The notes beneath the pieces are model-generated. The model was not told the origin of the DNA. It did no database searches and was given only the letters and a program-made list of their open reading frames with translations. From contig JALOPK010000003.1 of the NCBI GenBank assembly GCA_025453925.1, forward strand, positions 1 through 54,052: a stretch of 54,052 nt of DNA, in the 5' to 3' direction. The DNA comes from Candidatus Eiseniibacteriota bacterium. GTDB lineage: Bacteria; JAFGKV01. Positions 1 to 54,052 of the stretch are shown one piece after another (position 1 is the stretch's first letter; every line of letters begins with the position of its first letter). The position numbers and the translations under genes are program-made.

Positions 1-180
1 TGACGGTTCCAGTCCCTGGAATGTCCGACTGGAGGAGACCGTCTGGATCCTCGAGTCTGTGAAGGTGCGGCTTGGTTCGATCCCGGCCTTGAATGCCGCA
101 TCAGTCGACCTCGCCCCGGTCGCAATGCATGCGCAGGGACGGCCTTGCCGGTGGCGTGATCGCACGTTTGATTAACTTCC

Positions 181-196
181 GATCCGAACTCGGATC
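181..196. promoter_or_regulatory. Perfect inverted repeat GATCCGA-AC-TCGGATC upstream of the MBL-rhodanese gene; possible operator
   Basis: Read directly: gatccga(181-187) ac tcggatc(190-196), about 90 nt upstream of the ATG at 287. No regulator gene is visible, so function is a guess. Confidence 0.2.
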
Positions 197-286
197 TCGC
201 TCCGCGCGTCGGCGGCCGGAGGGCCCCGATGAGACGGCGCGGCGCCCGGAACGTCGGACTTCTGTCTTTTCCCATTGGAGTTGCAC

Positions 287-1660
287 ATGCTGCTGAAGAG
301 CTTTTTCGTGCCGAATATCGCGCACAGCTCATACCTGCTCGCAGGATCGGAAACCTGCGCCATCATCGACCCGCAACGCGATGTTGCGGTCTACCTTGAC
401 GTGGCGCGCGATCTCGGTGTGCGGATCACACACGTCCTGGAAACACATCTGCACGCTGACTTCATCTCGGGCCATCTCGACCTGGCCGAGGCGACCGGCG
501 CCGTCATCTACGCGCCGCGGGCCGGGGACTGCGCCTTCGCGCATGAAGGCGTGGCCGGGGGGGATGTCATCCGGCTGGAGGACATGAGTCTGGAAGTGAT
601 GGAAACTCCCGGCCATACGCCCGAGCACGTGTCCTACGTCACCCGCGATCTGTCCAGGGGAGACTCCGCGGTCGGTGTATTCTGCGGGGACACACTTTTC
701 GTCGGCGACGTCGGCCGGCCTGACTTGTTTCCCGGGCGCGCCCGGGAACTGGCAGGGGCGCTGCAGGTCAGCCTTGCCAGACTTCTGGCGCTGCCGGACT
801 TCTGCGAGGTCTACCCGGCGCACGGCGCCGGATCGCTCTGTGGGCGGGACATGGCGGCCAAGTTGCAGAGCACGATCGGTTACGAGCGGCGGCACAACCC
901 CGCCCTCCAGATCGCTGACCGTGACGAGTTCATTCGATCCCTCACGACAGACATGCCTGCGGCGCCTGATCACTTTGCCCGATGCAGCGACATCAACAGG
1001 CAGGGGCCTGTGCGAGTGTCGGAGCTCTCGCCACCTGTTCCCTTGGCGCCAACCGAGTTTCGCGAGCCGATGCGGCGCGGCGGCGCCGAGCTGGACGTAC
1101 GGGACTACGACGCGTTCGGAGCCCTCCATGTTCCGGGAGCCATCAGCATCCCCATGAGCGGCAACCTCCCCGTCTTCGCCGGATGGATCATTCCGGCCGA
1201 TGCTGAAATCCTCTTGGTCGCGGCGGACGATATGGCGGTGGAGGATGCCGTGATCTGGCTGCGGCGTGTCGGCCATGATCGCGCGGTGGGCTACCTCGAT
1301 GGAGGGATGCACTCCTGGGCGGCGGCGGGGCTGTCGACGGAGCGCGTGCCGCAGATCTCGGCGCGGGAGCTCCGGAAGGATGTGTCAGGGGATGGGCAGC
1401 GCCTCGTCCTCGACGTCAGGAGCGCGGATGAGTTCCAGCATGCGGCCTCTCGAATCCCGGGCAGCATCAACATCCCCGCAACCCAAGTGCGCACACGTTG
1501 TGGAGAGTTGCCGAAGGACCGGAAGATCGTGGTCGTCTGCGGATCCGGTCCGCGGTCGAGCATGGCGGCCAGTCTTCTCCAGCGCGCCGGGTTCTCGCGC
1601 GTCTGCAATGTGGCAGGGGGAATGGAGGGATTCAAGGCGGCCGGAGAGGTGATGGAGTAG
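287..1660 (+). CDS. MBL-fold persulfide-dioxygenase-like hydrolase fused to two rhodanese domains
   Basis: HLHADFISGH (HxHxDH metallo-beta-lactamase motif) and ETPGHTPEH. The C-terminal half has two rhodanese-like repeats, and only the second carries an active-site loop (VVVCGSGPRSS). ATG at 287 follows GGAG (277-280) at 6-nt spacing; the track start at 275 is a TTG. Confidence 0.85.
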   Translation: MLLKSFFVPNIAHSSYLLAGSETCAIIDPQRDVAVYLDVARDLGVRITHVLETHLHADFISGHLDLAEATGAVIYAPRAGDCAFAHEGVAGGDVIRLEDMSLEVMETPGHTPEHVSYVTRDLSRGDSAVGVFCGDTLFVGDVGRPDLFPGRARELAGALQVSLARLLALPDFCEVYPAHGAGSLCGRDMAAKLQSTIGYERRHNPALQIADRDEFIRSLTTDMPAAPDHFARCSDINRQGPVRVSELSPPVPLAPTEFREPMRRGGAELDVRDYDAFGALHVPGAISIPMSGNLPVFAGWIIPADAEILLVAADDMAVEDAVIWLRRVGHDRAVGYLDGGMHSWAAAGLSTERVPQISARELRKDVSGDGQRLVLDVRSADEFQHAASRIPGSINIPATQVRTRCGELPKDRKIVVVCGSGPRSSMAASLLQRAGFSRVCNVAGGMEGFKAAGEVME

Positions 1661-1838
1661 CCGATCTGCAGCAGGCAGCCCGACCGTGGAGGTCCCCACG
1701 ACCCCACGCACGGAACCAGAAGAGGAAAACAACGCCGCCGTGCTCCCCGAGCGCGCTCAGGGGCAACGCCAAGGCCTCGATATCGCCGAGTAGATCAGAT
1801 GCTCGCCCGGGAACTCTGTTGGGACGGAGGAGTCACAT

Positions 1839-1964
1839 ATGGCTGGCAACTCCGGCAGGCTTCCTGCCTGTGGTTGTCGCGTGCTGGTGCCAAAGGCCGC
1901 GGTGCGGTGCGGTGCGCCGGCGGAAGAATGTACCGAACCCTGCGGCCTGACTAACTGGAACTGA
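1839..1964 (+). CDS. Candidate 41-aa Cys-rich micro-ORF (MAGNSGRLPACGCRVLVPKAAVRCGAPAEECTEPCGLTNWN)
   Basis: Hand translation; below the 60-aa cut-off of the ORF track. ATG is preceded by GGAGGAG (1826-1832) at 6-nt spacing. It has 5 Cys and ends 25 nt before the SagB-type gene. It could be a chance ORF in GC-rich DNA. Confidence 0.3.
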   Translation: MAGNSGRLPACGCRVLVPKAAVRCGAPAEECTEPCGLTNWN

Positions 1965-1989
1965 CCACTGAGAACGCGGAGGTGCGTCG

Positions 1990-2658
1990 ATGTGTTCGAT
2001 CTTTGCGGTGGCCGTGGGGGTGACGCTCGCCACGGCCGAGCCCATCACCTTGCCACCGCCTGACCTGGCCGGCGGCATCTCTTTGAACACGGCACTGGCC
2101 CACCGGCGGTCGGTGCGGGAGTACGCGGACCCGCGGCTGTCTCCGGACGACCTGGGGGCACTCCTATGGGCGGGGCAGGGCATCACGTCGCCCGAAGGCT
2201 TCAGGACTGCGCCATCGGCGGGGGGCCTGTACCCGTTGACCCTTTATGTGGCGACGCGCGCGGTAGAGGGGCTGGGAGCCGCCGTGTACCGGTATGATCC
2301 CGAGGTCCACGCGCTCACCCTCACGCGAGAGCCGTTTGTGCCTCTGGCACTGTGGGCGGCGTCACTCCAGCAGGAGCCCCTCCGCCAGGCACCCGCGGTC
2401 ATCGTGGTGGCGGGCGCGGTGGAGAGGACCGCGGCCAAGTACGGCGACCGCGCGCGGCAGTACATGCTGATCGAGGCCGGCCACGCGGCACAGAACATCC
2501 TGCTGGAGGCTGCGGCTTTGGGGTTGGCGGCGGTACCTGTCGGTGCGTTCTACGAAGGCCATGCCAAGGAAGCGCTCGGGATCACCGAAGAACCCCTGCT
2601 GCTGATCCCGGTAGGGAAAGCGAGGGGAGGCCTTTCACCCAACGGAGAGGGTGAGTAG
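1990..2658 (+). CDS. SagB/ThcOx-type dehydrogenase domain protein (nitroreductase superfamily)
   Basis: AHRRSVREY, TAPSAGGLYPL, YRYDP..HAL, KYGDRARQYMLIEAGHAAQNILLEAAALGL and PVGAF match the SagB-type dehydrogenase pattern. N-terminus is short and hydrophobic. GGAGG lies upstream of the ATG. Confidence 0.8.
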   Translation: MCSIFAVAVGVTLATAEPITLPPPDLAGGISLNTALAHRRSVREYADPRLSPDDLGALLWAGQGITSPEGFRTAPSAGGLYPLTLYVATRAVEGLGAAVYRYDPEVHALTLTREPFVPLALWAASLQQEPLRQAPAVIVVAGAVERTAAKYGDRARQYMLIEAGHAAQNILLEAAALGLAAVPVGAFYEGHAKEALGITEEPLLLIPVGKARGGLSPNGEGE

Positions 2659-2832
2659 GCCGTCACGCAGCCCACGGCCCCGATCGCGCTGCGGCATCCG
2701 GGCTGGCGCACCCTTTGTGTCCGGGCCTCCGGCCATGGATCCCTTGGACGTCGTCCGGGTACTCTCAACTGACGCACCCACGACACCTATCAGGCGCGCT
2801 CTACGGCCGTGAACCATACCAGGGAGCTTCCC

Positions 2833-5800
2833 ATGCGTGCACCTATACTGATGCTGGCCTTTGCCACGCTGTATGCCCATGCGGGCTACGCAATACCTCC
2901 CGCCCCCCGCTGGGTCGTGTCCGAGCGCCCTAACGGCCTTGACATCTCTCTCAGTCGGGCTCCGTGGACATCATTCCCGCTCGAAGACGGCACGCACACC
3001 GTGATCCGCGCCACCGGTGCGGCACTGACCCGGGAGGTCGGATGGCCCGAGCTTCCCGCGTACCACCTCCTGTTCGCCGTGCCGCCGGGTTGTGAACCCG
3101 TTCTGCGGTCCGAGGTCCGCACAACGGATCGACACGCGCTCCGTGCCGCCCCCGTCGGCGTGTGGAGCTCAACGGACAAAGTGCTGTCGGTCCAACGTTC
3201 CAGCAGCGTGCCGGTCGCCCTGACAGGGGAGCTGTATCCATCTCGCTGGGCCACCATCGAGCCCTGGGGAAGATTCCGGGGCGTGCAGCTCTACGCGCTG
3301 GACATCCGGCCCCTGCAGCAGCGCCTGGGCATGACGGAGATCATCGAGAACGTGGGAATGTCGGTGGAGATCTCGTGGGATCCTCCTTCTCATTCGGGCG
3401 CCCCCCCTATCGAGAGCCGCTATCTCCCCGTGCTGAAGAGCATGGTCATGAACGATGAGTTTGCGTCCAGTGTGGGCACCGTCTCCCCGGCCCGCGCACC
3501 CGTTGTGTGGGAACCACCCTATCCGGCGGTGAAGATCACTGTGCCGCCGGGTCGACCCGCGGTGATTCACCGGGAGGATCTCGCGGCCGCCGCCCCGGAT
3601 CTGGCCGCCATGTCACCCGAGGATCTCTCGTTGTCGTGGAAGGGCGCCGAGCTGCCGTGCATCGTCGAGACCAGCGGCGACACCTTCGACCGCATCTCGT
3701 TTCTGAGCCCGCCCCTGCCGGTCGAGTACGCGAATGAGACCTTTCACAATGTCATGTGGCTGGGGCGTGGCAGCGGCCTGCAGCCAATGTCCCGGCGGGA
3801 TGCAACGCCCCTGGCCTCCTCTCCCGAGATGACATCCCATCCCGCCACGCTCACCGTGGCCGAGGAACTGGAACATTCCGACTACACCAGTGCCGGCGAC
3901 GCTTTGCAGTGGTGGTGGTCGCATGTGGAGGTGAAGTCCCCGGGACAAACCAGCAGCACCAACGTGAGCGTGGGGCTTTCTTCGCTGGACAAGACCCGCC
4001 CCGTTACCCTCACCCTGACGGGGAGCGCCGACACCTGGACGAGCCACCGGCTGCGGGTGTCCATCGCAGGGCACATGCTCGCCGACACCACGTGGACCAA
4101 CAGGGGCACATTCGGAGTGACTGCCACGGTGCCCACTGAGCTGGTCTTCGTGGGCACCAACGTCGTGAAGATCGAAGCGGTCGGCCAGACCACCACCACG
4201 GACAGGATCTGGATCAAGAGCGTCACCTTCCGGTTCTTCACCGGCACGGCGGCGATAGACAGCCTCCGGTTCGCCGGCGCGACTGGCGATCCTGGGCGAT
4301 ACCGCTACCGGGTCGAGGGGTTCCGTTACCCGGAAGTCACCGTGATTGATGCCACCGACCCCGAGGATCCGGTTCAGCTCACCGGCCCCGCCACTGAGCT
4401 GATCACGGGAGGGTATGCGCTGACGTTCGGTGACTCCGCCATGCAGGCGGCTCCTCGCCAGTACGTGGTGTTCGCTCCGGATCGCGGCGCGTCCCGGCCC
4501 ACGCTGGAGTCGCGCGTCGAGGGCGTGTTGGGATCGGTAGGTGGGGCCGACTACCTCGTGGTCACGCACCCGCTTTTCGCCGACCAGGCATCCCGACTGG
4601 CATCCTATCGGGAGAGCAGAGGATTCACCCCGCTGGTCGTTGACGTGAACGAGGTATTCGACCGATTTGGATGGGGCTACCCCTCGAGCCGCGCGCTCGA
4701 CGAATTCGTGGCCTGGGCGTATGCATCGTTCGATCCGCGGCCCGGTTTCGTGGTACTCGTGGGAGACGGTTCTTCAAGGCAGCGCCACGGCAATGAAACC
4801 TCCCCCAATCTGATTCCGGTGCGACTGGTCAGTCGCGTGGCTGACGAGAACGCCTATGCCGACGTGGACGATGACCCGCACCAGCTCCCCGACGTCGCCA
4901 TCGGCCGCCTCAGCGTCCAAACCGCGGGGCAGGCAGCCGAGTTCATCGACAAGATCATCGCCGCGGAGACGCAGAGTGCGCCCTCGCCCGCCCACGCCAG
5001 GATCGCGCTCTTTGCCGATGATGCCAGCGGGAGCGCCAGCCAGCCGGGGTTCGCCTACGATTGCGAGCAGATCCTCGCCAGCGTGAGTCCGGCGTACTTC
5101 CCCGAACGGATCTATTTGAGCTACAACGGGGGCTCCAACGATGCGTGGAACGACCGCCCCACCATGCTGCACTCCCGCGCAAAGGGCGAGGCCTACTACC
5201 GGCCATGGATACTGGATACGGTTCGCGACGGCATTCTCATACTCACCTATGTCGGCCACGGCGGGGTAAACACCTGGGCCACGGAGTGGATCATCACCTC
5301 GGATGACGCGCCGGAGATGCTCACGGCACCCAACTATCCGTTCATGACCAGCTTCAGTTGCGACACCGGCCGGTTCGATGATCCGGACTATGACATCATC
5401 ATGGCCGAGCACTTTACCCGCTGGCGCGAGGGAGCGCTGGCCTTCTTCAGTTCCTCCCGTGAGAGCTACCCCTCTGACAACAGCGTCCTCTCTGCGAACC
5501 TCCACCAGGCATTGCTGGATGACGGCATTCATGAGATCGGCCTCGCCATCCAGGTGGCGAAGTTCCAGAGCGACATTTCGTATGTGTGTCGCACCTACTC
5601 GCTGCTGGGCGATCCTGCTTCCGCACTGCCCGTGCCGTCTCAGGGCGATCTGACGGTGTCGGTTGTTCCGGAGGTGGTGACCGACGGTACGACCGTGTCT
5701 GCTCTCATCACGTGGTCGGCCATCGCCACCGCGGAAGCATCCATGGAACTGGCAGACGCATTCGGGATCCCCCTGGCATCCCGGACGCAGAGCCTCTCCC

Positions 5801-6975
5801 TGCCGTGGACATCGGTGGTGACCACCGCCGAAGCACCACCCCCGGGAGAGGGCGTCTTCCGGGTGTACGGCCGAAGCGGAGCACAGGAAGCGCTCACCAT
5901 GGCGCCGTTCACCAGCCCCGTGAACATCGACACGGCGGAGGTGACGCCCGAGGGCGGAAGCGGCGGGACTGTTGCCAGCAACAACGGGAACATTCTGGTG
6001 TCGGTGCCGCCGGGATGCGTCGACGACACTACCGTCGTGCGCATCACGGCAGGTTCGGTAACGAGGGTGAGCACCCAAAGCCACATGGACGTGTGTCCCG
6101 TGCCAGGCGCGGGTACGGGACGGGCGTACCAGGTGCGCTTCGACAGCGGTGAGCTTGGTCAGGCTCCATTGTCGGTCCGGATGGCCTATGACACCAACTG
6201 GTTGCTTCCAGTGGATGTGGACAGCCTCATGGCCGCCATGTGGAACCCTGGCATAGGCCTCTGGGTCGGACTTCCCAGCACCGTCGCCGGAGGTCGGGTG
6301 GAGGCGGAGCCGCCGACCAGCGGCCAGTTCACGATACTCGTGGTCTACGATCGGGAGCCCCCGATTGTCACGCATACGGAGATTCAGGACGGTAGCGCCT
6401 GGAGGGCCTTCCAGGAGGGCGAATTCGCCGCGACGGGCGACTGGATGCGGTTCACTTTGGCCGACCACGACGGGATTCTGGGTTCCAGCGTTCGCGTTCG
6501 CATTGGTGGGCGGTCGGCGGTTGCCACGTTCGAGGCCATGGCCCAGGGCCAGCAGGAGGGCCGGGTGGTGGTCCAGCTTCCGGAGATGCCATCGGGAACG
6601 CACACGTTGGCGCTGGATGTATCCGACGTGTACGGCAACGCTGCCACCCACACCCTGACCGTCCGTCTGGGCGCCGACTTCGTCATCGCGGGGTTCGCCG
6701 CTGTACCGAATCCCTTCCCGGCCGGCACGACCCTGCGGTTTGTGCTGTCGGCCGACGCGCTCCGCGCGGTGGCGCGCGTGTACACGGTCAGCGGCCGGCT
6801 GATCCGTGAGATCGAACTTGCGAGTCCCGTCCGGGGAACGAATCTGATGGCATGGGACGGTCTGGATCAGGACGGCGACCGGATCGCCGGAGGAGTCTAT
6901 CTCGTGCGTCTTCAGGTTGACGCACAGGGTCTCGGCGCGCACGCCGAGACCAAGGTGGTGCGGAGGCCGGCGTGA
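2833..6975 (+). CDS. Large secreted peptidase C25 (gingipain-like) family protein with FlgD-Ig/T9SS-type C-terminal domain
   Basis: Signal peptide MRAPILMLAFATLYAHA. C25 core YLVVTHPLFADQASRLASYRESRGFTPLVVDV. Catalytic-dyad-like YVGHGG and FMTSFSCDTGRFD. C-terminus VPNPFPAGTTLRF...GVYLVRLQVDAQG is typical of FlgD-like sorting domains. AGGGAG lies 7 nt before the ATG at 2833. Confidence 0.85.
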   Translation: MRAPILMLAFATLYAHAGYAIPPAPRWVVSERPNGLDISLSRAPWTSFPLEDGTHTVIRATGAALTREVGWPELPAYHLLFAVPPGCEPVLRSEVRTTDRHALRAAPVGVWSSTDKVLSVQRSSSVPVALTGELYPSRWATIEPWGRFRGVQLYALDIRPLQQRLGMTEIIENVGMSVEISWDPPSHSGAPPIESRYLPVLKSMVMNDEFASSVGTVSPARAPVVWEPPYPAVKITVPPGRPAVIHREDLAAAAPDLAAMSPEDLSLSWKGAELPCIVETSGDTFDRISFLSPPLPVEYANETFHNVMWLGRGSGLQPMSRRDATPLASSPEMTSHPATLTVAEELEHSDYTSAGDALQWWWSHVEVKSPGQTSSTNVSVGLSSLDKTRPVTLTLTGSADTWTSHRLRVSIAGHMLADTTWTNRGTFGVTATVPTELVFVGTNVVKIEAVGQTTTTDRIWIKSVTFRFFTGTAAIDSLRFAGATGDPGRYRYRVEGFRYPEVTVIDATDPEDPVQLTGPATELITGGYALTFGDSAMQAAPRQYVVFAPDRGASRPTLESRVEGVLGSVGGADYLVVTHPLFADQASRLASYRESRGFTPLVVDVNEVFDRFGWGYPSSRALDEFVAWAYASFDPRPGFVVLVGDGSSRQRHGNETSPNLIPVRLVSRVADENAYADVDDDPHQLPDVAIGRLSVQTAGQAAEFIDKIIAAETQSAPSPAHARIALFADDASGSASQPGFAYDCEQILASVSPAYFPERIYLSYNGGSNDAWNDRPTMLHSRAKGEAYYRPWILDTVRDGILILTYVGHGGVNTWATEWIITSDDAPEMLTAPNYPFMTSFSCDTGRFDDPDYDIIMAEHFTRWREGALAFFSSSRESYPSDNSVLSANLHQALLDDGIHEIGLAIQVAKFQSDISYVCRTYSLLGDPASALPVPSQGDLTVSVVPEVVTDGTTVSALITWSAIATAEASMELADAFGIPLASRTQSLSLPWTSVVTTAEAPPPGEGVFRVYGRSGAQEALTMAPFTSPVNIDTAEVTPEGGSGGTVASNNGNILVSVPPGCVDDTTVVRITAGSVTRVSTQSHMDVCPVPGAGTGRAYQVRFDSGELGQAPLSVRMAYDTNWLLPVDVDSLMAAMWNPGIGLWVGLPSTVAGGRVEAEPPTSGQFTILVVYDREPPIVTHTEIQDGSAWRAFQEGEFAATGDWMRFTLADHDGILGSSVRVRIGGRSAVATFEAMAQGQQEGRVVVQLPEMPSGTHTLALDVSDVYGNAATHTLTVRLGADFVIAGFAAVPNPFPAGTTLRFVLSADALRAVARVYTVSGRLIREIELASPVRGTNLMAWDGLDQDGDRIAGGVYLVRLQVDAQGLGAHAETKVVRRPA

Positions 6976-7616
6976 TCCTTCTGCTGGTGGTGCTGGCGGC
7001 GGGCACGCTCGACACGGGACCGGCCGCGTTCACGATCGGACGGCTTAAGTATGGAGGAGGAGGCGATTGGTATGCCAACCCCTCGTCTCTCCCGAATCTG
7101 CTGGGCAGGGTGGGCGCCGACCTGAACATTGCCGTGGCGGAACGTGAGGATGTCGTGGAGCTCATGAGCCCCGATCTCTTTCGGCATCCATTTCTCCATG
7201 CGACAGGGCATGGAGAAATGCGGTTCACCGACCTTGAGGCGGGGCGTCTGCGGGGGTTTCTCCTGCGCGGAGGTTTCCTGCACGTCGATGACAACTACGG
7301 GCTCGACGCGTCGTTCCGGAGGGAGATCGCCAGAGTTTTCCCGGACAGGGCTCTCGTGCGTCTGGCCCCCGGCCACGCGATCTTCTCCCGCCCGCATGCG
7401 TTCCCCGGTGGATTGCCGAAGATCCACGAACACGACGGCGCCCCGGCACAGGCATTCGCCGTGCTGGATGGTGAGCGAGTCATGGTCCTGTACACCTTCA
7501 GTTGCGACCTGGGCGACGGCTGGGAGGATGAGCGCGTGCACAACGATCCACCCGAGCTGCGGGATGCTGCACTCAAGATGGGGGTGAACATCGTTGCCTA
7601 CGCACTCACGCACTGA
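6972..7616 (+). CDS. DUF4159 domain protein (Bat/aerotolerance-type cluster member)
   Basis: RLKYGGGGDWYANPSSLPNLL...FRHPFLHATGHGEMRF...LRGFLLRGGFLHVDDNYG matches the remembered DUF4159 signature. GTG start overlaps the stop of the C25 gene (GTGA). Confidence 0.7.
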   Translation: MILLLVVLAAGTLDTGPAAFTIGRLKYGGGGDWYANPSSLPNLLGRVGADLNIAVAEREDVVELMSPDLFRHPFLHATGHGEMRFTDLEAGRLRGFLLRGGFLHVDDNYGLDASFRREIARVFPDRALVRLAPGHAIFSRPHAFPGGLPKIHEHDGAPAQAFAVLDGERVMVLYTFSCDLGDGWEDERVHNDPPELRDAALKMGVNIVAYALTH

Positions 7617-7658
7617 CCCCCGGAGCCCACCCGGCGGATACGGGAGCTCCTGAGCATC

Positions 7659-10600
7659 ATGGCTGCCATGCCCCCCTCCCTGCTGTTGGGCAGACTCGCG
7701 CGTCTGGAACGCGCCAGGTGGCGCCGGGCAGTCCTGCGCGGCATAGTGTCGGGCGCGGGGTGGCTGCTCGTCGTGACCTCCGTCCTCAGCTCTGCCGCGG
7801 GCCTGCATCAGATCCCCGCGGAGCTGCGATGGGTGCTGTTGACGGCCGGCGGGCTTGCGCTGGTGCGGGCACTGAGAGGGGGCGCCGAGCTTGCGGGACA
7901 TAGCCCTGAGCGGACGGCGGCGGTGCTGGAGGCCCTCGCGCCGAGTCTTGAGCGCAGGATTCGGCCGGCCGTTGATCTGGCCCGCCGCCTTGTGCCTGGT
8001 ACCAGCATGGAACTCACGGAACTCGCCCAGGAGCAGGCGCTGGAACGGCTCGACGGAATCGACCCGTCCAGGCTGCTCGGCACCTGTGCGCCCCTGCCCT
8101 GGCGTCCGCTGGCGTTGGGGACGCTGCTGACGCTGTTTGCCACGGGTGCATCGGGCGGTTGCCCCATGCCATGGGCGCGCGCCTGTCTGCCGTGGCATGA
8201 CCCCCCTGCACCGCTTCCCCGGCTCCTGACCGTGGCCCCAGGGGACACCAGCGTGGTGGCGGGCTCCCCGGTGACAGTGCGGTGCCTGGTGGCATGGCTT
8301 CGAGATGAAGGAGCGGTGGTGGAAACCCGCCGTCCCGGCGAGATGGACGCGAGACTCCCCCTCGAGCCTTCGGGGACGCCCGGCCCCCGCACGACCCTCA
8401 CCGCTACCCTCCGGTTTCCCAAGGGTGGCTACCAGTACCGGGTATCGGCTGGGCCCGAGGTGAGTCCATGGTTCGCGGTCGATCAATACCACCCCCTTGA
8501 GATCACCGATGCCCGCCTGACGTATCACTTCCCGCCCTACACCGGGCTCGACAGTATGCGCCTCGTGGGCATCCCCCGGGAGATCAGGGGGCTTCGCGGT
8601 ACCCGCGTGGTGCTTGTCTTGCAGGGCAACAACCCTCTGACTGAATGCGTGTGCCGGCTGTGGTGCGAGCCGCCATGCACCATGCGTGTCGATGAGAGAA
8701 CGGCTGACGGCGAGTTCACCATCGAACGCGGTGCGGCGGCGGCGTTCGCGGTTCGGGATCGCATGGGACAACACGCCTCCATGGGGCCGGTTCCGGTCTA
8801 CATGACCGCCGATGAATCCCCGACCATCGACGCACTGATCCCGGGGTGCGACACGCTGCTGTCCCGGGATGTCAACGCGCTGGTCGGAGCGTCAGCCCAC
8901 GATGACTTCGGTCTCTCATTGGTCGCTGTGCGGTACACCATGGGGGAACGGGAGGACACGCTGGTCCTGGCGAAAGGTCGCATGGGCACCGTGGGGAGCT
9001 GGGTGCGCACCTGGGACCTTTCGCCGTTGGGCTTGCTGCCCGAGGATATCGTGAGCTACCGTTTCGAGGTAACGGACAACGACGCAGTGAGTGGCCCCAA
9101 ACGGACCGCCTCCCGGTGGTTCCGTCTCCGGTTCCCCGGTCTTGATGAGATCATGGCGTCCATCGGCCAGGAGCAGACCAGCGTCATCGACAGCCTGGAG
9201 GCGTTGTCGGGTGAAGGAAACGACCTGCGCGAGGAGTTAAGAAGCATCGCCGCGGAACTCTCTGGCGCCGACGCGGCCGACTGGGGAACCCGGGAGGATC
9301 TGAAGGCGCTGGCCGCCGAGCAGCGCGCACTGGGCGAGCGGTTGGCGCGCGCCGCCGAGGATCTGGCTCGCATCGAGCGGATGGCGGAGGAGGAGGAGCT
9401 GTTCACCGCGGAGCTTCTCGACCGAGTGGCCACCGTTCAGGAGCTCCTGCGTACTCTTCGGCTCCCTGAGTTGGACCGGGCCCTGGATGAGCTGCAGCAC
9501 GCCGTCGACACGGTGAACCCCCGGGAGCTGGAACAGGCTCTGAGTCGCCTGGCTGACCATCAGGAGCGCATCCTGGAGGGGCTCGACCGCGCAATCCAGA
9601 TGCTGAAGAGGCTCGAGGCCGCGCAGAGATTGTCCTCCCTGGCGCGAACCGCCGAGCGGATCGAGGGCGAACAGGAAAACCTGGTGGAGGCGCCAAAGAC
9701 GGGAGAGCAGGCAGGGTACGAGGCGCGGCTGGGAGAGGACCTGGCACGACTCCAGGAGGCCATGGGTGACCTCACCAAAGACATGCGGAGCGTCTCCACG
9801 GTGGTGGCCGACAGTCTCGCCGCCGCGTCGCAGCGTGTGCAGGCCTCAGGTGCACAGGAAGCGATGGAGCAGGCGGCCGGCGCGATGCGGTCGGGTTCTC
9901 CAGACGCCCCGGATCTCCAGGCGAAGGCGCTGGCCGGAGCGCAGAGGCTGGCGGCGGATCTTCAGGCCGCCGAGAGCTCCATGGGCGGGCAAGACCTGGC
10001 ACAGTTGATGGAAAACCTGGCCGCAGCGGAGCGGACGGTTGCCGATCTCGCATACGAGCAGCAGCAGCTCGCCGCACGGCCTGGGGACGCCGCGGCGGAT
10101 CACCCCCGGCAAGTGGGCGTCGCCGAGGCGCTGCGCATCCTGCGGGAGCAGACCGAAGAGACGCTGGCCAAGGGACTGGGCCCGGCAGCAGCTGACGTCC
10201 TGGGCACCATGGCCCGGGCGCAGAACGAACTCGATCGAGCTGCGGCACAAGGGTCTCGCGGTCTGAAAGACCGTGCATCCGCGCTTCGGGCGCTCAACAC
10301 CGTGTCCGGCTCACTCAGCGCCCTCAGGCAGAATCTCCAGGCGATGTCGTGCTCCGACAACTCCGGTATGGAGGAGCTCTTCGGTCTCTCCCAGGCCCAG
10401 GGGCAGCTGAACCAATCGTGTCAGTCGCTGCTGCCGCGCGCAGGCGGTCTGTCGCGGGAAATGCTCGCCTCCCTGGCCGCCCGCCAGCAATTGATCCGTG
10501 ATCAGCTGTCCCGCATCGGTCAGGGCAGGCAGGGTGATGGCAGCGTGACCGGCGATCTGGGCGGCATCGGTCGGGAGATGGAGGATCTCGTCTCCCGGCT

Positions 10601-10877
10601 TGATCAGCGCGGGCTGGACAAGGACACCGTGGACCGGCAGCGACGCGTGCTCTCCCGGCTTCTCGATGCCCAGCGATCGGTGCGGCGGCAGGGACTTGCC
10701 CGTCGCAGGATGTCCGAACCGGCCCGAACCCAGACGACCGTGCCGGGAGAAGCTCCGCCCCCGGGGGTCTCCATGCCCGTACCTGCGCCGCCGCCACGGC
10801 AGGACGATGCCTTTCCTCCCGCATACCGTGACGCGATCGAGGCATACTTCCGTGCGATTTCCCGCCCGCTTCCGTAG
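7659..10877 (+). CDS. Large membrane-anchored coiled-coil protein, DUF4175-like
   Basis: N-terminal TM helices and a long Ala/Glu/Leu/Arg-rich helical middle. C-terminus PPAYRDAIEAYFRAISR resembles the conserved DUF4175 tail. It sits directly after DUF4159. Confidence 0.6.
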   Translation: MAAMPPSLLLGRLARLERARWRRAVLRGIVSGAGWLLVVTSVLSSAAGLHQIPAELRWVLLTAGGLALVRALRGGAELAGHSPERTAAVLEALAPSLERRIRPAVDLARRLVPGTSMELTELAQEQALERLDGIDPSRLLGTCAPLPWRPLALGTLLTLFATGASGGCPMPWARACLPWHDPPAPLPRLLTVAPGDTSVVAGSPVTVRCLVAWLRDEGAVVETRRPGEMDARLPLEPSGTPGPRTTLTATLRFPKGGYQYRVSAGPEVSPWFAVDQYHPLEITDARLTYHFPPYTGLDSMRLVGIPREIRGLRGTRVVLVLQGNNPLTECVCRLWCEPPCTMRVDERTADGEFTIERGAAAAFAVRDRMGQHASMGPVPVYMTADESPTIDALIPGCDTLLSRDVNALVGASAHDDFGLSLVAVRYTMGEREDTLVLAKGRMGTVGSWVRTWDLSPLGLLPEDIVSYRFEVTDNDAVSGPKRTASRWFRLRFPGLDEIMASIGQEQTSVIDSLEALSGEGNDLREELRSIAAELSGADAADWGTREDLKALAAEQRALGERLARAAEDLARIERMAEEEELFTAELLDRVATVQELLRTLRLPELDRALDELQHAVDTVNPRELEQALSRLADHQERILEGLDRAIQMLKRLEAAQRLSSLARTAERIEGEQENLVEAPKTGEQAGYEARLGEDLARLQEAMGDLTKDMRSVSTVVADSLAAASQRVQASGAQEAMEQAAGAMRSGSPDAPDLQAKALAGAQRLAADLQAAESSMGGQDLAQLMENLAAAERTVADLAYEQQQLAARPGDAAADHPRQVGVAEALRILREQTEETLAKGLGPAAADVLGTMARAQNELDRAAAQGSRGLKDRASALRALNTVSGSLSALRQNLQAMSCSDNSGMEELFGLSQAQGQLNQSCQSLLPRAGGLSREMLASLAARQQLIRDQLSRIGQGRQGDGSVTGDLGGIGREMEDLVSRLDQRGLDKDTVDRQRRVLSRLLDAQRSVRRQGLARRRMSEPARTQTTVPGEAPPPGVSMPVPAPPPRQDDAFPPAYRDAIEAYFRAISRPLP

Positions 10878-12078
10878 CCTCGTCGCGGGGGTGTTCGCGG
10901 CGTGCAGCGCCGCGCTGGCAGACGATCCACCCGGTGCGGCACTGCCCGACCCGGTCGCGATCGGCGTCGTCCGGCAGTCGCTCACCACCGCGCTCCAGCA
11001 TGACGACGTCGAAGCCGCCGCGGCGGCTGTGCTGGCCCTCCTGCGGCGAGGCATGGAGCCTGCCAACGTGGCGATGACCACCCTCTCGAGCCTCTCGCCG
11101 AGGGTCTCTGATACCCTTCGAGAGACCTTGATCGACTCCCGTGCGTCCGGCGTCGCCGAGGTCGTCATGCTACTCGCCGCGGGGAGTGGCGACTGGTCCG
11201 CGGTCGACTCGCTGTCCCGGTCCTTCTCCGGCCGGCCGGTGAGCGTGGCAACCCTCCAGACCGTGGCGGGCCAGGCAGAGGAGGCGGGGCAGTTCCCGGT
11301 TGCCGCGTGGGCATACTCCCGGCTGAGGGGAGTCGGACAGATGTGGGCAGAGCACGCCACGCTTCCTTTGGTGGAGGCGCTGATCGCGTCCGGGCGACGG
11401 GATGAGGCTGCCGTCCTTCTCGACAGCCTCATGGGCGGCGAAACGCCGCCGAACTTCCGAACTCGCGCCGCGGTGCTGCGCGCTAGAATCCTCCTCATGC
11501 AGGGAGACGAAACGAGGGCGCTCGATTGGCTGGACCGGGTACCGAGGAACGCGCCGGAACGCGCCGAGGCGGAGCTCTGGGCTGCTCTCATCCGTTTCAG
11601 CCACCATGGAAACGACTCGTTGGCACGAATCCTGGAGGCCGCGGCGCGCCTCCTGCCTGGATCACCGGCCGCCGCGGCCGCGTACGGCGCCGCGCAGCTC
11701 ACCGCTTGCTTTCCCTCCGACATCCGGCTTCGGCAGAAGGCCCTCCATAGCCTGCAGCTCGAACTCAGGGAGCAGTACGAGGCAGCCGCAGACGGCTACC
11801 GGGAGGTTCGCAAAGCGTCCCGGGAGACGGCCGCGGTCCGGTGGGGAATCAGAGAGGCTCGTTGCTGGGAACGCGCGGGGAGAATCGCCTCCGCGCTGGA
11901 AACCTGGGCCAGCCTTGACAGCTCGGGAGATGACGGCGCTGTCGTGCTGATCGGTACCGGTGACTGCCTGGCGACGATCGGCATGCCCGACAGCGCGCGA
12001 GCGTGCTACATGGCGGTCCTTGACCGGTTCCCCGAGAGCGCCCATGCAGGCCAGGCTCGCAGCCGGCTCCTCCAGTGA
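10807..12078 (+). CDS. TPR-like repeat protein, probably secreted
   Basis: Helical repeat composition. YbgF/TPR-like C-terminus (CYMAVLDRFPESAHAGQARSRL). Signal-like FRSLVAGVFAACSAALA. Start is uncertain: ATG 10807 or GTG 10852, both overlapping the end of the previous gene. Confidence 0.55.
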   Translation: MPFLPHTVTRSRHTSVRFPARFRSLVAGVFAACSAALADDPPGAALPDPVAIGVVRQSLTTALQHDDVEAAAAAVLALLRRGMEPANVAMTTLSSLSPRVSDTLRETLIDSRASGVAEVVMLLAAGSGDWSAVDSLSRSFSGRPVSVATLQTVAGQAEEAGQFPVAAWAYSRLRGVGQMWAEHATLPLVEALIASGRRDEAAVLLDSLMGGETPPNFRTRAAVLRARILLMQGDETRALDWLDRVPRNAPERAEAELWAALIRFSHHGNDSLARILEAAARLLPGSPAAAAAYGAAQLTACFPSDIRLRQKALHSLQLELREQYEAAADGYREVRKASRETAAVRWGIREARCWERAGRIASALETWASLDSSGDDGAVVLIGTGDCLATIGMPDSARACYMAVLDRFPESAHAGQARSRLLQ

Positions 12079-12908
12079 CCACGCCGATCATCATCTCCGC
12101 CTCACGCCGAACCGATATGCCGCGGTTTCACCTGGACGTCCTGACCGACGGCCTCCGGCGGCGGCGGTTCGCCTGGCATCACCCGTTCAATGGCCGGCTC
12201 ATGGAGCTGGCGTTGCCGGTCGAGCAGAAAGCTGTGCTGGTGCTCTGGTCAAAGGACTTCGACCGGTTTCTCGAGAACCGCTCGGCGTTCGAGGGCTGGC
12301 CGCTCTTCTTCCATTTCACCATCAACACTCCCCTCACCCTCCTGGAGCCCGACCTGCCGCCCCTGCGCCAGCGCTTGTGCCAACTGGAGCAGCTTGCCTC
12401 TCTCTACAGTCCGGAGGCGGTTCGCTGGCGGTTCGATCCCATTGTGTGCTGGGAGTCGGGGGGCCAGGCCCACGACAACCTCCGCGGGCTCGAGGCGATC
12501 GCACCTGATGTCGCCGCGGCGGGCGTCAAGGATGTCACCGTCTCCTTCATGGATCACTACCGGAAGATCGACAGGAGGTTGGCCGACCGGCCGTTGACGT
12601 TCCGCACTCCGTCCCCCCAGGAACAGGTGGAGCTGTTCGCCCCGTGGGCGGCTGTGCTCACTGAACTCAAGTTCACCGTTCACACGTGTTGCGAGCCCGT
12701 CCTGGCTTCGGGAATCCAGGGGGTGCGGCCGGGCAGGTGCATCGATGCGGACCTGCTGTCGCGCCTCACGGGGATGGTTGTGGAGGCGAAGGATGACCTG
12801 GGGCAACGCAGGGATCACGGCTGTCTCTGCCATCGCAGCATCGACATCGGGTGCTACGCCCATCACCGCTGTCGCGGCCAATGCCTGTACTGCTACGCGA
12901 GGCCGTGA
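12075..12908 (+). CDS. DUF1848 domain protein
   Basis: N-terminus IIISASRRTDMPRFH and C-terminal Cys cluster CLCHRSIDIGCYAHHRCRGQCLYCYA match DUF1848. Start overlaps the upstream stop (GTGA). Confidence 0.75.
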   Translation: MTTPIIISASRRTDMPRFHLDVLTDGLRRRRFAWHHPFNGRLMELALPVEQKAVLVLWSKDFDRFLENRSAFEGWPLFFHFTINTPLTLLEPDLPPLRQRLCQLEQLASLYSPEAVRWRFDPIVCWESGGQAHDNLRGLEAIAPDVAAAGVKDVTVSFMDHYRKIDRRLADRPLTFRTPSPQEQVELFAPWAAVLTELKFTVHTCCEPVLASGIQGVRPGRCIDADLLSRLTGMVVEAKDDLGQRRDHGCLCHRSIDIGCYAHHRCRGQCLYCYARP

Positions 12909-13110
12909 ATGGCCACCGCTTCGCCGGTGATTCCGAGGATCTCGCGGTCGGGAGTCGGCGGGCGGGTACCCGCGTCACTCTTGTGCCGCAACGGCTGACA
13001 GCTCGTTCCGCGACCCGGAGGGGGCGTGGTGTGTCTGTCGCTGGGCGTGAACTGTCGGCCTCACTCCGGACTCAGGCAGCATCGTCGTGCATCAAGGAGA
13101 GTCTCCCTTC

Positions 13111-13671
13111 ATGATGGACAGCCTGACCATTCTGCTCACCGCAGTCGGCCTGGCGATGGATGCCTTTGCGGTTTCGCTCTCCAGCGGGCTCACCCTGAGA
13201 TGCCCGAACTGCCGCAACGCCTCACGAATCGCAGGGGCGTTCGGATGCTTCCAGGCGGTGATGCCGGTGATCGGCTGGTACATCGGTCGGGGCTTCAAAC
13301 CCTTGATTGAGGGCGTGGATCACTGGGTGGCGTTCGGACTCCTCGGACTGGTGGGGATCAAGATGATAGTGGACGCCCTCCACCCGGAGCACGAGCGGTA
13401 TGCTCGCGATCCTCTCGATACCCGTGTTCTGTTGGTGCTCGCGTTGGCAACCAGTATCGATGCTCTGGCTGTTGGTCTGAGCTTCGCCATGCTGGACGGC
13501 TCCATAGTCCTGCCCGTGATCATCATCGGGGCGGTCACTTTCGGGATGTCATTTGCGGGGGTGATGGCGGGCGGCAGATTCGGGCATCTGCTGGGCAGAA
13601 GGGCCGAAGTCGTCGGAGGCCTGATCCTCATCGGCATTGGGACGAGGATCCTCGTCGAGCATCTGCGATAG
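13111..13671 (+). CDS. mntP: Manganese efflux pump MntP
   Basis: LLTAVGLAMDAFAVSLSSG, a second ATSIDALAVGLSF repeat and six hydrophobic segments. ATG 13111 is preferred over the in-frame 13087 because MntP proteins begin just before the first TM helix. Confidence 0.85.
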   Translation: MMDSLTILLTAVGLAMDAFAVSLSSGLTLRCPNCRNASRIAGAFGCFQAVMPVIGWYIGRGFKPLIEGVDHWVAFGLLGLVGIKMIVDALHPEHERYARDPLDTRVLLVLALATSIDALAVGLSFAMLDGSIVLPVIIIGAVTFGMSFAGVMAGGRFGHLLGRRAEVVGGLILIGIGTRILVEHLR

Positions 13672-13716
13672 ACCTTATCGGGATCTCCGTGAGCGCGGCA
13701 GAGTGGCGGCGGGCAG

Positions 13717-13746
13717 CCGGGGGCCGGGCACGGCGCCCGGCCCCGG
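13717..13746. terminator. GC-rich hairpin between convergent mntP and GyrI-like genes
   Basis: ccgggggccgggc / acg / gcccggccccgg gives a ~12-bp stem with one bulge. There is no U-tract on either side, so intrinsic-terminator function is uncertain. Confidence 0.3.
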
Positions 13747-13753
13747 CGTGACG

Positions 13754-14320
13754 TCAGGGCGTGCTGCCCGTCGGGGCGGGGGCCGTCACCGGCAGGCGAA
13801 GCTCGGTCTGGGGACCGTCGCCTCCAAGCCATATCTCCATGGGAGGTCCGGCGGGGGTATAGCCGCGGGACATGACCCACATATAGACTCCCGGCCATGC
13901 GTTGCCTGCGTTTTCGTATGGACCCGTGAAGATCGTGTATGCCACCTCACCGGTGGGGAACACTTTCGACTCGAACGGCGGGGTAGGAGCCACCCCCGAG
14001 GCAACTTCCATGCCGACCTCCCAGAGCAAATCCGCCTCCGCGGCCTCCATCGGGTTATTGAAATAGCGGCCGAAGGGCGGGCCCAGCGGAGCGACCTTGA
14101 GCGTGTCCGGCAGGTAGCTCATGAGCCGGGCGATCGCCTCCTCATGCTGTGCATAGGAACCCTTCATCGGGAGCACCACGACACACAGCGAGTCGACCTG
14201 TTTTATCATGATCTCCGGAGACGGTGCGACCGGTTGTTCCGGCGCCGGGGAACTTACCGGCTCCTCGGCAAACAGCACGACGGGCGTGAGGACGAGTAGG
14301 ACCGCGGCAAGCTTGCGCAT
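13754..14320 (-). CDS. Secreted GyrI-like (AraC effector-binding fold) small-molecule-binding protein
   Basis: Signal peptide MRKLAAVLLVLTPVVLFA. VVVLPMKGSYAQHEEAI...GPPFGRYFNNP...WEVGMEV...YTIFTGPYENAGNAW matches the GyrI-like domain pattern. Start is taken at the internal ATG 14320. Confidence 0.65.
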   Translation of the reverse strand: MRKLAAVLLVLTPVVLFAEEPVSSPAPEQPVAPSPEIMIKQVDSLCVVVLPMKGSYAQHEEAIARLMSYLPDTLKVAPLGPPFGRYFNNPMEAAEADLLWEVGMEVASGVAPTPPFESKVFPTGEVAYTIFTGPYENAGNAWPGVYMWVMSRGYTPAGPPMEIWLGGDGPQTELRLPVTAPAPTGSTP

Positions 14321-14613
14321 GCCTGAACCTCCTGGCAAGGGTCGAGCACGTTTCGCCACGAGAAACCCGTGGACACGAATCAAGGTTGGCGGAGGACGCC
14401 GAACATGTCAAGATACGGACACACGGCACCGGAGCCTCGACGATCGGAGCGGAAACCGGAGACCATTGGAGGGATGTGCCGTTCGCGGTGGGAGAACCCT
14501 GAGCTGCTGCGCGTCCCCTCGCCTTCCCCTGGAGACGGGAGTCCCGCGCTCGCAGTACTCTGGAATGATGATCGGGCAACACGTCCGGAATCGGATCGAT
14601 TGCCCGTCAGGTC

Positions 14614-14650
14614 CATCACGATGCGTGGCGCATGCGCCGCGCACGTGATG
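14614..14650. repeat. 37-nt imperfect palindrome / long hairpin inside the non-coding gap upstream of cmr1
   Basis: CATCACG...CGTGATG outer arms enclose the perfect 12-nt palindrome GGCGCATGCGCC, extended by G-C and G-U pairs. About 18 bp are paired in total, with a one-nt offset bulge. Confidence 0.6.
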
Positions 14651-15174
14651 CCCGCGATTCCGGTGGACGGCCCGGCGCGGAGGAGCAGGGGGACTCGCTT
14701 GTCTGGGTGCGCGCGGTTGTGAACCCCGCGCGGTACCGGCCTGGCCGCTTGCCGGAAATGTCGGCTTCGGTCTTGCGCCGCCGGGGAGTATGCCCCAACC
14801 TGTCATGGTTTGCGACGACGGCAGGTCTGCCGGCGCCGCGCAACGGAGTTCGTTACTGCTTGACGTCCGAAGGTGAATCGAGTTCCTCATGCCGATTCTC
14901 CCGTCGATCATGAGCCCCGTGGCTGTCGGGTCGGATGCCCGGTGCGGTGCATGCACGATAGCACCGAGAGCGCCTACCTACCGTGGATGTCCTGACAGTG
15001 CGGTCGTCATGGCGGAGAGGAGTCGGTGAACTATGACATCGCGGCCGCCTGACCCTCGCGCGCGAGCCGGAGCCGCGCGGCCTCCTTCCATCAATGGGCT
15101 GGGCCATGTGTCCGGCGCCTCCTGTTCCCACTTCGGTGGGGAGGGGCCGGCGCGGTCAAGCTGAGGTGACCTGA

Positions 15175-16293
15175 ATGTCTTTCAAGAGACGATCGAAAGG
15201 GCAGGGTTTGCATCATCGTCAGGGCTCTTCGAAGGGGGGCCATTCCTCCCGGAGAGGAGTAGCCACACGCAGGGAGGCGATTCTCGATCTCATGTTCGTC
15301 ACCCCGGCGTTTGTCACGGGCACGGGAGAACACGCTGCCCCCGTCGGGATTTCCACCATACGCGAGCTCCTGCGGTGGTGGTATCGCGCTCTGGTGGGTC
15401 ATGAGGCCGTTCTGGGGCTTGTGGACGTTGAGCAAGCGGAGGCAGGAGTTTTCGGAAGTCCCCGGCTCAAGATCCGTTCACCGTTGCAGATTCAGGTCGT
15501 CCCCGGGACCTCCTTCGGCGTGATTCCCGCAGGGTCGCCGGCTCCGAGTAGCGGAATCATCCTGGACACGACCCCCAAGCTGGACAGCATTCACTATCTG
15601 GGGAGCGGGCCGGTGGGCCCCGTGGCCCGTCGGGAGTGCGATGATCACGGCGTCGCAAATGAAGCGGCGTTCAACGATCCCGCGACCGGCAAGGCGAGAC
15701 GCGGACAGATCCTCCGGCAGCCGGCCATCGCCGCGGGCACCACGTTTACCATCCACCTGAGCTGGAATGACGGCGCCTTGGACGATCGCCAGCAGGAAGA
15801 CCTGATTCGTGCAGCCGCGTCCTTGGTCGCGCTGGGAGGAATCGGCTCCCGAAGCAAGAAGGGATTCGGAGCGTTGGCCGGTGCGATCGATGCGGCGGAG
15901 ATCCCCGAAGCTCGGTCGTGGTGGGAGTCGCAAACCTACGGGATCCTTCACGGTCCGACCCTCTCGGCAACGGCGGGTTTCCCCTCATTCCCATGCCTGG
16001 CGTATGGGATCATACGGCCGGATCCGGTCGTCTCGTCCACGTGGGAGCATGCGATGGGAAGGCTTGGCCAACTCTATCTGGCCATCCGACCGCGCGGGGC
16101 CGCGGCCTGGATCGGGGGCTCGGCCCACCCGAAGCGGGATGCGTCCGTGCTCTTTTCGGTCTTGTCCGAGGAGGAGGGCTTCCGGGGGGTGGCGACGCTG
16201 CTTCCCTACGTGCAGCCAGGCGAGGAGGGAGCCCGTGACCTCCGTGACTACGTGACGGCTTTCAAGGAGTTCTGCTGGCCAGAAGAGGGCTGA
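15175..16293 (+). CDS. cmr1: Solitary Cmr1-family RAMP protein (type III CRISPR-associated fold) with a basic N-terminal tail
   Basis: Three matches to remembered P. furiosus Cmr1. (1) FVTPAFVTGTGE...IRELLRWWYRALVG...EAGVFGS...SPLQIQVVPG matches IKGAMRWWFRALAG...ENQVFGS...SRVKISVTP. (2) Glycine-rich RAMP loop LVALGGIGSRSKKGFGAL matches LVSLGSVGFRSRRGTGSM. (3) C-terminal ASVLFSV...GFRGVATLL resembles ASPLWFGV. GAGGTGA lies 6 nt before the ATG. Confidence 0.8.
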   Translation: MSFKRRSKGQGLHHRQGSSKGGHSSRRGVATRREAILDLMFVTPAFVTGTGEHAAPVGISTIRELLRWWYRALVGHEAVLGLVDVEQAEAGVFGSPRLKIRSPLQIQVVPGTSFGVIPAGSPAPSSGIILDTTPKLDSIHYLGSGPVGPVARRECDDHGVANEAAFNDPATGKARRGQILRQPAIAAGTTFTIHLSWNDGALDDRQQEDLIRAAASLVALGGIGSRSKKGFGALAGAIDAAEIPEARSWWESQTYGILHGPTLSATAGFPSFPCLAYGIIRPDPVVSSTWEHAMGRLGQLYLAIRPRGAAAWIGGSAHPKRDASVLFSVLSEEEGFRGVATLLPYVQPGEEGARDLRDYVTAFKEFCWPEEG

Positions 16294-16569
16294 TTTTCGG
16301 GCATTCGGTGTGAGCCCATGCGGGGCTCCTGCGCGGCCGGGGCCGGAAGCAGACCTCCGGTGTTCTCCGTTGGGAGAGCACGCCGAAGAGGTGGTGCAGG
16401 GCCTGCCTGCATGAAGGCGGGGCAATCCAATGCCCCCACGCTCCGAAGAATGCGTCTCTGATCCGTGTCGGCCGGCTTCATGGCGCGGGCTTATCTGCGG
16501 TGATCGAGCACGCTCGCCACGCGGAGAATGGCCACAGGCGAGGCCCGGGCGGGCTCCGCGGAGCGAGGT

Positions 16570-17649
16570 TCAGCCCCCGGCTGCAGGCCGGGACGCGCGG
16601 GCATACCTTGCAAGGGCCTCGAGGCAGAGAGCGGTAGTCATCTCCTCTGACCCCCACCACACGCCGGCATCGCGAGCGACATAGAAGGCGGTGGCCGGCC
16701 ACGATCCATCGGGCCGCTGCCGGCGAATCAGAAACCGCACCGAGTTGTCCATGACGGAGTCCGGGCTGACATCGAAGTTGAGCATACTGCAGATACCGAA
16801 CGCGGTAGCCAGTTCATCCCCAAGAGACCCATCGTCGCGCTGGAGCGCCCTGGTGCGGGCCACGACCGTGTCCCTAGAGGCAGCCAGGCACGCGACGCCA
16901 TGCGCGCGGGCCCTGGAGAGGGCGTAGTAGAAGGCAGTGTCATGGAGATAGTACACCGTGGACGTGGCCTCGGCGCCGCGCCTGATGACGCCATTGAGAT
17001 ATTCACAGGCGGCTTTGGTGCGCGAGTTCGATCCGAGATAAAGCAGGACGTTGGCATTCACGACGCAGTCAACGTCGTTGGGTGTGCGTGATCCTGTCGG
17101 ACGGAGCCATGTCCTGAACCGTCCCCGGGCGTCCAGGTTGCGGTAGAAGACTTCGCTGTTGGCCGGAACGGGAACGTGATGTCTCACGAGGAGGAATGAG
17201 ATGCACGCGGTGTCGTCAAGATCGGGATCAATGCGCTTGTCGTTGAGAGAGGTCCAGTACCGCCAGGTTCCCCCACGGTCCATTTCGCCGACCAAGAAAC
17301 GGAGCGCGAGGGCGGTCATCGCTTCGATGCGGGGATCATCGATGTAACTGAGTGAGTAGACCACAAAACTGGTGACAAACGGGGAACTGTCGAAGTAGCG
17401 CATGCTCCGGAGCGTGATGTCTGTCGAGGCGTGGGTGCGGAACTCACCGTGCTTCAGCTGACTCCGGGTCAGAAACGCCACGCCCTTGTCGACGGCCGTA
17501 CTGAGATGCAGCGGCAAGACTGCGGAGACGCTGTCGGCCGCGAAGGCTCCGGCTCGTTCGCTATCAGGAGGCGATCCGAGCGATGTATCGGCAATCAGCG
17601 CAAAGCCCCCGAGGACGGCCCAGACGAGCCCATGGCGCCAGCCATCCAT
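16570..17649 (-). CDS. Secreted or membrane-anchored prenyltransferase / squalene-cyclase-like (alpha-alpha toroid) repeat protein
   Basis: Repeated motifs AVDKGVAFLTRSQLKHGEF, RGGTWRYW, DLDDTACISFLL, LQRDDGSLGD and RRQRPDGSWP are typical of prenyltransferase/SQHop-cyclase repeats. N-terminal hydrophobic LVWAVLGGFALIA. GGAGGTGATC lies immediately before the ATG at 17649. Confidence 0.7.
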   Translation of the reverse strand: MDGWRHGLVWAVLGGFALIADTSLGSPPDSERAGAFAADSVSAVLPLHLSTAVDKGVAFLTRSQLKHGEFRTHASTDITLRSMRYFDSSPFVTSFVVYSLSYIDDPRIEAMTALALRFLVGEMDRGGTWRYWTSLNDKRIDPDLDDTACISFLLVRHHVPVPANSEVFYRNLDARGRFRTWLRPTGSRTPNDVDCVVNANVLLYLGSNSRTKAACEYLNGVIRRGAEATSTVYYLHDTAFYYALSRARAHGVACLAASRDTVVARTRALQRDDGSLGDELATAFGICSMLNFDVSPDSVMDNSVRFLIRRQRPDGSWPATAFYVARDAGVWWGSEEMTTALCLEALARYARASRPAAGG

Positions 17650-17821
17650 GATCACCTCCGCGTCGAAGTCGAACCGAACAGTAGAACCCCGGCAGGGGTG
17701 AACGGATCCTGCGAAGGGTTTTCGGCGACGCCGGCTGAAGACCTTGCGGGCGCGGTGGCTCGCACGCGGAGAGGGTGCCGCCATACGCGGCACCCTCTCC
17801 GCATGCCCGGCCGGTCTCTCG

Positions 17822-18385
17822 TCAGAATGCCTCTGCCAGTGGCTCCGGCACCCGGGGGTCTGATTCCGCCGGAGCCGGTGGAGCCACCGGTGCCAGAGCA
17901 CGGAGCGCAGGCTCGAAGACCTCGGCGCGGAGCTGGTCGAACTCCGGAGGCGTCGCCTGCAGCAGCATCACATAGGTCCCGCGATCTGTGGTCGCAAGGG
18001 CGACTTCGATGACCAGCCGGCCGCAACCCCAGACACTGGACTCTGCCCGGTACAGATCCCAGGCGCACCAGTCTGTGGTGCAGCACCCTGCCGGTTCCAG
18101 CTCGGCGCCATACGTAGGAACGGCCGCAATGGCTTCATCAGGAGTCAGGCCCTGGCCGCATCTCCGAAGGACGAATGTCGTGAGATCGCTCGTCCCCGGA
18201 GCCCGCCGGTAGACTCGAGGCGGGTACTCCGCCCACCCCTCGGGGCGAACGCCGGTCACGCCGAGTTCTTCATCGATCACTGGCGCGAGCCCGGAGTCGA
18301 ATGCCGAAGCCGGGCCAATCACAATCATCGTAAGGCCGATGAGAACGAGGCATCCGTATGTTGCGAGCGCCGATCTGCGTGTCAT
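17822..18385 (-). CDS. Hypothetical secreted or membrane-anchored protein
   Basis: Internal start MTRRSALATYGCLVLIGLTMIVIGPASA (signal/TM). Cys-rich middle (CCTTDWCAWD) and Pro/Ala-rich tail. No family recognised. Confidence 0.5.
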   Translation of the reverse strand: MTRRSALATYGCLVLIGLTMIVIGPASAFDSGLAPVIDEELGVTGVRPEGWAEYPPRVYRRAPGTSDLTTFVLRRCGQGLTPDEAIAAVPTYGAELEPAGCCTTDWCAWDLYRAESSVWGCGRLVIEVALATTDRGTYVMLLQATPPEFDQLRAEVFEPALRALAPVAPPAPAESDPRVPEPLAEAF

Positions 18386-18832
18386 GGGAGTCACCCTCAC
18401 TTTTCGAGTTGTGCGAGAGCCGCTTCGGTCCTCACACGTTCGTTCGCGCCGCATGGTTTCATCCATGCGATCATGTGCCAAGGGTGGCGCCGGCTGCCAT
18501 CCCGCGCAGCATCGCTCGGCCGACGAGCGCCGCTGCTCCAGTGCTGAGCTCACAGGATGAGACGGTGAGAACGGCAAGAAGGTTGCAACGGTCTCCCGAA
18601 CGGATGCATATGAGTCCATGTGGGTGCATGAAACCGGCCGCCCTCGCCGCACTGCGGGGATTGACGCAACCCGGGAACCGTGTCTGACTCGCGTCCTCGG
18701 TGACGCACGAGAGGCAGCGATCCGCCGCGGCGTCCTTCACGTCGAGGTCCTCCCGGCCGGTCGGCTCATGGAAGAATGACGCCAGCGAGGCCCGTGAGAT
18801 CCCCCGACAGCCGACAGCCCGAAGACGGACAA

Positions 18833-19714
18833 CTACACCACGCCGTGTTCCTCGGCCTCCAGGAGGCGTTCCCGGAAGTTCCCTTCAGTCTCAAGGGTCG
18901 TGAGTTCGAAACAGTTGGAGACCTTCCAGTAACGCGTCTCGAGCCTCTGGCGAAACGGGCCAAGGCTCCGGGTAACCATTTCGGGGAGACCGTCTGCCCA
19001 GGGCATGCGGGCTCCGTCGTGCTCCAGGGCATCCAGCTCGGCCTGGACGGCCGCCCGCCATGTTTCGTCCCGTGGCCTGCCGACAGTGTCCCCTTGGGCG
19101 AGGCTACGCCGCAGCATGCCCATGTAGGTGGTCCGGTAAACGCCAGGCAGGTCACCGGAGTGAGCCCCATCCGAGAACGACATCGTGTGTCCTTGACCGT
19201 CCGTCTGTACGGAGACGCCCCGCAGGCAGTCCCCCGGTGAGCGGCCGAGCCAACCGTAGTAGACGGTCGCATACAGGTAGTAGTACTCGCCGAAACCCAT
19301 CTCCGCATCGAGCAGTGCCCGATTCCGTGTCTCGATCAGCCTCCCCAGCGTGGATACGGCCTTGACGCCGCCTCTGATCATGTTCAGACCCTCGAGGAAG
19401 CCCTTGGGCCCTCGTGGTGGCGGGAAACTCGTGTCGTGATCGCCCCACCTCTCCATGATGGCGGCCATCGCGTCTCTGACCTCCGCAAAGGCCTCCATCC
19501 GATCAGACGGGATCGCGCCATACCGGGGCGTATGGTCTTCGACGGTGCCGAAACGCCGAGCCACCTCATCCTGGAGATCGGCGATCTGCTTGACTTCGCG
19601 TACCGCCCCCCGCGCGAGGAGGAAGCCGCCCACACCCAGTGAGGCGGCTCCGATGATGATGATGAGACATCCTATGCCGCACCCGGCAGCGACTTTCCAC
19701 GCAGTTCCCGCCAC
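18833..19714 (-). CDS. Hypothetical single-pass membrane protein
   Basis: N-terminal TM CGIGCLIIIIGAASLGVGGFLLA followed by a soluble domain with protein-like composition. No family recognised. Confidence 0.5.
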   Translation of the reverse strand: MAGTAWKVAAGCGIGCLIIIIGAASLGVGGFLLARGAVREVKQIADLQDEVARRFGTVEDHTPRYGAIPSDRMEAFAEVRDAMAAIMERWGDHDTSFPPPRGPKGFLEGLNMIRGGVKAVSTLGRLIETRNRALLDAEMGFGEYYYLYATVYYGWLGRSPGDCLRGVSVQTDGQGHTMSFSDGAHSGDLPGVYRTTYMGMLRRSLAQGDTVGRPRDETWRAAVQAELDALEHDGARMPWADGLPEMVTRSLGPFRQRLETRYWKVSNCFELTTLETEGNFRERLLEAEEHGVV

Positions 19715-20079
19715 GTGTACCTCCGTTCTGGCGTGCGCCCTCCAAGACCCCGCGAAAACCTACCGAAAATACTCCCTGGTCGGCAGGAACTCATCCTCGC
19801 GAAAGCGTCTCCGTCCTGTCCCGCCATTTCGGACATCCGCGCGCTGCCGCCGAGACCCTGAAGGGCACGGGGACTGTGGCGAGGAGGAAGCCGCCAGTGG
19901 GAGACCGAGGCGCGCTCCCACGCACTCGGTCACATACGGAGCACGGAGCGCGCCGGATGGGTTCGGCAGCCGAACGATGGGAGAGGTCGGCTACTCATTG
20001 CGATCTCACGCCGGTCCGGCGAGGCGACTGCGCCTGGCGAGTTGCAGGCCAGGTACTGCCGCATCAATACTGAGAGCCA

Positions 20080-20541
20080 TCAGGGTCGAAAAGCAGACCG
20101 TGAAGTCTTGTGCCAGCCGGTCACTACCGTGGGCAAGAGGCGCAGGATGGTGTGATCCGGGTCGTCGGGTCGGCCCGGGTAGTAGCACTCCCATCCCGCC
20201 TTCCAGAGGGCTCTTCTCAGCCAGGAGTCGTCGACGATCTGAAGGTCGCCACCGAGCATCACGCCATGGAAGCGGGCGGGATCGCAGTAGTAGGCGGAGG
20301 CGCGGGGATCGGCCTTCAGCTCTAAGATCTTCCCCGATGAAGTAGTGGTAGTGAAGTAGACCATGAGGTCCGCTTCGTGACCGGCAAAGAGACGAGCCTG
20401 ATCAGGGTACTGGCGTCGGTTACGGAGATTGAGCATGGCTCGGGTGTGGGGATAGCCGCCGGAGCCACAGGTGGTCAGATACACGGCCGGAGCGCGTTCC
20501 ATGAGTCTGGGATACGCACTGTGCAGACTCGCGAGATCCAT
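20080..20541 (-). CDS. Pyridoxamine 5'-phosphate oxidase family protein (general stress protein 26-like)
   Basis: VYLTTCGSGGYPHTRAM...MVYFTTTTSSGKILELKADPRASAYY...GVMLGGDLQIVDD...W matches the PNPOx-like split-barrel pattern. Start is taken at ATG 20541. Confidence 0.75.
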   Translation of the reverse strand: MDLASLHSAYPRLMERAPAVYLTTCGSGGYPHTRAMLNLRNRRQYPDQARLFAGHEADLMVYFTTTTSSGKILELKADPRASAYYCDPARFHGVMLGGDLQIVDDSWLRRALWKAGWECYYPGRPDDPDHTILRLLPTVVTGWHKTSRSAFRP

Positions 20542-20814
20542 GGCATGCCTCCTTGCACGCACGCACGTGCTTGTGTTCATCGGACGACCCGTTGGAGTCG
20601 AGATGGTAAGGTCCCGGGCCGATCCTGTCACCGCACCGCGGCTCCTCGGGGGGAATCGGCGAGCATCGAGTCAGGGACGGCCTTGCGGTGGTGCCTGATG
20701 GGGAGGCCGGGACGCCCGTTCCCTCCGGCTGTGCGTTGCAGTCAATCGACCGGTCTCACGCGTGGCCGCAGACACCGTCACCGCCACAGGTTGTCAGGCT
20801 CTTCCTGATTCTGC

Positions 20815-20843
20815 TTGTGCCCGGAGTAGGTGTGACCTATATT
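20815..20843 (+). promoter_or_regulatory. Candidate sigma70-type promoter for the RRM gene (-35 TTGTGC, 17-nt spacer, -10 TATATT)
   Basis: Read directly in a locally AT-rich patch about 175 nt upstream of ATG 21019. Lineage-specific promoter rules are unknown. Confidence 0.3.
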
Positions 20844-21018
20844 ACGTCCTCTTCATTTATCAGTATGCAGGGGAGTCTAGGAGTCCGGTATGCGTCCCGC
20901 CGACAGAACTGCCTCGGGAAACCAAGCCAGCCAAGTCCGAAGGGTGATCGCCGGAGCCATGGCGGACATTGGGTCCGCACAATCATCGCACCACGTGGAG
21001 GGTGCAGGAGGATTCTTC

Positions 21019-21339
21019 ATGGCGAAGAAGCTTTTTGTCGGAGGGTTGAGCTGGAACACTACTGAGGAAGCTCTCAGGAAGGCGTTCGAGACATTCGGGA
21101 CGGTCACTGAGGCGAAGACCATCGTTGACCGCGAAACCGGCCGCTCCCGCGGCTTCGGCTTCGTGACGTTTGCCGAGAGCGAAGCGGCAGACGCTGCGGT
21201 CCTGAAGATGAACGGCGGCCAGCTTGATGGGCGAACGATCCGCGTGAACGAGGCCAACGAGCCCGAGCCACGCGGTGGCGGTGATCGCCGCGGTGGTCGG
21301 CGGGAATTCGGTGGTGGCGGAGAACGCCGCCGCTGGTAG
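21019..21339 (+). CDS. RRM-type RNA-binding protein with Arg/Gly-rich tail
   Basis: KLFVGGLSW (RNP2) and RGFGFVTF (RNP1), with C-terminal RGGGDRRGGRREFGGGGERRRW. AGGAG lies 8 nt before the ATG. Confidence 0.9.
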   Translation: MAKKLFVGGLSWNTTEEALRKAFETFGTVTEAKTIVDRETGRSRGFGFVTFAESEAADAAVLKMNGGQLDGRTIRVNEANEPEPRGGGDRRGGRREFGGGGERRRW

Positions 21340-21361
21340 TCTTTAGCTGAACGCTCCGTGG

Positions 21362-21387
21362 GGCGCCGGCCATGTGGCCGGCGTTTT
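21362..21387 (+). terminator. Rho-independent terminator after the RRM gene
   Basis: CGCCGGCC atgt GGCCGGCG followed by TTTT, about 25 nt after the stop codon. Confidence 0.7.
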
Positions 21388-21659
21388 GAGCACCGAGACC
21401 CTTCGTTGCCCGATATCTGCCGCCGGAACGGGTCTCCCGGGTATGACCGAGGCCCGTTCCGCACGCCGCTGGGCAAAAGTGAAGCGGATCGATCGCGGCC
21501 TCCCGGTCGCGTTCAGTCGCGCGAATCGGGGACTGATGAACCGGGAGACCGGGGAGTTCCTGGACACCCTGCACGGCCAGGGGATGACGGATACCCGCCG
21601 TGGTACTCAACGTGAAGGCCGACGATGCGGCCACCGGGCGCGATGCAGAGGAGGGGGCT

Positions 21660-23459
21660 CTACCCTACGGCGATCTCTCCGTAGGCCGCTGGCTGGATGA
21701 GTTTGAGGCGTTCCAGCACCTCCGGGTGTATCTCGCCCATCTCACCCACGGCCTCCCCTGAGTCATTCAGAATCCCCGCGGCTCGCCCCTCGATGTAGTA
21801 GGGCCGGGAGAGCGGCTTCACGCACAGGCCGTGGCCGGTCTCCCGCACCAGAGCTTCCATGACGGATCTGATGTCGGCGAACCCGATAGCGGGGCCCGCA
21901 AGGGCGATCCCTGCGCGCAGTGATTGCCGAACCCCCGTCTCCTCCGCCGCATCCACTCGCAGAACATGCCCCACCTCGAACAGGCGATGGGGCATTTCTC
22001 GCGAGGTGTTCCGGGACACCGTCTCCATGAGCCCCGGCATCAGCCACGTTCGTCCCAACGTCTGTTCCTGGCTGATGGGATTGGCGATAAGCACTGCATC
22101 TTCGGGCGTCGGGAGACCGAACGCGGCATAGTGGGTCTCTTCGGAACCAAGCAGGAGCGTCATCACTTCGGTGAGCCCGAGGCCGGTCAGGATCCCCCGA
22201 TACTCCGCAGCCAGCCCCTCCTCGGGATGAGGCTGGCCCACGGTCATGGTGGGCACCAGCGTGGGCCAGATCCGGTCATACCCGAACGCGATGGCCAGTT
22301 CTTCCATCAGGTCGCGCTGATGGAGGAAGTCGGGTCGATAGGCCGGGATGAGTACCTGGAGCCTCGAGCGCCCCGCGGGTTCGGCATGGTGTCCCATGCG
22401 GGACAGGAGCCCCGGGGCTTCCTCATCGGAGACGCCGATTCCCAGGAGTTTCCGTGCGGCATCCAAATCCATCACCATCTCCTGCGGCATCAAGTCGGGA
22501 GTCATGAGATGGGTGCCATCCTGATGCACCAGTTCGACCTGTTCTCCCCGGGCGCCGGGTGAGAACTCCAGGATGCTGGTGAGGATGACGTTCAGGCACC
22601 GCGAGACGATCTCAATGCGAGGACCGGTCACATCGATGAACACATCGCGTGTGGTAGTGGTGACTTTGGTCTCTTCGCTGTTGATGATGGGCGGCATGGA
22701 CAGAACCTGGCCGCGATCGTCGATGAGTAGTGGGTACCGGACGAAGCCCTCCAGCAGGTGGGCGAACGCGCGGCCCTTGGGATGCTCGCGGAGAATTCGT
22801 CCAGGGGTGGCCGCATCCTGCCACCCGAGCGGCCGGAACACCAGTTCCTCAGGTTCCACAGGGCGATAGGCCACGCCCGCGGAGATGGTCGAGAGGTCGT
22901 AGGTGCCGATGGAGGCACGACGCCGGTCGCGCCCGAGCGCCCAGTGGAGATTCTCCTGCAGTCTCATGACTTCCTTCAGAAGGTCGTCGTCGAACTGAAC
23001 TCCCCGGATCACGGCGCACCCGATGGCGGGCCTGGAGCATCCCGGGACATCCATGCCCGGATGGACAGTGACCCGCATCCGGGGAGGATCCAGATGATAG
23101 GTGGAAAGGCCCGGGGAGATTCCCAGGTAGGCCCGAAGCGCCCGGGCCAGCCCTCCCACATCGAACATGTCGGGGCGAACAGCCAGGAGCTCCAGCCGCA
23201 ACACCTCCACGGGCGGCAATGGCATGACGGCTTCGGAGGTGGCGAAATCTGCGAGGCAGTTGTCACAGTAACCCGGATCGGCTTCGGTCTGCGTCCGCTC
23301 AAGAACGAACCCGCACACGCGGCACTTGAAGCGCCGCAGGGTTCCGAACCCCTCGATGTCGCACCCCATTCGCTGGAGTCCACGCACCATTTCGTGGACT
23401 TCAACGGGGCTTCCCAGAAGGCGCCTCAACCGGTCGATGGGGATCCCGACTACCGGCAT
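21660..23459 (-). CDS. pheT: Phenylalanine--tRNA ligase beta subunit, archaeal/eukaryal type
   Basis: It is 599 aa, whereas bacterial PheT is ~800 aa. B3/4-B5-like middle and class-II-like C-terminus ending GEIHPEVLERLKL. It overlaps the pheS stop by 10 nt. Confidence 0.9.
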   Translation of the reverse strand: MPVVGIPIDRLRRLLGSPVEVHEMVRGLQRMGCDIEGFGTLRRFKCRVCGFVLERTQTEADPGYCDNCLADFATSEAVMPLPPVEVLRLELLAVRPDMFDVGGLARALRAYLGISPGLSTYHLDPPRMRVTVHPGMDVPGCSRPAIGCAVIRGVQFDDDLLKEVMRLQENLHWALGRDRRRASIGTYDLSTISAGVAYRPVEPEELVFRPLGWQDAATPGRILREHPKGRAFAHLLEGFVRYPLLIDDRGQVLSMPPIINSEETKVTTTTRDVFIDVTGPRIEIVSRCLNVILTSILEFSPGARGEQVELVHQDGTHLMTPDLMPQEMVMDLDAARKLLGIGVSDEEAPGLLSRMGHHAEPAGRSRLQVLIPAYRPDFLHQRDLMEELAIAFGYDRIWPTLVPTMTVGQPHPEEGLAAEYRGILTGLGLTEVMTLLLGSEETHYAAFGLPTPEDAVLIANPISQEQTLGRTWLMPGLMETVSRNTSREMPHRLFEVGHVLRVDAAEETGVRQSLRAGIALAGPAIGFADIRSVMEALVRETGHGLCVKPLSRPYYIEGRAAGILNDSGEAVGEMGEIHPEVLERLKLIQPAAYGEIAVG

Positions 23460-24988
23460 AGCGGCACCTCCCTGAGCCAGGCAAGATCCGAGAGATAGAG
23501 ATCGCGGATGGACTCCAGCCCGTAGCGAAACATCGCCAGCCGCTCCAAGCCGAGGCCCCAGGCCAAAACGGGGACGGAGCAGCCGAAGGGCTTTGTCACT
23601 TCTTCACGGAACACGCCGGCACCGCCCATTTCGACCCAGTCCTTCTTTGCCTCATGCCACACGAACACCTCTACGCTGGGTTCGGTGTAAGGGAAGAATC
23701 CGGGACGGAACTCGAAACGCTCGAACCCCATCTTGCGATAGAACGCGTCAAGGGTGCCCAGCAGCGAGGCGAAGGAGGCGTGTTCGTCGATGATGATGCC
23801 GTCTACCTGGTAGAAGAGCGGCAGGTGCTTGTAGTCGACCGCCTCCCTCCGGAACACGGTCCCCACCAGAAAAATCTTGCGGGGCGGCCGGGGGTTGTCC
23901 GCCAAGGCGCGGATCGTACCAGCGGTCGTATGGGTCCTCAGGACCACTCGTTCGGCGATGGCCCGATTCCACCGGTAGTCCCATCCGATGGACCCGGTGT
24001 CCCCGCCGTCCTCATGGGTACGCTGCACCCGGCGGACGACTTCCGCCGATGGGAGCGACGCCCGTTCCGGGCGCTGCACGTAGAAAGTGTCCTGCATTTC
24101 CCGGGCGGGATGGTCTTGCGGTTGGAAGAGCGCATCGAAGTCCCAGAAGGCACTTTCCACCAGCGGGGATGTCACCTCGGTGAATCCGAGGTCCAGGAAC
24201 ACCCTCCTCGTGTCACCGAGCACTCTGCGGAGCGGATGTTCCTTGCCGGGAAAGAGCCGTCTGCTGGCCAGGCCGACATCGTAGGGCCGGAAATCGACGC
24301 CGCGCCACGACCCATCCTTGAGCAGACCGGTATCCAGCGCGGTCACGGTCTGCCGCACCACCATGTCTTCTTCACGAAGCGCGCGACCTTGCTCCGTCAA
24401 TCTGGCCCACCACCGGCGACGTTCCTTGGTCGTGATGATGCCGCCGCGGCCCTCCAGCTCGGCCAGCGCGCGGTCCACGTCGATCCCAACTGCCGACAGC
24501 GCCGGACGCATGCCCGACCCGCCTCCCGCCAGGTGGGCCACAAGTCTCTCATGCTCCATCAGCTCCGGCGTCTGCCCCTGCGCCAACACGCCTCGCGCGA
24601 CGAGATCGCCTCCTTCGCGGACGGCAAATCCCTTGCTCTCCAATGGTTTCAGCGCGCGGCCCGCATCTTTCTGTGCCAGACCGGTCGCCGCCTCCAGATC
24701 GCGCAGCGCGATCCGGCCCCGGGCTGCCAGGGCGACCATGACCACCCGTTCGGGCAACATGCCCGAGGGAAGGCCCTTGCCCTTCGGCCCGAGCTGATAT
24801 TCCGTTACTGTTTCCTCACGCAGGCCCACAATCCCCAGGTCCGCGAGGACGCGCAACGTGCCGGCCACGTGGGGATGAGGCTCACCGACGGCCACGGCGA
24901 GTTCGTCGACTTCCGTGTCGTTGGGTCGGGCCCGGAGCGCCCCGATGATTTTCGCCTCGACGGCAGTGTAGCTTCTGGGCTCCGACAT
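23450..24988 (-). CDS. pheS: Phenylalanine--tRNA ligase alpha subunit, archaeal/eukaryal long form
   Basis: It is 512 aa with N-terminal winged-helix-like repeats. Class II core motifs FQPQDHPAREMQDTFY, RTHTT, GTVFRRE and FFPYTEPS. Confidence 0.9.
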   Translation of the reverse strand: MSEPRSYTAVEAKIIGALRARPNDTEVDELAVAVGEPHPHVAGTLRVLADLGIVGLREETVTEYQLGPKGKGLPSGMLPERVVMVALAARGRIALRDLEAATGLAQKDAGRALKPLESKGFAVREGGDLVARGVLAQGQTPELMEHERLVAHLAGGGSGMRPALSAVGIDVDRALAELEGRGGIITTKERRRWWARLTEQGRALREEDMVVRQTVTALDTGLLKDGSWRGVDFRPYDVGLASRRLFPGKEHPLRRVLGDTRRVFLDLGFTEVTSPLVESAFWDFDALFQPQDHPAREMQDTFYVQRPERASLPSAEVVRRVQRTHEDGGDTGSIGWDYRWNRAIAERVVLRTHTTAGTIRALADNPRPPRKIFLVGTVFRREAVDYKHLPLFYQVDGIIIDEHASFASLLGTLDAFYRKMGFERFEFRPGFFPYTEPSVEVFVWHEAKKDWVEMGGAGVFREEVTKPFGCSVPVLAWGLGLERLAMFRYGLESIRDLYLSDLAWLREVPLCR

Positions 24989-25092
24989 AGGTCCTCCTGG
25001 GATCCCGAGTAACCCCGCGCGACTCCGCAGGGAGCAATCAAATCAGGGGCCGTGTTCGGCCGAGTCAAGCAACCGCCCGAACGGGGCGGGTC

Positions 25093-26430
25093 TCACGCCG
25101 GTGCCGACCGCCGCCACGCCGTGAGTTCCCGGGCGGCGATCTGCATGCTGTCCTCCAGCGAATCGTCCATGTTGTTGTACCAGAACTTCCCGCACCGGCC
25201 AGCCAAAACCAGAGCAGGGAATGCCGCCAAGTCACCCATCACGCGCTTCAGTGCATCCTGGTAGCGCAATTCGTACACGGGATATGCGTAGGGGATGCGC
25301 GCATGGTGCACGGCCCGCACATCCTCGTGACGGCACACGCCGGCTTCGTGCAAATCGCGGATCACGAGTTCCTCCCAACGATCCCACTGCACCGAGCCGC
25401 CTTCGGGCACAGTGACTTCGGCGACGATGCTGCCGGCGTCCCGGGGCACCAGCCCGGGGTCGAAGCTGCGCGGATATGAGGTGCGGCTGATCAACAGTTC
25501 GGGCGAGGAAAAATACGTCCACTGATTACCGTCATCACACACCCGACGGGCCTCGATGAGGAAGAGGGCCAGGGTCAAGTGCTTCAGATGGGGGCCCCGC
25601 CCGACGAGCGAATCATGGGCCTCGGTAATGGGTGCGGTCCAGAACACCCGGTCGGCCCGATGCGCGGCATCCGGCGTTTCGACGATCAGGGTTCCGCCCT
25701 GGCCGGCGACCAGGCGCGCGGGGGTGTTCACGTGGATACGCCCGCCCTGTCGCTGAACGCGCGCGGCCAGCGCCTCATGGAAGCGGTCCATGCCGCCCAG
25801 GGGATAGAGAAATCTCGTGACCGCCCGCTTCGGCAGCAGCGCCATCCGCGCGACTGCGAGCAGCGACCCCTGGTCGAATCGCTTGTCGATAATCGCCCGG
25901 TGAATGCTCCCCTGTGCCCATGCCTCGTGCATCTGCTCTGGATCTTCATGACAGAATTTCCGGGTGTAGTCGCGGAAGAAGACTTGGTAGAGCGTTTTGC
26001 CGTAGCGACTGAGTATGTAGGAACTGAAGCTTGTCCCATCGAAACGGGGCTTCCTGAAGAGATCCACCAGACAGCGGGCGAGTACCAGCGGCGGCAAACG
26101 AAAGACCGATGAGGTCTGCAGCGGCCACGGGTGCAGTCTGCCGAGGAAGTAGACGCTGGACTTGCGGCCGATGGTCCGGTATGCACGGCCCAGGATCTCA
26201 TGGAGGTAGTTCTCGACGCTGGGGGAGTATGTATGGAATCTCTTGGGCCCGATGTCGAACACGAAGTCGCCGTGCACCAGCGACCGCGCCAGCCCTCCGA
26301 CCTTCTCTTCCTTCTCCAGGATGGTGACGCGAATCCCGGCGGCACTCAGCTTGTCCGCCAGGCAGAGGCCCGCTACGCCTCCGCCGACCACGATGGCGGA
26401 GGGAGAGGGGTGATCAATGCGCGCGGGCAC
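25093..26430 (-). CDS. FAD/NAD(P)-binding oxidoreductase (HemY / amine-oxidase / UDP-galactopyranose-mutase-like)
   Basis: Rossmann motif IVVGGGVAGLCLADKLSAAGIRVTILEKEEKVGGLA. Start is placed at GTG 26430, just before this motif; the long N-terminal extension in the track overlaps the upstream gene. Confidence 0.75.
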   Translation of the reverse strand: MPARIDHPSPSAIVVGGGVAGLCLADKLSAAGIRVTILEKEEKVGGLARSLVHGDFVFDIGPKRFHTYSPSVENYLHEILGRAYRTIGRKSSVYFLGRLHPWPLQTSSVFRLPPLVLARCLVDLFRKPRFDGTSFSSYILSRYGKTLYQVFFRDYTRKFCHEDPEQMHEAWAQGSIHRAIIDKRFDQGSLLAVARMALLPKRAVTRFLYPLGGMDRFHEALAARVQRQGGRIHVNTPARLVAGQGGTLIVETPDAAHRADRVFWTAPITEAHDSLVGRGPHLKHLTLALFLIEARRVCDDGNQWTYFSSPELLISRTSYPRSFDPGLVPRDAGSIVAEVTVPEGGSVQWDRWEELVIRDLHEAGVCRHEDVRAVHHARIPYAYPVYELRYQDALKRVMGDLAAFPALVLAGRCGKFWYNNMDDSLEDSMQIAARELTAWRRSAPA

Positions 26431-27451
26431 GTTGCCTTCCTGTGTACCACATGGCCGCCAGCCAGTCCCACATGACCCCGGGATCGAGGTCGTACAGACA
26501 GTTGTACTCCGTGAAACACGCGGCATCGCACGACCGGCAGTCCACGTGTGCCCCCGCGAACCGGAATGCCGGGAGAAACCCGACCTCCAGCGCGTTCTTC
26601 GATGGCCGCTCCCCGATGAGCAGGGAGCAGGGATAGACGGAACCGTCAGCATCCACGTTGCAGTAGAGCCGACCCGCCCAGCACCGCATCCCGCCACGAG
26701 CCGACCGTCGCCTGGGAACAGCATAGTCGGGCCAGTGAAGCAGGTACCGCAGGTACCGGGTCGAGCTGGCGATGGGCGCGCCGCGGCGCTTGAGTGTCAG
26801 CAGGCGCTCCACCACCTCGCGGTAGTCATCATCGGTGGCCCGCATCGAATCGGTGGAGCCGCCCATCATGTCATTGTGGTGGAGAAACTGGAAGGCGGCC
26901 ATGCCACCGAAGCGACGCGCGTTGTCGATGAGGTAGTCGACAGCGTCGAGGTTGTGCCGGGTGAACACCGAAAGCGTCCATACGCTGACCAGGCCCCGGG
27001 TCGCTTCCAGTGCAGCCATCGCATGATCGAACGATCCTTCCTGGCGGTTTGTGTCGTGGGACTCGCGTGGGCCGTCCAGAGAGATGACGAGATGGTCGAG
27101 CATTCTCACCACGTCAAGCTTCCCCGGCACCATGGTTCCATTGGTATCCATGCTGATCCAGAAGCCGAGTCTGCGGGCGGCCGCGACGATCTCGCCAATG
27201 TCCGGCCGAACCAGCGGTTCGCCGCCCCAGATGCCCAGGCGCACCACTCCCGCCTCCTTCATCTCGCCGAGAAGACTGACGACTTGCGCCGTCGTCATCT
27301 CCTCCTGGCGCCGGGCCGGTATCTGGCAATAGCGGCACCGCTGATCGCACCTGTTGGTCACGGCAAGCATGACGTTCAGTGGCCTGGCGCCGCCGAGCGC
27401 GTTGGCCCTCAAGGCGGCCGTGCCCATGGCGAAAGCGGTGGTCGGCTTCAC
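26414..27451 (-). CDS. Radical SAM protein with SPASM/twitch-like C-terminal Cys cluster
   Basis: VTNRCDQRCRYCQIP (CxxxCxxC), GGEPL, and C-terminal CWAGRLYCNVDADGSVYPC...CRSCDAACFTEYNC. GTG start with GGAG 7 nt upstream. Confidence 0.85.
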   Translation of the reverse strand: MKPTTAFAMGTAALRANALGGARPLNVMLAVTNRCDQRCRYCQIPARRQEEMTTAQVVSLLGEMKEAGVVRLGIWGGEPLVRPDIGEIVAAARRLGFWISMDTNGTMVPGKLDVVRMLDHLVISLDGPRESHDTNRQEGSFDHAMAALEATRGLVSVWTLSVFTRHNLDAVDYLIDNARRFGGMAAFQFLHHNDMMGGSTDSMRATDDDYREVVERLLTLKRRGAPIASSTRYLRYLLHWPDYAVPRRRSARGGMRCWAGRLYCNVDADGSVYPCSLLIGERPSKNALEVGFLPAFRFAGAHVDCRSCDAACFTEYNCLYDLDPGVMWDWLAAMWYTGRQRARAH

Positions 27452-27681
27452 GGTTGCTCCATCCGAGTATGGGTGCGCACAGGCCCGATTCAGCGGACTG
27501 CGGCCGGACGCTCGCCGCAGCGATGGGGCGGAAACGGCATGAGGCGGATAAGTTAGGCGACCACGTGCAGGATGAAAGGCCGTCGCGAGGGGCGATCTGA
27601 GTCGCGGCTTGACCTCGCCGGGTATCTACCATAGCTATGGTCCTGCCGTATCAACCTGGCACTTCGTGAAAGGGGATCCCC

Positions 27682-28707
27682 ATGATCCACCGCCTCCATG
27701 CACTGCACGTCTTGTCGAGCGCGTTCACGTTCCTTGTCCTGCTGGCCTCCGCGTCCGGCGCCTCCGACCCCATGCCGCTGGGTTTTCCCGAGATCGGTAT
27801 CGAGCCCCCATCGTTGGGGATCGACGTGGTCGCGGGGAGTTCGACCGAGGCAACCTTCCTGGTAAGGAACACCGGCGACGGTGTCCTCGTGGTGTATGCC
27901 ATCGACGATGACGCCGTTTGGATGACTGAGACCCCGACAACCTTCTCGGTGCAGGCCAGTTCCTCCCAGACCGTGACCGTCAGCGTGGATGCCTCGGGAC
28001 TTCCGGCCGGCATCTACAATCAGACCATCTCCGTCTCGTGCAACGATCCCGACGAGGCAGACGTGACGGTGTCGGTCCGCGTCAACGTGACCCAGGCTTT
28101 GGGACCGGACATCTGGATCCGTCCCTCGACCATCGTCGTGTCGGTGCCCTCCGGCCAATCCACGACGGAAACGGTCATGGTGGGCAATTCCGGAGGCGCC
28201 GACCTGGTAGTGAGCTCCGTCACCGACGACGCTACGTGGGTGTCAGTGAGCCCGACCTCGTTCACCGTGGCGCCGGGCGACAGCCAGGCGCTGACCGTCG
28301 AGATACAGGCAAATCCTGGCGAGGGCGCGCACCAGGCCACCATCACCGTTGCGAGCAATGACGCCGATGAACCGACCGTGCAGGTCTCCGTGACCGAGAC
28401 CACCCGTGCCCTCCCGTGGGAACCTGGCACCCGCCTCGTGTTGGACGCGCCAGCGCCAAATCCATTCCGCACGACCACCGAGTTGCGATTTGAGCTCTCC
28501 CAACCTGCCGATATCACGTTGACGGTCCACGATCTGGCGGGACGAATCGTCGCGATCCTTGAGCAAGGGCCCCAAGACGCGGGCAACCACACGGTGCGCT
28601 GGACCGCGACCGAAGAGTCGGGGCGCCGAGTCATCCCCGGGCTCTACACCATCCGGCTCAATGCCGGCGACACCGTACGCAGCGTGAGGGCGGTGATGGT
28701 CCGTTAG
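27682..28707 (+). CDS. Secreted protein with two tandem Ig-like repeats and a FlgD-Ig/T9SS-type C-terminal domain
   Basis: Signal peptide. The two ~90-aa repeats run from GSSTEATFLVRNTGDGVLVVYAIDDDAVWM to VSCNDPDEADVTVSV, and from GQSTTETVMVGNSGGADLVVSSVTDDATWV to VASNDADEPTVQVSV. C-terminus is PNPFRTTTELRFELSQPADITLTVHDLAGRIV...GLYTIRL. Confidence 0.75.
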   Translation: MIHRLHALHVLSSAFTFLVLLASASGASDPMPLGFPEIGIEPPSLGIDVVAGSSTEATFLVRNTGDGVLVVYAIDDDAVWMTETPTTFSVQASSSQTVTVSVDASGLPAGIYNQTISVSCNDPDEADVTVSVRVNVTQALGPDIWIRPSTIVVSVPSGQSTTETVMVGNSGGADLVVSSVTDDATWVSVSPTSFTVAPGDSQALTVEIQANPGEGAHQATITVASNDADEPTVQVSVTETTRALPWEPGTRLVLDAPAPNPFRTTTELRFELSQPADITLTVHDLAGRIVAILEQGPQDAGNHTVRWTATEESGRRVIPGLYTIRLNAGDTVRSVRAVMVR

Positions 28708-28865
28708 GTCCCGGCGGGGGCTCGCGGAAAAGTGCCGCCGGCATCACGTGCAGGTGTGTGGTGGTGTCGCGTCGATGGAAATCGTCGGGCTCACCGGTCC
28801 ACGATCCGGGAGAACCTCCGGTGGAGACTTCACCGAGAATCCACCTCGTCTACCCCTCCGAAGCG

Positions 28866-28905
28866 CTTCTCATTCATATAGGACATGTCCCATATGAATG
28901 AGAAG
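28866..28905. repeat. 40-nt AT-rich near-perfect palindrome between convergent genes
   Basis: CTTCTCATTCATATAGGA CATG TCCCATATGAATGAGAAG has 18-nt arms with one mismatch around a palindromic CATG. It stands out against the GC-rich background. No flanking A or T tracts. Confidence 0.9.
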
Positions 28906-29021
28906 GAGACCGATTGCGAACCTCTTCTCCCCTGAACCTTGTCCCACAGCGTCACGGGAACCGGCAGACAAGAGGGACCTTCACCGAAGGCGGTTTCTGC
29001 GCCCCCCGAGCCGGCCGCGCC

Positions 29022-29975
29022 TCACACGACCCGGATGGCGAACTCAGGACAGGCCGAGGCGCAATAGCCGCAAAGAATACAGCCAGCCTCGTGCACCAGA
29101 GCCTTCTCGTTGACGATTGAGATGGCACTAGCGGGACAGGCCGGAAGGCAGACGCCACAGCCTTTGCACAGCACCTCCATGACCCGGATCCTGCGGGTGC
29201 GCTGCTCCAGGGTCTTCCACAATTCGTCGTCCACCCGGCCCTCAAACAGCGCCAGGTTGGCGTCGACCTCCCGGGTAGACAGCATGCCAACGGCGAGGGC
29301 CGGAACCCCGGCCAGGCTTCTGACCCATTGCAGGCTGGCGCGGGCATCCCGGATCAGATTGCCACCGGCCAGGGCCTTCATCGCGTAGATGCCTTTCCCG
29401 GCCGTCGCGGCGGTGGAGATGGCCGCGACCATTTCCTGAGCCGTCCCATCCATGATCCCGAGACCCTCGCGATTCACCAGAGGGTGGATCACGTCGACAT
29501 CCTCTCGCTCCGCGGCTTTGCGCACTGCCCCGATCCGGTGCGTGGACAGACCCAGGAATCGAACCTTGCCTTCCTCCCTGAGGCGACGCATCTCGTCGAA
29601 GACACCTCCCCGCTCTATGAAGGGGTCGACCAGCCTCGCTCCATGCAGGTGCAGCACGTCGAGCCGCTCTATCTGCAACGCACGGAGCGCCCGCTCCACG
29701 TGTTCGCGGGCCGTGGCAGGATCCGGTGCATGCGTCTTCGACGCGATCAACACCTCCCCACCGAATCCCTTCAGCGCGGCGTTGATGTGTGCATAGGACC
29801 CGTACATGGCCGCGGTGTCTATCATGTTCGCCCCCCCCTCCAGCGCATGCCGAATGATCCTGCCGCCGTGGGTCGGCTCAAGGTCCGCCTGAAGGGGCCC
29901 CATCGGAAGCGTGCCGATGACAAGGGGGTGCACCAGGAGGCCGGTGCGGCCAAGACTCACGCGAAGAACGCTCAT
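29022..29975 (-). CDS. Aldo/keto reductase fused to a C-terminal 2x[4Fe-4S] ferredoxin domain (COG1453-like)
   Basis: AKR N-terminus LGRTGL...IDTAAMYG. C-terminal CKGCGVCLPACP...CILCGYCASACP. Confidence 0.85.
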   Translation of the reverse strand: MSVLRVSLGRTGLLVHPLVIGTLPMGPLQADLEPTHGGRIIRHALEGGANMIDTAAMYGSYAHINAALKGFGGEVLIASKTHAPDPATAREHVERALRALQIERLDVLHLHGARLVDPFIERGGVFDEMRRLREEGKVRFLGLSTHRIGAVRKAAEREDVDVIHPLVNREGLGIMDGTAQEMVAAISTAATAGKGIYAMKALAGGNLIRDARASLQWVRSLAGVPALAVGMLSTREVDANLALFEGRVDDELWKTLEQRTRRIRVMEVLCKGCGVCLPACPASAISIVNEKALVHEAGCILCGYCASACPEFAIRVV

Positions 29976-30154
29976 GAGAATCCCTCCAGGTCGACGTGGG
30001 ACCGGGGTGAGGCATCGTCAGCGTCAGGCAGCATGCTACACGATGTCACGACAGGATGCCACCTTCCCGCATGAGGGGAAATGGACGCACGCGGGGGACA
30101 TCGGGCGCTGGCCGCGGAGTCCTTCCCGCTCAAGATTCCGGGTCGCCTGACCGG

Positions 30155-30844
30155 TCACTTCTGCTCGCGCAAGAACACGCTGCGTGCCCACTGCTCGAAG
30201 TCGTGAGCCCGTGCACGATCAACCAGGTCAGAAAGGGGAATCCGCTCCATCAGTCGGCGGAGGAGCGCGCCGTAGCGCCGGTATGCCTGCGGCCCGGGAG
30301 CGATCAGTGCTTCCCAGGTGTGATTCCCTCGGGGGGGATCCGTCAGATCACCTGAGGCGACGACCGCGAATCCCTCGTAGAACCAGAGCGGTCCCATGGC
30401 GTCCTCGTCGCCGCCCAGGATCGACACATGCAGGCGGTGAGCGACCTCGTGGGCGAGGAGCCGCTGATATGCCTCCGGAGAACTCCCGTACTCCGGCGCG
30501 ACCCTCATGTACTCCTCCGGCGTCACCGCCAGGAGGATTCCCCATTCCAGCGCAGCCGCGAGACCGGGCGTGGGAAGCGGCGTGGCGCCTGGCAGGGCGT
30601 ACAGCTCCCTGATCCTCGCCCAGAGATCAGCCTGCCTGACGAAGATCTCGATACCACGGTCGAAGAAGACCCGCATGTACGCTGCCCACTCATGGTCTAC
30701 GGCAAACGATGCGATCATCCCATGGGCCGACTCGACGGCATGGGCGAACTCGATCCGTCGCGACGTCAACGATGGCGAAAGCCGGATCGTCGCAGCGATA
30801 TCAGGGCCTCCCGTAATGGCGCGATCGTCCGGTGTGCAGGTCAC
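30155..30844 (-). CDS. Putative zinc metallopeptidase (HExxH, peptidase MA-like)
   Basis: LLAHEVAHRLH followed by LWFYEGFAVVAS (downstream Glu ligand pattern). Start is uncertain: GTG 30844 or ATG 30718. The part of the track ORF upstream of 30844 is not protein-like. Confidence 0.6.
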   Translation of the reverse strand: MTCTPDDRAITGGPDIAATIRLSPSLTSRRIEFAHAVESAHGMIASFAVDHEWAAYMRVFFDRGIEIFVRQADLWARIRELYALPGATPLPTPGLAAALEWGILLAVTPEEYMRVAPEYGSSPEAYQRLLAHEVAHRLHVSILGGDEDAMGPLWFYEGFAVVASGDLTDPPRGNHTWEALIAPGPQAYRRYGALLRRLMERIPLSDLVDRARAHDFEQWARSVFLREQK

Positions 30845-31191
30845 GTTTTGATCGCCTCGGGGGTGCCTGATTCGGGAGCAGAAGCCGGGGAACGAACCGT
30901 GTGAGATGAACGTGTCGGATGGGGCCTGCGCCTGTGACACCACGTGCGCGGCGACGAACCAAGACTGCTGGGAGGACTGGGTGTCATCGCGCAGGGAGGA
31001 CGGCGGGAAGAGTGGTCGCCCGCGACGAGGCCGCTCCGGTGGAGCACGCCTTCCCCGACACGTGATGCGGGATGCAGCAGCGGCCATATGCCCGCGCCTT
31101 GGAGAGGCGATACATTGTGGGTGTGTGCGACCAGGCTTCCGCAGGAGCGCATCGCCTCGCATGAGGGGATGCGCACGGTACCCGGCGGGCT

Positions 31192-31230
31192 CACGAAAGA
31201 AGAGAGGGCCAGGCCGAGCGGGCCTGGCCC
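31192..31230 (-). terminator. Rho-independent terminator after the 83-aa gene
   Basis: On the minus strand: GGGCCAGGCC cgctc GGCCTGGCCC (10-bp stem) followed by UCUCUUCUUUCG, about 20 nt after the TAA. Confidence 0.55.
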
Positions 31231-31248
31231 TCGAGACAAGTCGTCTGC

Positions 31249-31500
31249 TTAGCTCGCCAGGTAGGCGATGTCGCAGATCGGGCTGGTCGCGCTGCTGAAT
31301 CCGGGGTTCACATGCAGCCAATTGCCGGACGTGCCGGGGGTGTGGCTGTAGGTGGTGCTTCCCACCGAATGCCCGGACAGATAGGTCGAGCCGCCGCCGA
31401 AGTGGAAAACTTCGCCGGAAGTGCTCTTGGCACAGGAAAGAGCCGATGTCTCGAACGAGCGTTCGGAGACGATCGTGGGCCTACGATAAGCCTTACGCAT
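31249..31500 (-). CDS. Small 83-aa protein of unknown function, Gly/Ser/Thr/His-rich (possible secreted peptide or RiPP-like precursor)
   Basis: MRKAYRRPTIVSERSFETSALSCAKSTSGEVFHFGGGSTYLSGHSVGSTTYSHTPGTSGNWLHVNPGFSSATSPICDIAYLAS. GAGGAGG lies 5 nt before the ATG. It is followed by a terminator hairpin. Confidence 0.55.
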   Translation of the reverse strand: MRKAYRRPTIVSERSFETSALSCAKSTSGEVFHFGGGSTYLSGHSVGSTTYSHTPGTSGNWLHVNPGFSSATSPICDIAYLAS

Positions 31501-31522
31501 GACTGCCTCCTCTAAGTTTAGG

Positions 31523-31726
31523 TTACCGAGTTGGAGTGACGGGAACGCGAGCCGACAGCTTGCCACCGAGTAGAGTCACGATCCGGTACTGCACACCCTC
31601 CTTGGGGCCATGGGCCTTCTCGCCCACTTTTGCAGCCTGGAACGTCTGACCCTTCGCCGGCTTGGCGGCGAGGACGGCGGGTGCGGCCAGGCTCAGGATC
31701 AGCAGGGCGACCACGAAGTAACGCAT
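31523..31726 (-). CDS. Small 67-aa secreted protein
   Basis: Signal peptide MRYFVVALLILSLAAPAVLAA. GGAAGGAGG lies 5 nt before the ATG. It sits 22 nt upstream of the 83-aa gene. Confidence 0.55.
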   Translation of the reverse strand: MRYFVVALLILSLAAPAVLAAKPAKGQTFQAAKVGEKAHGPKEGVQYRIVTLLGGKLSARVPVTPTR

Positions 31727-32112
31727 CTCTGCCTCCTTCCTGAGGTCCGATCAGCCGATACTCCCCTTCTATGCCGGAGATCGGCGTTACTGAGCAACGA
31801 CATGGTGGCCTATATACACGGGATCCTGCGCATGTCAACATCAAAAATGCGAGTGTCTGACTGCTGGAACCACCGGGTATGGCGACGGGTATGGTAGATG
31901 CGGGTGCCGGGCGTCCCGCATGCACGGATCTTGCGCCCGGCTCAATACTGAAGCATAGTACCAGCCCCTCTCTGAGGGGGCTTGAATCAGGAGCCATCAT
32001 GGCATCAGCAGCATCCCTTCTCCCCCGGCGGGGAGTGAGAACCCAGTCTCTCGGCAGGGTCCTGAGCCTTCGAGGGCCCAGGCGCGAGGAGCAAGATCAG
32101 GCAGCGGTGCTC

Positions 32113-32688
32113 ATGGAAGAGTCAGACGATGGTCTGATGGTCAGGGTGAAACGGGGAGACCACCAGGCATTCAGGATCCTGGCGGAACGATACCGCACCC
32201 GAGTGTTCCGTTTCATCTACAAGATGATTCACGATGAGGAAGTGGCCGAGGATTTGGCGCAGGAGACCTTCCTCCGTGTGTTCAAACGCGCCAACACCTA
32301 CAAGCCCGGCAGCAACTTCTCCATCTGGCTCTACACGATCGCCAAGAACCTCACGTTCAACCGTGTCCGTGACGAGAAACGGCAGCCGCTTGGCCTTGCC
32401 GAACAGGTGGACCAGCGATACTGGGATGTCGCGACGGCTGACGTGGGGCCCGACCCGCTTGAAATGAGCCAGCGGGAGGAGATCCGGAGGACCGTCAACT
32501 CAGGGCTGGCCCAACTGCCGCCGAAGTTCAAAGCTGCCGTGATCCTTCGTGACATAGAGGGTTTCGAGTATGAGCAGATAGCGAAGATCCTGCGGTGTCC
32601 GCTGGGGACAGTGAAGTCCCGCGTCAACCGGGGCAGGCTCCGTCTGCGTGACCTCATCAAGGAAAGACTGCATGAGTACCTGGAATAG
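32113..32688 (+). CDS. ECF (sigma-24 / sigma-E family) RNA polymerase sigma factor
   Basis: Region 2 FRILAERYRTRVFRFIYKMIHDEEVAEDLAQETFLRVF. Region 4 ILRDIEGFEYEQIAKILRCPLGTVKSRVNRGRLRL. An alternative upstream ATG at 31999 is possible. Confidence 0.9.
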   Translation: MEESDDGLMVRVKRGDHQAFRILAERYRTRVFRFIYKMIHDEEVAEDLAQETFLRVFKRANTYKPGSNFSIWLYTIAKNLTFNRVRDEKRQPLGLAEQVDQRYWDVATADVGPDPLEMSQREEIRRTVNSGLAQLPPKFKAAVILRDIEGFEYEQIAKILRCPLGTVKSRVNRGRLRLRDLIKERLHEYLE

Positions 32689-32719
32689 CCCGCCGTCCGG
32701 CGTGGGCGGCTAGTGGGAG

Positions 32720-33307
32720 GTGAAGACGGTGCATTGTCGTAACGTGCAAGCCAGGTTGTCGGAATACCTGGATTCATTCCTGAGCCCGCGGCATCGGCAG
32801 GAACTGGAGGACCACCTCCGGCAGTGTGACGCATGCCGGCAGGCATCCCGTGAGATGCGGCGCCTGCGGGATATCCTTGGGGGGCTCACCCCTGTGGATC
32901 CTCCCGAGAGCCTCGCATCCCGGATTGACCGAATTCCGTGGGAGACTTCCCAGGATCGGCCGTTGATCGGCCCCCAGACAGCTCGGATTGGCCTGGCCGT
33001 GCTGACCGCGACGGCAGCCGTGATGGTGGTGCTGCTGCGACCAACTCTGTCGGGTGCCCCCGCTCCGGGCATCCCGGCCGTCGCCCAAGAGCACACCGGA
33101 TCCGCCGTCGTCGAAGTCCAGCAGCTCATGCTTCCTGAGGAACGCCAGGGGAGTCCCGACCCACAGTGGGCGAGGGTCTCCATGACGCGCGGCGTGCCTC
33201 TCGAAGGACCACGCGGTTCTGCGGCATCCACCCCACGACAAGACCGGGACGAGCTGATCTGGCAGGAGGTGCGCCGGGTGTCAGCATGCTCCCGGCGGTC
33301 GTTCTGA
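32720..33307 (+). CDS. Anti-sigma factor (zf-HC2 type) with one TM segment
   Basis: HCRNVQARLSEYLDSFLSPRHRQELEDHLRQCDACR (H-x3-C-x2-C), then TM IGLAVLTATAAVMVVLL. It lies directly after the ECF sigma gene. Confidence 0.75.
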   Translation: MKTVHCRNVQARLSEYLDSFLSPRHRQELEDHLRQCDACRQASREMRRLRDILGGLTPVDPPESLASRIDRIPWETSQDRPLIGPQTARIGLAVLTATAAVMVVLLRPTLSGAPAPGIPAVAQEHTGSAVVEVQQLMLPEERQGSPDPQWARVSMTRGVPLEGPRGSAASTPRQDRDELIWQEVRRVSACSRRSF

Positions 33308-33341
33308 TACCAACCGCCACCGCGACCTGGCAACGCCGACG

Positions 33342-34460
33342 ATGAAGACCTCTGCCGCTGCGTGTGCTCTGCTGTGTGCCATCGGGGCGCATACCGCCCG
33401 CGGTCAGACGCTACTGCCGCAGATTGAATCCGAGCTAAACGTTCTGGTTGCCGCGGCTCGGCGCCACCTTGTGACGGTGATCGTGTCTCCGGCGGAAGGA
33501 GCGCGCCCCGTTCGATCGGTCCTGGTGGCTTCTGGGCTCTCACTGGACGACTCCTTGGTCGTCACGGCCGCCAGCGTGGTCACGGGACACACCGCCATCG
33601 AGATCGCCACTCATGACAACCAGACCCACCCGGCGGAGATAGTCGGCGTTGACGCACTGGGCGGCGTGGCTCTCCTTAAGACTGCGCGCGGGGTGCGGTC
33701 GGCCAGCATCGCGGCGGTAGAGGCGGGTACGCCGGAACCCGGAAACCTGGTCTGCCTCGTGACGAGCAGCTTCGAGGAGCGAGCCGGATTCAGTCTGGGC
33801 GCGATCACCTCCGTTCGCCCCGCCGGGATGAACGGTCAGGTTACCTCTGAGATCGAGGCCAGCGCCGCACCGCTGCCCGGGAGCGCCGGCGCGGTATTAG
33901 TCGAAACCAGAGGCAGCGTGACCGGGCTGGTAGTCGGCCGGCCAGGCCGTGCGAGAGACGGATCCTCTGGGGAGTCGGGTGTTCTGGCGGTTCCGTTGCA
34001 CGAGGTGCTCCGCATCGCGGCGGAGCTGCGGGATCATGCCGGAGTCAGGCGGAACTGGCTGGGCGTAAGCGTGCAGGAGATGACTTCCGCACTGCGCGAA
34101 ATCCTTGGCGTGGCTCCAGGAACGGGAGTGATCGTCATCGATGTCGACGCGCACGGCCCCGCGACAAAGGCAGGCCTGGAGTTGGGAGATGTGATTCTCT
34201 CGTGCGATTTGAAAGTGGTGCGCGACGCGGGGGAGCTCATGGCCTCAGTCGCGACGGCGCCGTCGAATGCACGCCTGCGCCTGCAGGTCTTCCGGAACGG
34301 CGAGACGCTGGAGCTGCCCGTCGTGTTATCGGAACTCCCGGCCCGTCAGGAGACGCCGCCGGAGCTGGAGGATGTGGGAGCGCCCCGCGAGGATCGAATC
34401 CGCGCCATTGAGGAGGAGATCGCGCGGCTCAAGGCCTCCCTCCCTCACAACAACCGGTAG
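33342..34460 (+). CDS. HtrA/DegP-like trypsin-fold serine protease with one PDZ domain
   Basis: Signal peptide. Protease core with a PLPGSAGAVLV Ser loop. PDZ WLGVSVQEM...GVIVIDVDAHGPATKAGLELGDVIL. It is the third gene of the sigma / anti-sigma unit. Confidence 0.8.
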   Translation: MKTSAAACALLCAIGAHTARGQTLLPQIESELNVLVAAARRHLVTVIVSPAEGARPVRSVLVASGLSLDDSLVVTAASVVTGHTAIEIATHDNQTHPAEIVGVDALGGVALLKTARGVRSASIAAVEAGTPEPGNLVCLVTSSFEERAGFSLGAITSVRPAGMNGQVTSEIEASAAPLPGSAGAVLVETRGSVTGLVVGRPGRARDGSSGESGVLAVPLHEVLRIAAELRDHAGVRRNWLGVSVQEMTSALREILGVAPGTGVIVIDVDAHGPATKAGLELGDVILSCDLKVVRDAGELMASVATAPSNARLRLQVFRNGETLELPVVLSELPARQETPPELEDVGAPREDRIRAIEEEIARLKASLPHNNR

Positions 34461-34484
34461 CCTGCCGGTAGCCTGCCGGTAGCC
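34454..34484. repeat. 11-nt tandem repeat (CCGGTAGCCTG x ~2.8) spanning the HtrA stop codon
   Basis: Read directly: ccggtagcctg ccggtagcctg ccggtagcc. Confidence 0.8.
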
Positions 34485-34785
34485 CTTCATCCATTCGGTG
34501 GCTGCCTCCCGGCGGCCCCGGCAGAGGCAGAACTGCGATGCCTCCCTCGGGCCATTGTTCCCGGTCGGCTCCCCGTCGCTGCGGGCCTCGTCCCGCAGAC
34601 GTCGACGGCCCGGTCTCGTTGATTGGCAGCCCGCGGGCACCACAGGATCAACGGCAACCACCGCCGATCCGTCCGATCCAAGGAGAGTGGATCAACCGCT
34701 TCTTCCAGGCCGACGGAGCCATCGCGTAGGGTGCCTGGATCCGATGCTCCTCAGTGCGGCCGGAGTCGCAGACCTTCCCGTGCGC

Positions 34786-35760
34786 TCAGGTCGTCTCCAC
34801 TATGAAGTCCGGTTTCGGATTGGCCATGACGCTGGAGATCGATTCTCCCGCGTGGATGTTGCGCACGATGGCGGCCAACATGGGAGCAATCGACAGGATG
34901 TGCATGGTCGGCAGGCGACGTGCGGGAGGGATGGGGAGTGTGTCAGTCACCACGATCTCGCGTATTGCCACATGCTGGAGCCGAAGAGGAGCATCGCCGC
35001 TGAACAGGGCGTGGGTCGCCAGCACCCGGATGTCCGGGCGGGCGCCGAGACTCACCAGCGTTTCAACCGCAGTGAGGAGGCTCTTGCCGGTATCTATCAT
35101 GTCCTCGATGATGATCGGGGTCTTCCCGGCGACGTCGCCGGTGAAGGTGCTCGGCTCCGCTTCATTGTGCCCGGGCCGGCGCTTGTACTGCACACCGAGG
35201 GGAAGCCGCAGGTCCATGGCCAGGCGCTCGGCGCGCTTCACGCCACCCGCGTCGGCAGCGATGACTACGCCGTCCTGGATGCACTCCGCACGGAGATAGT
35301 CCCGAAGCAGCGGATACGCGGTGAGATGATCGAGCACGATGGAGAAAAAGCCCTGAATGGCGGGCGAGTGAAGGTCAAAACTGATCACGCGATGAGCGCC
35401 CACCGTCTGAAGGATGTCTGCCACCATCCTCGCGGAGATCGGTTCGCGCGGCGCGTGCTTCTTCTCCTGCCTGCTATACCCGTAGTACGGCATGATCACG
35501 TTGATGCGACCCGCCGATGCCCGTTTCAGGGCATCGACCATGATGCACAGCTCCATGAAGTTCGTGTTGACCGGTTGGCACATGGTCTGAAACACAAACA
35601 CGTCGGCATCACGGACGGTCTCCTCGTACGAAACATAGATCTCGCCATTGGCAAACTCGGTAATGGAGATCTTCCCCAGCTCAATGCCCAGCTCCCTGGA
35701 GAGCCTTCCCGCCAGGTCAGGGTTTGATCTTCCGGCGAACAGTTTGATTTCTCGGATCAT
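34786..35760 (-). CDS. prs: Ribose-phosphate pyrophosphokinase
   Basis: MIREIKLFAGRSNPDLA..., VIMPYYGYSRQEKK, DLHSPAIQGFF and PRPP loop IIIEDMIDTGKS. GGGGAGGG precedes ATG 35760; the longer track ORF is an upstream extension. Confidence 0.92.
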   Translation of the reverse strand: MIREIKLFAGRSNPDLAGRLSRELGIELGKISITEFANGEIYVSYEETVRDADVFVFQTMCQPVNTNFMELCIMVDALKRASAGRINVIMPYYGYSRQEKKHAPREPISARMVADILQTVGAHRVISFDLHSPAIQGFFSIVLDHLTAYPLLRDYLRAECIQDGVVIAADAGGVKRAERLAMDLRLPLGVQYKRRPGHNEAEPSTFTGDVAGKTPIIIEDMIDTGKSLLTAVETLVSLGARPDIRVLATHALFSGDAPLRLQHVAIREIVVTDTLPIPPARRLPTMHILSIAPMLAAIVRNIHAGESISSVMANPKPDFIVETT

Positions 35761-36040
35761 GTTCCCTCCCCAGGATCGACGTTGCGCGAAGACCGCGGGA
35801 TTCTCAGTGGTAGCACCCCGCCGCGCAAGGGTAATGCGTGTGTCTGCCGCCGCCCAGATCGGCACAGCATGTCGCCCGACACCACCGCAGGAGTCGAAGA
35901 GCCTCCGCCCCATGTCGGCGCCACACGCTGTCACGCTGGCGCGGCTGTGACAGTTCGCGACCTGGGAGAGCATACGCGCGGCGACGGGCGCGCGGCAGGA
36001 CGGAGTCGCGAGCGGGTAGGGTCGGCGCAGATGGGTCGTC

Positions 36041-36334
36041 TCAGAAACGCGGGGACACGCGAAGGGGCACTCTTCGGGCGTCGTCGACAATGATCTCGGC
36101 GCCCTCCGGCGTGACCTCAAGGATTCCTGCCTCCACCTCGAACTGAAGCCAGACGCCGCTCGCTTCATGGCACAGCAGCGGTCCCGGGCGCAAGACGCAG
36201 AGAAGGGGCATGTGCCGGGCGAGGACTCCCAGTCTCCCGCTCAGGCCCGGAGCGACGACGCTGAGCACCCGAGCGGAGTAAACAGTCCCCACGGGTGTGA
36301 CAACGGCGAGAGGATAGTCGGCCAGGTTCTCCAT
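36041..36334 (-). CDS. atpC: F1 ATP synthase epsilon subunit, short form
   Basis: LAVVTPVGTVYS...VVAPGLSGRLGVLARHMPLL..L.PG matches the epsilon beta-sandwich. It is 97 aa and the last gene of the operon. Confidence 0.8.
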   Translation of the reverse strand: MENLADYPLAVVTPVGTVYSARVLSVVAPGLSGRLGVLARHMPLLCVLRPGPLLCHEASGVWLQFEVEAGILEVTPEGAEIIVDDARRVPLRVSPRF

Positions 36335-36340
36335 CGCGGG

Positions 36341-38628
<2,288 letters not shown>

Positions 38629-40413
38629 CTATGCCCGTCCTGCCACACCCAAAGCTATGACGAGCCCGGCGGCGGCCTTTCGGAGGAGTTCCTCGATCTC
38701 ATGATCCAACGCCTGCCGTTCCATGATGAGGCGTTGGATTGCCGGGTATTGGCCGTCAACAAGGCTGAACAGCGTCGCCAGCGCCGAAGGCATGCGCTCG
38801 ACCGGCACGGCGTCCAGGTGCCCGTTCACGCCCATCCACAGCATGACGACCTGCCGCCAGAGGGGAAGGGGGGCGCCCACGGGCTGCTTGAGGATCTCCA
38901 CGAGACGCGCACCCCGTACCAACTGCTGCTGACTTGCCTGATCCAACTCGGTCGAGATCTGAGCAAACGCCACAAGATCACGGTATTGCGCCAGATCGAG
39001 GCGCGTCCTAGCTGCCACCTGCTTCATGGCCTTGGTCTGGGCATGCCCACCCACCCGTGACACGGAGAGGCCCACATTCAACGCCGGTCTGACGCCGGAA
39101 CGAAAAAGGTCCGCCTCAAGGTAGATCTGGCCATCCGTGATCGAGATGATGTTGGTGGGTATGTAGGAAGCGTAGTCACCCTCCAACGTCTCGACGATGG
39201 GAAGTGCGGTGAGGGAACCCCCCGTTCCGTGCACTCTCGCTACCTCCAGTTCGTCGTGACGGGGATGAGCCGCCAGCGCCTCCATGGCGCGGCCTTTGCC
39301 GTCTTCGCCCTCCCACGCGGTCCCATCGACCGCGTCATCAAGGTGTGCCGGGTCTGTCGAGCGGTCTCGGGGCAGTAGCACGTAGCGCTCGAGGAGCTTG
39401 GCGGCCCGCTCCAGCAGACGAGAATGTATGTTGAAAATGTCGCCCGGGTAGGCCTCGCGACCGGGAGGTCTCCGGAGGAGAAGCGAAATCGAGCGGTACG
39501 CCATGGCATGCTTGGAAAGGTCATCGTACACCACCAGGGCATGGCGCCCCTGGTCCCTGAAATGCTCCCCGATGGCGCATCCGGTGTACGGCGCGATGTA
39601 CTGCATGGTGATGGGATCGGCGGCCGTGGCGGATATGACGACCGTGTGGTCCATTGCCCCGTGGGAGCGCAACATGTCTACCACCGACACCACGCTCGAC
39701 AGTTTCTGACCGATGGCGACGTAGATGCAGAGGACACCGGAGTCCCGCTGATTGAGGATGGCGTCCAATGCAAGGCTGGTCTTCCCGGTCTGACGGTCAC
39801 CGATGATCAGCTCTCGCTGCCCTCGCCCCAAAGGGATCAGGGCATCGATGCAAGTGAGCCCTGTCTGCAAGGGTTCCCGCACCGGCTGGCGTTCGGTGAC
39901 CCCAGGAGCAGGGGCCTCCAAGGCACGAACCGTGAGGCCGTTGTTGCGAACGTGGCGCTGCAGGAAACCGCGCTCCCCTGACGGGCCTGAAGAGGCGGCG
40001 ACATGTGGGGCGGGACCGGCGACCTCACGAAAGGTTGTCGCGTCGATCGCACCACGACCATCAATTGGTTCAGCCAAAGCGCTTACGACACGACCCAGCA
40101 GTTCCTCGCCCACCGGCACGGAGAGGACGCGGTCGAGCCTGCGGGCAAGCCCACCCTGAACTACCGAACTGGCATCGCCCAGGAGGATCGCGCCCACTTC
40201 ATCCCGCTCAAGATTGAACGCCATGCCCCGCACGCCGCCCTCGAACAGCAACATCTCCTCGGTCATGACATTCGGGAGGCCGCGCACCCGGGCGATGCCC
40301 TCCTGCACGTGGACTACTTCGCCGACCTCCTCGTTTCGCATCTCCTCATGGAACGATGCCAAACCTCCCCGAACGGCGCGAGCGATGCGCGCCGTGTCCA
40401 GGTATTCAGCCAC
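38629..40413 (-). CDS. atpA: F1 ATP synthase alpha subunit, with two insertions (594 aa)
   Basis: VVHVQEGIARVRGL, Walker A GDRQTGKT, VYDDLSKHA, REAYPGDIF and GGSLTALPIVET. Extra segments fall near aa 128-165 and 341-396. Confidence 0.95.
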   Translation of the reverse strand: MAEYLDTARIARAVRGGLASFHEEMRNEEVGEVVHVQEGIARVRGLPNVMTEEMLLFEGGVRGMAFNLERDEVGAILLGDASSVVQGGLARRLDRVLSVPVGEELLGRVVSALAEPIDGRGAIDATTFREVAGPAPHVAASSGPSGERGFLQRHVRNNGLTVRALEAPAPGVTERQPVREPLQTGLTCIDALIPLGRGQRELIIGDRQTGKTSLALDAILNQRDSGVLCIYVAIGQKLSSVVSVVDMLRSHGAMDHTVVISATAADPITMQYIAPYTGCAIGEHFRDQGRHALVVYDDLSKHAMAYRSISLLLRRPPGREAYPGDIFNIHSRLLERAAKLLERYVLLPRDRSTDPAHLDDAVDGTAWEGEDGKGRAMEALAAHPRHDELEVARVHGTGGSLTALPIVETLEGDYASYIPTNIISITDGQIYLEADLFRSGVRPALNVGLSVSRVGGHAQTKAMKQVAARTRLDLAQYRDLVAFAQISTELDQASQQQLVRGARLVEILKQPVGAPLPLWRQVVMLWMGVNGHLDAVPVERMPSALATLFSLVDGQYPAIQRLIMERQALDHEIEELLRKAAAGLVIALGVAGRA

Positions 40414-40972
40414 GCAATCCCGCCAATCCGGCCACGTCCCGCTGCATCGCCTTTCGCACCTCGACCAACCTTGCCCTCACCGAGGCATCAACAAGCTCGT
40501 TGCCCACCCTGATCAGCAGACCACCCAGCACCGATGGGTCCACGAATGTCTGCACGCGGACCGGTCTGCCAAACCTCCTGGTCAACGCCTGTTCCAGTCG
40601 TGCTCTCTGGTTGTCATCCAAAGGCACCACCGCGTGCACCTCCGCGGTGATGGTGTCGGCTGCGGCCGCCACCGTGTCCAGATAGCGCTCAATCGTTTCG
40701 CCGATGAGACGCCCATTGCCGTGCTGGGTCATCGCGACCAGATGACCGGTGACTAGTTCGCCTGCGACCTCCTCCAGCGCCTGCGCCACTCGTTCGGCTC
40801 GACGGTCCTCCGGAATCTCAGGATCTCTGAGGGCGCGGAGGAATCTGCTGTCCCGCTTGAGCAGTTGGCTGATGACACGCAGCTCGGCCTCCACCGTCGC
40901 GGTCTCGTGACGGGCCCGCGCGAGCACCAGCAGCGCTTCGGCATAGCCCTCCGCCAGGGAGAGGTTAGCCAC
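40406..40972 (-). CDS. atpH: F1 ATP synthase delta (OSCP) subunit
   Basis: YAEALLVLA...VEAEL...FLRALRDPEIP...GGLLIRVGNELVDASVRARL. Start is uncertain: GTG 40972, coupled to the atpF stop, is preferred over ATG 41029. Confidence 0.8.
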   Translation of the reverse strand: MANLSLAEGYAEALLVLARARHETATVEAELRVISQLLKRDSRFLRALRDPEIPEDRRAERVAQALEEVAGELVTGHLVAMTQHGNGRLIGETIERYLDTVAAAADTITAEVHAVVPLDDNQRARLEQALTRRFGRPVRVQTFVDPSVLGGLLIRVGNELVDASVRARLVEVRKAMQRDVAGLAGLRG

Positions 40973-41525
40973 CCTCCTGCTCCAAGTCAGCAATGACCCT
41001 GTCGACGAGCTGGCGGTGCTTGTCGCCATCGAGCTCTTCGTGGACGATGCGGGATGCCGCTTCCACTGCCAGATCCGCCACCGTCTCTGCCAGTTCGGAC
41101 AATGCGTGCCGCCGGTCCCGGGCGACCTCCAGCTCGGCCTGCTTCATGACTCGGGCAGCATCCTGCCGGGCCTCATCGAGAATGCGCAGACGCTGGGCCT
41201 CGGCTGCTCCCCTGGCCGTGTCCACCACATCCCGCGCCTCCTCCTGGGCGGCAGCGAGCATCCGCTCCCGCTCCCTTGCAGCAGCCTCCGCCCGGACTCT
41301 GGCCTCCTCGGCCTTTGCCAGACTCTCCTGTATCCGTTTCTCCCGTTGTTGCACCAGAAACAGCATGGGGCGGTAAGCATAACGGCCCAGGAGGAAGAGG
41401 ACGAGGAGGAAGCTGATCCACGTCCAGATCATGAGACCGAGATCCAGCTTGAGAAGCCCCTCGGTGGGGGCGCCGCCGCCTGCCGCTGCCATCAAGGGAA
41501 CGACCCAGAAGGGAGATCCGGCCAC
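40965..41525 (-). CDS. atpF: Fo ATP synthase subunit b
   Basis: One N-terminal TM segment, then a long charged helix (RIQESLAKAEEARVRAEAAARE...). Confidence 0.85.
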   Translation of the reverse strand: MAGSPFWVVPLMAAAGGGAPTEGLLKLDLGLMIWTWISFLLVLFLLGRYAYRPMLFLVQQREKRIQESLAKAEEARVRAEAAARERERMLAAAQEEARDVVDTARGAAEAQRLRILDEARQDAARVMKQAELEVARDRRHALSELAETVADLAVEAASRIVHEELDGDKHRQLVDRVIADLEQEGG

Positions 41526-41530
41526 CGGCG

Positions 41531-41761
41531 CTATGCCTTGAACGCCAAGAACAGGGCTATGACCAGTGCGTAGAGCGCCAAGGCTTCAACGAATGCAATG
41601 CCCATGACCATCAGCCGCTGGATGGCCCCGGCCGCCTCCGGCTGTCGCGACACCCCCTCGAGCCCCTTCCCCACCATAAATCCCATGCCGAGGCCGGTGC
41701 CCATGGCCGCCAAACCGATGGCCAGTCCGGAACCGAGCCAGGCCAATGCAACGCTATCCAC
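41531..41761 (-). CDS. atpE: Fo ATP synthase subunit c
   Basis: 76-aa hairpin with loop GVSRQPEA and carboxylate in AFVEALALYALV. Confidence 0.9.
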   Translation of the reverse strand: MDSVALAWLGSGLAIGLAAMGTGLGMGFMVGKGLEGVSRQPEAAGAIQRLMVMGIAFVEALALYALVIALFLAFKA

Positions 41762-41778
41762 GCGGATCCTCCCTTGGC

Positions 41779-42534
41779 TTACGCCTCGCCCACCACCTCA
41801 GACAGGTAGATGGCCGTGAGCATGGAGAATATGTACGCTTGCACCAGGCCCACGAAGATCTCAAACAGCGACATGAGCACGGCGCCTACGAGCGGCACTG
41901 CCTTCAGGAACCAGAGGCCCGTCGCCGACATCCCGAGGAACACGAGAATCAGTAGGTGGCCTGCAAGCATGTTCGCGAAAAGCCTGATCGCAAGACTGAA
42001 CGGTCTCGCGAGGGCGCTGATGATCTCGATCGGTACCATCAGGGGCAACAGCATCGTGGGAACACCTTCGGGAACGAACCCGCGGAGGTATCCTCGAACC
42101 CCCCGGAGGCGCAGGCCCTCGACCTGGACCAGTACGAACACGAACATCGCAAGGGCGGCCGTGACGCTGATGTTGCTGGTGGCAGAGTAGGAGAATGGCA
42201 ACGGCACGAGCCCTACCCAGTTGCTCACGAGTATGAAGAAGAACAGCGTCGCGATCAGGGGAAAGTAGCGGACGCCGCGACTTCCCATGTTTCGCTTTAC
42301 GATATCCTCTCTGATGAACAGAAGCATGGCCTCCAGGACGGTGCGCAGTCCTCTGGTCGCAGGCCCCGAGTGCCGGGAGGCCACGAGGAAGACCCCCACC
42401 AGCACCGCGCACCCTGCCCACATGAACAGGACAGCCTCGGTGATGTCGAGCCTCAGTCCCGCGGCATCGATTCTGAGAATGGTGTGCAGGCGAAGGTGGT
42501 CGACGGGATTGCCTGATGCAGCGAGGGTGTTCAT
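41779..42534 (-). CDS. atpB: Fo ATP synthase subunit a
   Basis: Polytopic membrane protein with the conserved SLAIRLFANMLAGH motif. Confidence 0.9.
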   Translation of the reverse strand: MNTLAASGNPVDHLRLHTILRIDAAGLRLDITEAVLFMWAGCAVLVGVFLVASRHSGPATRGLRTVLEAMLLFIREDIVKRNMGSRGVRYFPLIATLFFFILVSNWVGLVPLPFSYSATSNISVTAALAMFVFVLVQVEGLRLRGVRGYLRGFVPEGVPTMLLPLMVPIEIISALARPFSLAIRLFANMLAGHLLILVFLGMSATGLWFLKAVPLVGAVLMSLFEIFVGLVQAYIFSMLTAIYLSEVVGEA

Positions 42535-42791
42535 GGCAGAAGCCGTCGCAGGATGCGCGCCGTCTGGATGGCGTACCCCGCCAGCAGGGCCAGCATCATG
42601 GCCAGACTGTCAGCCCCGGCTGCGATGCTTCCGGCCAGCACGACGGCGAGGAGGGCGAGACGGGCGACGAATCGCCACGCGATCCGCCGGGCGGAGAGAG
42701 TGAGAGACGAACCGGTGAACGGGCGCAACGCCAAGGATGAGTCCGCCGTTCCGAGCACGGCGCCTACCGCAACGGATATGATCGCGTTCAC
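42531..42791 (-). CDS. atpI: ATP synthase protein I-like small membrane protein
   Basis: An 86-aa hydrophobic protein immediately upstream of atpB. The assignment rests on position. Confidence 0.5.
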   Translation of the reverse strand: MNAIISVAVGAVLGTADSSLALRPFTGSSLTLSARRIAWRFVARLALLAVVLAGSIAAGADSLAMMLALLAGYAIQTARILRRLLP

Positions 42792-42794
42792 GGA

Positions 42795-42995
42795 TCAGCT
42801 CCGCACTGCCCGGTAGAGATCCCAGAACCCCGCGGACGCGCCCAGGACGAATCCGGCGACGAAACACCAGGGCGCGCTGTGCCAGCGCGCGTCCAGGGTC
42901 CGCCCCAGCAGGCTACCGATGAGCACCGACGCCAGCATCTGGGTTCCTGCCATGGTCAGTGAGCGAGAGGACAGGGTCATGGCGACTCCGTCCAA
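42795..42995 (-). CDS. AtpZ/ATPase_gene1-like small membrane protein
   Basis: GTQMLASVLIGSLLGRTLDARWHSAPWCFVAGFVLGASAGFWDLYR resembles the AtpZ/AtpI (PF09527) pattern. It is the first gene of the atp operon. Confidence 0.6.
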   Translation of the reverse strand: MDGVAMTLSSRSLTMAGTQMLASVLIGSLLGRTLDARWHSAPWCFVAGFVLGASAGFWDLYRAVRS

Positions 42996-43083
42996 CGTGC
43001 CGGTAGCGAACCGGCTTCCGTCACACTATCATTCACGTCATTCGCCTCGGTTATCTCAGTAACAAAGCGAAGAAACGTCTCCG

Positions 43084-44007
43084 ATGATCGAATCGCAACA
43101 ATCCAAGTCCAACGGAATCATGATCTCGCCCGCCATCGCCGGGAGTCTCGCCGCCGGTGGGGCCATCGTTGCGCTGGAGACGGCGGTTTTCACCCATGGC
43201 CTGCCCCGGGACGCCGCCGTGCCGTGCGTCCGTGAGATCCGAACGTCCGTGAAAGCAGAGGGGGCCGATCCGGCCATCTGTGGGGTCGTGGAGGGGCGGC
43301 CCACCATCGGGATGTCCGACCTCGAGATCGAGTGTCTGCTGACGGCCGAGGGAGAAAAGACCTCGCCGGCAACCCTTCCCCGTGTGGTCGGCCTCCGACA
43401 GTGGGCGGGGACAACGGCCGGAGCCACGATGATCCTCGCCCATCACGTGGGCATCACGTGCGTGGCGACGGGCGGCATCGGTGGCGTGCATCCGGGGGCA
43501 GGCCATGACGTCTCTGGAGACCTGACCTGCCTCGGCAGGTTGCCTCTCATTGTGATCTGCTCCGGGGCCAAAGCGATTCTAGATCTCGACGCCACCATGG
43601 AGGTTCTGGAGACGCTCGGCGTAACGGTGGTCGGGTACCGCACCGACGAGCTCCCCGGCTTTTACACGTGCACGACGGGGCGCCGGCTTCCCGGTCGGGT
43701 TGAGTCGCCGCATGAGATCATGGCGGTGTGGCGCGCAGCGCGATCGGTGGGGAGCCCCGCGTCCCTGGTGGTCATGAACCCTCCACCGGCTCATCTCGCG
43801 TTCGACGCACCGGCCGTGGAAGCCGCCGTCCGGCGCGCGCGACAGACCCCCTGTGCCGGCCCGTCCGCCACCCCTACCCTGCTCAGACTGGTTCAGGAGG
43901 ATCTTGGCCCCCGATCGGTGCAGCTCAACCAGGCCCTTCTTGTGGCGAACGCCCGGCTGGCTGCCCAGGTCGGAATCGTCATCTCTCGGGAAGGCTACTC
44001 CAGGTAG
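43084..44007 (+). CDS. psuG: Pseudouridine-5'-phosphate glycosidase
   Basis: GGAIVALETAVFTHGLPRD, TTAGATMILAH..GI.V.ATGGIGGVH and ICSGAKAILD. Its end overlaps the speA end convergently. Confidence 0.85.
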   Translation: MIESQQSKSNGIMISPAIAGSLAAGGAIVALETAVFTHGLPRDAAVPCVREIRTSVKAEGADPAICGVVEGRPTIGMSDLEIECLLTAEGEKTSPATLPRVVGLRQWAGTTAGATMILAHHVGITCVATGGIGGVHPGAGHDVSGDLTCLGRLPLIVICSGAKAILDLDATMEVLETLGVTVVGYRTDELPGFYTCTTGRRLPGRVESPHEIMAVWRAARSVGSPASLVVMNPPPAHLAFDAPAVEAAVRRARQTPCAGPSATPTLLRLVQEDLGPRSVQLNQALLVANARLAAQVGIVISREGYSR

Positions 44008-45923
44008 GTATACCCTTCCAGGCCCTCCTCCAGGAATTTCTGGATTCGGGCGCTCTCCTTGATGGTGATGCGCTTCCTCTCAATGCTCTCTTCGACCGCA
44101 CGTCGGAACATCGTCATGATATCGCGCTTCTGGTACTGCATGTACGCGAGCGCATCACGCACGGTATCACCTTCCACGATCTTGTCGATCCTGTAGGTGT
44201 TCTTACCCGTGATGCTCACGTGCACGGTGTGGGTATCACCGAAGAGATTGTGAAGGTCGCCAAGCACCTCCTGGTATGCCCCGACGAGAAACACCCCGAC
44301 ATGGTACGGATCCTTGCGGAGTTCATGCAGGTCGATGGTGTTGCGAACGTCGCGAAGGTCGATGAACTGATCGATCTTCCCGTCCGAGTCACAGGTGATA
44401 TCGGCGAATGTCGCCTTTCGGGTCGGTCGTTCCTGGAGGCGATGGATGGGAACCACCGGAAAGAGCTGCTTCACCGCCCAATGATCGGGGAGGCTTTGGA
44501 AGATGGACAGGTTGCCGTAGTAGATGTCTGACACGAACGAGTCCAGATGCTCGAATTCGTCCGGCACATAGTCCAGCCCGCGCACGATCTTGGCAATGCC
44601 CACGCAGATGAGCCAGAACAACCGTTCCGCCGTGGCTCGTGCTTCAAGCGAGAGCATCCCCACGTTGAAAAGGGTCAACGCCTCGTCTCGTGCCTGGATG
44701 GCGTCGTGATAGGACTCCTGGAAGTTCTTGACGGAGAGGCTGCGCAGGATCTCCAGAAGGCCACTCACGGGCTCAGGGGGCGCGGCGGGTATCTCCGGCA
44801 TGGCAGTCTCGGTGCTGAACTCGCTGGTGCCCAGCACGTTGAACACCAGAACCGAGTGGTAGGCCACCAAGGCGCGACCGCTCTCGGAAATGATGGTGGG
44901 ATGAGGCAGCCCATGAGCGGCACAGGTTTCGGATATGGCGGACACCACGTCGCTGGCGTACTCGAGCAGCGTATAGTTGGCGCTGGACGAGAAGTTCGTC
45001 ATGCTCCCATCATAGTCGACGGCAAGACCTCCTCCAACATCGAAGTAGCGGATGCCCACGCCGAGTCGCATCATCTCCGCGAAGAGCCTCGTGCTCTCCC
45101 GTAACGCATCCTTGATGCTCTGAATCGCAGTGATTTGAGAACCGAGATGGAAGTGGAGAAGCTGAAGGCAATCTAGCATCCCGGCCCGCTCAAGCTTCTG
45201 GATGGCCTCAAGGATCTCGGAGGGAAAGAGTCCGAACTTGGATCGGTCGCCACCGGAACCTTCCCACTTTCCCTTGCCCCGCGCCGCCAGCTTGGCCCGG
45301 ATGCCGATGACGGGGCGCACCTTCAACCGGCGTGCGACCTGGATGACGATGTCGAGTTCGGAAGGCTTCTCGACCACGATGAGGACCAGTCTGCCAAGCT
45401 TCTGTGCCCAGAGGGCTATCTCGATGAACTCGGTGTCCTTGTAGCCATTGCACACGATGGGAGCGCCCGGGGTGTCGAGTGACGCCACCGCGATGAGGAG
45501 TTCGGGTTTGCTCCCTGCCTCCAGACCGAAACGGTACGGCCTGCCGAATTCGATGATGTCCTCGACCACTTCCTTGCTCTGGTTCACCTTCACGGGATAG
45601 GCGCCAAGGTAGCCGCCTCCGTAGCCATAGTCGTGCATCGCCTGCTGAAATGAGGATTGGATCTCGTCGATTCGCTGTTTCAGGATGTCAGTGAATCGAA
45701 TGAGAATCGGAGGCGTGATGTCACGCATTCGAAGTTCATCGACAAGTTCTTTGATATCGAGGTAATGATCTCTGTTCTTGTGCGGGAGAACGATGACGTT
45801 GCCCTTCCCATTGATATCGAAGAATCCCTTGCCCCAGTTTTTCAGGCCGTAGAGTTCCCGCGCCATGTCGACTGACCATCGTTCCAACGCCGTCTGTTCC
45901 TTTAGCTTGATCTTTTGCCTCAT
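43995..45923 (-). CDS. speA: Biosynthetic arginine decarboxylase
   Basis: ELYGLKNWGKGFFDINGKGNVIV, ILIRFTDIL, AYPVKVN, LGSQI and the C-terminal tail match SpeA throughout. Confidence 0.92.
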   Translation of the reverse strand: MRQKIKLKEQTALERWSVDMARELYGLKNWGKGFFDINGKGNVIVLPHKNRDHYLDIKELVDELRMRDITPPILIRFTDILKQRIDEIQSSFQQAMHDYGYGGGYLGAYPVKVNQSKEVVEDIIEFGRPYRFGLEAGSKPELLIAVASLDTPGAPIVCNGYKDTEFIEIALWAQKLGRLVLIVVEKPSELDIVIQVARRLKVRPVIGIRAKLAARGKGKWEGSGGDRSKFGLFPSEILEAIQKLERAGMLDCLQLLHFHLGSQITAIQSIKDALRESTRLFAEMMRLGVGIRYFDVGGGLAVDYDGSMTNFSSSANYTLLEYASDVVSAISETCAAHGLPHPTIISESGRALVAYHSVLVFNVLGTSEFSTETAMPEIPAAPPEPVSGLLEILRSLSVKNFQESYHDAIQARDEALTLFNVGMLSLEARATAERLFWLICVGIAKIVRGLDYVPDEFEHLDSFVSDIYYGNLSIFQSLPDHWAVKQLFPVVPIHRLQERPTRKATFADITCDSDGKIDQFIDLRDVRNTIDLHELRKDPYHVGVFLVGAYQEVLGDLHNLFGDTHTVHVSITGKNTYRIDKIVEGDTVRDALAYMQYQKRDIMTMFRRAVEESIERKRITIKESARIQKFLEEGLEGYTYLE

Positions 45924-46077
45924 GCACCACCTCAATGGAATTGGGAGTGACAGTCAAGTATCCATCCGCGCGTGTCGGCGCAAGGGAATCGGTGCCTCCG
46001 TGCACCCTGAACCCCATGCCGGACCGTCAGCTCCTTCGACGGCAATGCCCCGGTGTCGCCCCCGCCATGTAGGAGGG

Positions 46078-47472
46078 TCAGTGCGGATCTGTCCGGTCGA
46101 TGATCATGACGGTGATATCATCGGACTGCTCCGTGCCTGCCGCGTACCGCCGCACCGAGCGAACCAACGCATCCGCGGCGTCTTCCGCGCTCCTGTTCAG
46201 CGTGCGGCCGACAAGGGCCAGCAGACGATCCATTCCGTACATGTCGCCATGCCGGTTCTGGGCCTCAACCACGCCGTCGGTATACAACACCACGCGATCA
46301 CCAGTGCGAAAGGGAAGATGGCGCACCATGCGAGGCAGGGCCGGGAACAGTCCGATAGGCAGGCCGGTGGCCGGAAGCTGGGTGACGTCGCCTTCACCCG
46401 TGATCAACAACCCGGGATTGTGGCCGGCGTTCGAGAACACGAGCATGTCGTTCTCTACCGCGGCCATCAAGAGCGTGATGAAGGTTCCCGCGGGCATGAT
46501 CTTGGACAGGTGCGCATCGATGGTCACAGTCTGAGCGAGCAGATCGAGCTCTTGCTCACCGAGGTACCGGAGCAGACCGGAGAGGCTCGCCATCCATAGC
46601 GCGGCGCCCGGACCCTTGCCGCTTACGTCGCCCACCATGACATAGTAGCGCTGTCCCACGGCGAACCCGTCGTAAAGGTCCCCCCCCATGCGCCGAGCGG
46701 GGAGATTGACTGCTGAGATTCGCAGACCGGCGGGGGGATCGAAGCTGCGCGGCAGCATCTTTCGCTGGAAGGACTGCGCCACGGAGAGTTCCATCTCCAT
46801 GCGTCGCTTCCTCAGTTCCGCCTCGTGCATCCTGCTCTTCTGGAGGGCAAGGCTGGCGACGACCGCGAAAGCTTCGAGGAGGCCCTGGTCGTCACGACTG
46901 AAACAACCGCCCTGTCGGCGGTTGAGTACCTGAATGGTGCCCAGGATGCGGGAACCCGCCTTCAATGGCACGCACAGGTAGCCCCGAGTGGTGAATCCCG
47001 TCATATCCCCCACCCCTGCATAGTGGCGCGGATCATGGGAGACATCCCCGATGTTCGCCGTTTCCCCCGTCCGCGCGACCCAGCCCGCGATGCCGGTGCT
47101 CAGGGGGAATCCAACCCTCTCCATGACGCGCGGGGGTAGATTGGTTGACGCCGCCATCATCAGACGCCGGCGGTGGTGGTCCAGGAGAAAAACGGATGCC
47201 GCCTCGGCATGCGTGAGCCGACGCGCCGCGTGCATGACATGTCGCAGGACGCGGTGAAAGTCATGTTCCCGAAGAACCGACTGCAACGCGTGAAGCAGAG
47301 CCGCGCTTCTTCCGTCCAATGTGCACTCCCGCGGAAACCGCCCCGTGGCGGAAGGAACACGGTACGCGCGACAGGGGCAAGCAGTGGCTCGGCGGGGCTC
47401 CGGCCCGGCCACCAGAGTCGTCAGGAGTTCATTTGGGAGCTCGCCGACCCGGAGGAGCCGGGGATGGCTCAT
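46078..47472 (-). CDS. GAF domain - PP2C (SpoIIE/RsbU-type) serine phosphatase
   Basis: GAF region: ASVFLLD...TGIAGWVARTGE..NI.DV..DPR...CVPL. PPM/SpoIIE region: GGDLYD...VMVGDVSGKG..AAL...TLLMA...NAGHNP...LYTDGVVEA...DDITVMII. Its ATG overlaps the protease stop (ATGA). Confidence 0.85.
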   Translation of the reverse strand: MSHPRLLRVGELPNELLTTLVAGPEPRRATACPCRAYRVPSATGRFPRECTLDGRSAALLHALQSVLREHDFHRVLRHVMHAARRLTHAEAASVFLLDHHRRRLMMAASTNLPPRVMERVGFPLSTGIAGWVARTGETANIGDVSHDPRHYAGVGDMTGFTTRGYLCVPLKAGSRILGTIQVLNRRQGGCFSRDDQGLLEAFAVVASLALQKSRMHEAELRKRRMEMELSVAQSFQRKMLPRSFDPPAGLRISAVNLPARRMGGDLYDGFAVGQRYYVMVGDVSGKGPGAALWMASLSGLLRYLGEQELDLLAQTVTIDAHLSKIMPAGTFITLLMAAVENDMLVFSNAGHNPGLLITGEGDVTQLPATGLPIGLFPALPRMVRHLPFRTGDRVVLYTDGVVEAQNRHGDMYGMDRLLALVGRTLNRSAEDAADALVRSVRRYAAGTEQSDDITVMIIDRTDPH

Positions 47473-47984
47473 CCCTGTCGGCGGTTGGTGGGCTCCCGGT
47501 GTCCGCCGTCGGGCGCGTCACCTCTCTCGAACCCACGGATGCGGGCCGTGACCACCCCCTGGAGATGCCCCGCCGCCCGGGCGACGGGCTCGCTGAGTCG
47601 CTCAGTGAATTCGGTTGGCATGGCGATGCGCACGCCCCACACCTCCCACCGCGGGAAGCTGTCGGGGCCGTGGATGGCTTCCAGATGCGCGAGGAGAGTG
47701 GCGACATCGGTGTGGTGGAACGACGGTGCGTGCAACCGGCAGCCGCCCGTGATCAGGTCGATCTGGCCGATGGGCTGCCCGACGAGGGCATCCAGCACGA
47801 TGAGGTGGCCGATCCTCCCTACCCAGTCGTCCAGTTCGAACAGATCGCCCTCAATGCGATGAAACGCGACGCGTCGACTCCACTGGGCCTGGATCCGAAG
47901 GCGCTCCAGCACCACATGCCCCACCCCGTCGTCCCCCAGCAAGGGATTCCCGGCGCTGGCGACGAGTATTGGAGAGCGGGGAAT
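47469..47984 (-). CDS. [NiFe] hydrogenase maturation endopeptidase (HybD/HoxW/FrhD family); start codon unresolved
   Basis: The conserved N-terminus ILVASAGNPLLGDDGVGHVV is encoded in frame, but the only ATG/GTG/TTG is the TTG inside it at 47942. The in-frame region upstream, back to the stop at 48066, has only ATT (47984) and ATA (47969) as near-cognate starts. Confidence 0.75.
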   Translation of the reverse strand: MPRSPILVASAGNPLLGDDGVGHVVLERLRIQAQWSRRVAFHRIEGDLFELDDWVGRIGHLIVLDALVGQPIGQIDLITGGCRLHAPSFHHTDVATLLAHLEAIHGPDSFPRWEVWGVRIAMPTEFTERLSEPVARAAGHLQGVVTARIRGFERGDAPDGGHREPTNRRQG

Positions 47985-47988
47985 CGAC

Positions 47989-48711
47989 TCAGGTATGGAC
48001 TTCGAGGTCGTACCGGCAACTCTCCCAAGTGCGGTCCGTGTGTACCAGCTTGAGCCGGGATTTGGTCACCTTTCCCAGATACCCCAGCAGGTAGGTGCCG
48101 AACAGGGTGCACAGATCCCCTCCCAGGTCAAGGTGCTCCCTCCTGCAGAGATCGCGAACGAAGCATCCTTTGACGGAGACCTTCAGCGACCCGTTCTGTC
48201 GGGCCGTATCGCCAATGATCCAGGCGGGATTCAACCCGTCACGTACGACCTGTATCGCCTGGTCGAACGTCTCGGGAAGCTGGTAGCGGGGCAACTGAGC
48301 CGCCAACGTCGTGCCCGCCATCCGCCCGACGGCGGGGAGTGCCGCGCCAAGCGTCTGACGGAGCACCGAGGCCATGGAGAGCAGACGGATGCCCAGATCC
48401 TCAAGCGCCTTCTCCCGTTCCGCGGCCTCTGCGGAGACACCCAACTCCGGCGGGGTGCTGAGCCCCAACCGCGACGCGAGCCTCACTGCGTAATCATCAT
48501 GATAGAAGTTCCGGCTAATCAGTATCCCTTGGTGATCGATCGCATCTGCGGGGCAGATCTTTGAGCAGCTCAGGCAGCCGAAGCACATCTCAGGCCTCGT
48601 GACCACGGGGAGCCGTTTGGCTTCGTCGAACTCGAACACGTCGGTCGGACACTCGTCGACGCAGAGCGTGCACCCGACGCAGGCCTTGTCATCAACCTTG
48701 ATTGTGACCAT
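47989..48711 (-). CDS. 2x[4Fe-4S] ferredoxin domain fused to a V4R-like domain
   Basis: CVGCTLCVDECP and CFGCLSCSKICP. C-terminal ...GDLCTLFGTYLLGYLGKV...ESCRYDLEV resembles the V4R (4-vinyl reductase) Cys pattern. GGGAGGAG precedes the ATG, 4 nt after the large-subunit stop. Confidence 0.75.
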   Translation of the reverse strand: MVTIKVDDKACVGCTLCVDECPTDVFEFDEAKRLPVVTRPEMCFGCLSCSKICPADAIDHQGILISRNFYHDDYAVRLASRLGLSTPPELGVSAEAAEREKALEDLGIRLLSMASVLRQTLGAALPAVGRMAGTTLAAQLPRYQLPETFDQAIQVVRDGLNPAWIIGDTARQNGSLKVSVKGCFVRDLCRREHLDLGGDLCTLFGTYLLGYLGKVTKSRLKLVHTDRTWESCRYDLEVHT

Positions 48712-48715
48712 GATC

Positions 48716-50110
48716 CTATCTCCTCCCGATGGTCCTCAGCGTAACCCCATTCCTTCGAAGGGCGATCTCCAGCGGCATTCTGCCGGCGGCGTGGGTCGCG
48801 CATGAGAGGCAGGGGTCAAAGCACCGCAGGGCGAACTCCATGGCATTGGTCAGAGTTGCTTCGCCCTGGGGCATGTAGTGCCGGGCCAACGACGTGATGG
48901 AGGCATCGATGGCGCGGTAGTTGTTCTGCGTCGCAACGATGAGGTTGGCACTCAGCACTCGGCCTGAGCTGTCGGCCGTGTAATCATGCACCAGCAAGCC
49001 GCGTGGGGCCTCGATGGCGGCAACGAACCTGCCTTCTTTAGGCGTAGCCGCCACTCGCGTCGGCGAATCGGGGAGCGGCGCCGAGGAGATTTCCGCCATG
49101 CGTTCCGCGCAGTAGAGCAGTTCAACCAGTCGGGCTTCGATGTACGTAACCGGAGAGAGTGCGACGCCATGTCGCTGCCGGTATTCCTGGAGCAGCGCAT
49201 TCGCACGGGGCGTGCTCATCGTCTTCGCGATGTTGAGGCGGGCGAGCGGCCCGACGAGATACTCCTTCTCCGGCGCTCCGCGGAGCGTCACCGATTTCAT
49301 GTACGAACCAGGCATCACATGCTCGACCAGGTGGGTAGCGTAGTCCGCCGGTGCGAACCTGCGCTCCACGCTGCCGCCCTGGTCGATGACCGCCACATCG
49401 CCCGCAAGGAAGGAGAACGCCCCGCGGTCGGTGATCGCCAGGCTGTGGAACGGCAACCGGGATGACTGGCTCGCGTCGCGAAAGTCCTCGAGCTTCGACA
49501 TCACCACAGCGGCCAACTCCGTCACGAGGCTCATGGACTCCCTGCCCCACTCGGCGATCTGCCCCATCTGCTCGGCGCTGGGCCTTGCTGACATGCCTCC
49601 CGGCACGGCCGCCACCGGATGAACGCCCCGGCCCCCGACGATCTCCACGACCTTCTGCCCTATGCTCCGAAGTCGGAGGGCCTTCTTGGCCACATCGGGG
49701 TGGGCCTTGAGGATACCGAAGATGTTGCGTTCGGCGGGATCTGAACCGATGCCCAGCGTCACGTCGGGGCCAAGCAGCACAAACGTGCTCAACGCGTGGG
49801 AGTGGAGAACATGACCCATATAGAGAAGCTCGCGCAGCATCGTCGCCGTGGAGGGCACCGTGAGGCCGAGCCCGTTCTCGATGGCCATGACGGACACGAT
49901 ATGGTGCGCCGCCGGACACACGCCGCAGATGCGGGCGGTGACCTGCGGCATACGAAAGAGCTCCATCTTCTCCAGAAGCTTCTCGAAGCCTCGGATTTCC
50001 AGCACCTGGAGGTGGCCGCGTTCAACCTGGCCCTTGTCGTCGATGTCGATGAAAATCCTGGCGTGGCCTTCGATTCGGGTGACGGGATCGACGGTGATGG
50101 TGGTGGACAT
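48716..50110 (-). CDS. [NiFe] hydrogenase large subunit, group-3-like (cytosolic)
   Basis: VDPVTRIEGH, RGFEKLL, RICGVCPAAHH (N-terminal Ni ligands) and C-terminal DPCLSCATH followed by a 24-aa extension. GGAGG precedes ATG 50110. Confidence 0.92.
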   Translation of the reverse strand: MSTTITVDPVTRIEGHARIFIDIDDKGQVERGHLQVLEIRGFEKLLEKMELFRMPQVTARICGVCPAAHHIVSVMAIENGLGLTVPSTATMLRELLYMGHVLHSHALSTFVLLGPDVTLGIGSDPAERNIFGILKAHPDVAKKALRLRSIGQKVVEIVGGRGVHPVAAVPGGMSARPSAEQMGQIAEWGRESMSLVTELAAVVMSKLEDFRDASQSSRLPFHSLAITDRGAFSFLAGDVAVIDQGGSVERRFAPADYATHLVEHVMPGSYMKSVTLRGAPEKEYLVGPLARLNIAKTMSTPRANALLQEYRQRHGVALSPVTYIEARLVELLYCAERMAEISSAPLPDSPTRVAATPKEGRFVAAIEAPRGLLVHDYTADSSGRVLSANLIVATQNNYRAIDASITSLARHYMPQGEATLTNAMEFALRCFDPCLSCATHAAGRMPLEIALRRNGVTLRTIGRR

Positions 50111-50121
50111 TCTCGGCCTCC

Positions 50122-51051
50122 TCAGGAAGTGGCGGCCTGCGAAGGCCCGGCCCATTCCCGGATCTCAACCGTGGGCTTCTTGTAGATGGTGGGGGACGCC
50201 ATGGCGTAGGCGAAGAAAGTATTCGCGTTCATTTCCAAATAGGAAACGGTATCCTTCCTGGGGATGCCGCAGAGCTTCTCCATCCGCTCGGCCAGTTCGG
50301 TACGGGTGTCGCGGTTCGGGTCGGTCAATACGTCCAGCGATGGTCCGGCGCACCCGGTGCAGGCCACCCCGATCTTCGGGCACGGCGCCAGACACCGGTT
50401 GAGCGAAACGGAGCCGAGGCAGATGATGCCCTGGGAAAGAAAACACAGATCAGGATCATCGCCGACGACGGCGGCTGGCACGAGTTGTACTCCGGCGCGT
50501 TTCTGCATTTTTCGGTTGCAGTCCGCGCACACCGAGCGGTGGGTGAGGCCGGGCTTGGAGCTGTCCAGCAGATTGTGGAGCCCTGCGGCCACAAAGAACG
50601 GGTGCGGAGGACAACCCGGGAGGTAGAGGTCGACCGGCACGTACTCATCGATGGGTCTCACGCTCTCCTCCAGGCTCGGCACCCCGCTGTCGGGTCGCTC
50701 TCCTCCCGCGTTGGTCGGCCCCCTCTCATACACGGCGTCGAAGACGTCGTCTTTGCGGTAGAGCCACCCGACTCCCGACGGACCCCCGTATACCGCGCAT
50801 GTACCATAGGCGACGAGCACGTCGACACTCCCACGTATCTTGTGGAGCGCCTCCAGGTCATGCTCGCTTCGAACGGCGCCCTCCACGATCCCCACATTCG
50901 CCTTCGGGTACGTCTTCTGGTCGACGAGAACTGGCGACCTGACGATCTCCATGTCATCAAGCAGGCCGAAGAGCTTCTCGTGAAGATCGACAAGCGCCAC
51001 ATGACAGCCGGAGCAGCCCGACAACCACTCGGTCGACACGGTGGCCTTCAT
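50122..51051 (-). CDS. [NiFe] hydrogenase small subunit, group-3-like, no Tat signal
   Basis: MKATVSTEWLSGCSGCHVA, GTCA, LPGCPP, and distal/medial cluster Cys (CADC...CLGSVSLNRCLAPCP...CTGC). Start overlaps the stop of the upstream V4R gene (ATGA). Confidence 0.9.
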   Translation of the reverse strand: MKATVSTEWLSGCSGCHVALVDLHEKLFGLLDDMEIVRSPVLVDQKTYPKANVGIVEGAVRSEHDLEALHKIRGSVDVLVAYGTCAVYGGPSGVGWLYRKDDVFDAVYERGPTNAGGERPDSGVPSLEESVRPIDEYVPVDLYLPGCPPHPFFVAAGLHNLLDSSKPGLTHRSVCADCNRKMQKRAGVQLVPAAVVGDDPDLCFLSQGIICLGSVSLNRCLAPCPKIGVACTGCAGPSLDVLTDPNRDTRTELAERMEKLCGIPRKDTVSYLEMNANTFFAYAMASPTIYKKPTVEIREWAGPSQAATS

Positions 51052-51533
51052 TTCGCTTCCTCCCAGATGAGTTCCTTCAGGCAGGCGTTGGGGCCGGCAT
51101 GAAGGATCTCGAGGTGCACCGTAGCGTTGGGCATGACCCGCTCCATGGCCCCCGCAAACACGCCGTGCGCCATGTAGCAGAGTGACTGCTTCTGCTCGTG
51201 GGCATAGCAAAACAGGGCATTGCGTACCATGCAGGTGTGGAAGGCAAGGCGAATCTTCTTCTTCCCATCCTCTTCGATTATCACGCCGCGATCCCCCTCG
51301 AAGGGGGCGAAATCCCAGAAGATACCGCGGGCAGTCAGGGCATTCCGAAGGATGTCGACGGCCTTGAATGGATCACTGGTTTGCTCGGCGGCCTGGACTG
51401 CCTCCTTCCCGAACTTCTTGCCAGCCAGCACGGAGAGGGAGAGGCTACTCCTACCGAGGTTGTTCTCACACGCGTGCGCCAGGGCGCCGAGGAAATAGGA
51501 GACCTGGTGGATCGCGGCATGGTCATCGGTCAT
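51048..51533 (-). CDS. V4R domain (COG1719-like predicted small-molecule/hydrocarbon-binding) protein
   Basis: LCYMAHGVFAGAMERVM...VHLEILHAGPNACLKELIW matches the V4R C-terminal pattern C..xG..xG....E....G...C. GGAAGGAG precedes ATG 51533. It is the first gene of the hydrogenase operon. Confidence 0.65.
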   Translation of the reverse strand: MTDDHAAIHQVSYFLGALAHACENNLGRSSLSLSVLAGKKFGKEAVQAAEQTSDPFKAVDILRNALTARGIFWDFAPFEGDRGVIIEEDGKKKIRLAFHTCMVRNALFCYAHEQKQSLCYMAHGVFAGAMERVMPNATVHLEILHAGPNACLKELIWEEAK

Positions 51534-52116
51534 GGTATTGCTCCTTCCATGAGCCCTGTAATAAAACAGCATATGTCTTCGGGAATGCAGTACGCATTCG
51601 GTCCAGCGCACGAACGCCGTCGCCTTTGGAGTTCGGCTCCGCGACGGCCCGACCGGCCTGCCGTGCCACGCATCCTCGACGTTGGAGCCGAGGGGGCTTC
51701 GCGTTTATGGGGCCAGCGTGTTTGACGAAGTCTGCAACCGCCGTGCCGCACGATTCCCGCAGTTGGTGACCACCCATTTGATGCGATCCCGCTGAGGGTG
51801 AGATTCCCGGCACGGGCCATGCTCATTCCACCAACCTGCATCGCGGTGACGCAGTGTGGGCCAGCCTTGCGCGGCCCGGTCAAGGTCCATTGGTTGCACA
51901 TAGGTGTCCCCCGACATCGAGGGCGCCCCGCAACGCGTGCGTGGTCGCCGCGCGCGGCTTCTTTCGGTCAGGCAACAAGCTCCGGCCATGAGGAGGCGAG
52001 CGCGTGACAGTTATGAACGCCTGTGCAGGGATGGGTCACGAAGTGATCGTGCCCATCGCCTCGCGGCGAACGTTCGTGAGAAGGCGCCAGCCTTCTCCGA
52101 GAGAGGAGTACGTGAC

Positions 52117-52467
52117 ATGGCAATAAGGGATACGCTCGAGATGCTGGCGAAGACCCCCGGAATCACTTCCGCGATTCTGGTGAGTCGTGATGGGTTCGTG
52201 ATTGAGGCCATCGCGTCATCGAACGTGGACGTTGAGGCAGTGGGCGCCATCATATCCACCGGCCTCGGCACAGCGGAAATGATGGGGAGCGGCCTCGAGC
52301 AGGGCGCCTTCAATCAGGCAATGATGGAGTTCGACCAGGGCGTCGCATTCCTGAAGGGCGTGAGTGACCAGGCCATGCTCGCGGCGACCGCCACGACAGG
52401 CGGGAATCTTGGCGCGATTCGGATCGCGGTGCGCAAGGCGGCGGAACAGTTGGCGCCGGAGGTATAG
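52117..52467 (+). CDS. Roadblock/LC7 (MglB-like) domain protein
   Basis: LEMLAKTPGITSAILVSRDGFVIEA...AIISTGLGTAEMM...FDQGVAFLKGVSDQAMLAA is a classic Roadblock/LC7 pattern. GAGAGGAG precedes the ATG. Confidence 0.8.
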   Translation: MAIRDTLEMLAKTPGITSAILVSRDGFVIEAIASSNVDVEAVGAIISTGLGTAEMMGSGLEQGAFNQAMMEFDQGVAFLKGVSDQAMLAATATTGGNLGAIRIAVRKAAEQLAPEV

Positions 52468-52715
52468 ACTCGCGTTCGCCGCCCTTCCCCCGTGGATGGC
52501 CGTCCGGAAGGGAGTGACTGACGCGTGGTGTGCCGTGCCATGACCGCAACCGTGCAGGCTGACGAACCTGTTCAGGAGCGCCCAAAGGCGCAGCAGCTGT
52601 CGATGCGACTCGTCGATGGCTGCGATTCGCATCGGGGCATGATTCGGGTGCTCGTCGTCGGCTCGGAGCAAACCTTCCAGCTGGGCTCCGAACCTCGCCG
52701 CTCTGCGCGTCAACC

Positions 52716-53408
52716 TTGCTGTTGATCGTGGGTGAAGGCGAGGAGTTCCGCACTCACCAATGTGTGCCGAAGTGCCGTGCTCATCTGTTTTCGTATGATG
52801 ACGAGGAGCGACTTCGGTCCTTCGTAGAGTGCAGGCTCATCGCTCACAACGCGATTCGCTCCCTCTTTGCACTCGGCGGTTCATTGCCGTCAGGAGGGAT
52901 CCGATCGATTCTGCCCATCTTGGAATCCGAACGGCGCAGTGGCAGACTGGTCGTCCAGCCCCGGGATGAATCCCGCGACCAGATCACACTCTGGGTTCGG
53001 GACGGAGAGCCCCTTGCGGCCTATTCCGAGGGGATGAGACTGGATGAGCCGCTGAAGCTGATCGGCGACGTGTTTGACGGGTGGTTCGGTTTCATCGAAA
53101 CCGCGGTCGACCGGGACATGCTGATGCGTTTGGACGCCTGGTCCGATCAGGTGTCAGGAAAGAACGTGGGCGTGCAGACGGACCGCGAAGCCGGGGGGCT
53201 TCGGCAGCGGCTGCGGGTGGCCCTGATGACCGCCCGGACGATCGGCGAGATGCGGGAAGCGGTCGAGTCACTCCTGGACGCGGGGATTGACAGGGCTGCC
53301 GAGGACGGAGACACCTCACAGATGGACAGACTCGCCGACGTGTCCATTCTCCTTCAGAAGAATCAGATCGAAGAGGCGTTCAAGCTCCTCACGGTCATGC
53401 TCCGGTAA
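52716..53408 (+). CDS. DUF4388 (PATAN)-like protein
   Basis: GGIRSILPILESERRSGRLVVQP....ITLWVRDGEPLAAYS resembles the DUF4388 core. Only a TTG start is available, so the N-terminus is uncertain. Confidence 0.45.
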   Translation: MLLIVGEGEEFRTHQCVPKCRAHLFSYDDEERLRSFVECRLIAHNAIRSLFALGGSLPSGGIRSILPILESERRSGRLVVQPRDESRDQITLWVRDGEPLAAYSEGMRLDEPLKLIGDVFDGWFGFIETAVDRDMLMRLDAWSDQVSGKNVGVQTDREAGGLRQRLRVALMTARTIGEMREAVESLLDAGIDRAAEDGDTSQMDRLADVSILLQKNQIEEAFKLLTVMLR

Positions 53409-53427
53409 GGCGACTCAGGAGGCCCCG

Positions 53428-53916
53428 ATGTGCCCGCTCAGCAAAGTCCTTATGTTGTCCGACGAGCGCGAGAAGATCGAAACGGTCCTGGATGTGCTCA
53501 TCGAAAGGAGCGGAGGACTGTGTGCCATACTCATCACCAAGGATGGCCACACCATCTCTGCCCGTGGAAACGTGTCATTCCTCAACATCACCGCCCTGGC
53601 GACGCTGGTTGCGGGATCGTTCGCCGCCACTCGGCAAGTCGCCGCCCTCTTGGGCGAAAAGGAGTTCTCAATTCTCTTCCAGCAGGGTGCGACCCGCCAC
53701 GTTCACATCTCACTGGTGGCCGGCACGGCCATGCTCATCGTGGTGTTCGAGGATTCCACCCGCATCGGGCTCGTACGCCTGCAGGCGAAACGGGCCGGAG
53801 ATGAACTCGCCACCCTGATGAGCGCATCCCGCGAACGTACGGAACGGGAGGAACTGATCGTGGCCCAGTTCAAGGAGTTCGCTGCGAGCCTCATTGACAG
53901 GATTTTCAGCGAGTAG
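53428..53916 (+). CDS. mglB: MglB (Roadblock/LC7-type GAP of MglA)
   Basis: LDVLIERSGGLCAILITKDGHTISARG...LATLVAGSFAATRQVA...ILFQQGATRHVHISLV..AMLIVVF. It lies immediately upstream of mglA and overlaps it. AGGAGG lies 5 nt before the ATG. Confidence 0.8.
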   Translation: MCPLSKVLMLSDEREKIETVLDVLIERSGGLCAILITKDGHTISARGNVSFLNITALATLVAGSFAATRQVAALLGEKEFSILFQQGATRHVHISLVAGTAMLIVVFEDSTRIGLVRLQAKRAGDELATLMSASRERTEREELIVAQFKEFAASLIDRIFSE

Positions 53917-54052
53917 TGTCGACTATCAATTTTGCCACTCGCGAAATCAACTTCAAGATTGTGTATTATGGGCCGGGGTTGAGCGGCAAGACTACGAACC
54001 TGATCTACATGTACCGCAGGCTTACGGATGATAAGAAGGGCCAGCTCATCAC
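53916..54052 (+). CDS. mglA: Ras-like GTPase MglA (5' part, truncated by the window end)
   Basis: The hand-translated sequence starts at a GTG start codon and reads [42 protein letters not shown]. It is nearly identical in pattern to M. xanthus MglA ([28 protein letters not shown]). GTG overlaps the mglB stop (TAGTG). Confidence 0.9.
   Translation, partial: [45 protein letters not shown]

Follow-up and report, generated by a model that had tools for sequence, protein, structure and literature searches.

RAMP (Cas5/6/7) proteins are generally regarded as parts of multi-subunit CRISPR effectors, and to our knowledge the known departures either retain a number of Cas partners, as in HRAMP, CAST and type IV, or, like the recently proposed VIPR, are relatives that predate CRISPR. 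The subunit Cmr1 has been dissected in the type III-B complex of S. islandicus, where W58 and F59 of Cmr1alpha mediate target-RNA capture, the I52A/G54A/R57A/R61A mutant is largely lost from the complex, Cmr1 is held in place mainly via the crRNA and not by protein contacts, and the Cmr2-6 core is stable and active without Cmr1 (PMC5737701). Derived or exapted Class 1 modules that lack adaptation genes include haloarchaeal HRAMP and the STAND-associated type I derivatives (PMC8730458). In VIPR, reported recently, RAMP homologues occur singly beside long intergenic stretches encoding vrRNAs that are built of 9-16 tandem YNNGG units, and the Vipr protein has a single RRM, branches before all CRISPR RAMPs, is mostly phage-borne and is paired with a vap gene (bioRxiv 10.64898/2026.04.26.720920). 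The literature on solitary, stand-alone or exapted Cmr1 and RAMP proteins yielded no description of the clade of solitary cmr1-like genes considered here, one member of which lies in a 54-kb stretch of DNA that was analysed over its whole length (the window) and has the following features:

14384 to 15174, no strand assigned: upstream intergenic region of 791 nt, covered by a GC3 screen, blastn, and promoter/terminator, repeat and Rfam scans
15163 to 15168, plus strand: Shine-Dalgarno sequence GAGGTG, 6 nt 5' of the long-form ATG, read directly
15175 to 16293, plus strand: cmr1-like gene, long form of 372 aa with an ATG start, defined by the open reading frame and by profile, structure and dN/dS evidence
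15175 to 15291, plus strand: N-terminal basic disordered tail, aa 1-39, from the open basic frame in solo-clade loci and the structure model
15292 to 15894, plus strand: first RAMP (RRM-like) domain, about aa 40-240, from the Pfam RAMPs match at 42-234, the alignment and the secondary structure of the model
15358 to 15390, plus strand: helix alpha1 nucleotide-binding motif, I62-R-E64-L-L-R67-W68-W69-Y-R71-A, from a motif scan, with residue roles taken from PMC5737701
15832 to 15876, plus strand: glycine-rich RAMP loop, L220-GGIGSRSKKGFGAL-234, retained by column comparison
15895 to 16290, plus strand: second (C-terminal) RAMP domain, about aa 241-372, from PDB Cmr1 alignments (which span profile positions 139-319), column comparison and the model

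The product of 15175-16293 is a true two-domain (two-RAMP) Cmr1 homologue. It matches Pfam RAMPs PF03787 over residues 42-234 (34.2 bits) and NCBIfam TIGR01894 Cmr1 (37.5 bits), both above the curated cut-offs of 22.1 and 28.65 bits, and the PADLOC Cmr1 models with E-values down to 2e-16. Searched against the PDB, the family profile found solved Cmr1 chains, with alignments that cover both halves of the protein: 4l6u (6.3e-28), 4w8x (1.5e-24) and 9z7q, 'Cmr1-MntA' (3e-22). An AF2 model of the product (pLDDT 85.8, pTM 0.84) gave Cmr1 as its best four Foldseek matches in the PDB (9l7c_A, two 4l6u chains and 4w8x), the first at 1.2e-14 with a TM-score of 0.54 by query and 0.61 by target. A sequence-only reading had described exactly this open reading frame and claimed a full-length match to Cmr1, which the profile and structure comparisons bear out; all four sequence blocks that it had named are present, namely the TPAF strand, IRELLRWWYRALVG...VFGS, LGGIGSRSKKGFGAL and the C-terminal second RAMP. 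With the canonical Cmr1 of A. fulgidus (4L6U, 9L7C) and P. furiosus (4W8X) the protein shares the two RAMPs, the TPxF strand, the R-W-W-x-R of alpha1 and the glycine-rich loop, in which G221, G222, G224, R226 and G232 are invariant in the solitary and the canonical clades alike.

The start site deserves comment, since the NCBI gene call on the window contig is a shorter form of 333 aa, and an exact-sequence look-up of the 372-aa form returned no record, the database entry being the 333-aa call. The good Shine-Dalgarno sequence noted in the sequence-only reading is indeed there, and GAGGTG also stands 6-8 nt before the long-form ATG in the related loci L013/L016 and L015, so that it is conserved in three lineages. 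Both NCBI and JGI annotate the genes of this clade as 'type III-B CRISPR module RAMP protein Cmr1'.

In contrast to canonical Cmr1, the gene in the window has no cmr2-6, cas6, cas1/2 or array alongside. Pfam scans of about 40 open reading frames with coding-type GC3 across all 54 kb found no Cas family; the families seen were PheRS, ATP synthase, PRPP synthase, hydrogenase, arginine decarboxylase, peptidases and the like. PADLOC and NCBIfam searches of the unannotated neighbours in the window returned nothing cas-like, and the window contains no tandem or CRISPR-like direct repeats, no Rfam matches and no tRNA. The gene context by which a type III-B module is recognised (cas10/cmr2, cmr3-6, cas6, cas1/2 and an array nearby) is thus lacking within the 54 kb, in agreement with the earlier statement that CRISPR-Cas context is absent. 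The cmr1-like gene is monocistronic, its upstream neighbour being divergent and its downstream neighbour convergent.

In the phylogeny, the gene belongs to a monophyletic solo clade of six sequences from about four to five lineages (Eisenbacteria- and Fermentibacteria-labelled MAGs and metagenome contigs), which is nested in the tree alongside a canonical subfamily of bacterial Cmr1 proteins (about 26 representatives). The two NCBI MAGs are an Eisenbacteria MAG that contains MCU0610210.1 and the Fermentibacteria isolate Zod_Metabat.355 (JAFGKV01), which contains MBN1423625.1; the source samples are wetland, sediment or digester material. Identity between the solo clade and these sisters is 34%, compared with 40% within the sisters. 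The sisters share with the solo clade an insertion specific to this subfamily in the first RAMP domain (aa ~120-180 here; YLxxGPV...FNDxxG(R/K)), a similar length and similar C-terminal motifs. The nearest relatives outside the clade (31-38% identity) stood in type III-B context in all six cases whose context was read (L007, L008, L010, L011/12, L017 and L004). The gene order in the sister operons is cas6-cmr2-cmr3-cmr4-cmr5-cmr6-cmr1, after which an unknown gene, a TPR/AEP-TOTE gene and cas1-cas2 often come next. In the four long sister loci the cmr2-cmr6-cmr1 operon ends with cmr1, whose start overlaps the end of cmr6. Every member of the solo clade whose context was seen is, by comparison, solitary: a 37.6-kb Fermentibacteria contig is free of arrays and, over the 21 kb that were read on either side of or across the homologue, of cas genes, and L014 and L015 have no cas neighbour. 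Since the gene stands alone throughout this small clade wherever its surroundings can be seen, the solitude claimed in the sequence-only reading is not an accident of the window contig. The clade is nevertheless tiny and consists mostly of short metagenome contigs, so that 'always solitary' rests on two long contigs (the window and the 37.6-kb contig) and on short ones of ~4.7 kb, 3.5 kb and 2.3 kb, and the two long contigs, being syntenic, are not independent samples of context.

The type III-B sisters retain the invariant Gly, Glu and Arg, lack an N-terminal tail and are strongly basic, whereas the members of the solo clade have changed at positions that are nearly invariant in Cmr1. The alpha1 motif corresponds to I52/G54/R57/W58/F59/R61 of S. 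islandicus Cmr1alpha, and of its pattern I-x-G-x-x-R-W-(W/F)-x-R the residues I62, R67, W68, W69 and R71 are kept, whereas the glycine is Glu64. In a motif scan, 156 of the 157 Cmr1 representatives outside the clade had Gly at the G54-equivalent, and every member of the solo clade had Glu or Asp. Column comparison further showed that a Glu (95% conserved elsewhere) and an Arg (91%) before alpha1 are missing from the clade, and that R320 (100% conserved elsewhere) is Lys, as part of a change in the second RAMP from the canonical RRAS(P/S) to KRD(A/S)S in which the Ala of RRAS is Asp or Glu. The protein core has lost 10-20 net positive charges (net charge -6 to +6 in the clade; the sisters range from +4 to +24, most of them between +10 and +21). 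The core pI of the protein studied here is 5.8, where the medians for the sisters and for 128 other representatives are 9.9 and 9.7.

The clade has in addition gained an N-terminal tail. The TPxF motif starts at residue 43 here and at residues 10-15 in most of the 157 other Cmr1 representatives, and the first 33 aa contain 10 Lys and Arg and no Asp or Glu (pI 12). Residues 1-24 have a pLDDT below 50 in the AF2 model. In each of the six solo-clade loci the frame of the tail is open and its product basic, with a length of 24-40 aa, and the PGAP call of the Fermentibacteria homologue also retains a basic tail of 24 aa; in the comparison with L013, pN of the tail (0.34) lies below pS (0.80). The extra basic tail pointed out in the sequence-only reading is accordingly a conserved gain specific to the clade. 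A Tat/Sec signal, suggested by a 'TRRE' motif, was rejected on inspection: the stretch past the RR is the first RAMP beta-strand and carries acidic residues, and the Fermentibacteria lineage has no RR.

Taken together, these observations are best explained, with somewhat better than even probability, by a Cmr1-derived RAMP protein that departed from its type III-B operon and has since persisted on the chromosome as a lone monocistronic gene whose function has been modified. The alternative with the strongest standing is that the protein is a displaced but otherwise normal type III-B subunit, rearranged away from its operon and still joining a Cmr2-6/crRNA complex encoded elsewhere in the genome, which we regard as rather unlikely. 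Splitting of type III loci is frequent, and no other Cmr subunit is attached as loosely as Cmr1, so that the protein could act in trans with a remote cmr2-6 operon. Its retention through the crRNA and the stability and activity of the core that lacks it (PMC5737701) would suit such an arrangement, as would the retained R-W-W-x-R and glycine-rich loop, and the sequence in view amounts to 54 kb and 37.6 kb of two genomes. Yet the replaced glycine, the lost Glu and Arg and the loss of 10-20 net positive charges from the core would be unexpected in a protein that docks on the crRNA-target duplex; as judged from the sequence, they argue indirectly against assembly on crRNA with Cmr4 and Cmr6 and against target-RNA capture. 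The displaced subunit would also have acquired a basic tail that canonical Cmr1 does not have, and its solitary position is conserved over lineages with saturated synonymous sites. In the six sister contexts cmr1 sits within the type III-B locus without exception, which likewise speaks against displacement. Among the 120 of 4198 matches listed in a Cmr4 profile search, few of which carry organism names, there were none from Eisenbacteria or Fermentibacteria, an outcome that carries very little weight.

The synteny around the gene bears on a further alternative, in which the protein would be a component of an unrecognised multi-gene system, possibly related to defence, together with a nearby block that encodes a 1072-aa coiled-coil protein, a TPR protein and a DUF1848 protein. 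This block lies 0.8-2.3 kb from the cmr1-like gene in both long contigs, and the PADLOC model 'RTasDUF1848', which stands for an accessory of defence reverse transcriptases, matches the DUF1848 protein at 6e-40. However, the orientation of the cmr1-like gene with respect to the block differs between the two lineages, differing and unrelated genes intervene (MntP and a GyrI-like gene in the window, an OmdA/DUF8412 gene in L003), and no reverse transcriptase or other defence gene is found nearby. Since in both genomes, that of the window and that of the 37.6-kb Fermentibacteria contig, the block runs on into a C25 peptidase and DUF4159 (C25 peptidase-DUF4159-1072aa-TPR-DUF1848), it looks like general chromosomal synteny, and the multi-gene alternative appears quite improbable. 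Elsewhere in the clade, L013/L016 have downstream synteny in common with the window, the upstream genes for a 144-aa membrane protein and a 390-aa coiled-coil protein in L003/L014 have no counterpart there, and a toroid-repeat gene adjoins the cmr1-like gene only in the closest relative. The conserved cas-free neighbourhood (long leader, toroid-repeat protein) entertained in the sequence-only reading thus comes down to lineage-specific synteny, the sequence of the leader being unconserved as well. No partner gene or RNA conserved across the clade was found, and no neighbour that reveals the function.

Orphan cas genes that result from locus decay are common in genomes, and the lack of an evident partner gene or function would fit a remnant that lost its function when its type III-B locus decayed and is now turning into a pseudogene. 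Isolated loci have been discussed (PMC5294841). The gene itself speaks against such decay: full-length open reading frames are intact in six contigs from about four lineages, dN/dS against the homologues lies between 0.15 and 0.30, dS being saturated or nearly so (dS 0.615 and dN 0.090 for L003 and L014, the pair with the least saturation), 25 columns including those of the glycine-rich loop are invariant over the solo clade and distant relatives, the Shine-Dalgarno sequence is conserved, and the GC3 is of coding type, as in the neighbouring genes. A remnant is therefore very improbable; the gene is under purifying selection and has been inherited vertically at a syntenic site.

The 791-nt intergenic region upstream contains no detectable gene, RNA family, repeat or cross-lineage conservation. 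A stem-loop at its 3' end (15097-15162) has a fold z-score of -2.2, and upstream hairpins occur in three of four lineages with unrelated sequences. Comparison of the upstream regions across lineages by blastn and k-mers found only a 19-nt match at chance level, Rfam at a permissive threshold gave only a sub-threshold snoRNA match, and no promoter or terminator signals rose above those of shuffled sequences. The locus resembles VIPR in having a RAMP-fold gene without other cas genes next to long intergenic DNA, as the reported solo RAMPs of VIPR do, but a minimal RNA-guided system of that type, with a tandem-repeat guide RNA made from the flanking region, is hardly credible and largely refuted by the repeat, phylogeny, domain and context results, given that no run of at least four YNNGG units exists on either strand in the window, L003 or L013-L016 and no GGY/NN repeat RNAs, tandem repeats or direct repeats were found, that the upstream regions are unconserved between lineages, that the protein is a two-domain derivative nested inside CRISPR Cmr1 in a housekeeping chromosomal setting, with no relatives in IMG/VR and no significant fold match in BFVD, and that a conserved adjacent partner such as vap is absent. 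To the HRAMP and STAND-associated derivatives the likeness is that RAMP proteins have departed from canonical CRISPR-Cas function; those modules keep Cas5 and Cas7 as a multi-RAMP unit with nucleases or NTPases, whereas here a single RAMP gene stands by itself.

We return to the preferred reading of an exapted Cmr1 derivative, which supports in part the free-standing exapted RAMP protein proposed in the sequence-only reading. That a lone gene has been kept in working order across a small lineage, with altered key residues and a new basic tail, suggests the recruitment of a solitary cmr1-like gene for a job outside CRISPR. The exit from the type III-B operon would have taken place in the ancestor of a small lineage related to Eisenbacteria and Fermentibacteria. 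Judging from the conserved motifs, the derivative probably still binds nucleic acid: the retained alpha1 residues (I-x-x-x-x-R-W-W-x-R) and the glycine-rich loop may still form the single-stranded nucleotide-binding groove of Cmr1, and the gained Arg/Lys-rich disordered tail may make up electrostatically for the affinity lost by a core that has become near-neutral or acidic. The protein would then need no partner to bind RNA or some other single-stranded nucleic acid, perhaps as an RNA chaperone, a regulator or in another role. The changes at and before alpha1 (the invariant Gly replaced, the Glu and Arg gone) and the drop of 10-20 net positive charges would fit a release from the constraints imposed by the crRNA-target duplex in the Cmr complex, although a less positive core might just as well be one that binds nucleic acid less strongly.

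More tentatively, and at somewhat less than an even chance, Cmr1 would have become a domesticated protein that binds nucleic acid as the free-standing product of a single gene, that serves a non-CRISPR function of the host, in a lineage perhaps without type III CRISPR-Cas, and that uses the groove of alpha1 and the glycine-rich loop together with the arginine-rich tail. Its target might be a specific cellular RNA, for example the hairpin-bearing 5' region of its own mRNA.

If the exaptation holds true, it would be the first documented case of an individual CRISPR effector RAMP subunit being exapted outside any Cas module, and the automated label 'type III-B CRISPR module RAMP protein Cmr1' would wrongly score these genomes as having type III-B components. 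It would also mean that single effector subunits can be recruited for other cellular work, and the solo clade would offer a compact natural scaffold for what one Cas7-like module binds alone.

The cmr1-like gene encodes a Cmr1 homologue by all tests applied, and both the family assignment and the reading frame with a good Shine-Dalgarno sequence put forward in the sequence-only reading stand. Its surroundings, with families from Pfam, are arranged as follows:

15175-16293, forward strand: cmr1-like ORF, 372 aa, ATG start
6 nt 5' of this ATG, forward strand: Shine-Dalgarno GAGGTG, read in the window sequence
15292, forward strand: Met40 start of the NCBI and JGI call (333 aa), cutting off the basic tail
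15097-15162: stem-loop just 5' of the ribosome-binding site
12075-12908, forward strand: DUF1848 protein
2809-12908, forward strand: block collinear with locus L003
Immediate 5' neighbour, divergent: GyrI-like gene
Immediate 3' neighbour, convergent: weak alpha/alpha-toroid protein
5' side: rhodanese/MBL, nitroreductase, C25 peptidase, DUF4159; further, 1072-aa unknown, TPR protein, DUF1848, MntP
3' side: unknowns, PheRS alpha and beta, amine oxidase, radical SAM enzyme; further, ECF sigma factor, HtrA, PRPP synthase, F1Fo ATP synthase operon, arginine decarboxylase, NiFe hydrogenase

The protein exceeds the cut-offs of Pfam RAMPs (PF03787; 34.2 bits vs 22.1) and of NCBIfam TIGR01894, 'type III-B CRISPR module RAMP protein Cmr1' (37.5 bits vs 28.65), matches three PADLOC Cmr1 models (best 2e-16) and is named Cmr1 by NCBI (MCU0610210.1, called from Met40, 333 aa). 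The family profile matches solved Cmr1 chains over both protein halves (4l6u, 6.3e-28; 4w8x, 1.5e-24) and also the 'Cmr1-MntA' chain of PDB 9z7q (3e-22). The latter chain (438 aa; 9z7q/9z7v/9z7x), judged by its name, presumably joins Cmr1 to MntA, which we take to be a nucleotidyltransferase. An AF2 model built from 19 sequences (pLDDT 85.8, pTM 0.84), in which disorder is limited to the first ~24 residues, has Cmr1 chains as its four best Foldseek matches in the PDB (9l7c_A, 1.2e-14; 4l6u twice; 4w8x), followed by Cmr-beta Cmr1, with Csm3/Cas7 proteins ranking well below.

The lack of CRISPR-Cas context claimed earlier holds across the window, a 54,052-nt contig of a MAG labelled Candidatus Eisenbacteria: about 40 ORFs chosen by coding-type GC3 contained no Cas family in Pfam, PADLOC and NCBIfam searches of the unannotated neighbours added none, and neither tandem or CRISPR-like direct repeats nor Rfam families or tRNAs occur. 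With a divergent neighbour on its 5' side and a convergent one on its 3' side, the gene stands as a monocistronic unit by arrangement. Among 5.8 billion proteins, only a handful of close homologues was found (P0002-P0006, 56-70% identity), and genomic context was obtained for every one of them, giving a small solo clade of six loci, solitary in every context visible:

L003 (= L002): 37.6-kb contig JAFGKV010000057, MAG labelled Candidatus Fermentibacteria; no cas gene in the 21 kb of surrounding sequence read; no array
L013/L016: one organism, ~4.7 kb combined, 67% identical, synteny with the window downstream
L014: 3.5 kb, synteny with L003 upstream
L015: 2.3 kb, homologue alone

A block of C25 peptidase, DUF4159, 1072-aa, TPR and DUF1848 genes lies next to the cmr1-like gene in both the window and L003 (11878-21077, reverse strand) at 48-80% amino-acid identity; its members include a 1388-aa C25 peptidase with a FlgD-Ig tail and a 1072-aa coiled-coil protein without family. 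This collinearity suggests a closer relationship between the two genomes than the Eisenbacteria and Fermentibacteria candidate-phylum labels imply, and we take the synteny to mean that a solitary gene, not an operon, has been inherited vertically at one chromosomal site.

Across 1.84 billion representatives, a full HMMER scan yielded 7049 Cmr1 relatives. The nearest group outside the clade comprises ~26 representatives (31-38% identity) with a subfamily-specific insertion in common, and every such relative, from this group or slightly more distant, with readable context lies in a type III-B setting:

L007, L008, L010, L011/L012: cmr2-3-4-5-6-cmr1 operons
L004: cas6, cmr2, cmr3, RAMP-containing ORF, TPR/AEP-TOTE gene
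L017: closest neighbour in the neighbour-joining tree; cmr1, then a TPR/AEP-TOTE gene as in the sister operons

In that tree the solo clade is monophyletic (stem branch 0.159), and it is somewhat more divergent, at 34% identity to the sisters vs 40% among the sisters themselves. The sister loci also show a recurrent primase-like insertion between effector and adaptation modules (L007:11039-16075; L011:11062-16209; L004:10525-14092; L017:1261-2529), in which a ~570-aa protein without Pfam match and a ~650-aa TPR and AEP-TOTE (PF22548, primase-like) protein come after cmr1, with cas1-cas2 thereafter in L007 and L011/L012; L017 shows just the TPR/AEP-TOTE homologue, directly after cmr1.

The nearest known family is Cmr1 itself, to which the protein belongs by sequence and fold. 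It departs from the family in one motif-level invariant, and within 54 kb its gene lacks the context that defines a type III-B module. When the six clade members were scored against 157 other Cmr1 representatives, the glycine of the alpha1 motif I-x-G-x-x-R-W-(W/F)-x-R was Glu or Asp in all six, whereas it is kept in 156 of the 157 and Asn in the other; the motif's Ile, both Arg and both aromatics are retained. In S. islandicus Cmr1alpha this glycine (G54) belongs to a set of four invariant residues whose joint alanine replacement largely releases Cmr1 from the complex, in which it is held through crRNA, and target-RNA capture goes through the adjacent W58/F59 (PMC5737701). Two residues just before alpha1, a Glu that is 95% conserved and an Arg that is 91% conserved, are also missing from the solo clade; R320 (100% conserved) has become Lys, and the RRAS motif has Asp/Glu in place of its Ala. 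Canonical relatives are strongly basic (median pI 9.7-9.9, net charge mostly +10 to +21), but solo-clade cores range from -6 to +6 (window core pI 5.78).

The extra basic N-terminal tail noted earlier recurs as an open in-frame extension in 6/6 clade loci (24-40 residues, 7-15 Lys+Arg, pI 12) with acidic residues nearly absent; the TPxF strand starts at residue 42-43 vs 10-15 in most other representatives. GAGGTG lies 6-8 nt before the long-form ATG in the window, L013/L016 and L015, and the PGAP call for the Fermentibacteria protein retains a 24-aa tail, MKRRRKPSQRGRTTKTRSS... Evolution is faster in the tail than in the core, yet pN is below pS in the tail too (0.34 vs 0.80, window vs L013). 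The 372-aa form is favoured over the 333-aa Met40 form because the Shine-Dalgarno sequence is conserved and the basic frame is open in all relatives.

Of four lineages, three have strong stem-loops just 5' of the ribosome-binding site (z-scores -2.2 in the window, -2.5 in L016 at ~718-770 and -3.9 in L003 at ~9896-9923), with sequences unrelated between lineages; that of L003/L014, an AT-rich perfect palindrome (GGAGCTATTCTAC...GTAGAATAGCTCC) within a GC-rich genome, may serve as an operator or belong to a promoter.

What the analysis shows is homology and fold, solitude in every visible context, vertical inheritance, purifying selection and four derived characters. The reading inferred from here, favoured by a modest balance of probability, is an exapted, free-standing Cmr1 derivative with a retained groove and a tail compensating for lost core charge. 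The alpha1 aromatics and arginines and the G-rich loop, all retained, would plausibly make up a nucleotide-binding groove for single strands, and the arginine-rich disordered tail would supply the electrostatic affinity given up by the core. Loss of invariants and surface charge would be expected once the protein need no longer sit on the crRNA-target duplex beside Cmr6/Cmr4.

The main rival, a displaced but working subunit serving a cmr2-6 operon elsewhere in the genome, is rather unlikely. A Cmr4 profile search is uninformative here: no Eisenbacteria or Fermentibacteria name stands among the 120 listed of 4198 matches, few of which carry names. Linkage with the DUF1848/TPR block draws on the match of DUF1848 to the PADLOC model 'RTasDUF1848' (6e-40), an accessory of defence-associated reverse transcriptases, and is improbable, as the orientation of the cmr1-like gene to the block is inverted between window and L003 and the unrelated intervening genes differ. 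The distance from the DUF1848 gene to the cmr1-like gene is 2.3 kb in the window and 0.8 kb in L003, and no reverse transcriptase is close to the window copy. A functionless remnant is very improbable, being contradicted by dN/dS of 0.15-0.30 among clade members (Nei-Gojobori; least saturated pair L003 vs L014, dS 0.615, dN 0.090), and the gene is therefore not decaying.

Among known systems, the recently described VIPR pairs a solo RAMP with guide RNAs made of YNNGG repeats, which lie in the long intergenic regions beside it (bioRxiv 10.64898/2026.04.26.720920). A VIPR-like system is made very improbable by the absence of YNNGG runs of at least 4 units from the window and related loci, by a two-domain protein nested within CRISPR Cmr1, unlike the early-branching single-RRM Vipr, and by the finding of no viral relatives. 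HRAMP and STAND-linked type I derivatives are exapted RAMP modules that keep several Cas partners (PMC8730458), and no description of a solitary Cmr1 clade was found in the literature.

The earlier proposal of a RAMP exapted outside CRISPR-Cas is partly supported, and comparative evidence on solitude, selection and the four derived characters strengthens it. A single CRISPR effector subunit that stands alone, under selection and with rewritten invariants, makes a clean, testable case.

Follow-up and report, generated by a model that had tools for sequence, protein, structure and literature searches.

Gene content of the locus

The window, i.e., the whole stretch of 54,052 nucleotides that was analyzed, stems from a Candidatus Eiseniibacteriota bacterium and contains a compact hydrogenase operon on the minus strand and a group of divergently oriented signaling genes upstream of it. 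Direct reading of the sequence bore out the six minus-strand ORFs at 46078-51533 and the two ATGA overlaps that an earlier note on this DNA had described. The features are, in the direction of transcription of the operon and then onward to the contig end:

51048-51533, minus strand: p1, predicted V4R/TRAPPC3-like protein that stands alone, 161 aa, operon gene 1
50122-51051, minus strand: [NiFe]-hydrogenase small subunit of the MvhG type, 309 aa (Oxidored_q6, VhuG, 5odc_E)
48716-50110, minus strand: [NiFe]-hydrogenase large subunit, 464 aa (NiFeSe_Hases, VhuA, MvhA)
47989-48711, minus strand: Fd-V4R fusion, 240 aa (Fer4 families and predicted C-terminal fold)
47469 to about 47984, start uncertain, minus strand: hydrogenase maturation endopeptidase (TIGR00072)
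46078-47472, minus strand: GAF-PP2C (SpoIIE-type) phosphatase, 464 aa (SpoIIE and GAF)
51534-52116, no strand: intergenic region of 583 bp between the divergent p1 and Roadblock genes (raw sequence)
52117-52467, plus strand: Roadblock/LC7 (MglB-like) protein, 116 aa, divergent from the hydrogenase operon (Robl_LC7, 2.4e-12)
52683-53408, plus strand: PATAN/DUF4388-like protein, N-terminally cut (DUF4388, 1.4e-5)
53428-53916, plus strand: second Roadblock-like protein, 162 aa (Robl_LC7, E=0.0015)
53916-54052, plus strand: 5' part of a gene for an MglA/Arf-like small GTPase that runs off the contig (tblastn to the related locus L001)

The p1 start codon ATG is preceded by a GGAGG motif 8 nt upstream, and the gene overlaps the small subunit gene as ATGA at 51051-51048. 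The gap between the small and the large subunit genes is 11 nt and contains another GGAGG, the gap between the large subunit and the Fd fusion genes is 4 nt, and the protease gene overlaps the PP2C gene on the same strand, again as ATGA, at 47472-47469. The 583-bp divergent region is presumably the site of the promoters; no match to a sigma-70 or sigma-54 consensus was conspicuous in it.

Hydrogenase subunits and maturation protease

The small subunit matches Oxidored_q6 in the domain search (4.1e-26), its top NCBIfam match is VhuG (1.6e-61), and its residues 5-244, which comprise the Cys-rich C-terminal half, align with the MvhG chain 5odc_E (1.3e-62). A Tat signal is absent (the N-terminus reads MKATVSTEWLSGCSGCH), and the Cys sets for a proximal, a medial, and a distal [4Fe-4S] cluster are present. 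The large subunit, which is 100% identical to a protein of a Ca. Eisenbacteria MAG, matches NiFeSe_Hases (3.6e-26) and contains the motifs RICGVCPAAH and DPCLSCATH, followed by a C-terminal extension of 24 residues. Its top NCBIfam match is VhuA, with 285.8 bits and thus far below the equivalog cut-off of 800, and its matches in the PDB include MvhA (6.9e-92), HydL (7t2r_D, 3.6e-91), and HoxH (1.6e-78). Judged by its sequence, the enzyme is a cytoplasmic, MvhA/MvhG-type, group-3c-like hydrogenase with its own maturation protease. The protease matches TIGR00072 with 5.8e-15 and 55.6 bits (cut-off 47.45), provided that the ORF is extended 5' of its first canonical start codon, TTG 47942, because the conserved strand ILVASAGN is encoded 5' of this codon. 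In a comparison of start codons with those of relatives, no ATG, GTG, or TTG was found 5' of the conserved N-terminal strand; only ATT 47984 and ATA 47969 are present there.

The group-3-like cytosolic assignment of the earlier note is therefore upheld by the VhuA/VhuG and MvhA/MvhG matches, as are its statements on the missing Tat signal, the Cys motifs, and the C-terminal tail. The local lack of the usual group 3 partners was also confirmed. Hdr, MvhD, FrhB, and HoxEFU genes are absent from the 54-kb window, and genes for NAD(P)/flavin, Hdr, MvhD, or membrane-anchor subunits were found neither in the window nor near the module in the relatives that were examined.

Two V4R-like proteins

The earlier note had assigned V4R domains to two proteins, and this is supported by remote homology for p1 and by predicted fold for both, whereas both fail the Pfam profile search. 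In the Pfam V4R search p1 reaches 13.9 bits, where the gathering score is 31 (E=0.061), while its comparison with a true archaeal V4R protein in hhalign yields a probability of 92% and E=5.3e-7. The AlphaFold2 model of p1 (pLDDT 83) has Foldseek matches to BcsD, Bet3/TRAPPC3, MopR, and H-NOX. For the V4R-like folds of p1 and the Fd fusion the Foldseek E values range from 1e-4 to 1e-3, and YslB is also among the matches. Remote homology and predicted fold thus support the V4R-like identity of p1, but Pfam does not. The family is small and very tight: orthologs are 56-89% identical (median 64%) and form one single 50% cluster, and the p1 profile finds only 65 clusters (50% identity) at E<=1e-3 among 1.84 billion representatives. 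Of the more distant relatives, 6/31 match Pfam V4R and 6/31 match ATC_hydrolase. Invariant residues of p1 are C101, H112, C119, H123, E131, and C151, and R104, N105, Q114, and K115 are further invariant polar residues.

Residues 1-62 of the Fd-V4R fusion form an N-terminal ferredoxin domain of the 2x[4Fe-4S] type (Fer4 families), which is closest to the polyferredoxins FwdF and MvhB and to the ferredoxin domain of HdrA. After a linker follows a C-terminal domain at approximately residues 100-240, in which C183, C189, C201, and C232 are invariant. This domain has no Pfam match even at E<=10, yet it aligns with the p1 family in hhalign over 130 collinear columns (E=0.002) with three Cys residues in register. 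Its AlphaFold2 model (pLDDT 82) matches TRAPPC3, BcsD, MopR/DmpR, and TPC6 in Foldseek, with TM-scores up to 0.69. The predicted fold supports the view that it is a V4R/TRAPPC3-like domain paralogous to p1.

Conservation of the module and position of the phosphatase gene

Conservation was surveyed in 85 non-redundant loci. The five-gene core of p1, small subunit, large subunit, Fd-V4R fusion, and protease is complete in 38/39 loci, p1 is invariably located directly 5' of the small subunit gene, and all six loci that were found with the large subunit as seed carry p1 together with the Fd fusion or its slot. The hosts are fermentative or anaerobic lineages such as Fermentibacteria, Aegiribacteria, Thermoanaerobaculia, and Desulfuromonadales. 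Conservation does not extend to the genes 3' of the protease.

The GAF-PP2C gene belongs to this variable part. Its domains passed the profile checks (SpoIIE 3.3e-43, GAF 1.5e-17); the PP2C domain is nearest to Rv1364c, SpoIIE, and RssB, and the GAF domain to the cyclic-nucleotide-binding GAF domains of PDE2A, PDE5, and CyaB2. However, a PP2C gene adjoins the module in none of the 32 non-redundant related loci with at least 6 kb of downstream sequence. It is also missing at L098 and at the relatives with the closest synteny, L001 and L097, in which other genes come straight after the protease gene. The start codon of the PP2C gene may be an in-frame GTG or TTG farther downstream, so that translational coupling to the protease gene would be only putative. 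The gene looks like a recent insertion, specific to this lineage, that separated the protease gene from speA; it lies outside of the conserved module. The earlier note had proposed coupling to GAF-PP2C as the core novelty and had named a linkage of V4R and PP2C genes that is not conserved in relatives as evidence against its proposal. The V4R part of this linkage proved to be essentially invariant (38/39), and the PP2C part failed (0/32).

Signaling genes upstream of the module

A connection of the hydrogenase with signaling, as had been suggested, thus does not hold for the phosphatase, but it reappears in the genes for Roadblock/LC7, PATAN, and MglA-like GTPase proteins, which were missed earlier because they lie outside 46078-51533. 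The 116-aa Roadblock protein is 94% identical to its L001 ortholog. The PATAN/DUF4388-like gene has 59% identity to the 338-aa ortholog of L001 (tblastn), and its N-terminus is cut by a 148-bp indel at 52682/52683 relative to the sibling contig L096. The second Roadblock-like protein is 88% identical to its L001 ortholog, which itself matches Robl_LC7 with 6.9e-5. The GTPase 5' end has 91% identity over 45 aa to the 192-aa GTPase of L001 (tblastn), which matches Arf with 3.6e-5 (23.7 bits, cut-off 22.3) and Ras with 0.0031.

In 32/33 loci a Roadblock gene is present no more than 5.5 kb upstream of p1, a linkage that spans phyla and gene orientations. PATAN/DUF4388 was found in 26 and an MglA-like GTPase in 15 of the 33 neighborhoods. 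The Roadblock gene nearest to the module points in the same direction in 41 loci and diverges from it in six; the median distance is about 170 nt. Genes for Roadblock, GTPase, and PATAN proteins directly precede the module in the same direction at L006 and L098. At L015 a histidine kinase gene and a gene for a REC-PATAN-Roadblock fusion are followed by p1 after 34 bp.

Comparison with known systems

The closest solved relatives of the subunits are MvhA and MvhG of the group 3c system MvhAGD-HdrABC. Shared features are the three-cluster small subunit, the cytoplasmic localization, the C-terminal extension, and the protease, and the gene order x-G-A-Fd parallels D-G-A-B of the methanogen mvhDGAB operon, with p1 and the Fd-V4R fusion in the positions of MvhD and MvhB. 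However, the module lacks MvhD ([2Fe-2S], FlpD) and has no HdrABC nearby, in place of MvhB there is one 2x[4Fe-4S] unit with a V4R-like domain fused to it, and the large subunit scores far below the VhuA equivalog cut-off. HydL of the electron-bifurcating HydABCSL of Acetomicrobium mobile (PDB 7t2r) resembles the large subunit as closely as MvhA does, but HydS is a short one-cluster protein of 179 aa, and the flavin/NADH subunits HydABC are absent from the module.

A soluble NiFe heterodimer that is genomically tied to signal transduction is reminiscent of group 2b (HoxBC/HupUV with HoxJ/HupT) and putative group 2c, and the histidine kinase and REC-domain protein at L015 resemble the group 2b kinase systems. 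In contrast to groups 2b and 2c, the subunits belong to group 3, the C-terminal extension and the dedicated protease are kept, extra Fd and V4R-like subunits are present, and the neighbors are Roadblock/PATAN/MglA-like proteins instead of PAS-kinases or GGDEF proteins. The putative sensory [FeFe] group C3 enzymes share with this one contig a PP2C gene that follows and overlaps the last hydrogenase gene, but the present module is of the [NiFe] type, its PP2C link is not conserved, and the hydrogenase has no fused PAS domain.

The predicted fold is shared with V4R proteins (the XylR/DmpR/MopR/PoxR sensors and archaeal stand-alone V4R proteins) and with TRAPPC3/Bet3. Four-Cys Zn sites and dimerization via the N-terminal helix are typical for this type of fold (PMC10933270), and the Cys cluster of the module proteins is conserved in the region in which PoxR and Thor-TRAPPC3 bind Zn (PMC10933270). 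Unlike known V4R proteins, both form their own very tight family below the Pfam threshold and are encoded as hydrogenase subunits, one of them fused to a ferredoxin. No paper describing a hydrogenase with V4R/TRAPPC3-like partner proteins was found in the literature. The upstream genes resemble the MglA/MglB polarity switch and the PATAN regulators of type IV pili, and the REC-PATAN fusion at a module relative is similar to PatA-type regulators. In contrast to those motility systems, motility genes were not seen in the window, and the literature search found no report of Roadblock/GTPase/PATAN modules adjoining a hydrogenase.

Possible functions of the module

We tentatively favor, at slightly less than even chances, a functional coupling of the hydrogenase module to a small-GTPase switch, probably as its H2/redox input; this link rests on genomic neighborhood. 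The main competitor, to which we give a somewhat lower probability, is a purely metabolic, bidirectional cytoplasmic hydrogenase, in which the Fd domain exchanges electrons with soluble ferredoxin or the V4R-like pair binds a small-molecule or hydrophobic acceptor as the true substrate, and the Roadblock, PATAN, and GTPase proteins regulate, position, or merely accompany the enzyme. Known H2 sensors of group 2b no longer have a C-terminal extension or a protease; both are kept here, and the enzyme therefore resembles a normal catalytic one. A two-cluster Fd domain would be expected of an enzyme that delivers electrons to a soluble carrier, which speaks against the GTPase switch, as does the detection of the GTPase in just 15 of 33 neighborhoods. 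The three-cluster MvhG-type small subunit and the relation of the Fd domain to the MvhB and FwdF polyferredoxins likewise favor a metabolic role. Moreover, p1 is better conserved than typical signaling proteins, with R104, N105, H112, Q114, K115, H123, and E131 invariant, so that a cofactor- or substrate-binding subunit fits better. The fermentative or anaerobic hosts are also in line with a metabolic role, and for Ca. Aegiribacteria MLS_C only a single [NiFe]-hydrogenase was reported (PMC4846661). However, such a role leaves unexplained the Roadblock linkage in all but one locus as well as the arrangement at L015, no conserved acceptor-side gene is present nearby, and proteins with the V4R fold are known to serve as sensors, output domains, or scaffolds, not as redox subunits.

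We regard it as improbable that the enzyme is an ordinary group 3c Mvh hydrogenase that bifurcates electrons with MvhD-HdrABC encoded elsewhere, with the V4R-like proteins as minor accessory or assembly factors. The top structural relatives come from the Mvh-Hdr complex, the JGI label for the large subunits is "F420-non-reducing hydrogenase", and a heterodisulfide reductase is reported to be encoded somewhere in the genome of Ca. Aegiribacteria MLS_C (PMC4846661). Nevertheless, FlpD/MvhD or Hdr genes were found neither in the window nor within 8-10 kb of the module in eight annotated relatives, the positions of MvhD and MvhB are taken by invariant other proteins, and the low VhuA score and the equal similarity to the non-Hdr protein HydL argue in the same direction. 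An H2/redox sensor with GAF-PP2C output via a partner-switching cascade, by analogy to the phosphatase-linked [FeFe] group C enzymes, likewise seems quite unlikely. The ATGA overlap, the genuine SpoIIE and GAF domains, and the signaling genes that otherwise surround the module would fit, but the phosphatase is at most a lineage-specific add-on, and no gene for a STAS or anti-sigma kinase partner was found in the window. The similarity of its GAF domain to cyclic-nucleotide-binding domains suggests an independent input.

In the favored coupling to the GTPase switch, electrons from H2 would flow from the NiFe site via the three clusters of the small subunit to the two clusters of the Fd domain. 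The V4R-like domains of p1 and the Fd-V4R fusion would pair as a heterodimer, as the fold does elsewhere, each with a ligand cavity and each stapled by a Cys3His or Cys4 metal site, probably with Zn, although these sites could also be Fe-S clusters. The electron wire would thus end at a module that binds a small molecule or responds with a change in conformation. The neighboring Roadblock and PATAN proteins may read the redox or ligand state of this V4R-like pair and would in turn set the state of the MglA-like GTPase. Information could also flow in the opposite direction, such that the GTPase module regulates or positions the hydrogenase. In the source organism the PP2C phosphatase may add a second, cyclic-nucleotide-responsive layer of output or control. 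The module itself is a widespread, hitherto undescribed variant of the cytoplasmic [NiFe]-hydrogenases, in which two V4R/TRAPPC3-like proteins replace the usual partners.

Organization of the hydrogenase operon

The [NiFe]-hydrogenase operon consists of six genes, which are listed here in the direction of transcription together with their best profile matches.

51048-51533, minus strand, p1, a stand-alone accessory protein of 161 amino acids; ATGA overlap with the small-subunit gene
50122-51051, minus strand, hydrogenase small subunit (Oxidored_q6, 4.1e-26)
48716-50110, minus strand, hydrogenase large subunit (NiFeSe_Hases, 3.6e-26)
47989-48711, minus strand, ferredoxin fusion protein of 240 amino acids, termed Fd fusion (Fer4 families)
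47469 to about 47984, minus strand, maturation protease (TIGR00072, 5.8e-15)
46078-47472, minus strand, GAF-PP2C phosphatase (SpoIIE, 3.3e-43; GAF, 1.5e-17)

Direct reading of the sequence confirmed the tight packing of these six genes, including the two ATGA overlaps that the earlier note had described. The stop codon TGA of p1 and the start codon ATG of the small-subunit gene overlap at 51051-51048; likewise, the TGA of the protease gene and the ATG of the GAF-PP2C gene overlap each other. The spacer between the two subunit genes has a length of 11 nt and contains GGAGG, and four nucleotides separate the large-subunit gene from the gene for the Fd fusion. The GAF and SpoIIE assignments of the last gene also hold, as the protein scores above both Pfam thresholds (SpoIIE 148.3 bits, cut-off 25; GAF_2 64.5 bits, cut-off 28.6).

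The protease yielded no Pfam match; its score for TIGR00072 was 55.6 bits (cut-off 47.45) with the reading frame extended to 47984. It carries ILVASAGNPLLGDDGVG, the conserved N-terminal GNxxxxDD(G) metal-binding region. The conserved N-terminal strand ILVASAGN (region 47942-47984) precedes the first canonical start codon, and 5' of this strand there is no ATG, GTG or TTG, only ATT (47984) or ATA (47969). At the corresponding position, the protease genes of relatives have a GTG or ATG start codon. A search for sigma-54 promoters 5' of p1 in 84 loci performed no better than one of shuffled sequence, the same was true for a scan of the operon for sigma-70 promoters and terminators, and no Rfam family matched anywhere in the window.

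The contig comes from a Candidatus Eisenbacteria MAG, a protein of which is 100% identical to the large subunit, and its remaining ORFs have functions such as ATP synthase, PheRS, Prs, SpeA and peptidases. The window begins with a Lactamase_B-Rhodanese gene (1-1660) and ends with a cut GTPase gene (53916-54052). In L001, a related locus, these two genes are neighbours, with only about 1.5 kb between them that comprises a PatA_N gene and the missing part of the GTPase gene, so that the 54-kb contig would almost close on itself; it nonetheless carries ATP synthase, pheST and prs. The region of the arginine decarboxylase gene speA (44001-46000) has a G+C content of 0.577, compared to about 0.64 outside this region, and speA is 88% identical to its L001 orthologue. 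Elsewhere the window encodes a protein of 1388 amino acids with a gingipain-like Peptidase_C25 domain and a C-terminal FlgD_ig domain (2809-6975), a second FlgD_ig-tailed protein with Ig repeats (27682-28707), and an ORF with a domain of the CRISPR-associated RAMP superfamily (15175-16293, 4.6e-8).

The enzyme is of the MvhAG type

The translated large subunit contains RICGVCPAAH and DPCLSCATH, which represent the N-terminal RxCGxCxxxH and the C-terminal DPCxxCxxH Ni-Fe ligand motifs, and the latter is followed by a tail of 24 residues. The small subunit begins directly at the conserved CxxC region and hence has no Tat signal. The best NCBIfam matches were VhuA for the large subunit (4.2e-85), followed by ShyA and FrhA, all far below the equivalog cut-offs, and VhuG for the small subunit (1.6e-61), likewise below its equivalog cut-off. 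In the PDB the large subunit matched MvhA (5odc_F, 6.9e-92) and HydL of A. mobile (3.6e-91), and more distantly HoxH (1.6e-78). The small subunit aligned with MvhG (5odc_E, 1.3e-62) over residues 5-244, including the Cys-rich half of the medial and distal clusters; the chains of HoxY and HydS are short, unlike the long small subunit of the MvhG type. Judged by this alignment, the small subunit belongs unambiguously to the long MvhG type, with three predicted [4Fe-4S] clusters. These results show that the operon encodes a [NiFe]-hydrogenase of the MvhAG type together with a dedicated protease. The family and PDB matches make "group 3c-like" the right label, in agreement with the group-3-like subunits without Tat signal and with C-terminal extension that had been proposed from the sequence; the JGI label for such large subunits is "F420-non-reducing hydrogenase".

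The core is a [NiFe]-hydrogenase of group 3 and would function as the Mvh hydrogenase module does; however, the association with MvhD and Hdr that defines Mvh is lacking locally. Genes for FlpD/MvhD, Hdr, FrhB and HoxEFU were sought among the ORFs of the 54-kb window and none was found, and the usual group 3 partners were also absent within 8-10 kb in eight annotated relatives. The local lack of these partners, which the earlier note had described for the window, thus extends to the relatives, and the MvhD and HdrABC association of group 3c is found in neither. Nor does any nearby gene encode a subunit of the acceptor type. The gene order mvhD-G-A-B of the methanogen mvh operon is mirrored here by p1-G-A-Fd, and the subunit composition differs from that of every described group 3 enzyme. 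The large subunits of sensory group 2b enzymes have no C-terminal extension and do not need an endopeptidase. The present enzyme has retained both the 24-residue extension and a protease gene in the operon, and is therefore not a sensor of the group 2b type.

Two accessory proteins with a predicted V4R/TRAPPC3 fold

The earlier note had counted p1 and the Fd fusion as two V4R-domain proteins. This was upheld at the level of remote homology for p1 and of predicted folds for both, but both fail the threshold of Pfam V4R (PF02830): p1 reached 13.9 bits (threshold 31, E=0.061), and the C-terminal domain of the Fd fusion gave no match at E<=10. A sequence search of the PDB with p1 yielded nothing even at E<=10. 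In profile comparisons with hhalign, p1 matched an archaeal bona fide Pfam V4R protein (42.9 bits) with a probability of 92.4% (E=5.3e-7) and the V4R protein of a comparison locus (L003) with E=2.4e-4. Six of 31 distant relatives of p1 match V4R, and six match the neighbouring ATC_hydrolase family. The C-terminal domain of the Fd fusion aligned collinearly with p1 over 130 columns (hhalign, E=0.002), with three conserved Cys residues in register (C101, C119 and C151 of p1 with C183, C201 and C232 of the fusion). The Fd-fusion family gave no hhalign match to the archaeal V4R protein, and the V4R status of this domain derives entirely from its predicted fold and its link to p1.

The AlphaFold2 models were of good confidence, with pLDDT values of 83 for p1 and 82 for the Fd fusion. 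The top Foldseek matches of both models were BcsD, TRAPPC3/Bet3, TPC6, the phenol-sensor (V4R) domains of MopR/DmpR, YslB and H-NOX, with a probability of 1.00 and TM-scores of 0.4-0.69. Both accessory proteins belong to the V4R/TRAPPC3 fold superfamily, characterised by two alpha/beta layers and helices at the N terminus, and not to Pfam V4R. The ferredoxin domain of the fusion is closest to the polyferredoxin units of FwdF and MvhB and to the ferredoxin domain of HdrA.

C101, C119, C151, H112 and H123 are invariant in p1, as are C183, C189, C201 and C232 in the Fd fusion. A structural study from 2024 described that the V4R/TRAPPC3 fold dimerises via N-terminal helices, and that in PoxR and Thor-TRAPPC3 a Zn is held by four Cys at a comparable position (PMC10933270). 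The most parsimonious reading is a heterodimer of p1 and the fusion, which would contain putative Cys3His and Cys4 metal sites as well as ligand cavities. The alternative that the Cys motifs are necessarily additional Fe-S clusters was rejected, because four-Cys Zn sites are typical of the fold; the sites may hold either Zn or Fe-S clusters.

Orthologues of p1 are 56-89% identical across phyla. In a library of 1.84 billion representatives all of them fall into one 50%-identity cluster, and only 65 clusters match the p1 profile at E<=1e-3. The clusters of ten p1 proteins that were looked up consisted of "hypothetical protein" entries from MAGs or metagenomes, with no cultured organism among them. 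The database names of the module proteins are all "hypothetical protein" or generic, and JGI names some p1 family members "predicted hydrocarbon binding protein".

Further V4R-related genes were observed in other loci. A second gene set near the module encodes an ATC_hydrolase-like protein of 178 amino acids, a protein of 177 amino acids and a true Pfam V4R protein of 203 amino acids (L003/L017, 2792-4529; L006, L025 and L028, about 2.6-4.4 kb 5' of p1). An archaeal locus (L013, 9923-12174) encodes a V4R protein, a KaiC-like ATPase and a protein that carries two V4R domains and in addition matches the methanogen output domain MetOD1.

Conservation of the module

Loci were seeded from the large subunit and from p1, and the window proteins were then mapped by tblastn. 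The genome-contig search with a single p1-type protein as query yielded 9 loci, and the metagenome search used a p1 alignment. At least 85 non-redundant loci were found, from sediments, soils, peat, lakes and digesters, and the hosts include Fermentibacteria, Aegiribacteria, Eisenbacteria, Acidobacteriota and Desulfuromonadales.

Gene content around p1 in the 85 non-redundant loci.
Full core (p1, small subunit, large subunit, Fd fusion, protease), order kept: 38/39 loci with at least 4.2 kb downstream
Roadblock/LC7 gene upstream of p1, at most 5.5 kb away: 32/33 loci with sufficient upstream sequence
Roadblock/LC7 gene upstream of p1, at most 1.5 kb away: 39/53 loci
PATAN/DUF4388 gene upstream of p1, at most 5.5 kb away: 26/33 loci
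MglA/Arf-like small GTPase gene upstream of p1, at most 5.5 kb away: 15/33 loci
GAF or PP2C homologue downstream of the protease gene: 0/32 loci with at least 6 kb downstream

In the loci surveyed p1 is always accompanied by the small-subunit gene, and the linkage of the V4R-like proteins to the hydrogenase is conserved across relatives, with one exception to the full core. The locus defines a discrete and widespread hydrogenase subtype. Genome papers list such genes merely as "[NiFe]-hydrogenase" or "group 3c" (PMC4846661, PMC5900883). A group 3c enzyme has been reported for Thermoanaerobaculum aquaticum MP-01 (PMC5900883), and the genome-contig search identified the module in Thermoanaerobaculaceae MAGs; therefore, this species may be a cultured host. 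In the full-text literature we found no description of V4R-like subunits, nor of a linkage to Roadblock, PATAN or GTPase genes, for any hydrogenase.

Signalling genes next to the module

The following genes lie next to the operon in the window.

52117-52467, divergent from the hydrogenase operon, Roadblock (Robl_LC7 46.9 bits, cut-off 23)
divergent neighbour, PATAN-like gene (DUF4388 25.5 bits, cut-off 25; 72.3 bits in L001)
53428-53916, divergent from the hydrogenase operon, second Roadblock-like gene
53916-54052, start of the GTPase gene, cut by the contig end, orthologue of the L001 GTPase gene

Roadblock/LC7, PATAN/DUF4388 and Ras/Arf-like GTPase genes thus occur together beside the module; the L001 GTPase reaches 23.7 bits for Arf (cut-off 22.3), and we call it MglA-like only. 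The link to Roadblock, PATAN and GTPase genes is almost universal, and the genomic partners of the module are signalling proteins, not redox partners. In 41 loci the Roadblock gene closest to p1 points in the same direction as p1, and in 6 it is divergent; the median gap is about 170 nt. In a Desulfuromonadales MAG (L015) a histidine kinase gene and a gene for a REC-PATAN-Roadblock fusion stop 34 bp short of p1, and in Ca. Aegiribacteria MLS_C (L098) two Roadblock genes and genes for a GTPase, a PATAN protein and an AAA+ protein run into p1.

The AAA+ gene of Ca. Aegiribacteria MLS_C (7029-8528), which lies between the PATAN gene and p1, encodes a Bac_DnaA domain; a second such protein at or near the module (L097, 17313-18488) carries a fused receiver domain. 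The window was also compared with a sibling contig that stems from a different metagenome (L096); this contig has 148 extra bp at 52682/52683 and is otherwise 99.95-100% identical. This site lies inside the gene for the 338-aa PATAN/DUF4388-like protein, and the window copy is thus N-terminally cut or frameshifted; the difference reflects either population heterogeneity or an assembly error.

The GAF-PP2C phosphatase

The earlier note had centred on a coupling of the hydrogenase to the GAF-PP2C phosphatase. As a conserved system this was contradicted by the comparison, since GAF and PP2C homologues are absent 3' of the protease gene in all 32 relatives with at least 6 kb of sequence there. The closest relatives (72% large-subunit identity) have equal flanks and no PP2C gene, and one of these shares the synteny of speA, Indigoidine_A and ATP synthase. 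By this comparison, the phosphatase gene seems to have been inserted recently between the protease gene and speA. One PP2C match, 4.8 kb upstream in L050, is unrelated. Unlike the putative sensory [FeFe]-hydrogenases of group C3, which are linked to a phosphatase, the module described here is generally not linked to PP2C. The interest of the locus lies in the V4R-type module and the small-GTPase signalling cassette, not in the PP2C coupling.

Possible functions

We give almost an even chance to the module being a coupled sensor. Electrons from H2 would pass through five clusters to the V4R-like pair, which would either bind a small molecule or shift its conformation with the redox state, and the neighbouring Roadblock/PATAN proteins would read this state and set the MglA-like GTPase. 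The main rival is a metabolic hydrogenase that is linked to ferredoxin or to another acceptor. This is a realistic option, if a somewhat weaker one. In its favour are the C-terminal extension and the protease, which have both been retained, together with the polyferredoxin-like domain and the extreme conservation of p1; however, it leaves the signalling linkage unexplained.

Two further readings are improbable. One is a classical Mvh enzyme working with distant Hdr genes, with which the MvhAG-type subunits would agree and from which the p1-containing subunit composition departs. The other is the output via the PP2C phosphatase proposed in the earlier note. The phosphatase gene does overlap the protease gene, but its GAF domain is similar to GAFs that bind cyclic nucleotides, and the remaining window ORFs include neither a STAS nor an anti-sigma kinase partner; this output would at best be a lineage-specific layer.

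The coupled sensor can be extended to a bolder scheme, which we consider unlikely, in which the hydrogenase would be the sensory head of a prokaryotic TRAPP/Ragulator-like GTPase regulator controlling polarity or motility. The eukaryotic TRAPP and Ragulator complexes use the same set of folds, namely, Bet3-like and Roadblock-like proteins and a small GTPase. H2 would be oxidised by the MvhAG core, which would charge the ferredoxin wire with electrons, and the Roadblock/longin-like and PATAN proteins would read the redox or ligand state of the Bet3/V4R-like heterodimer and act as GAP or GEF for the MglA-like GTPase. In this way the polarity of the cell or its type IV pilus motility would be steered by H2 or by the cellular redox state, which would amount to hydrogen or energy taxis via a Ras-like switch.

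The locus joins three questions: the role of bacterial group 3c-type hydrogenases, the role of V4R proteins in prokaryotes, and the inputs to GTPase modules of the Roadblock/MglA type. In the case of a metabolic enzyme, the V4R-like pair would indicate a yet-unnamed electron acceptor, and metabolic models that file these genes as "Mvh-Hdr bifurcation" would need correction. If the coupling is functional, it would represent a new way of sensing H2 or the redox state, and a bacterial case of Bet3-like and Roadblock-like proteins working together with a small GTPase.
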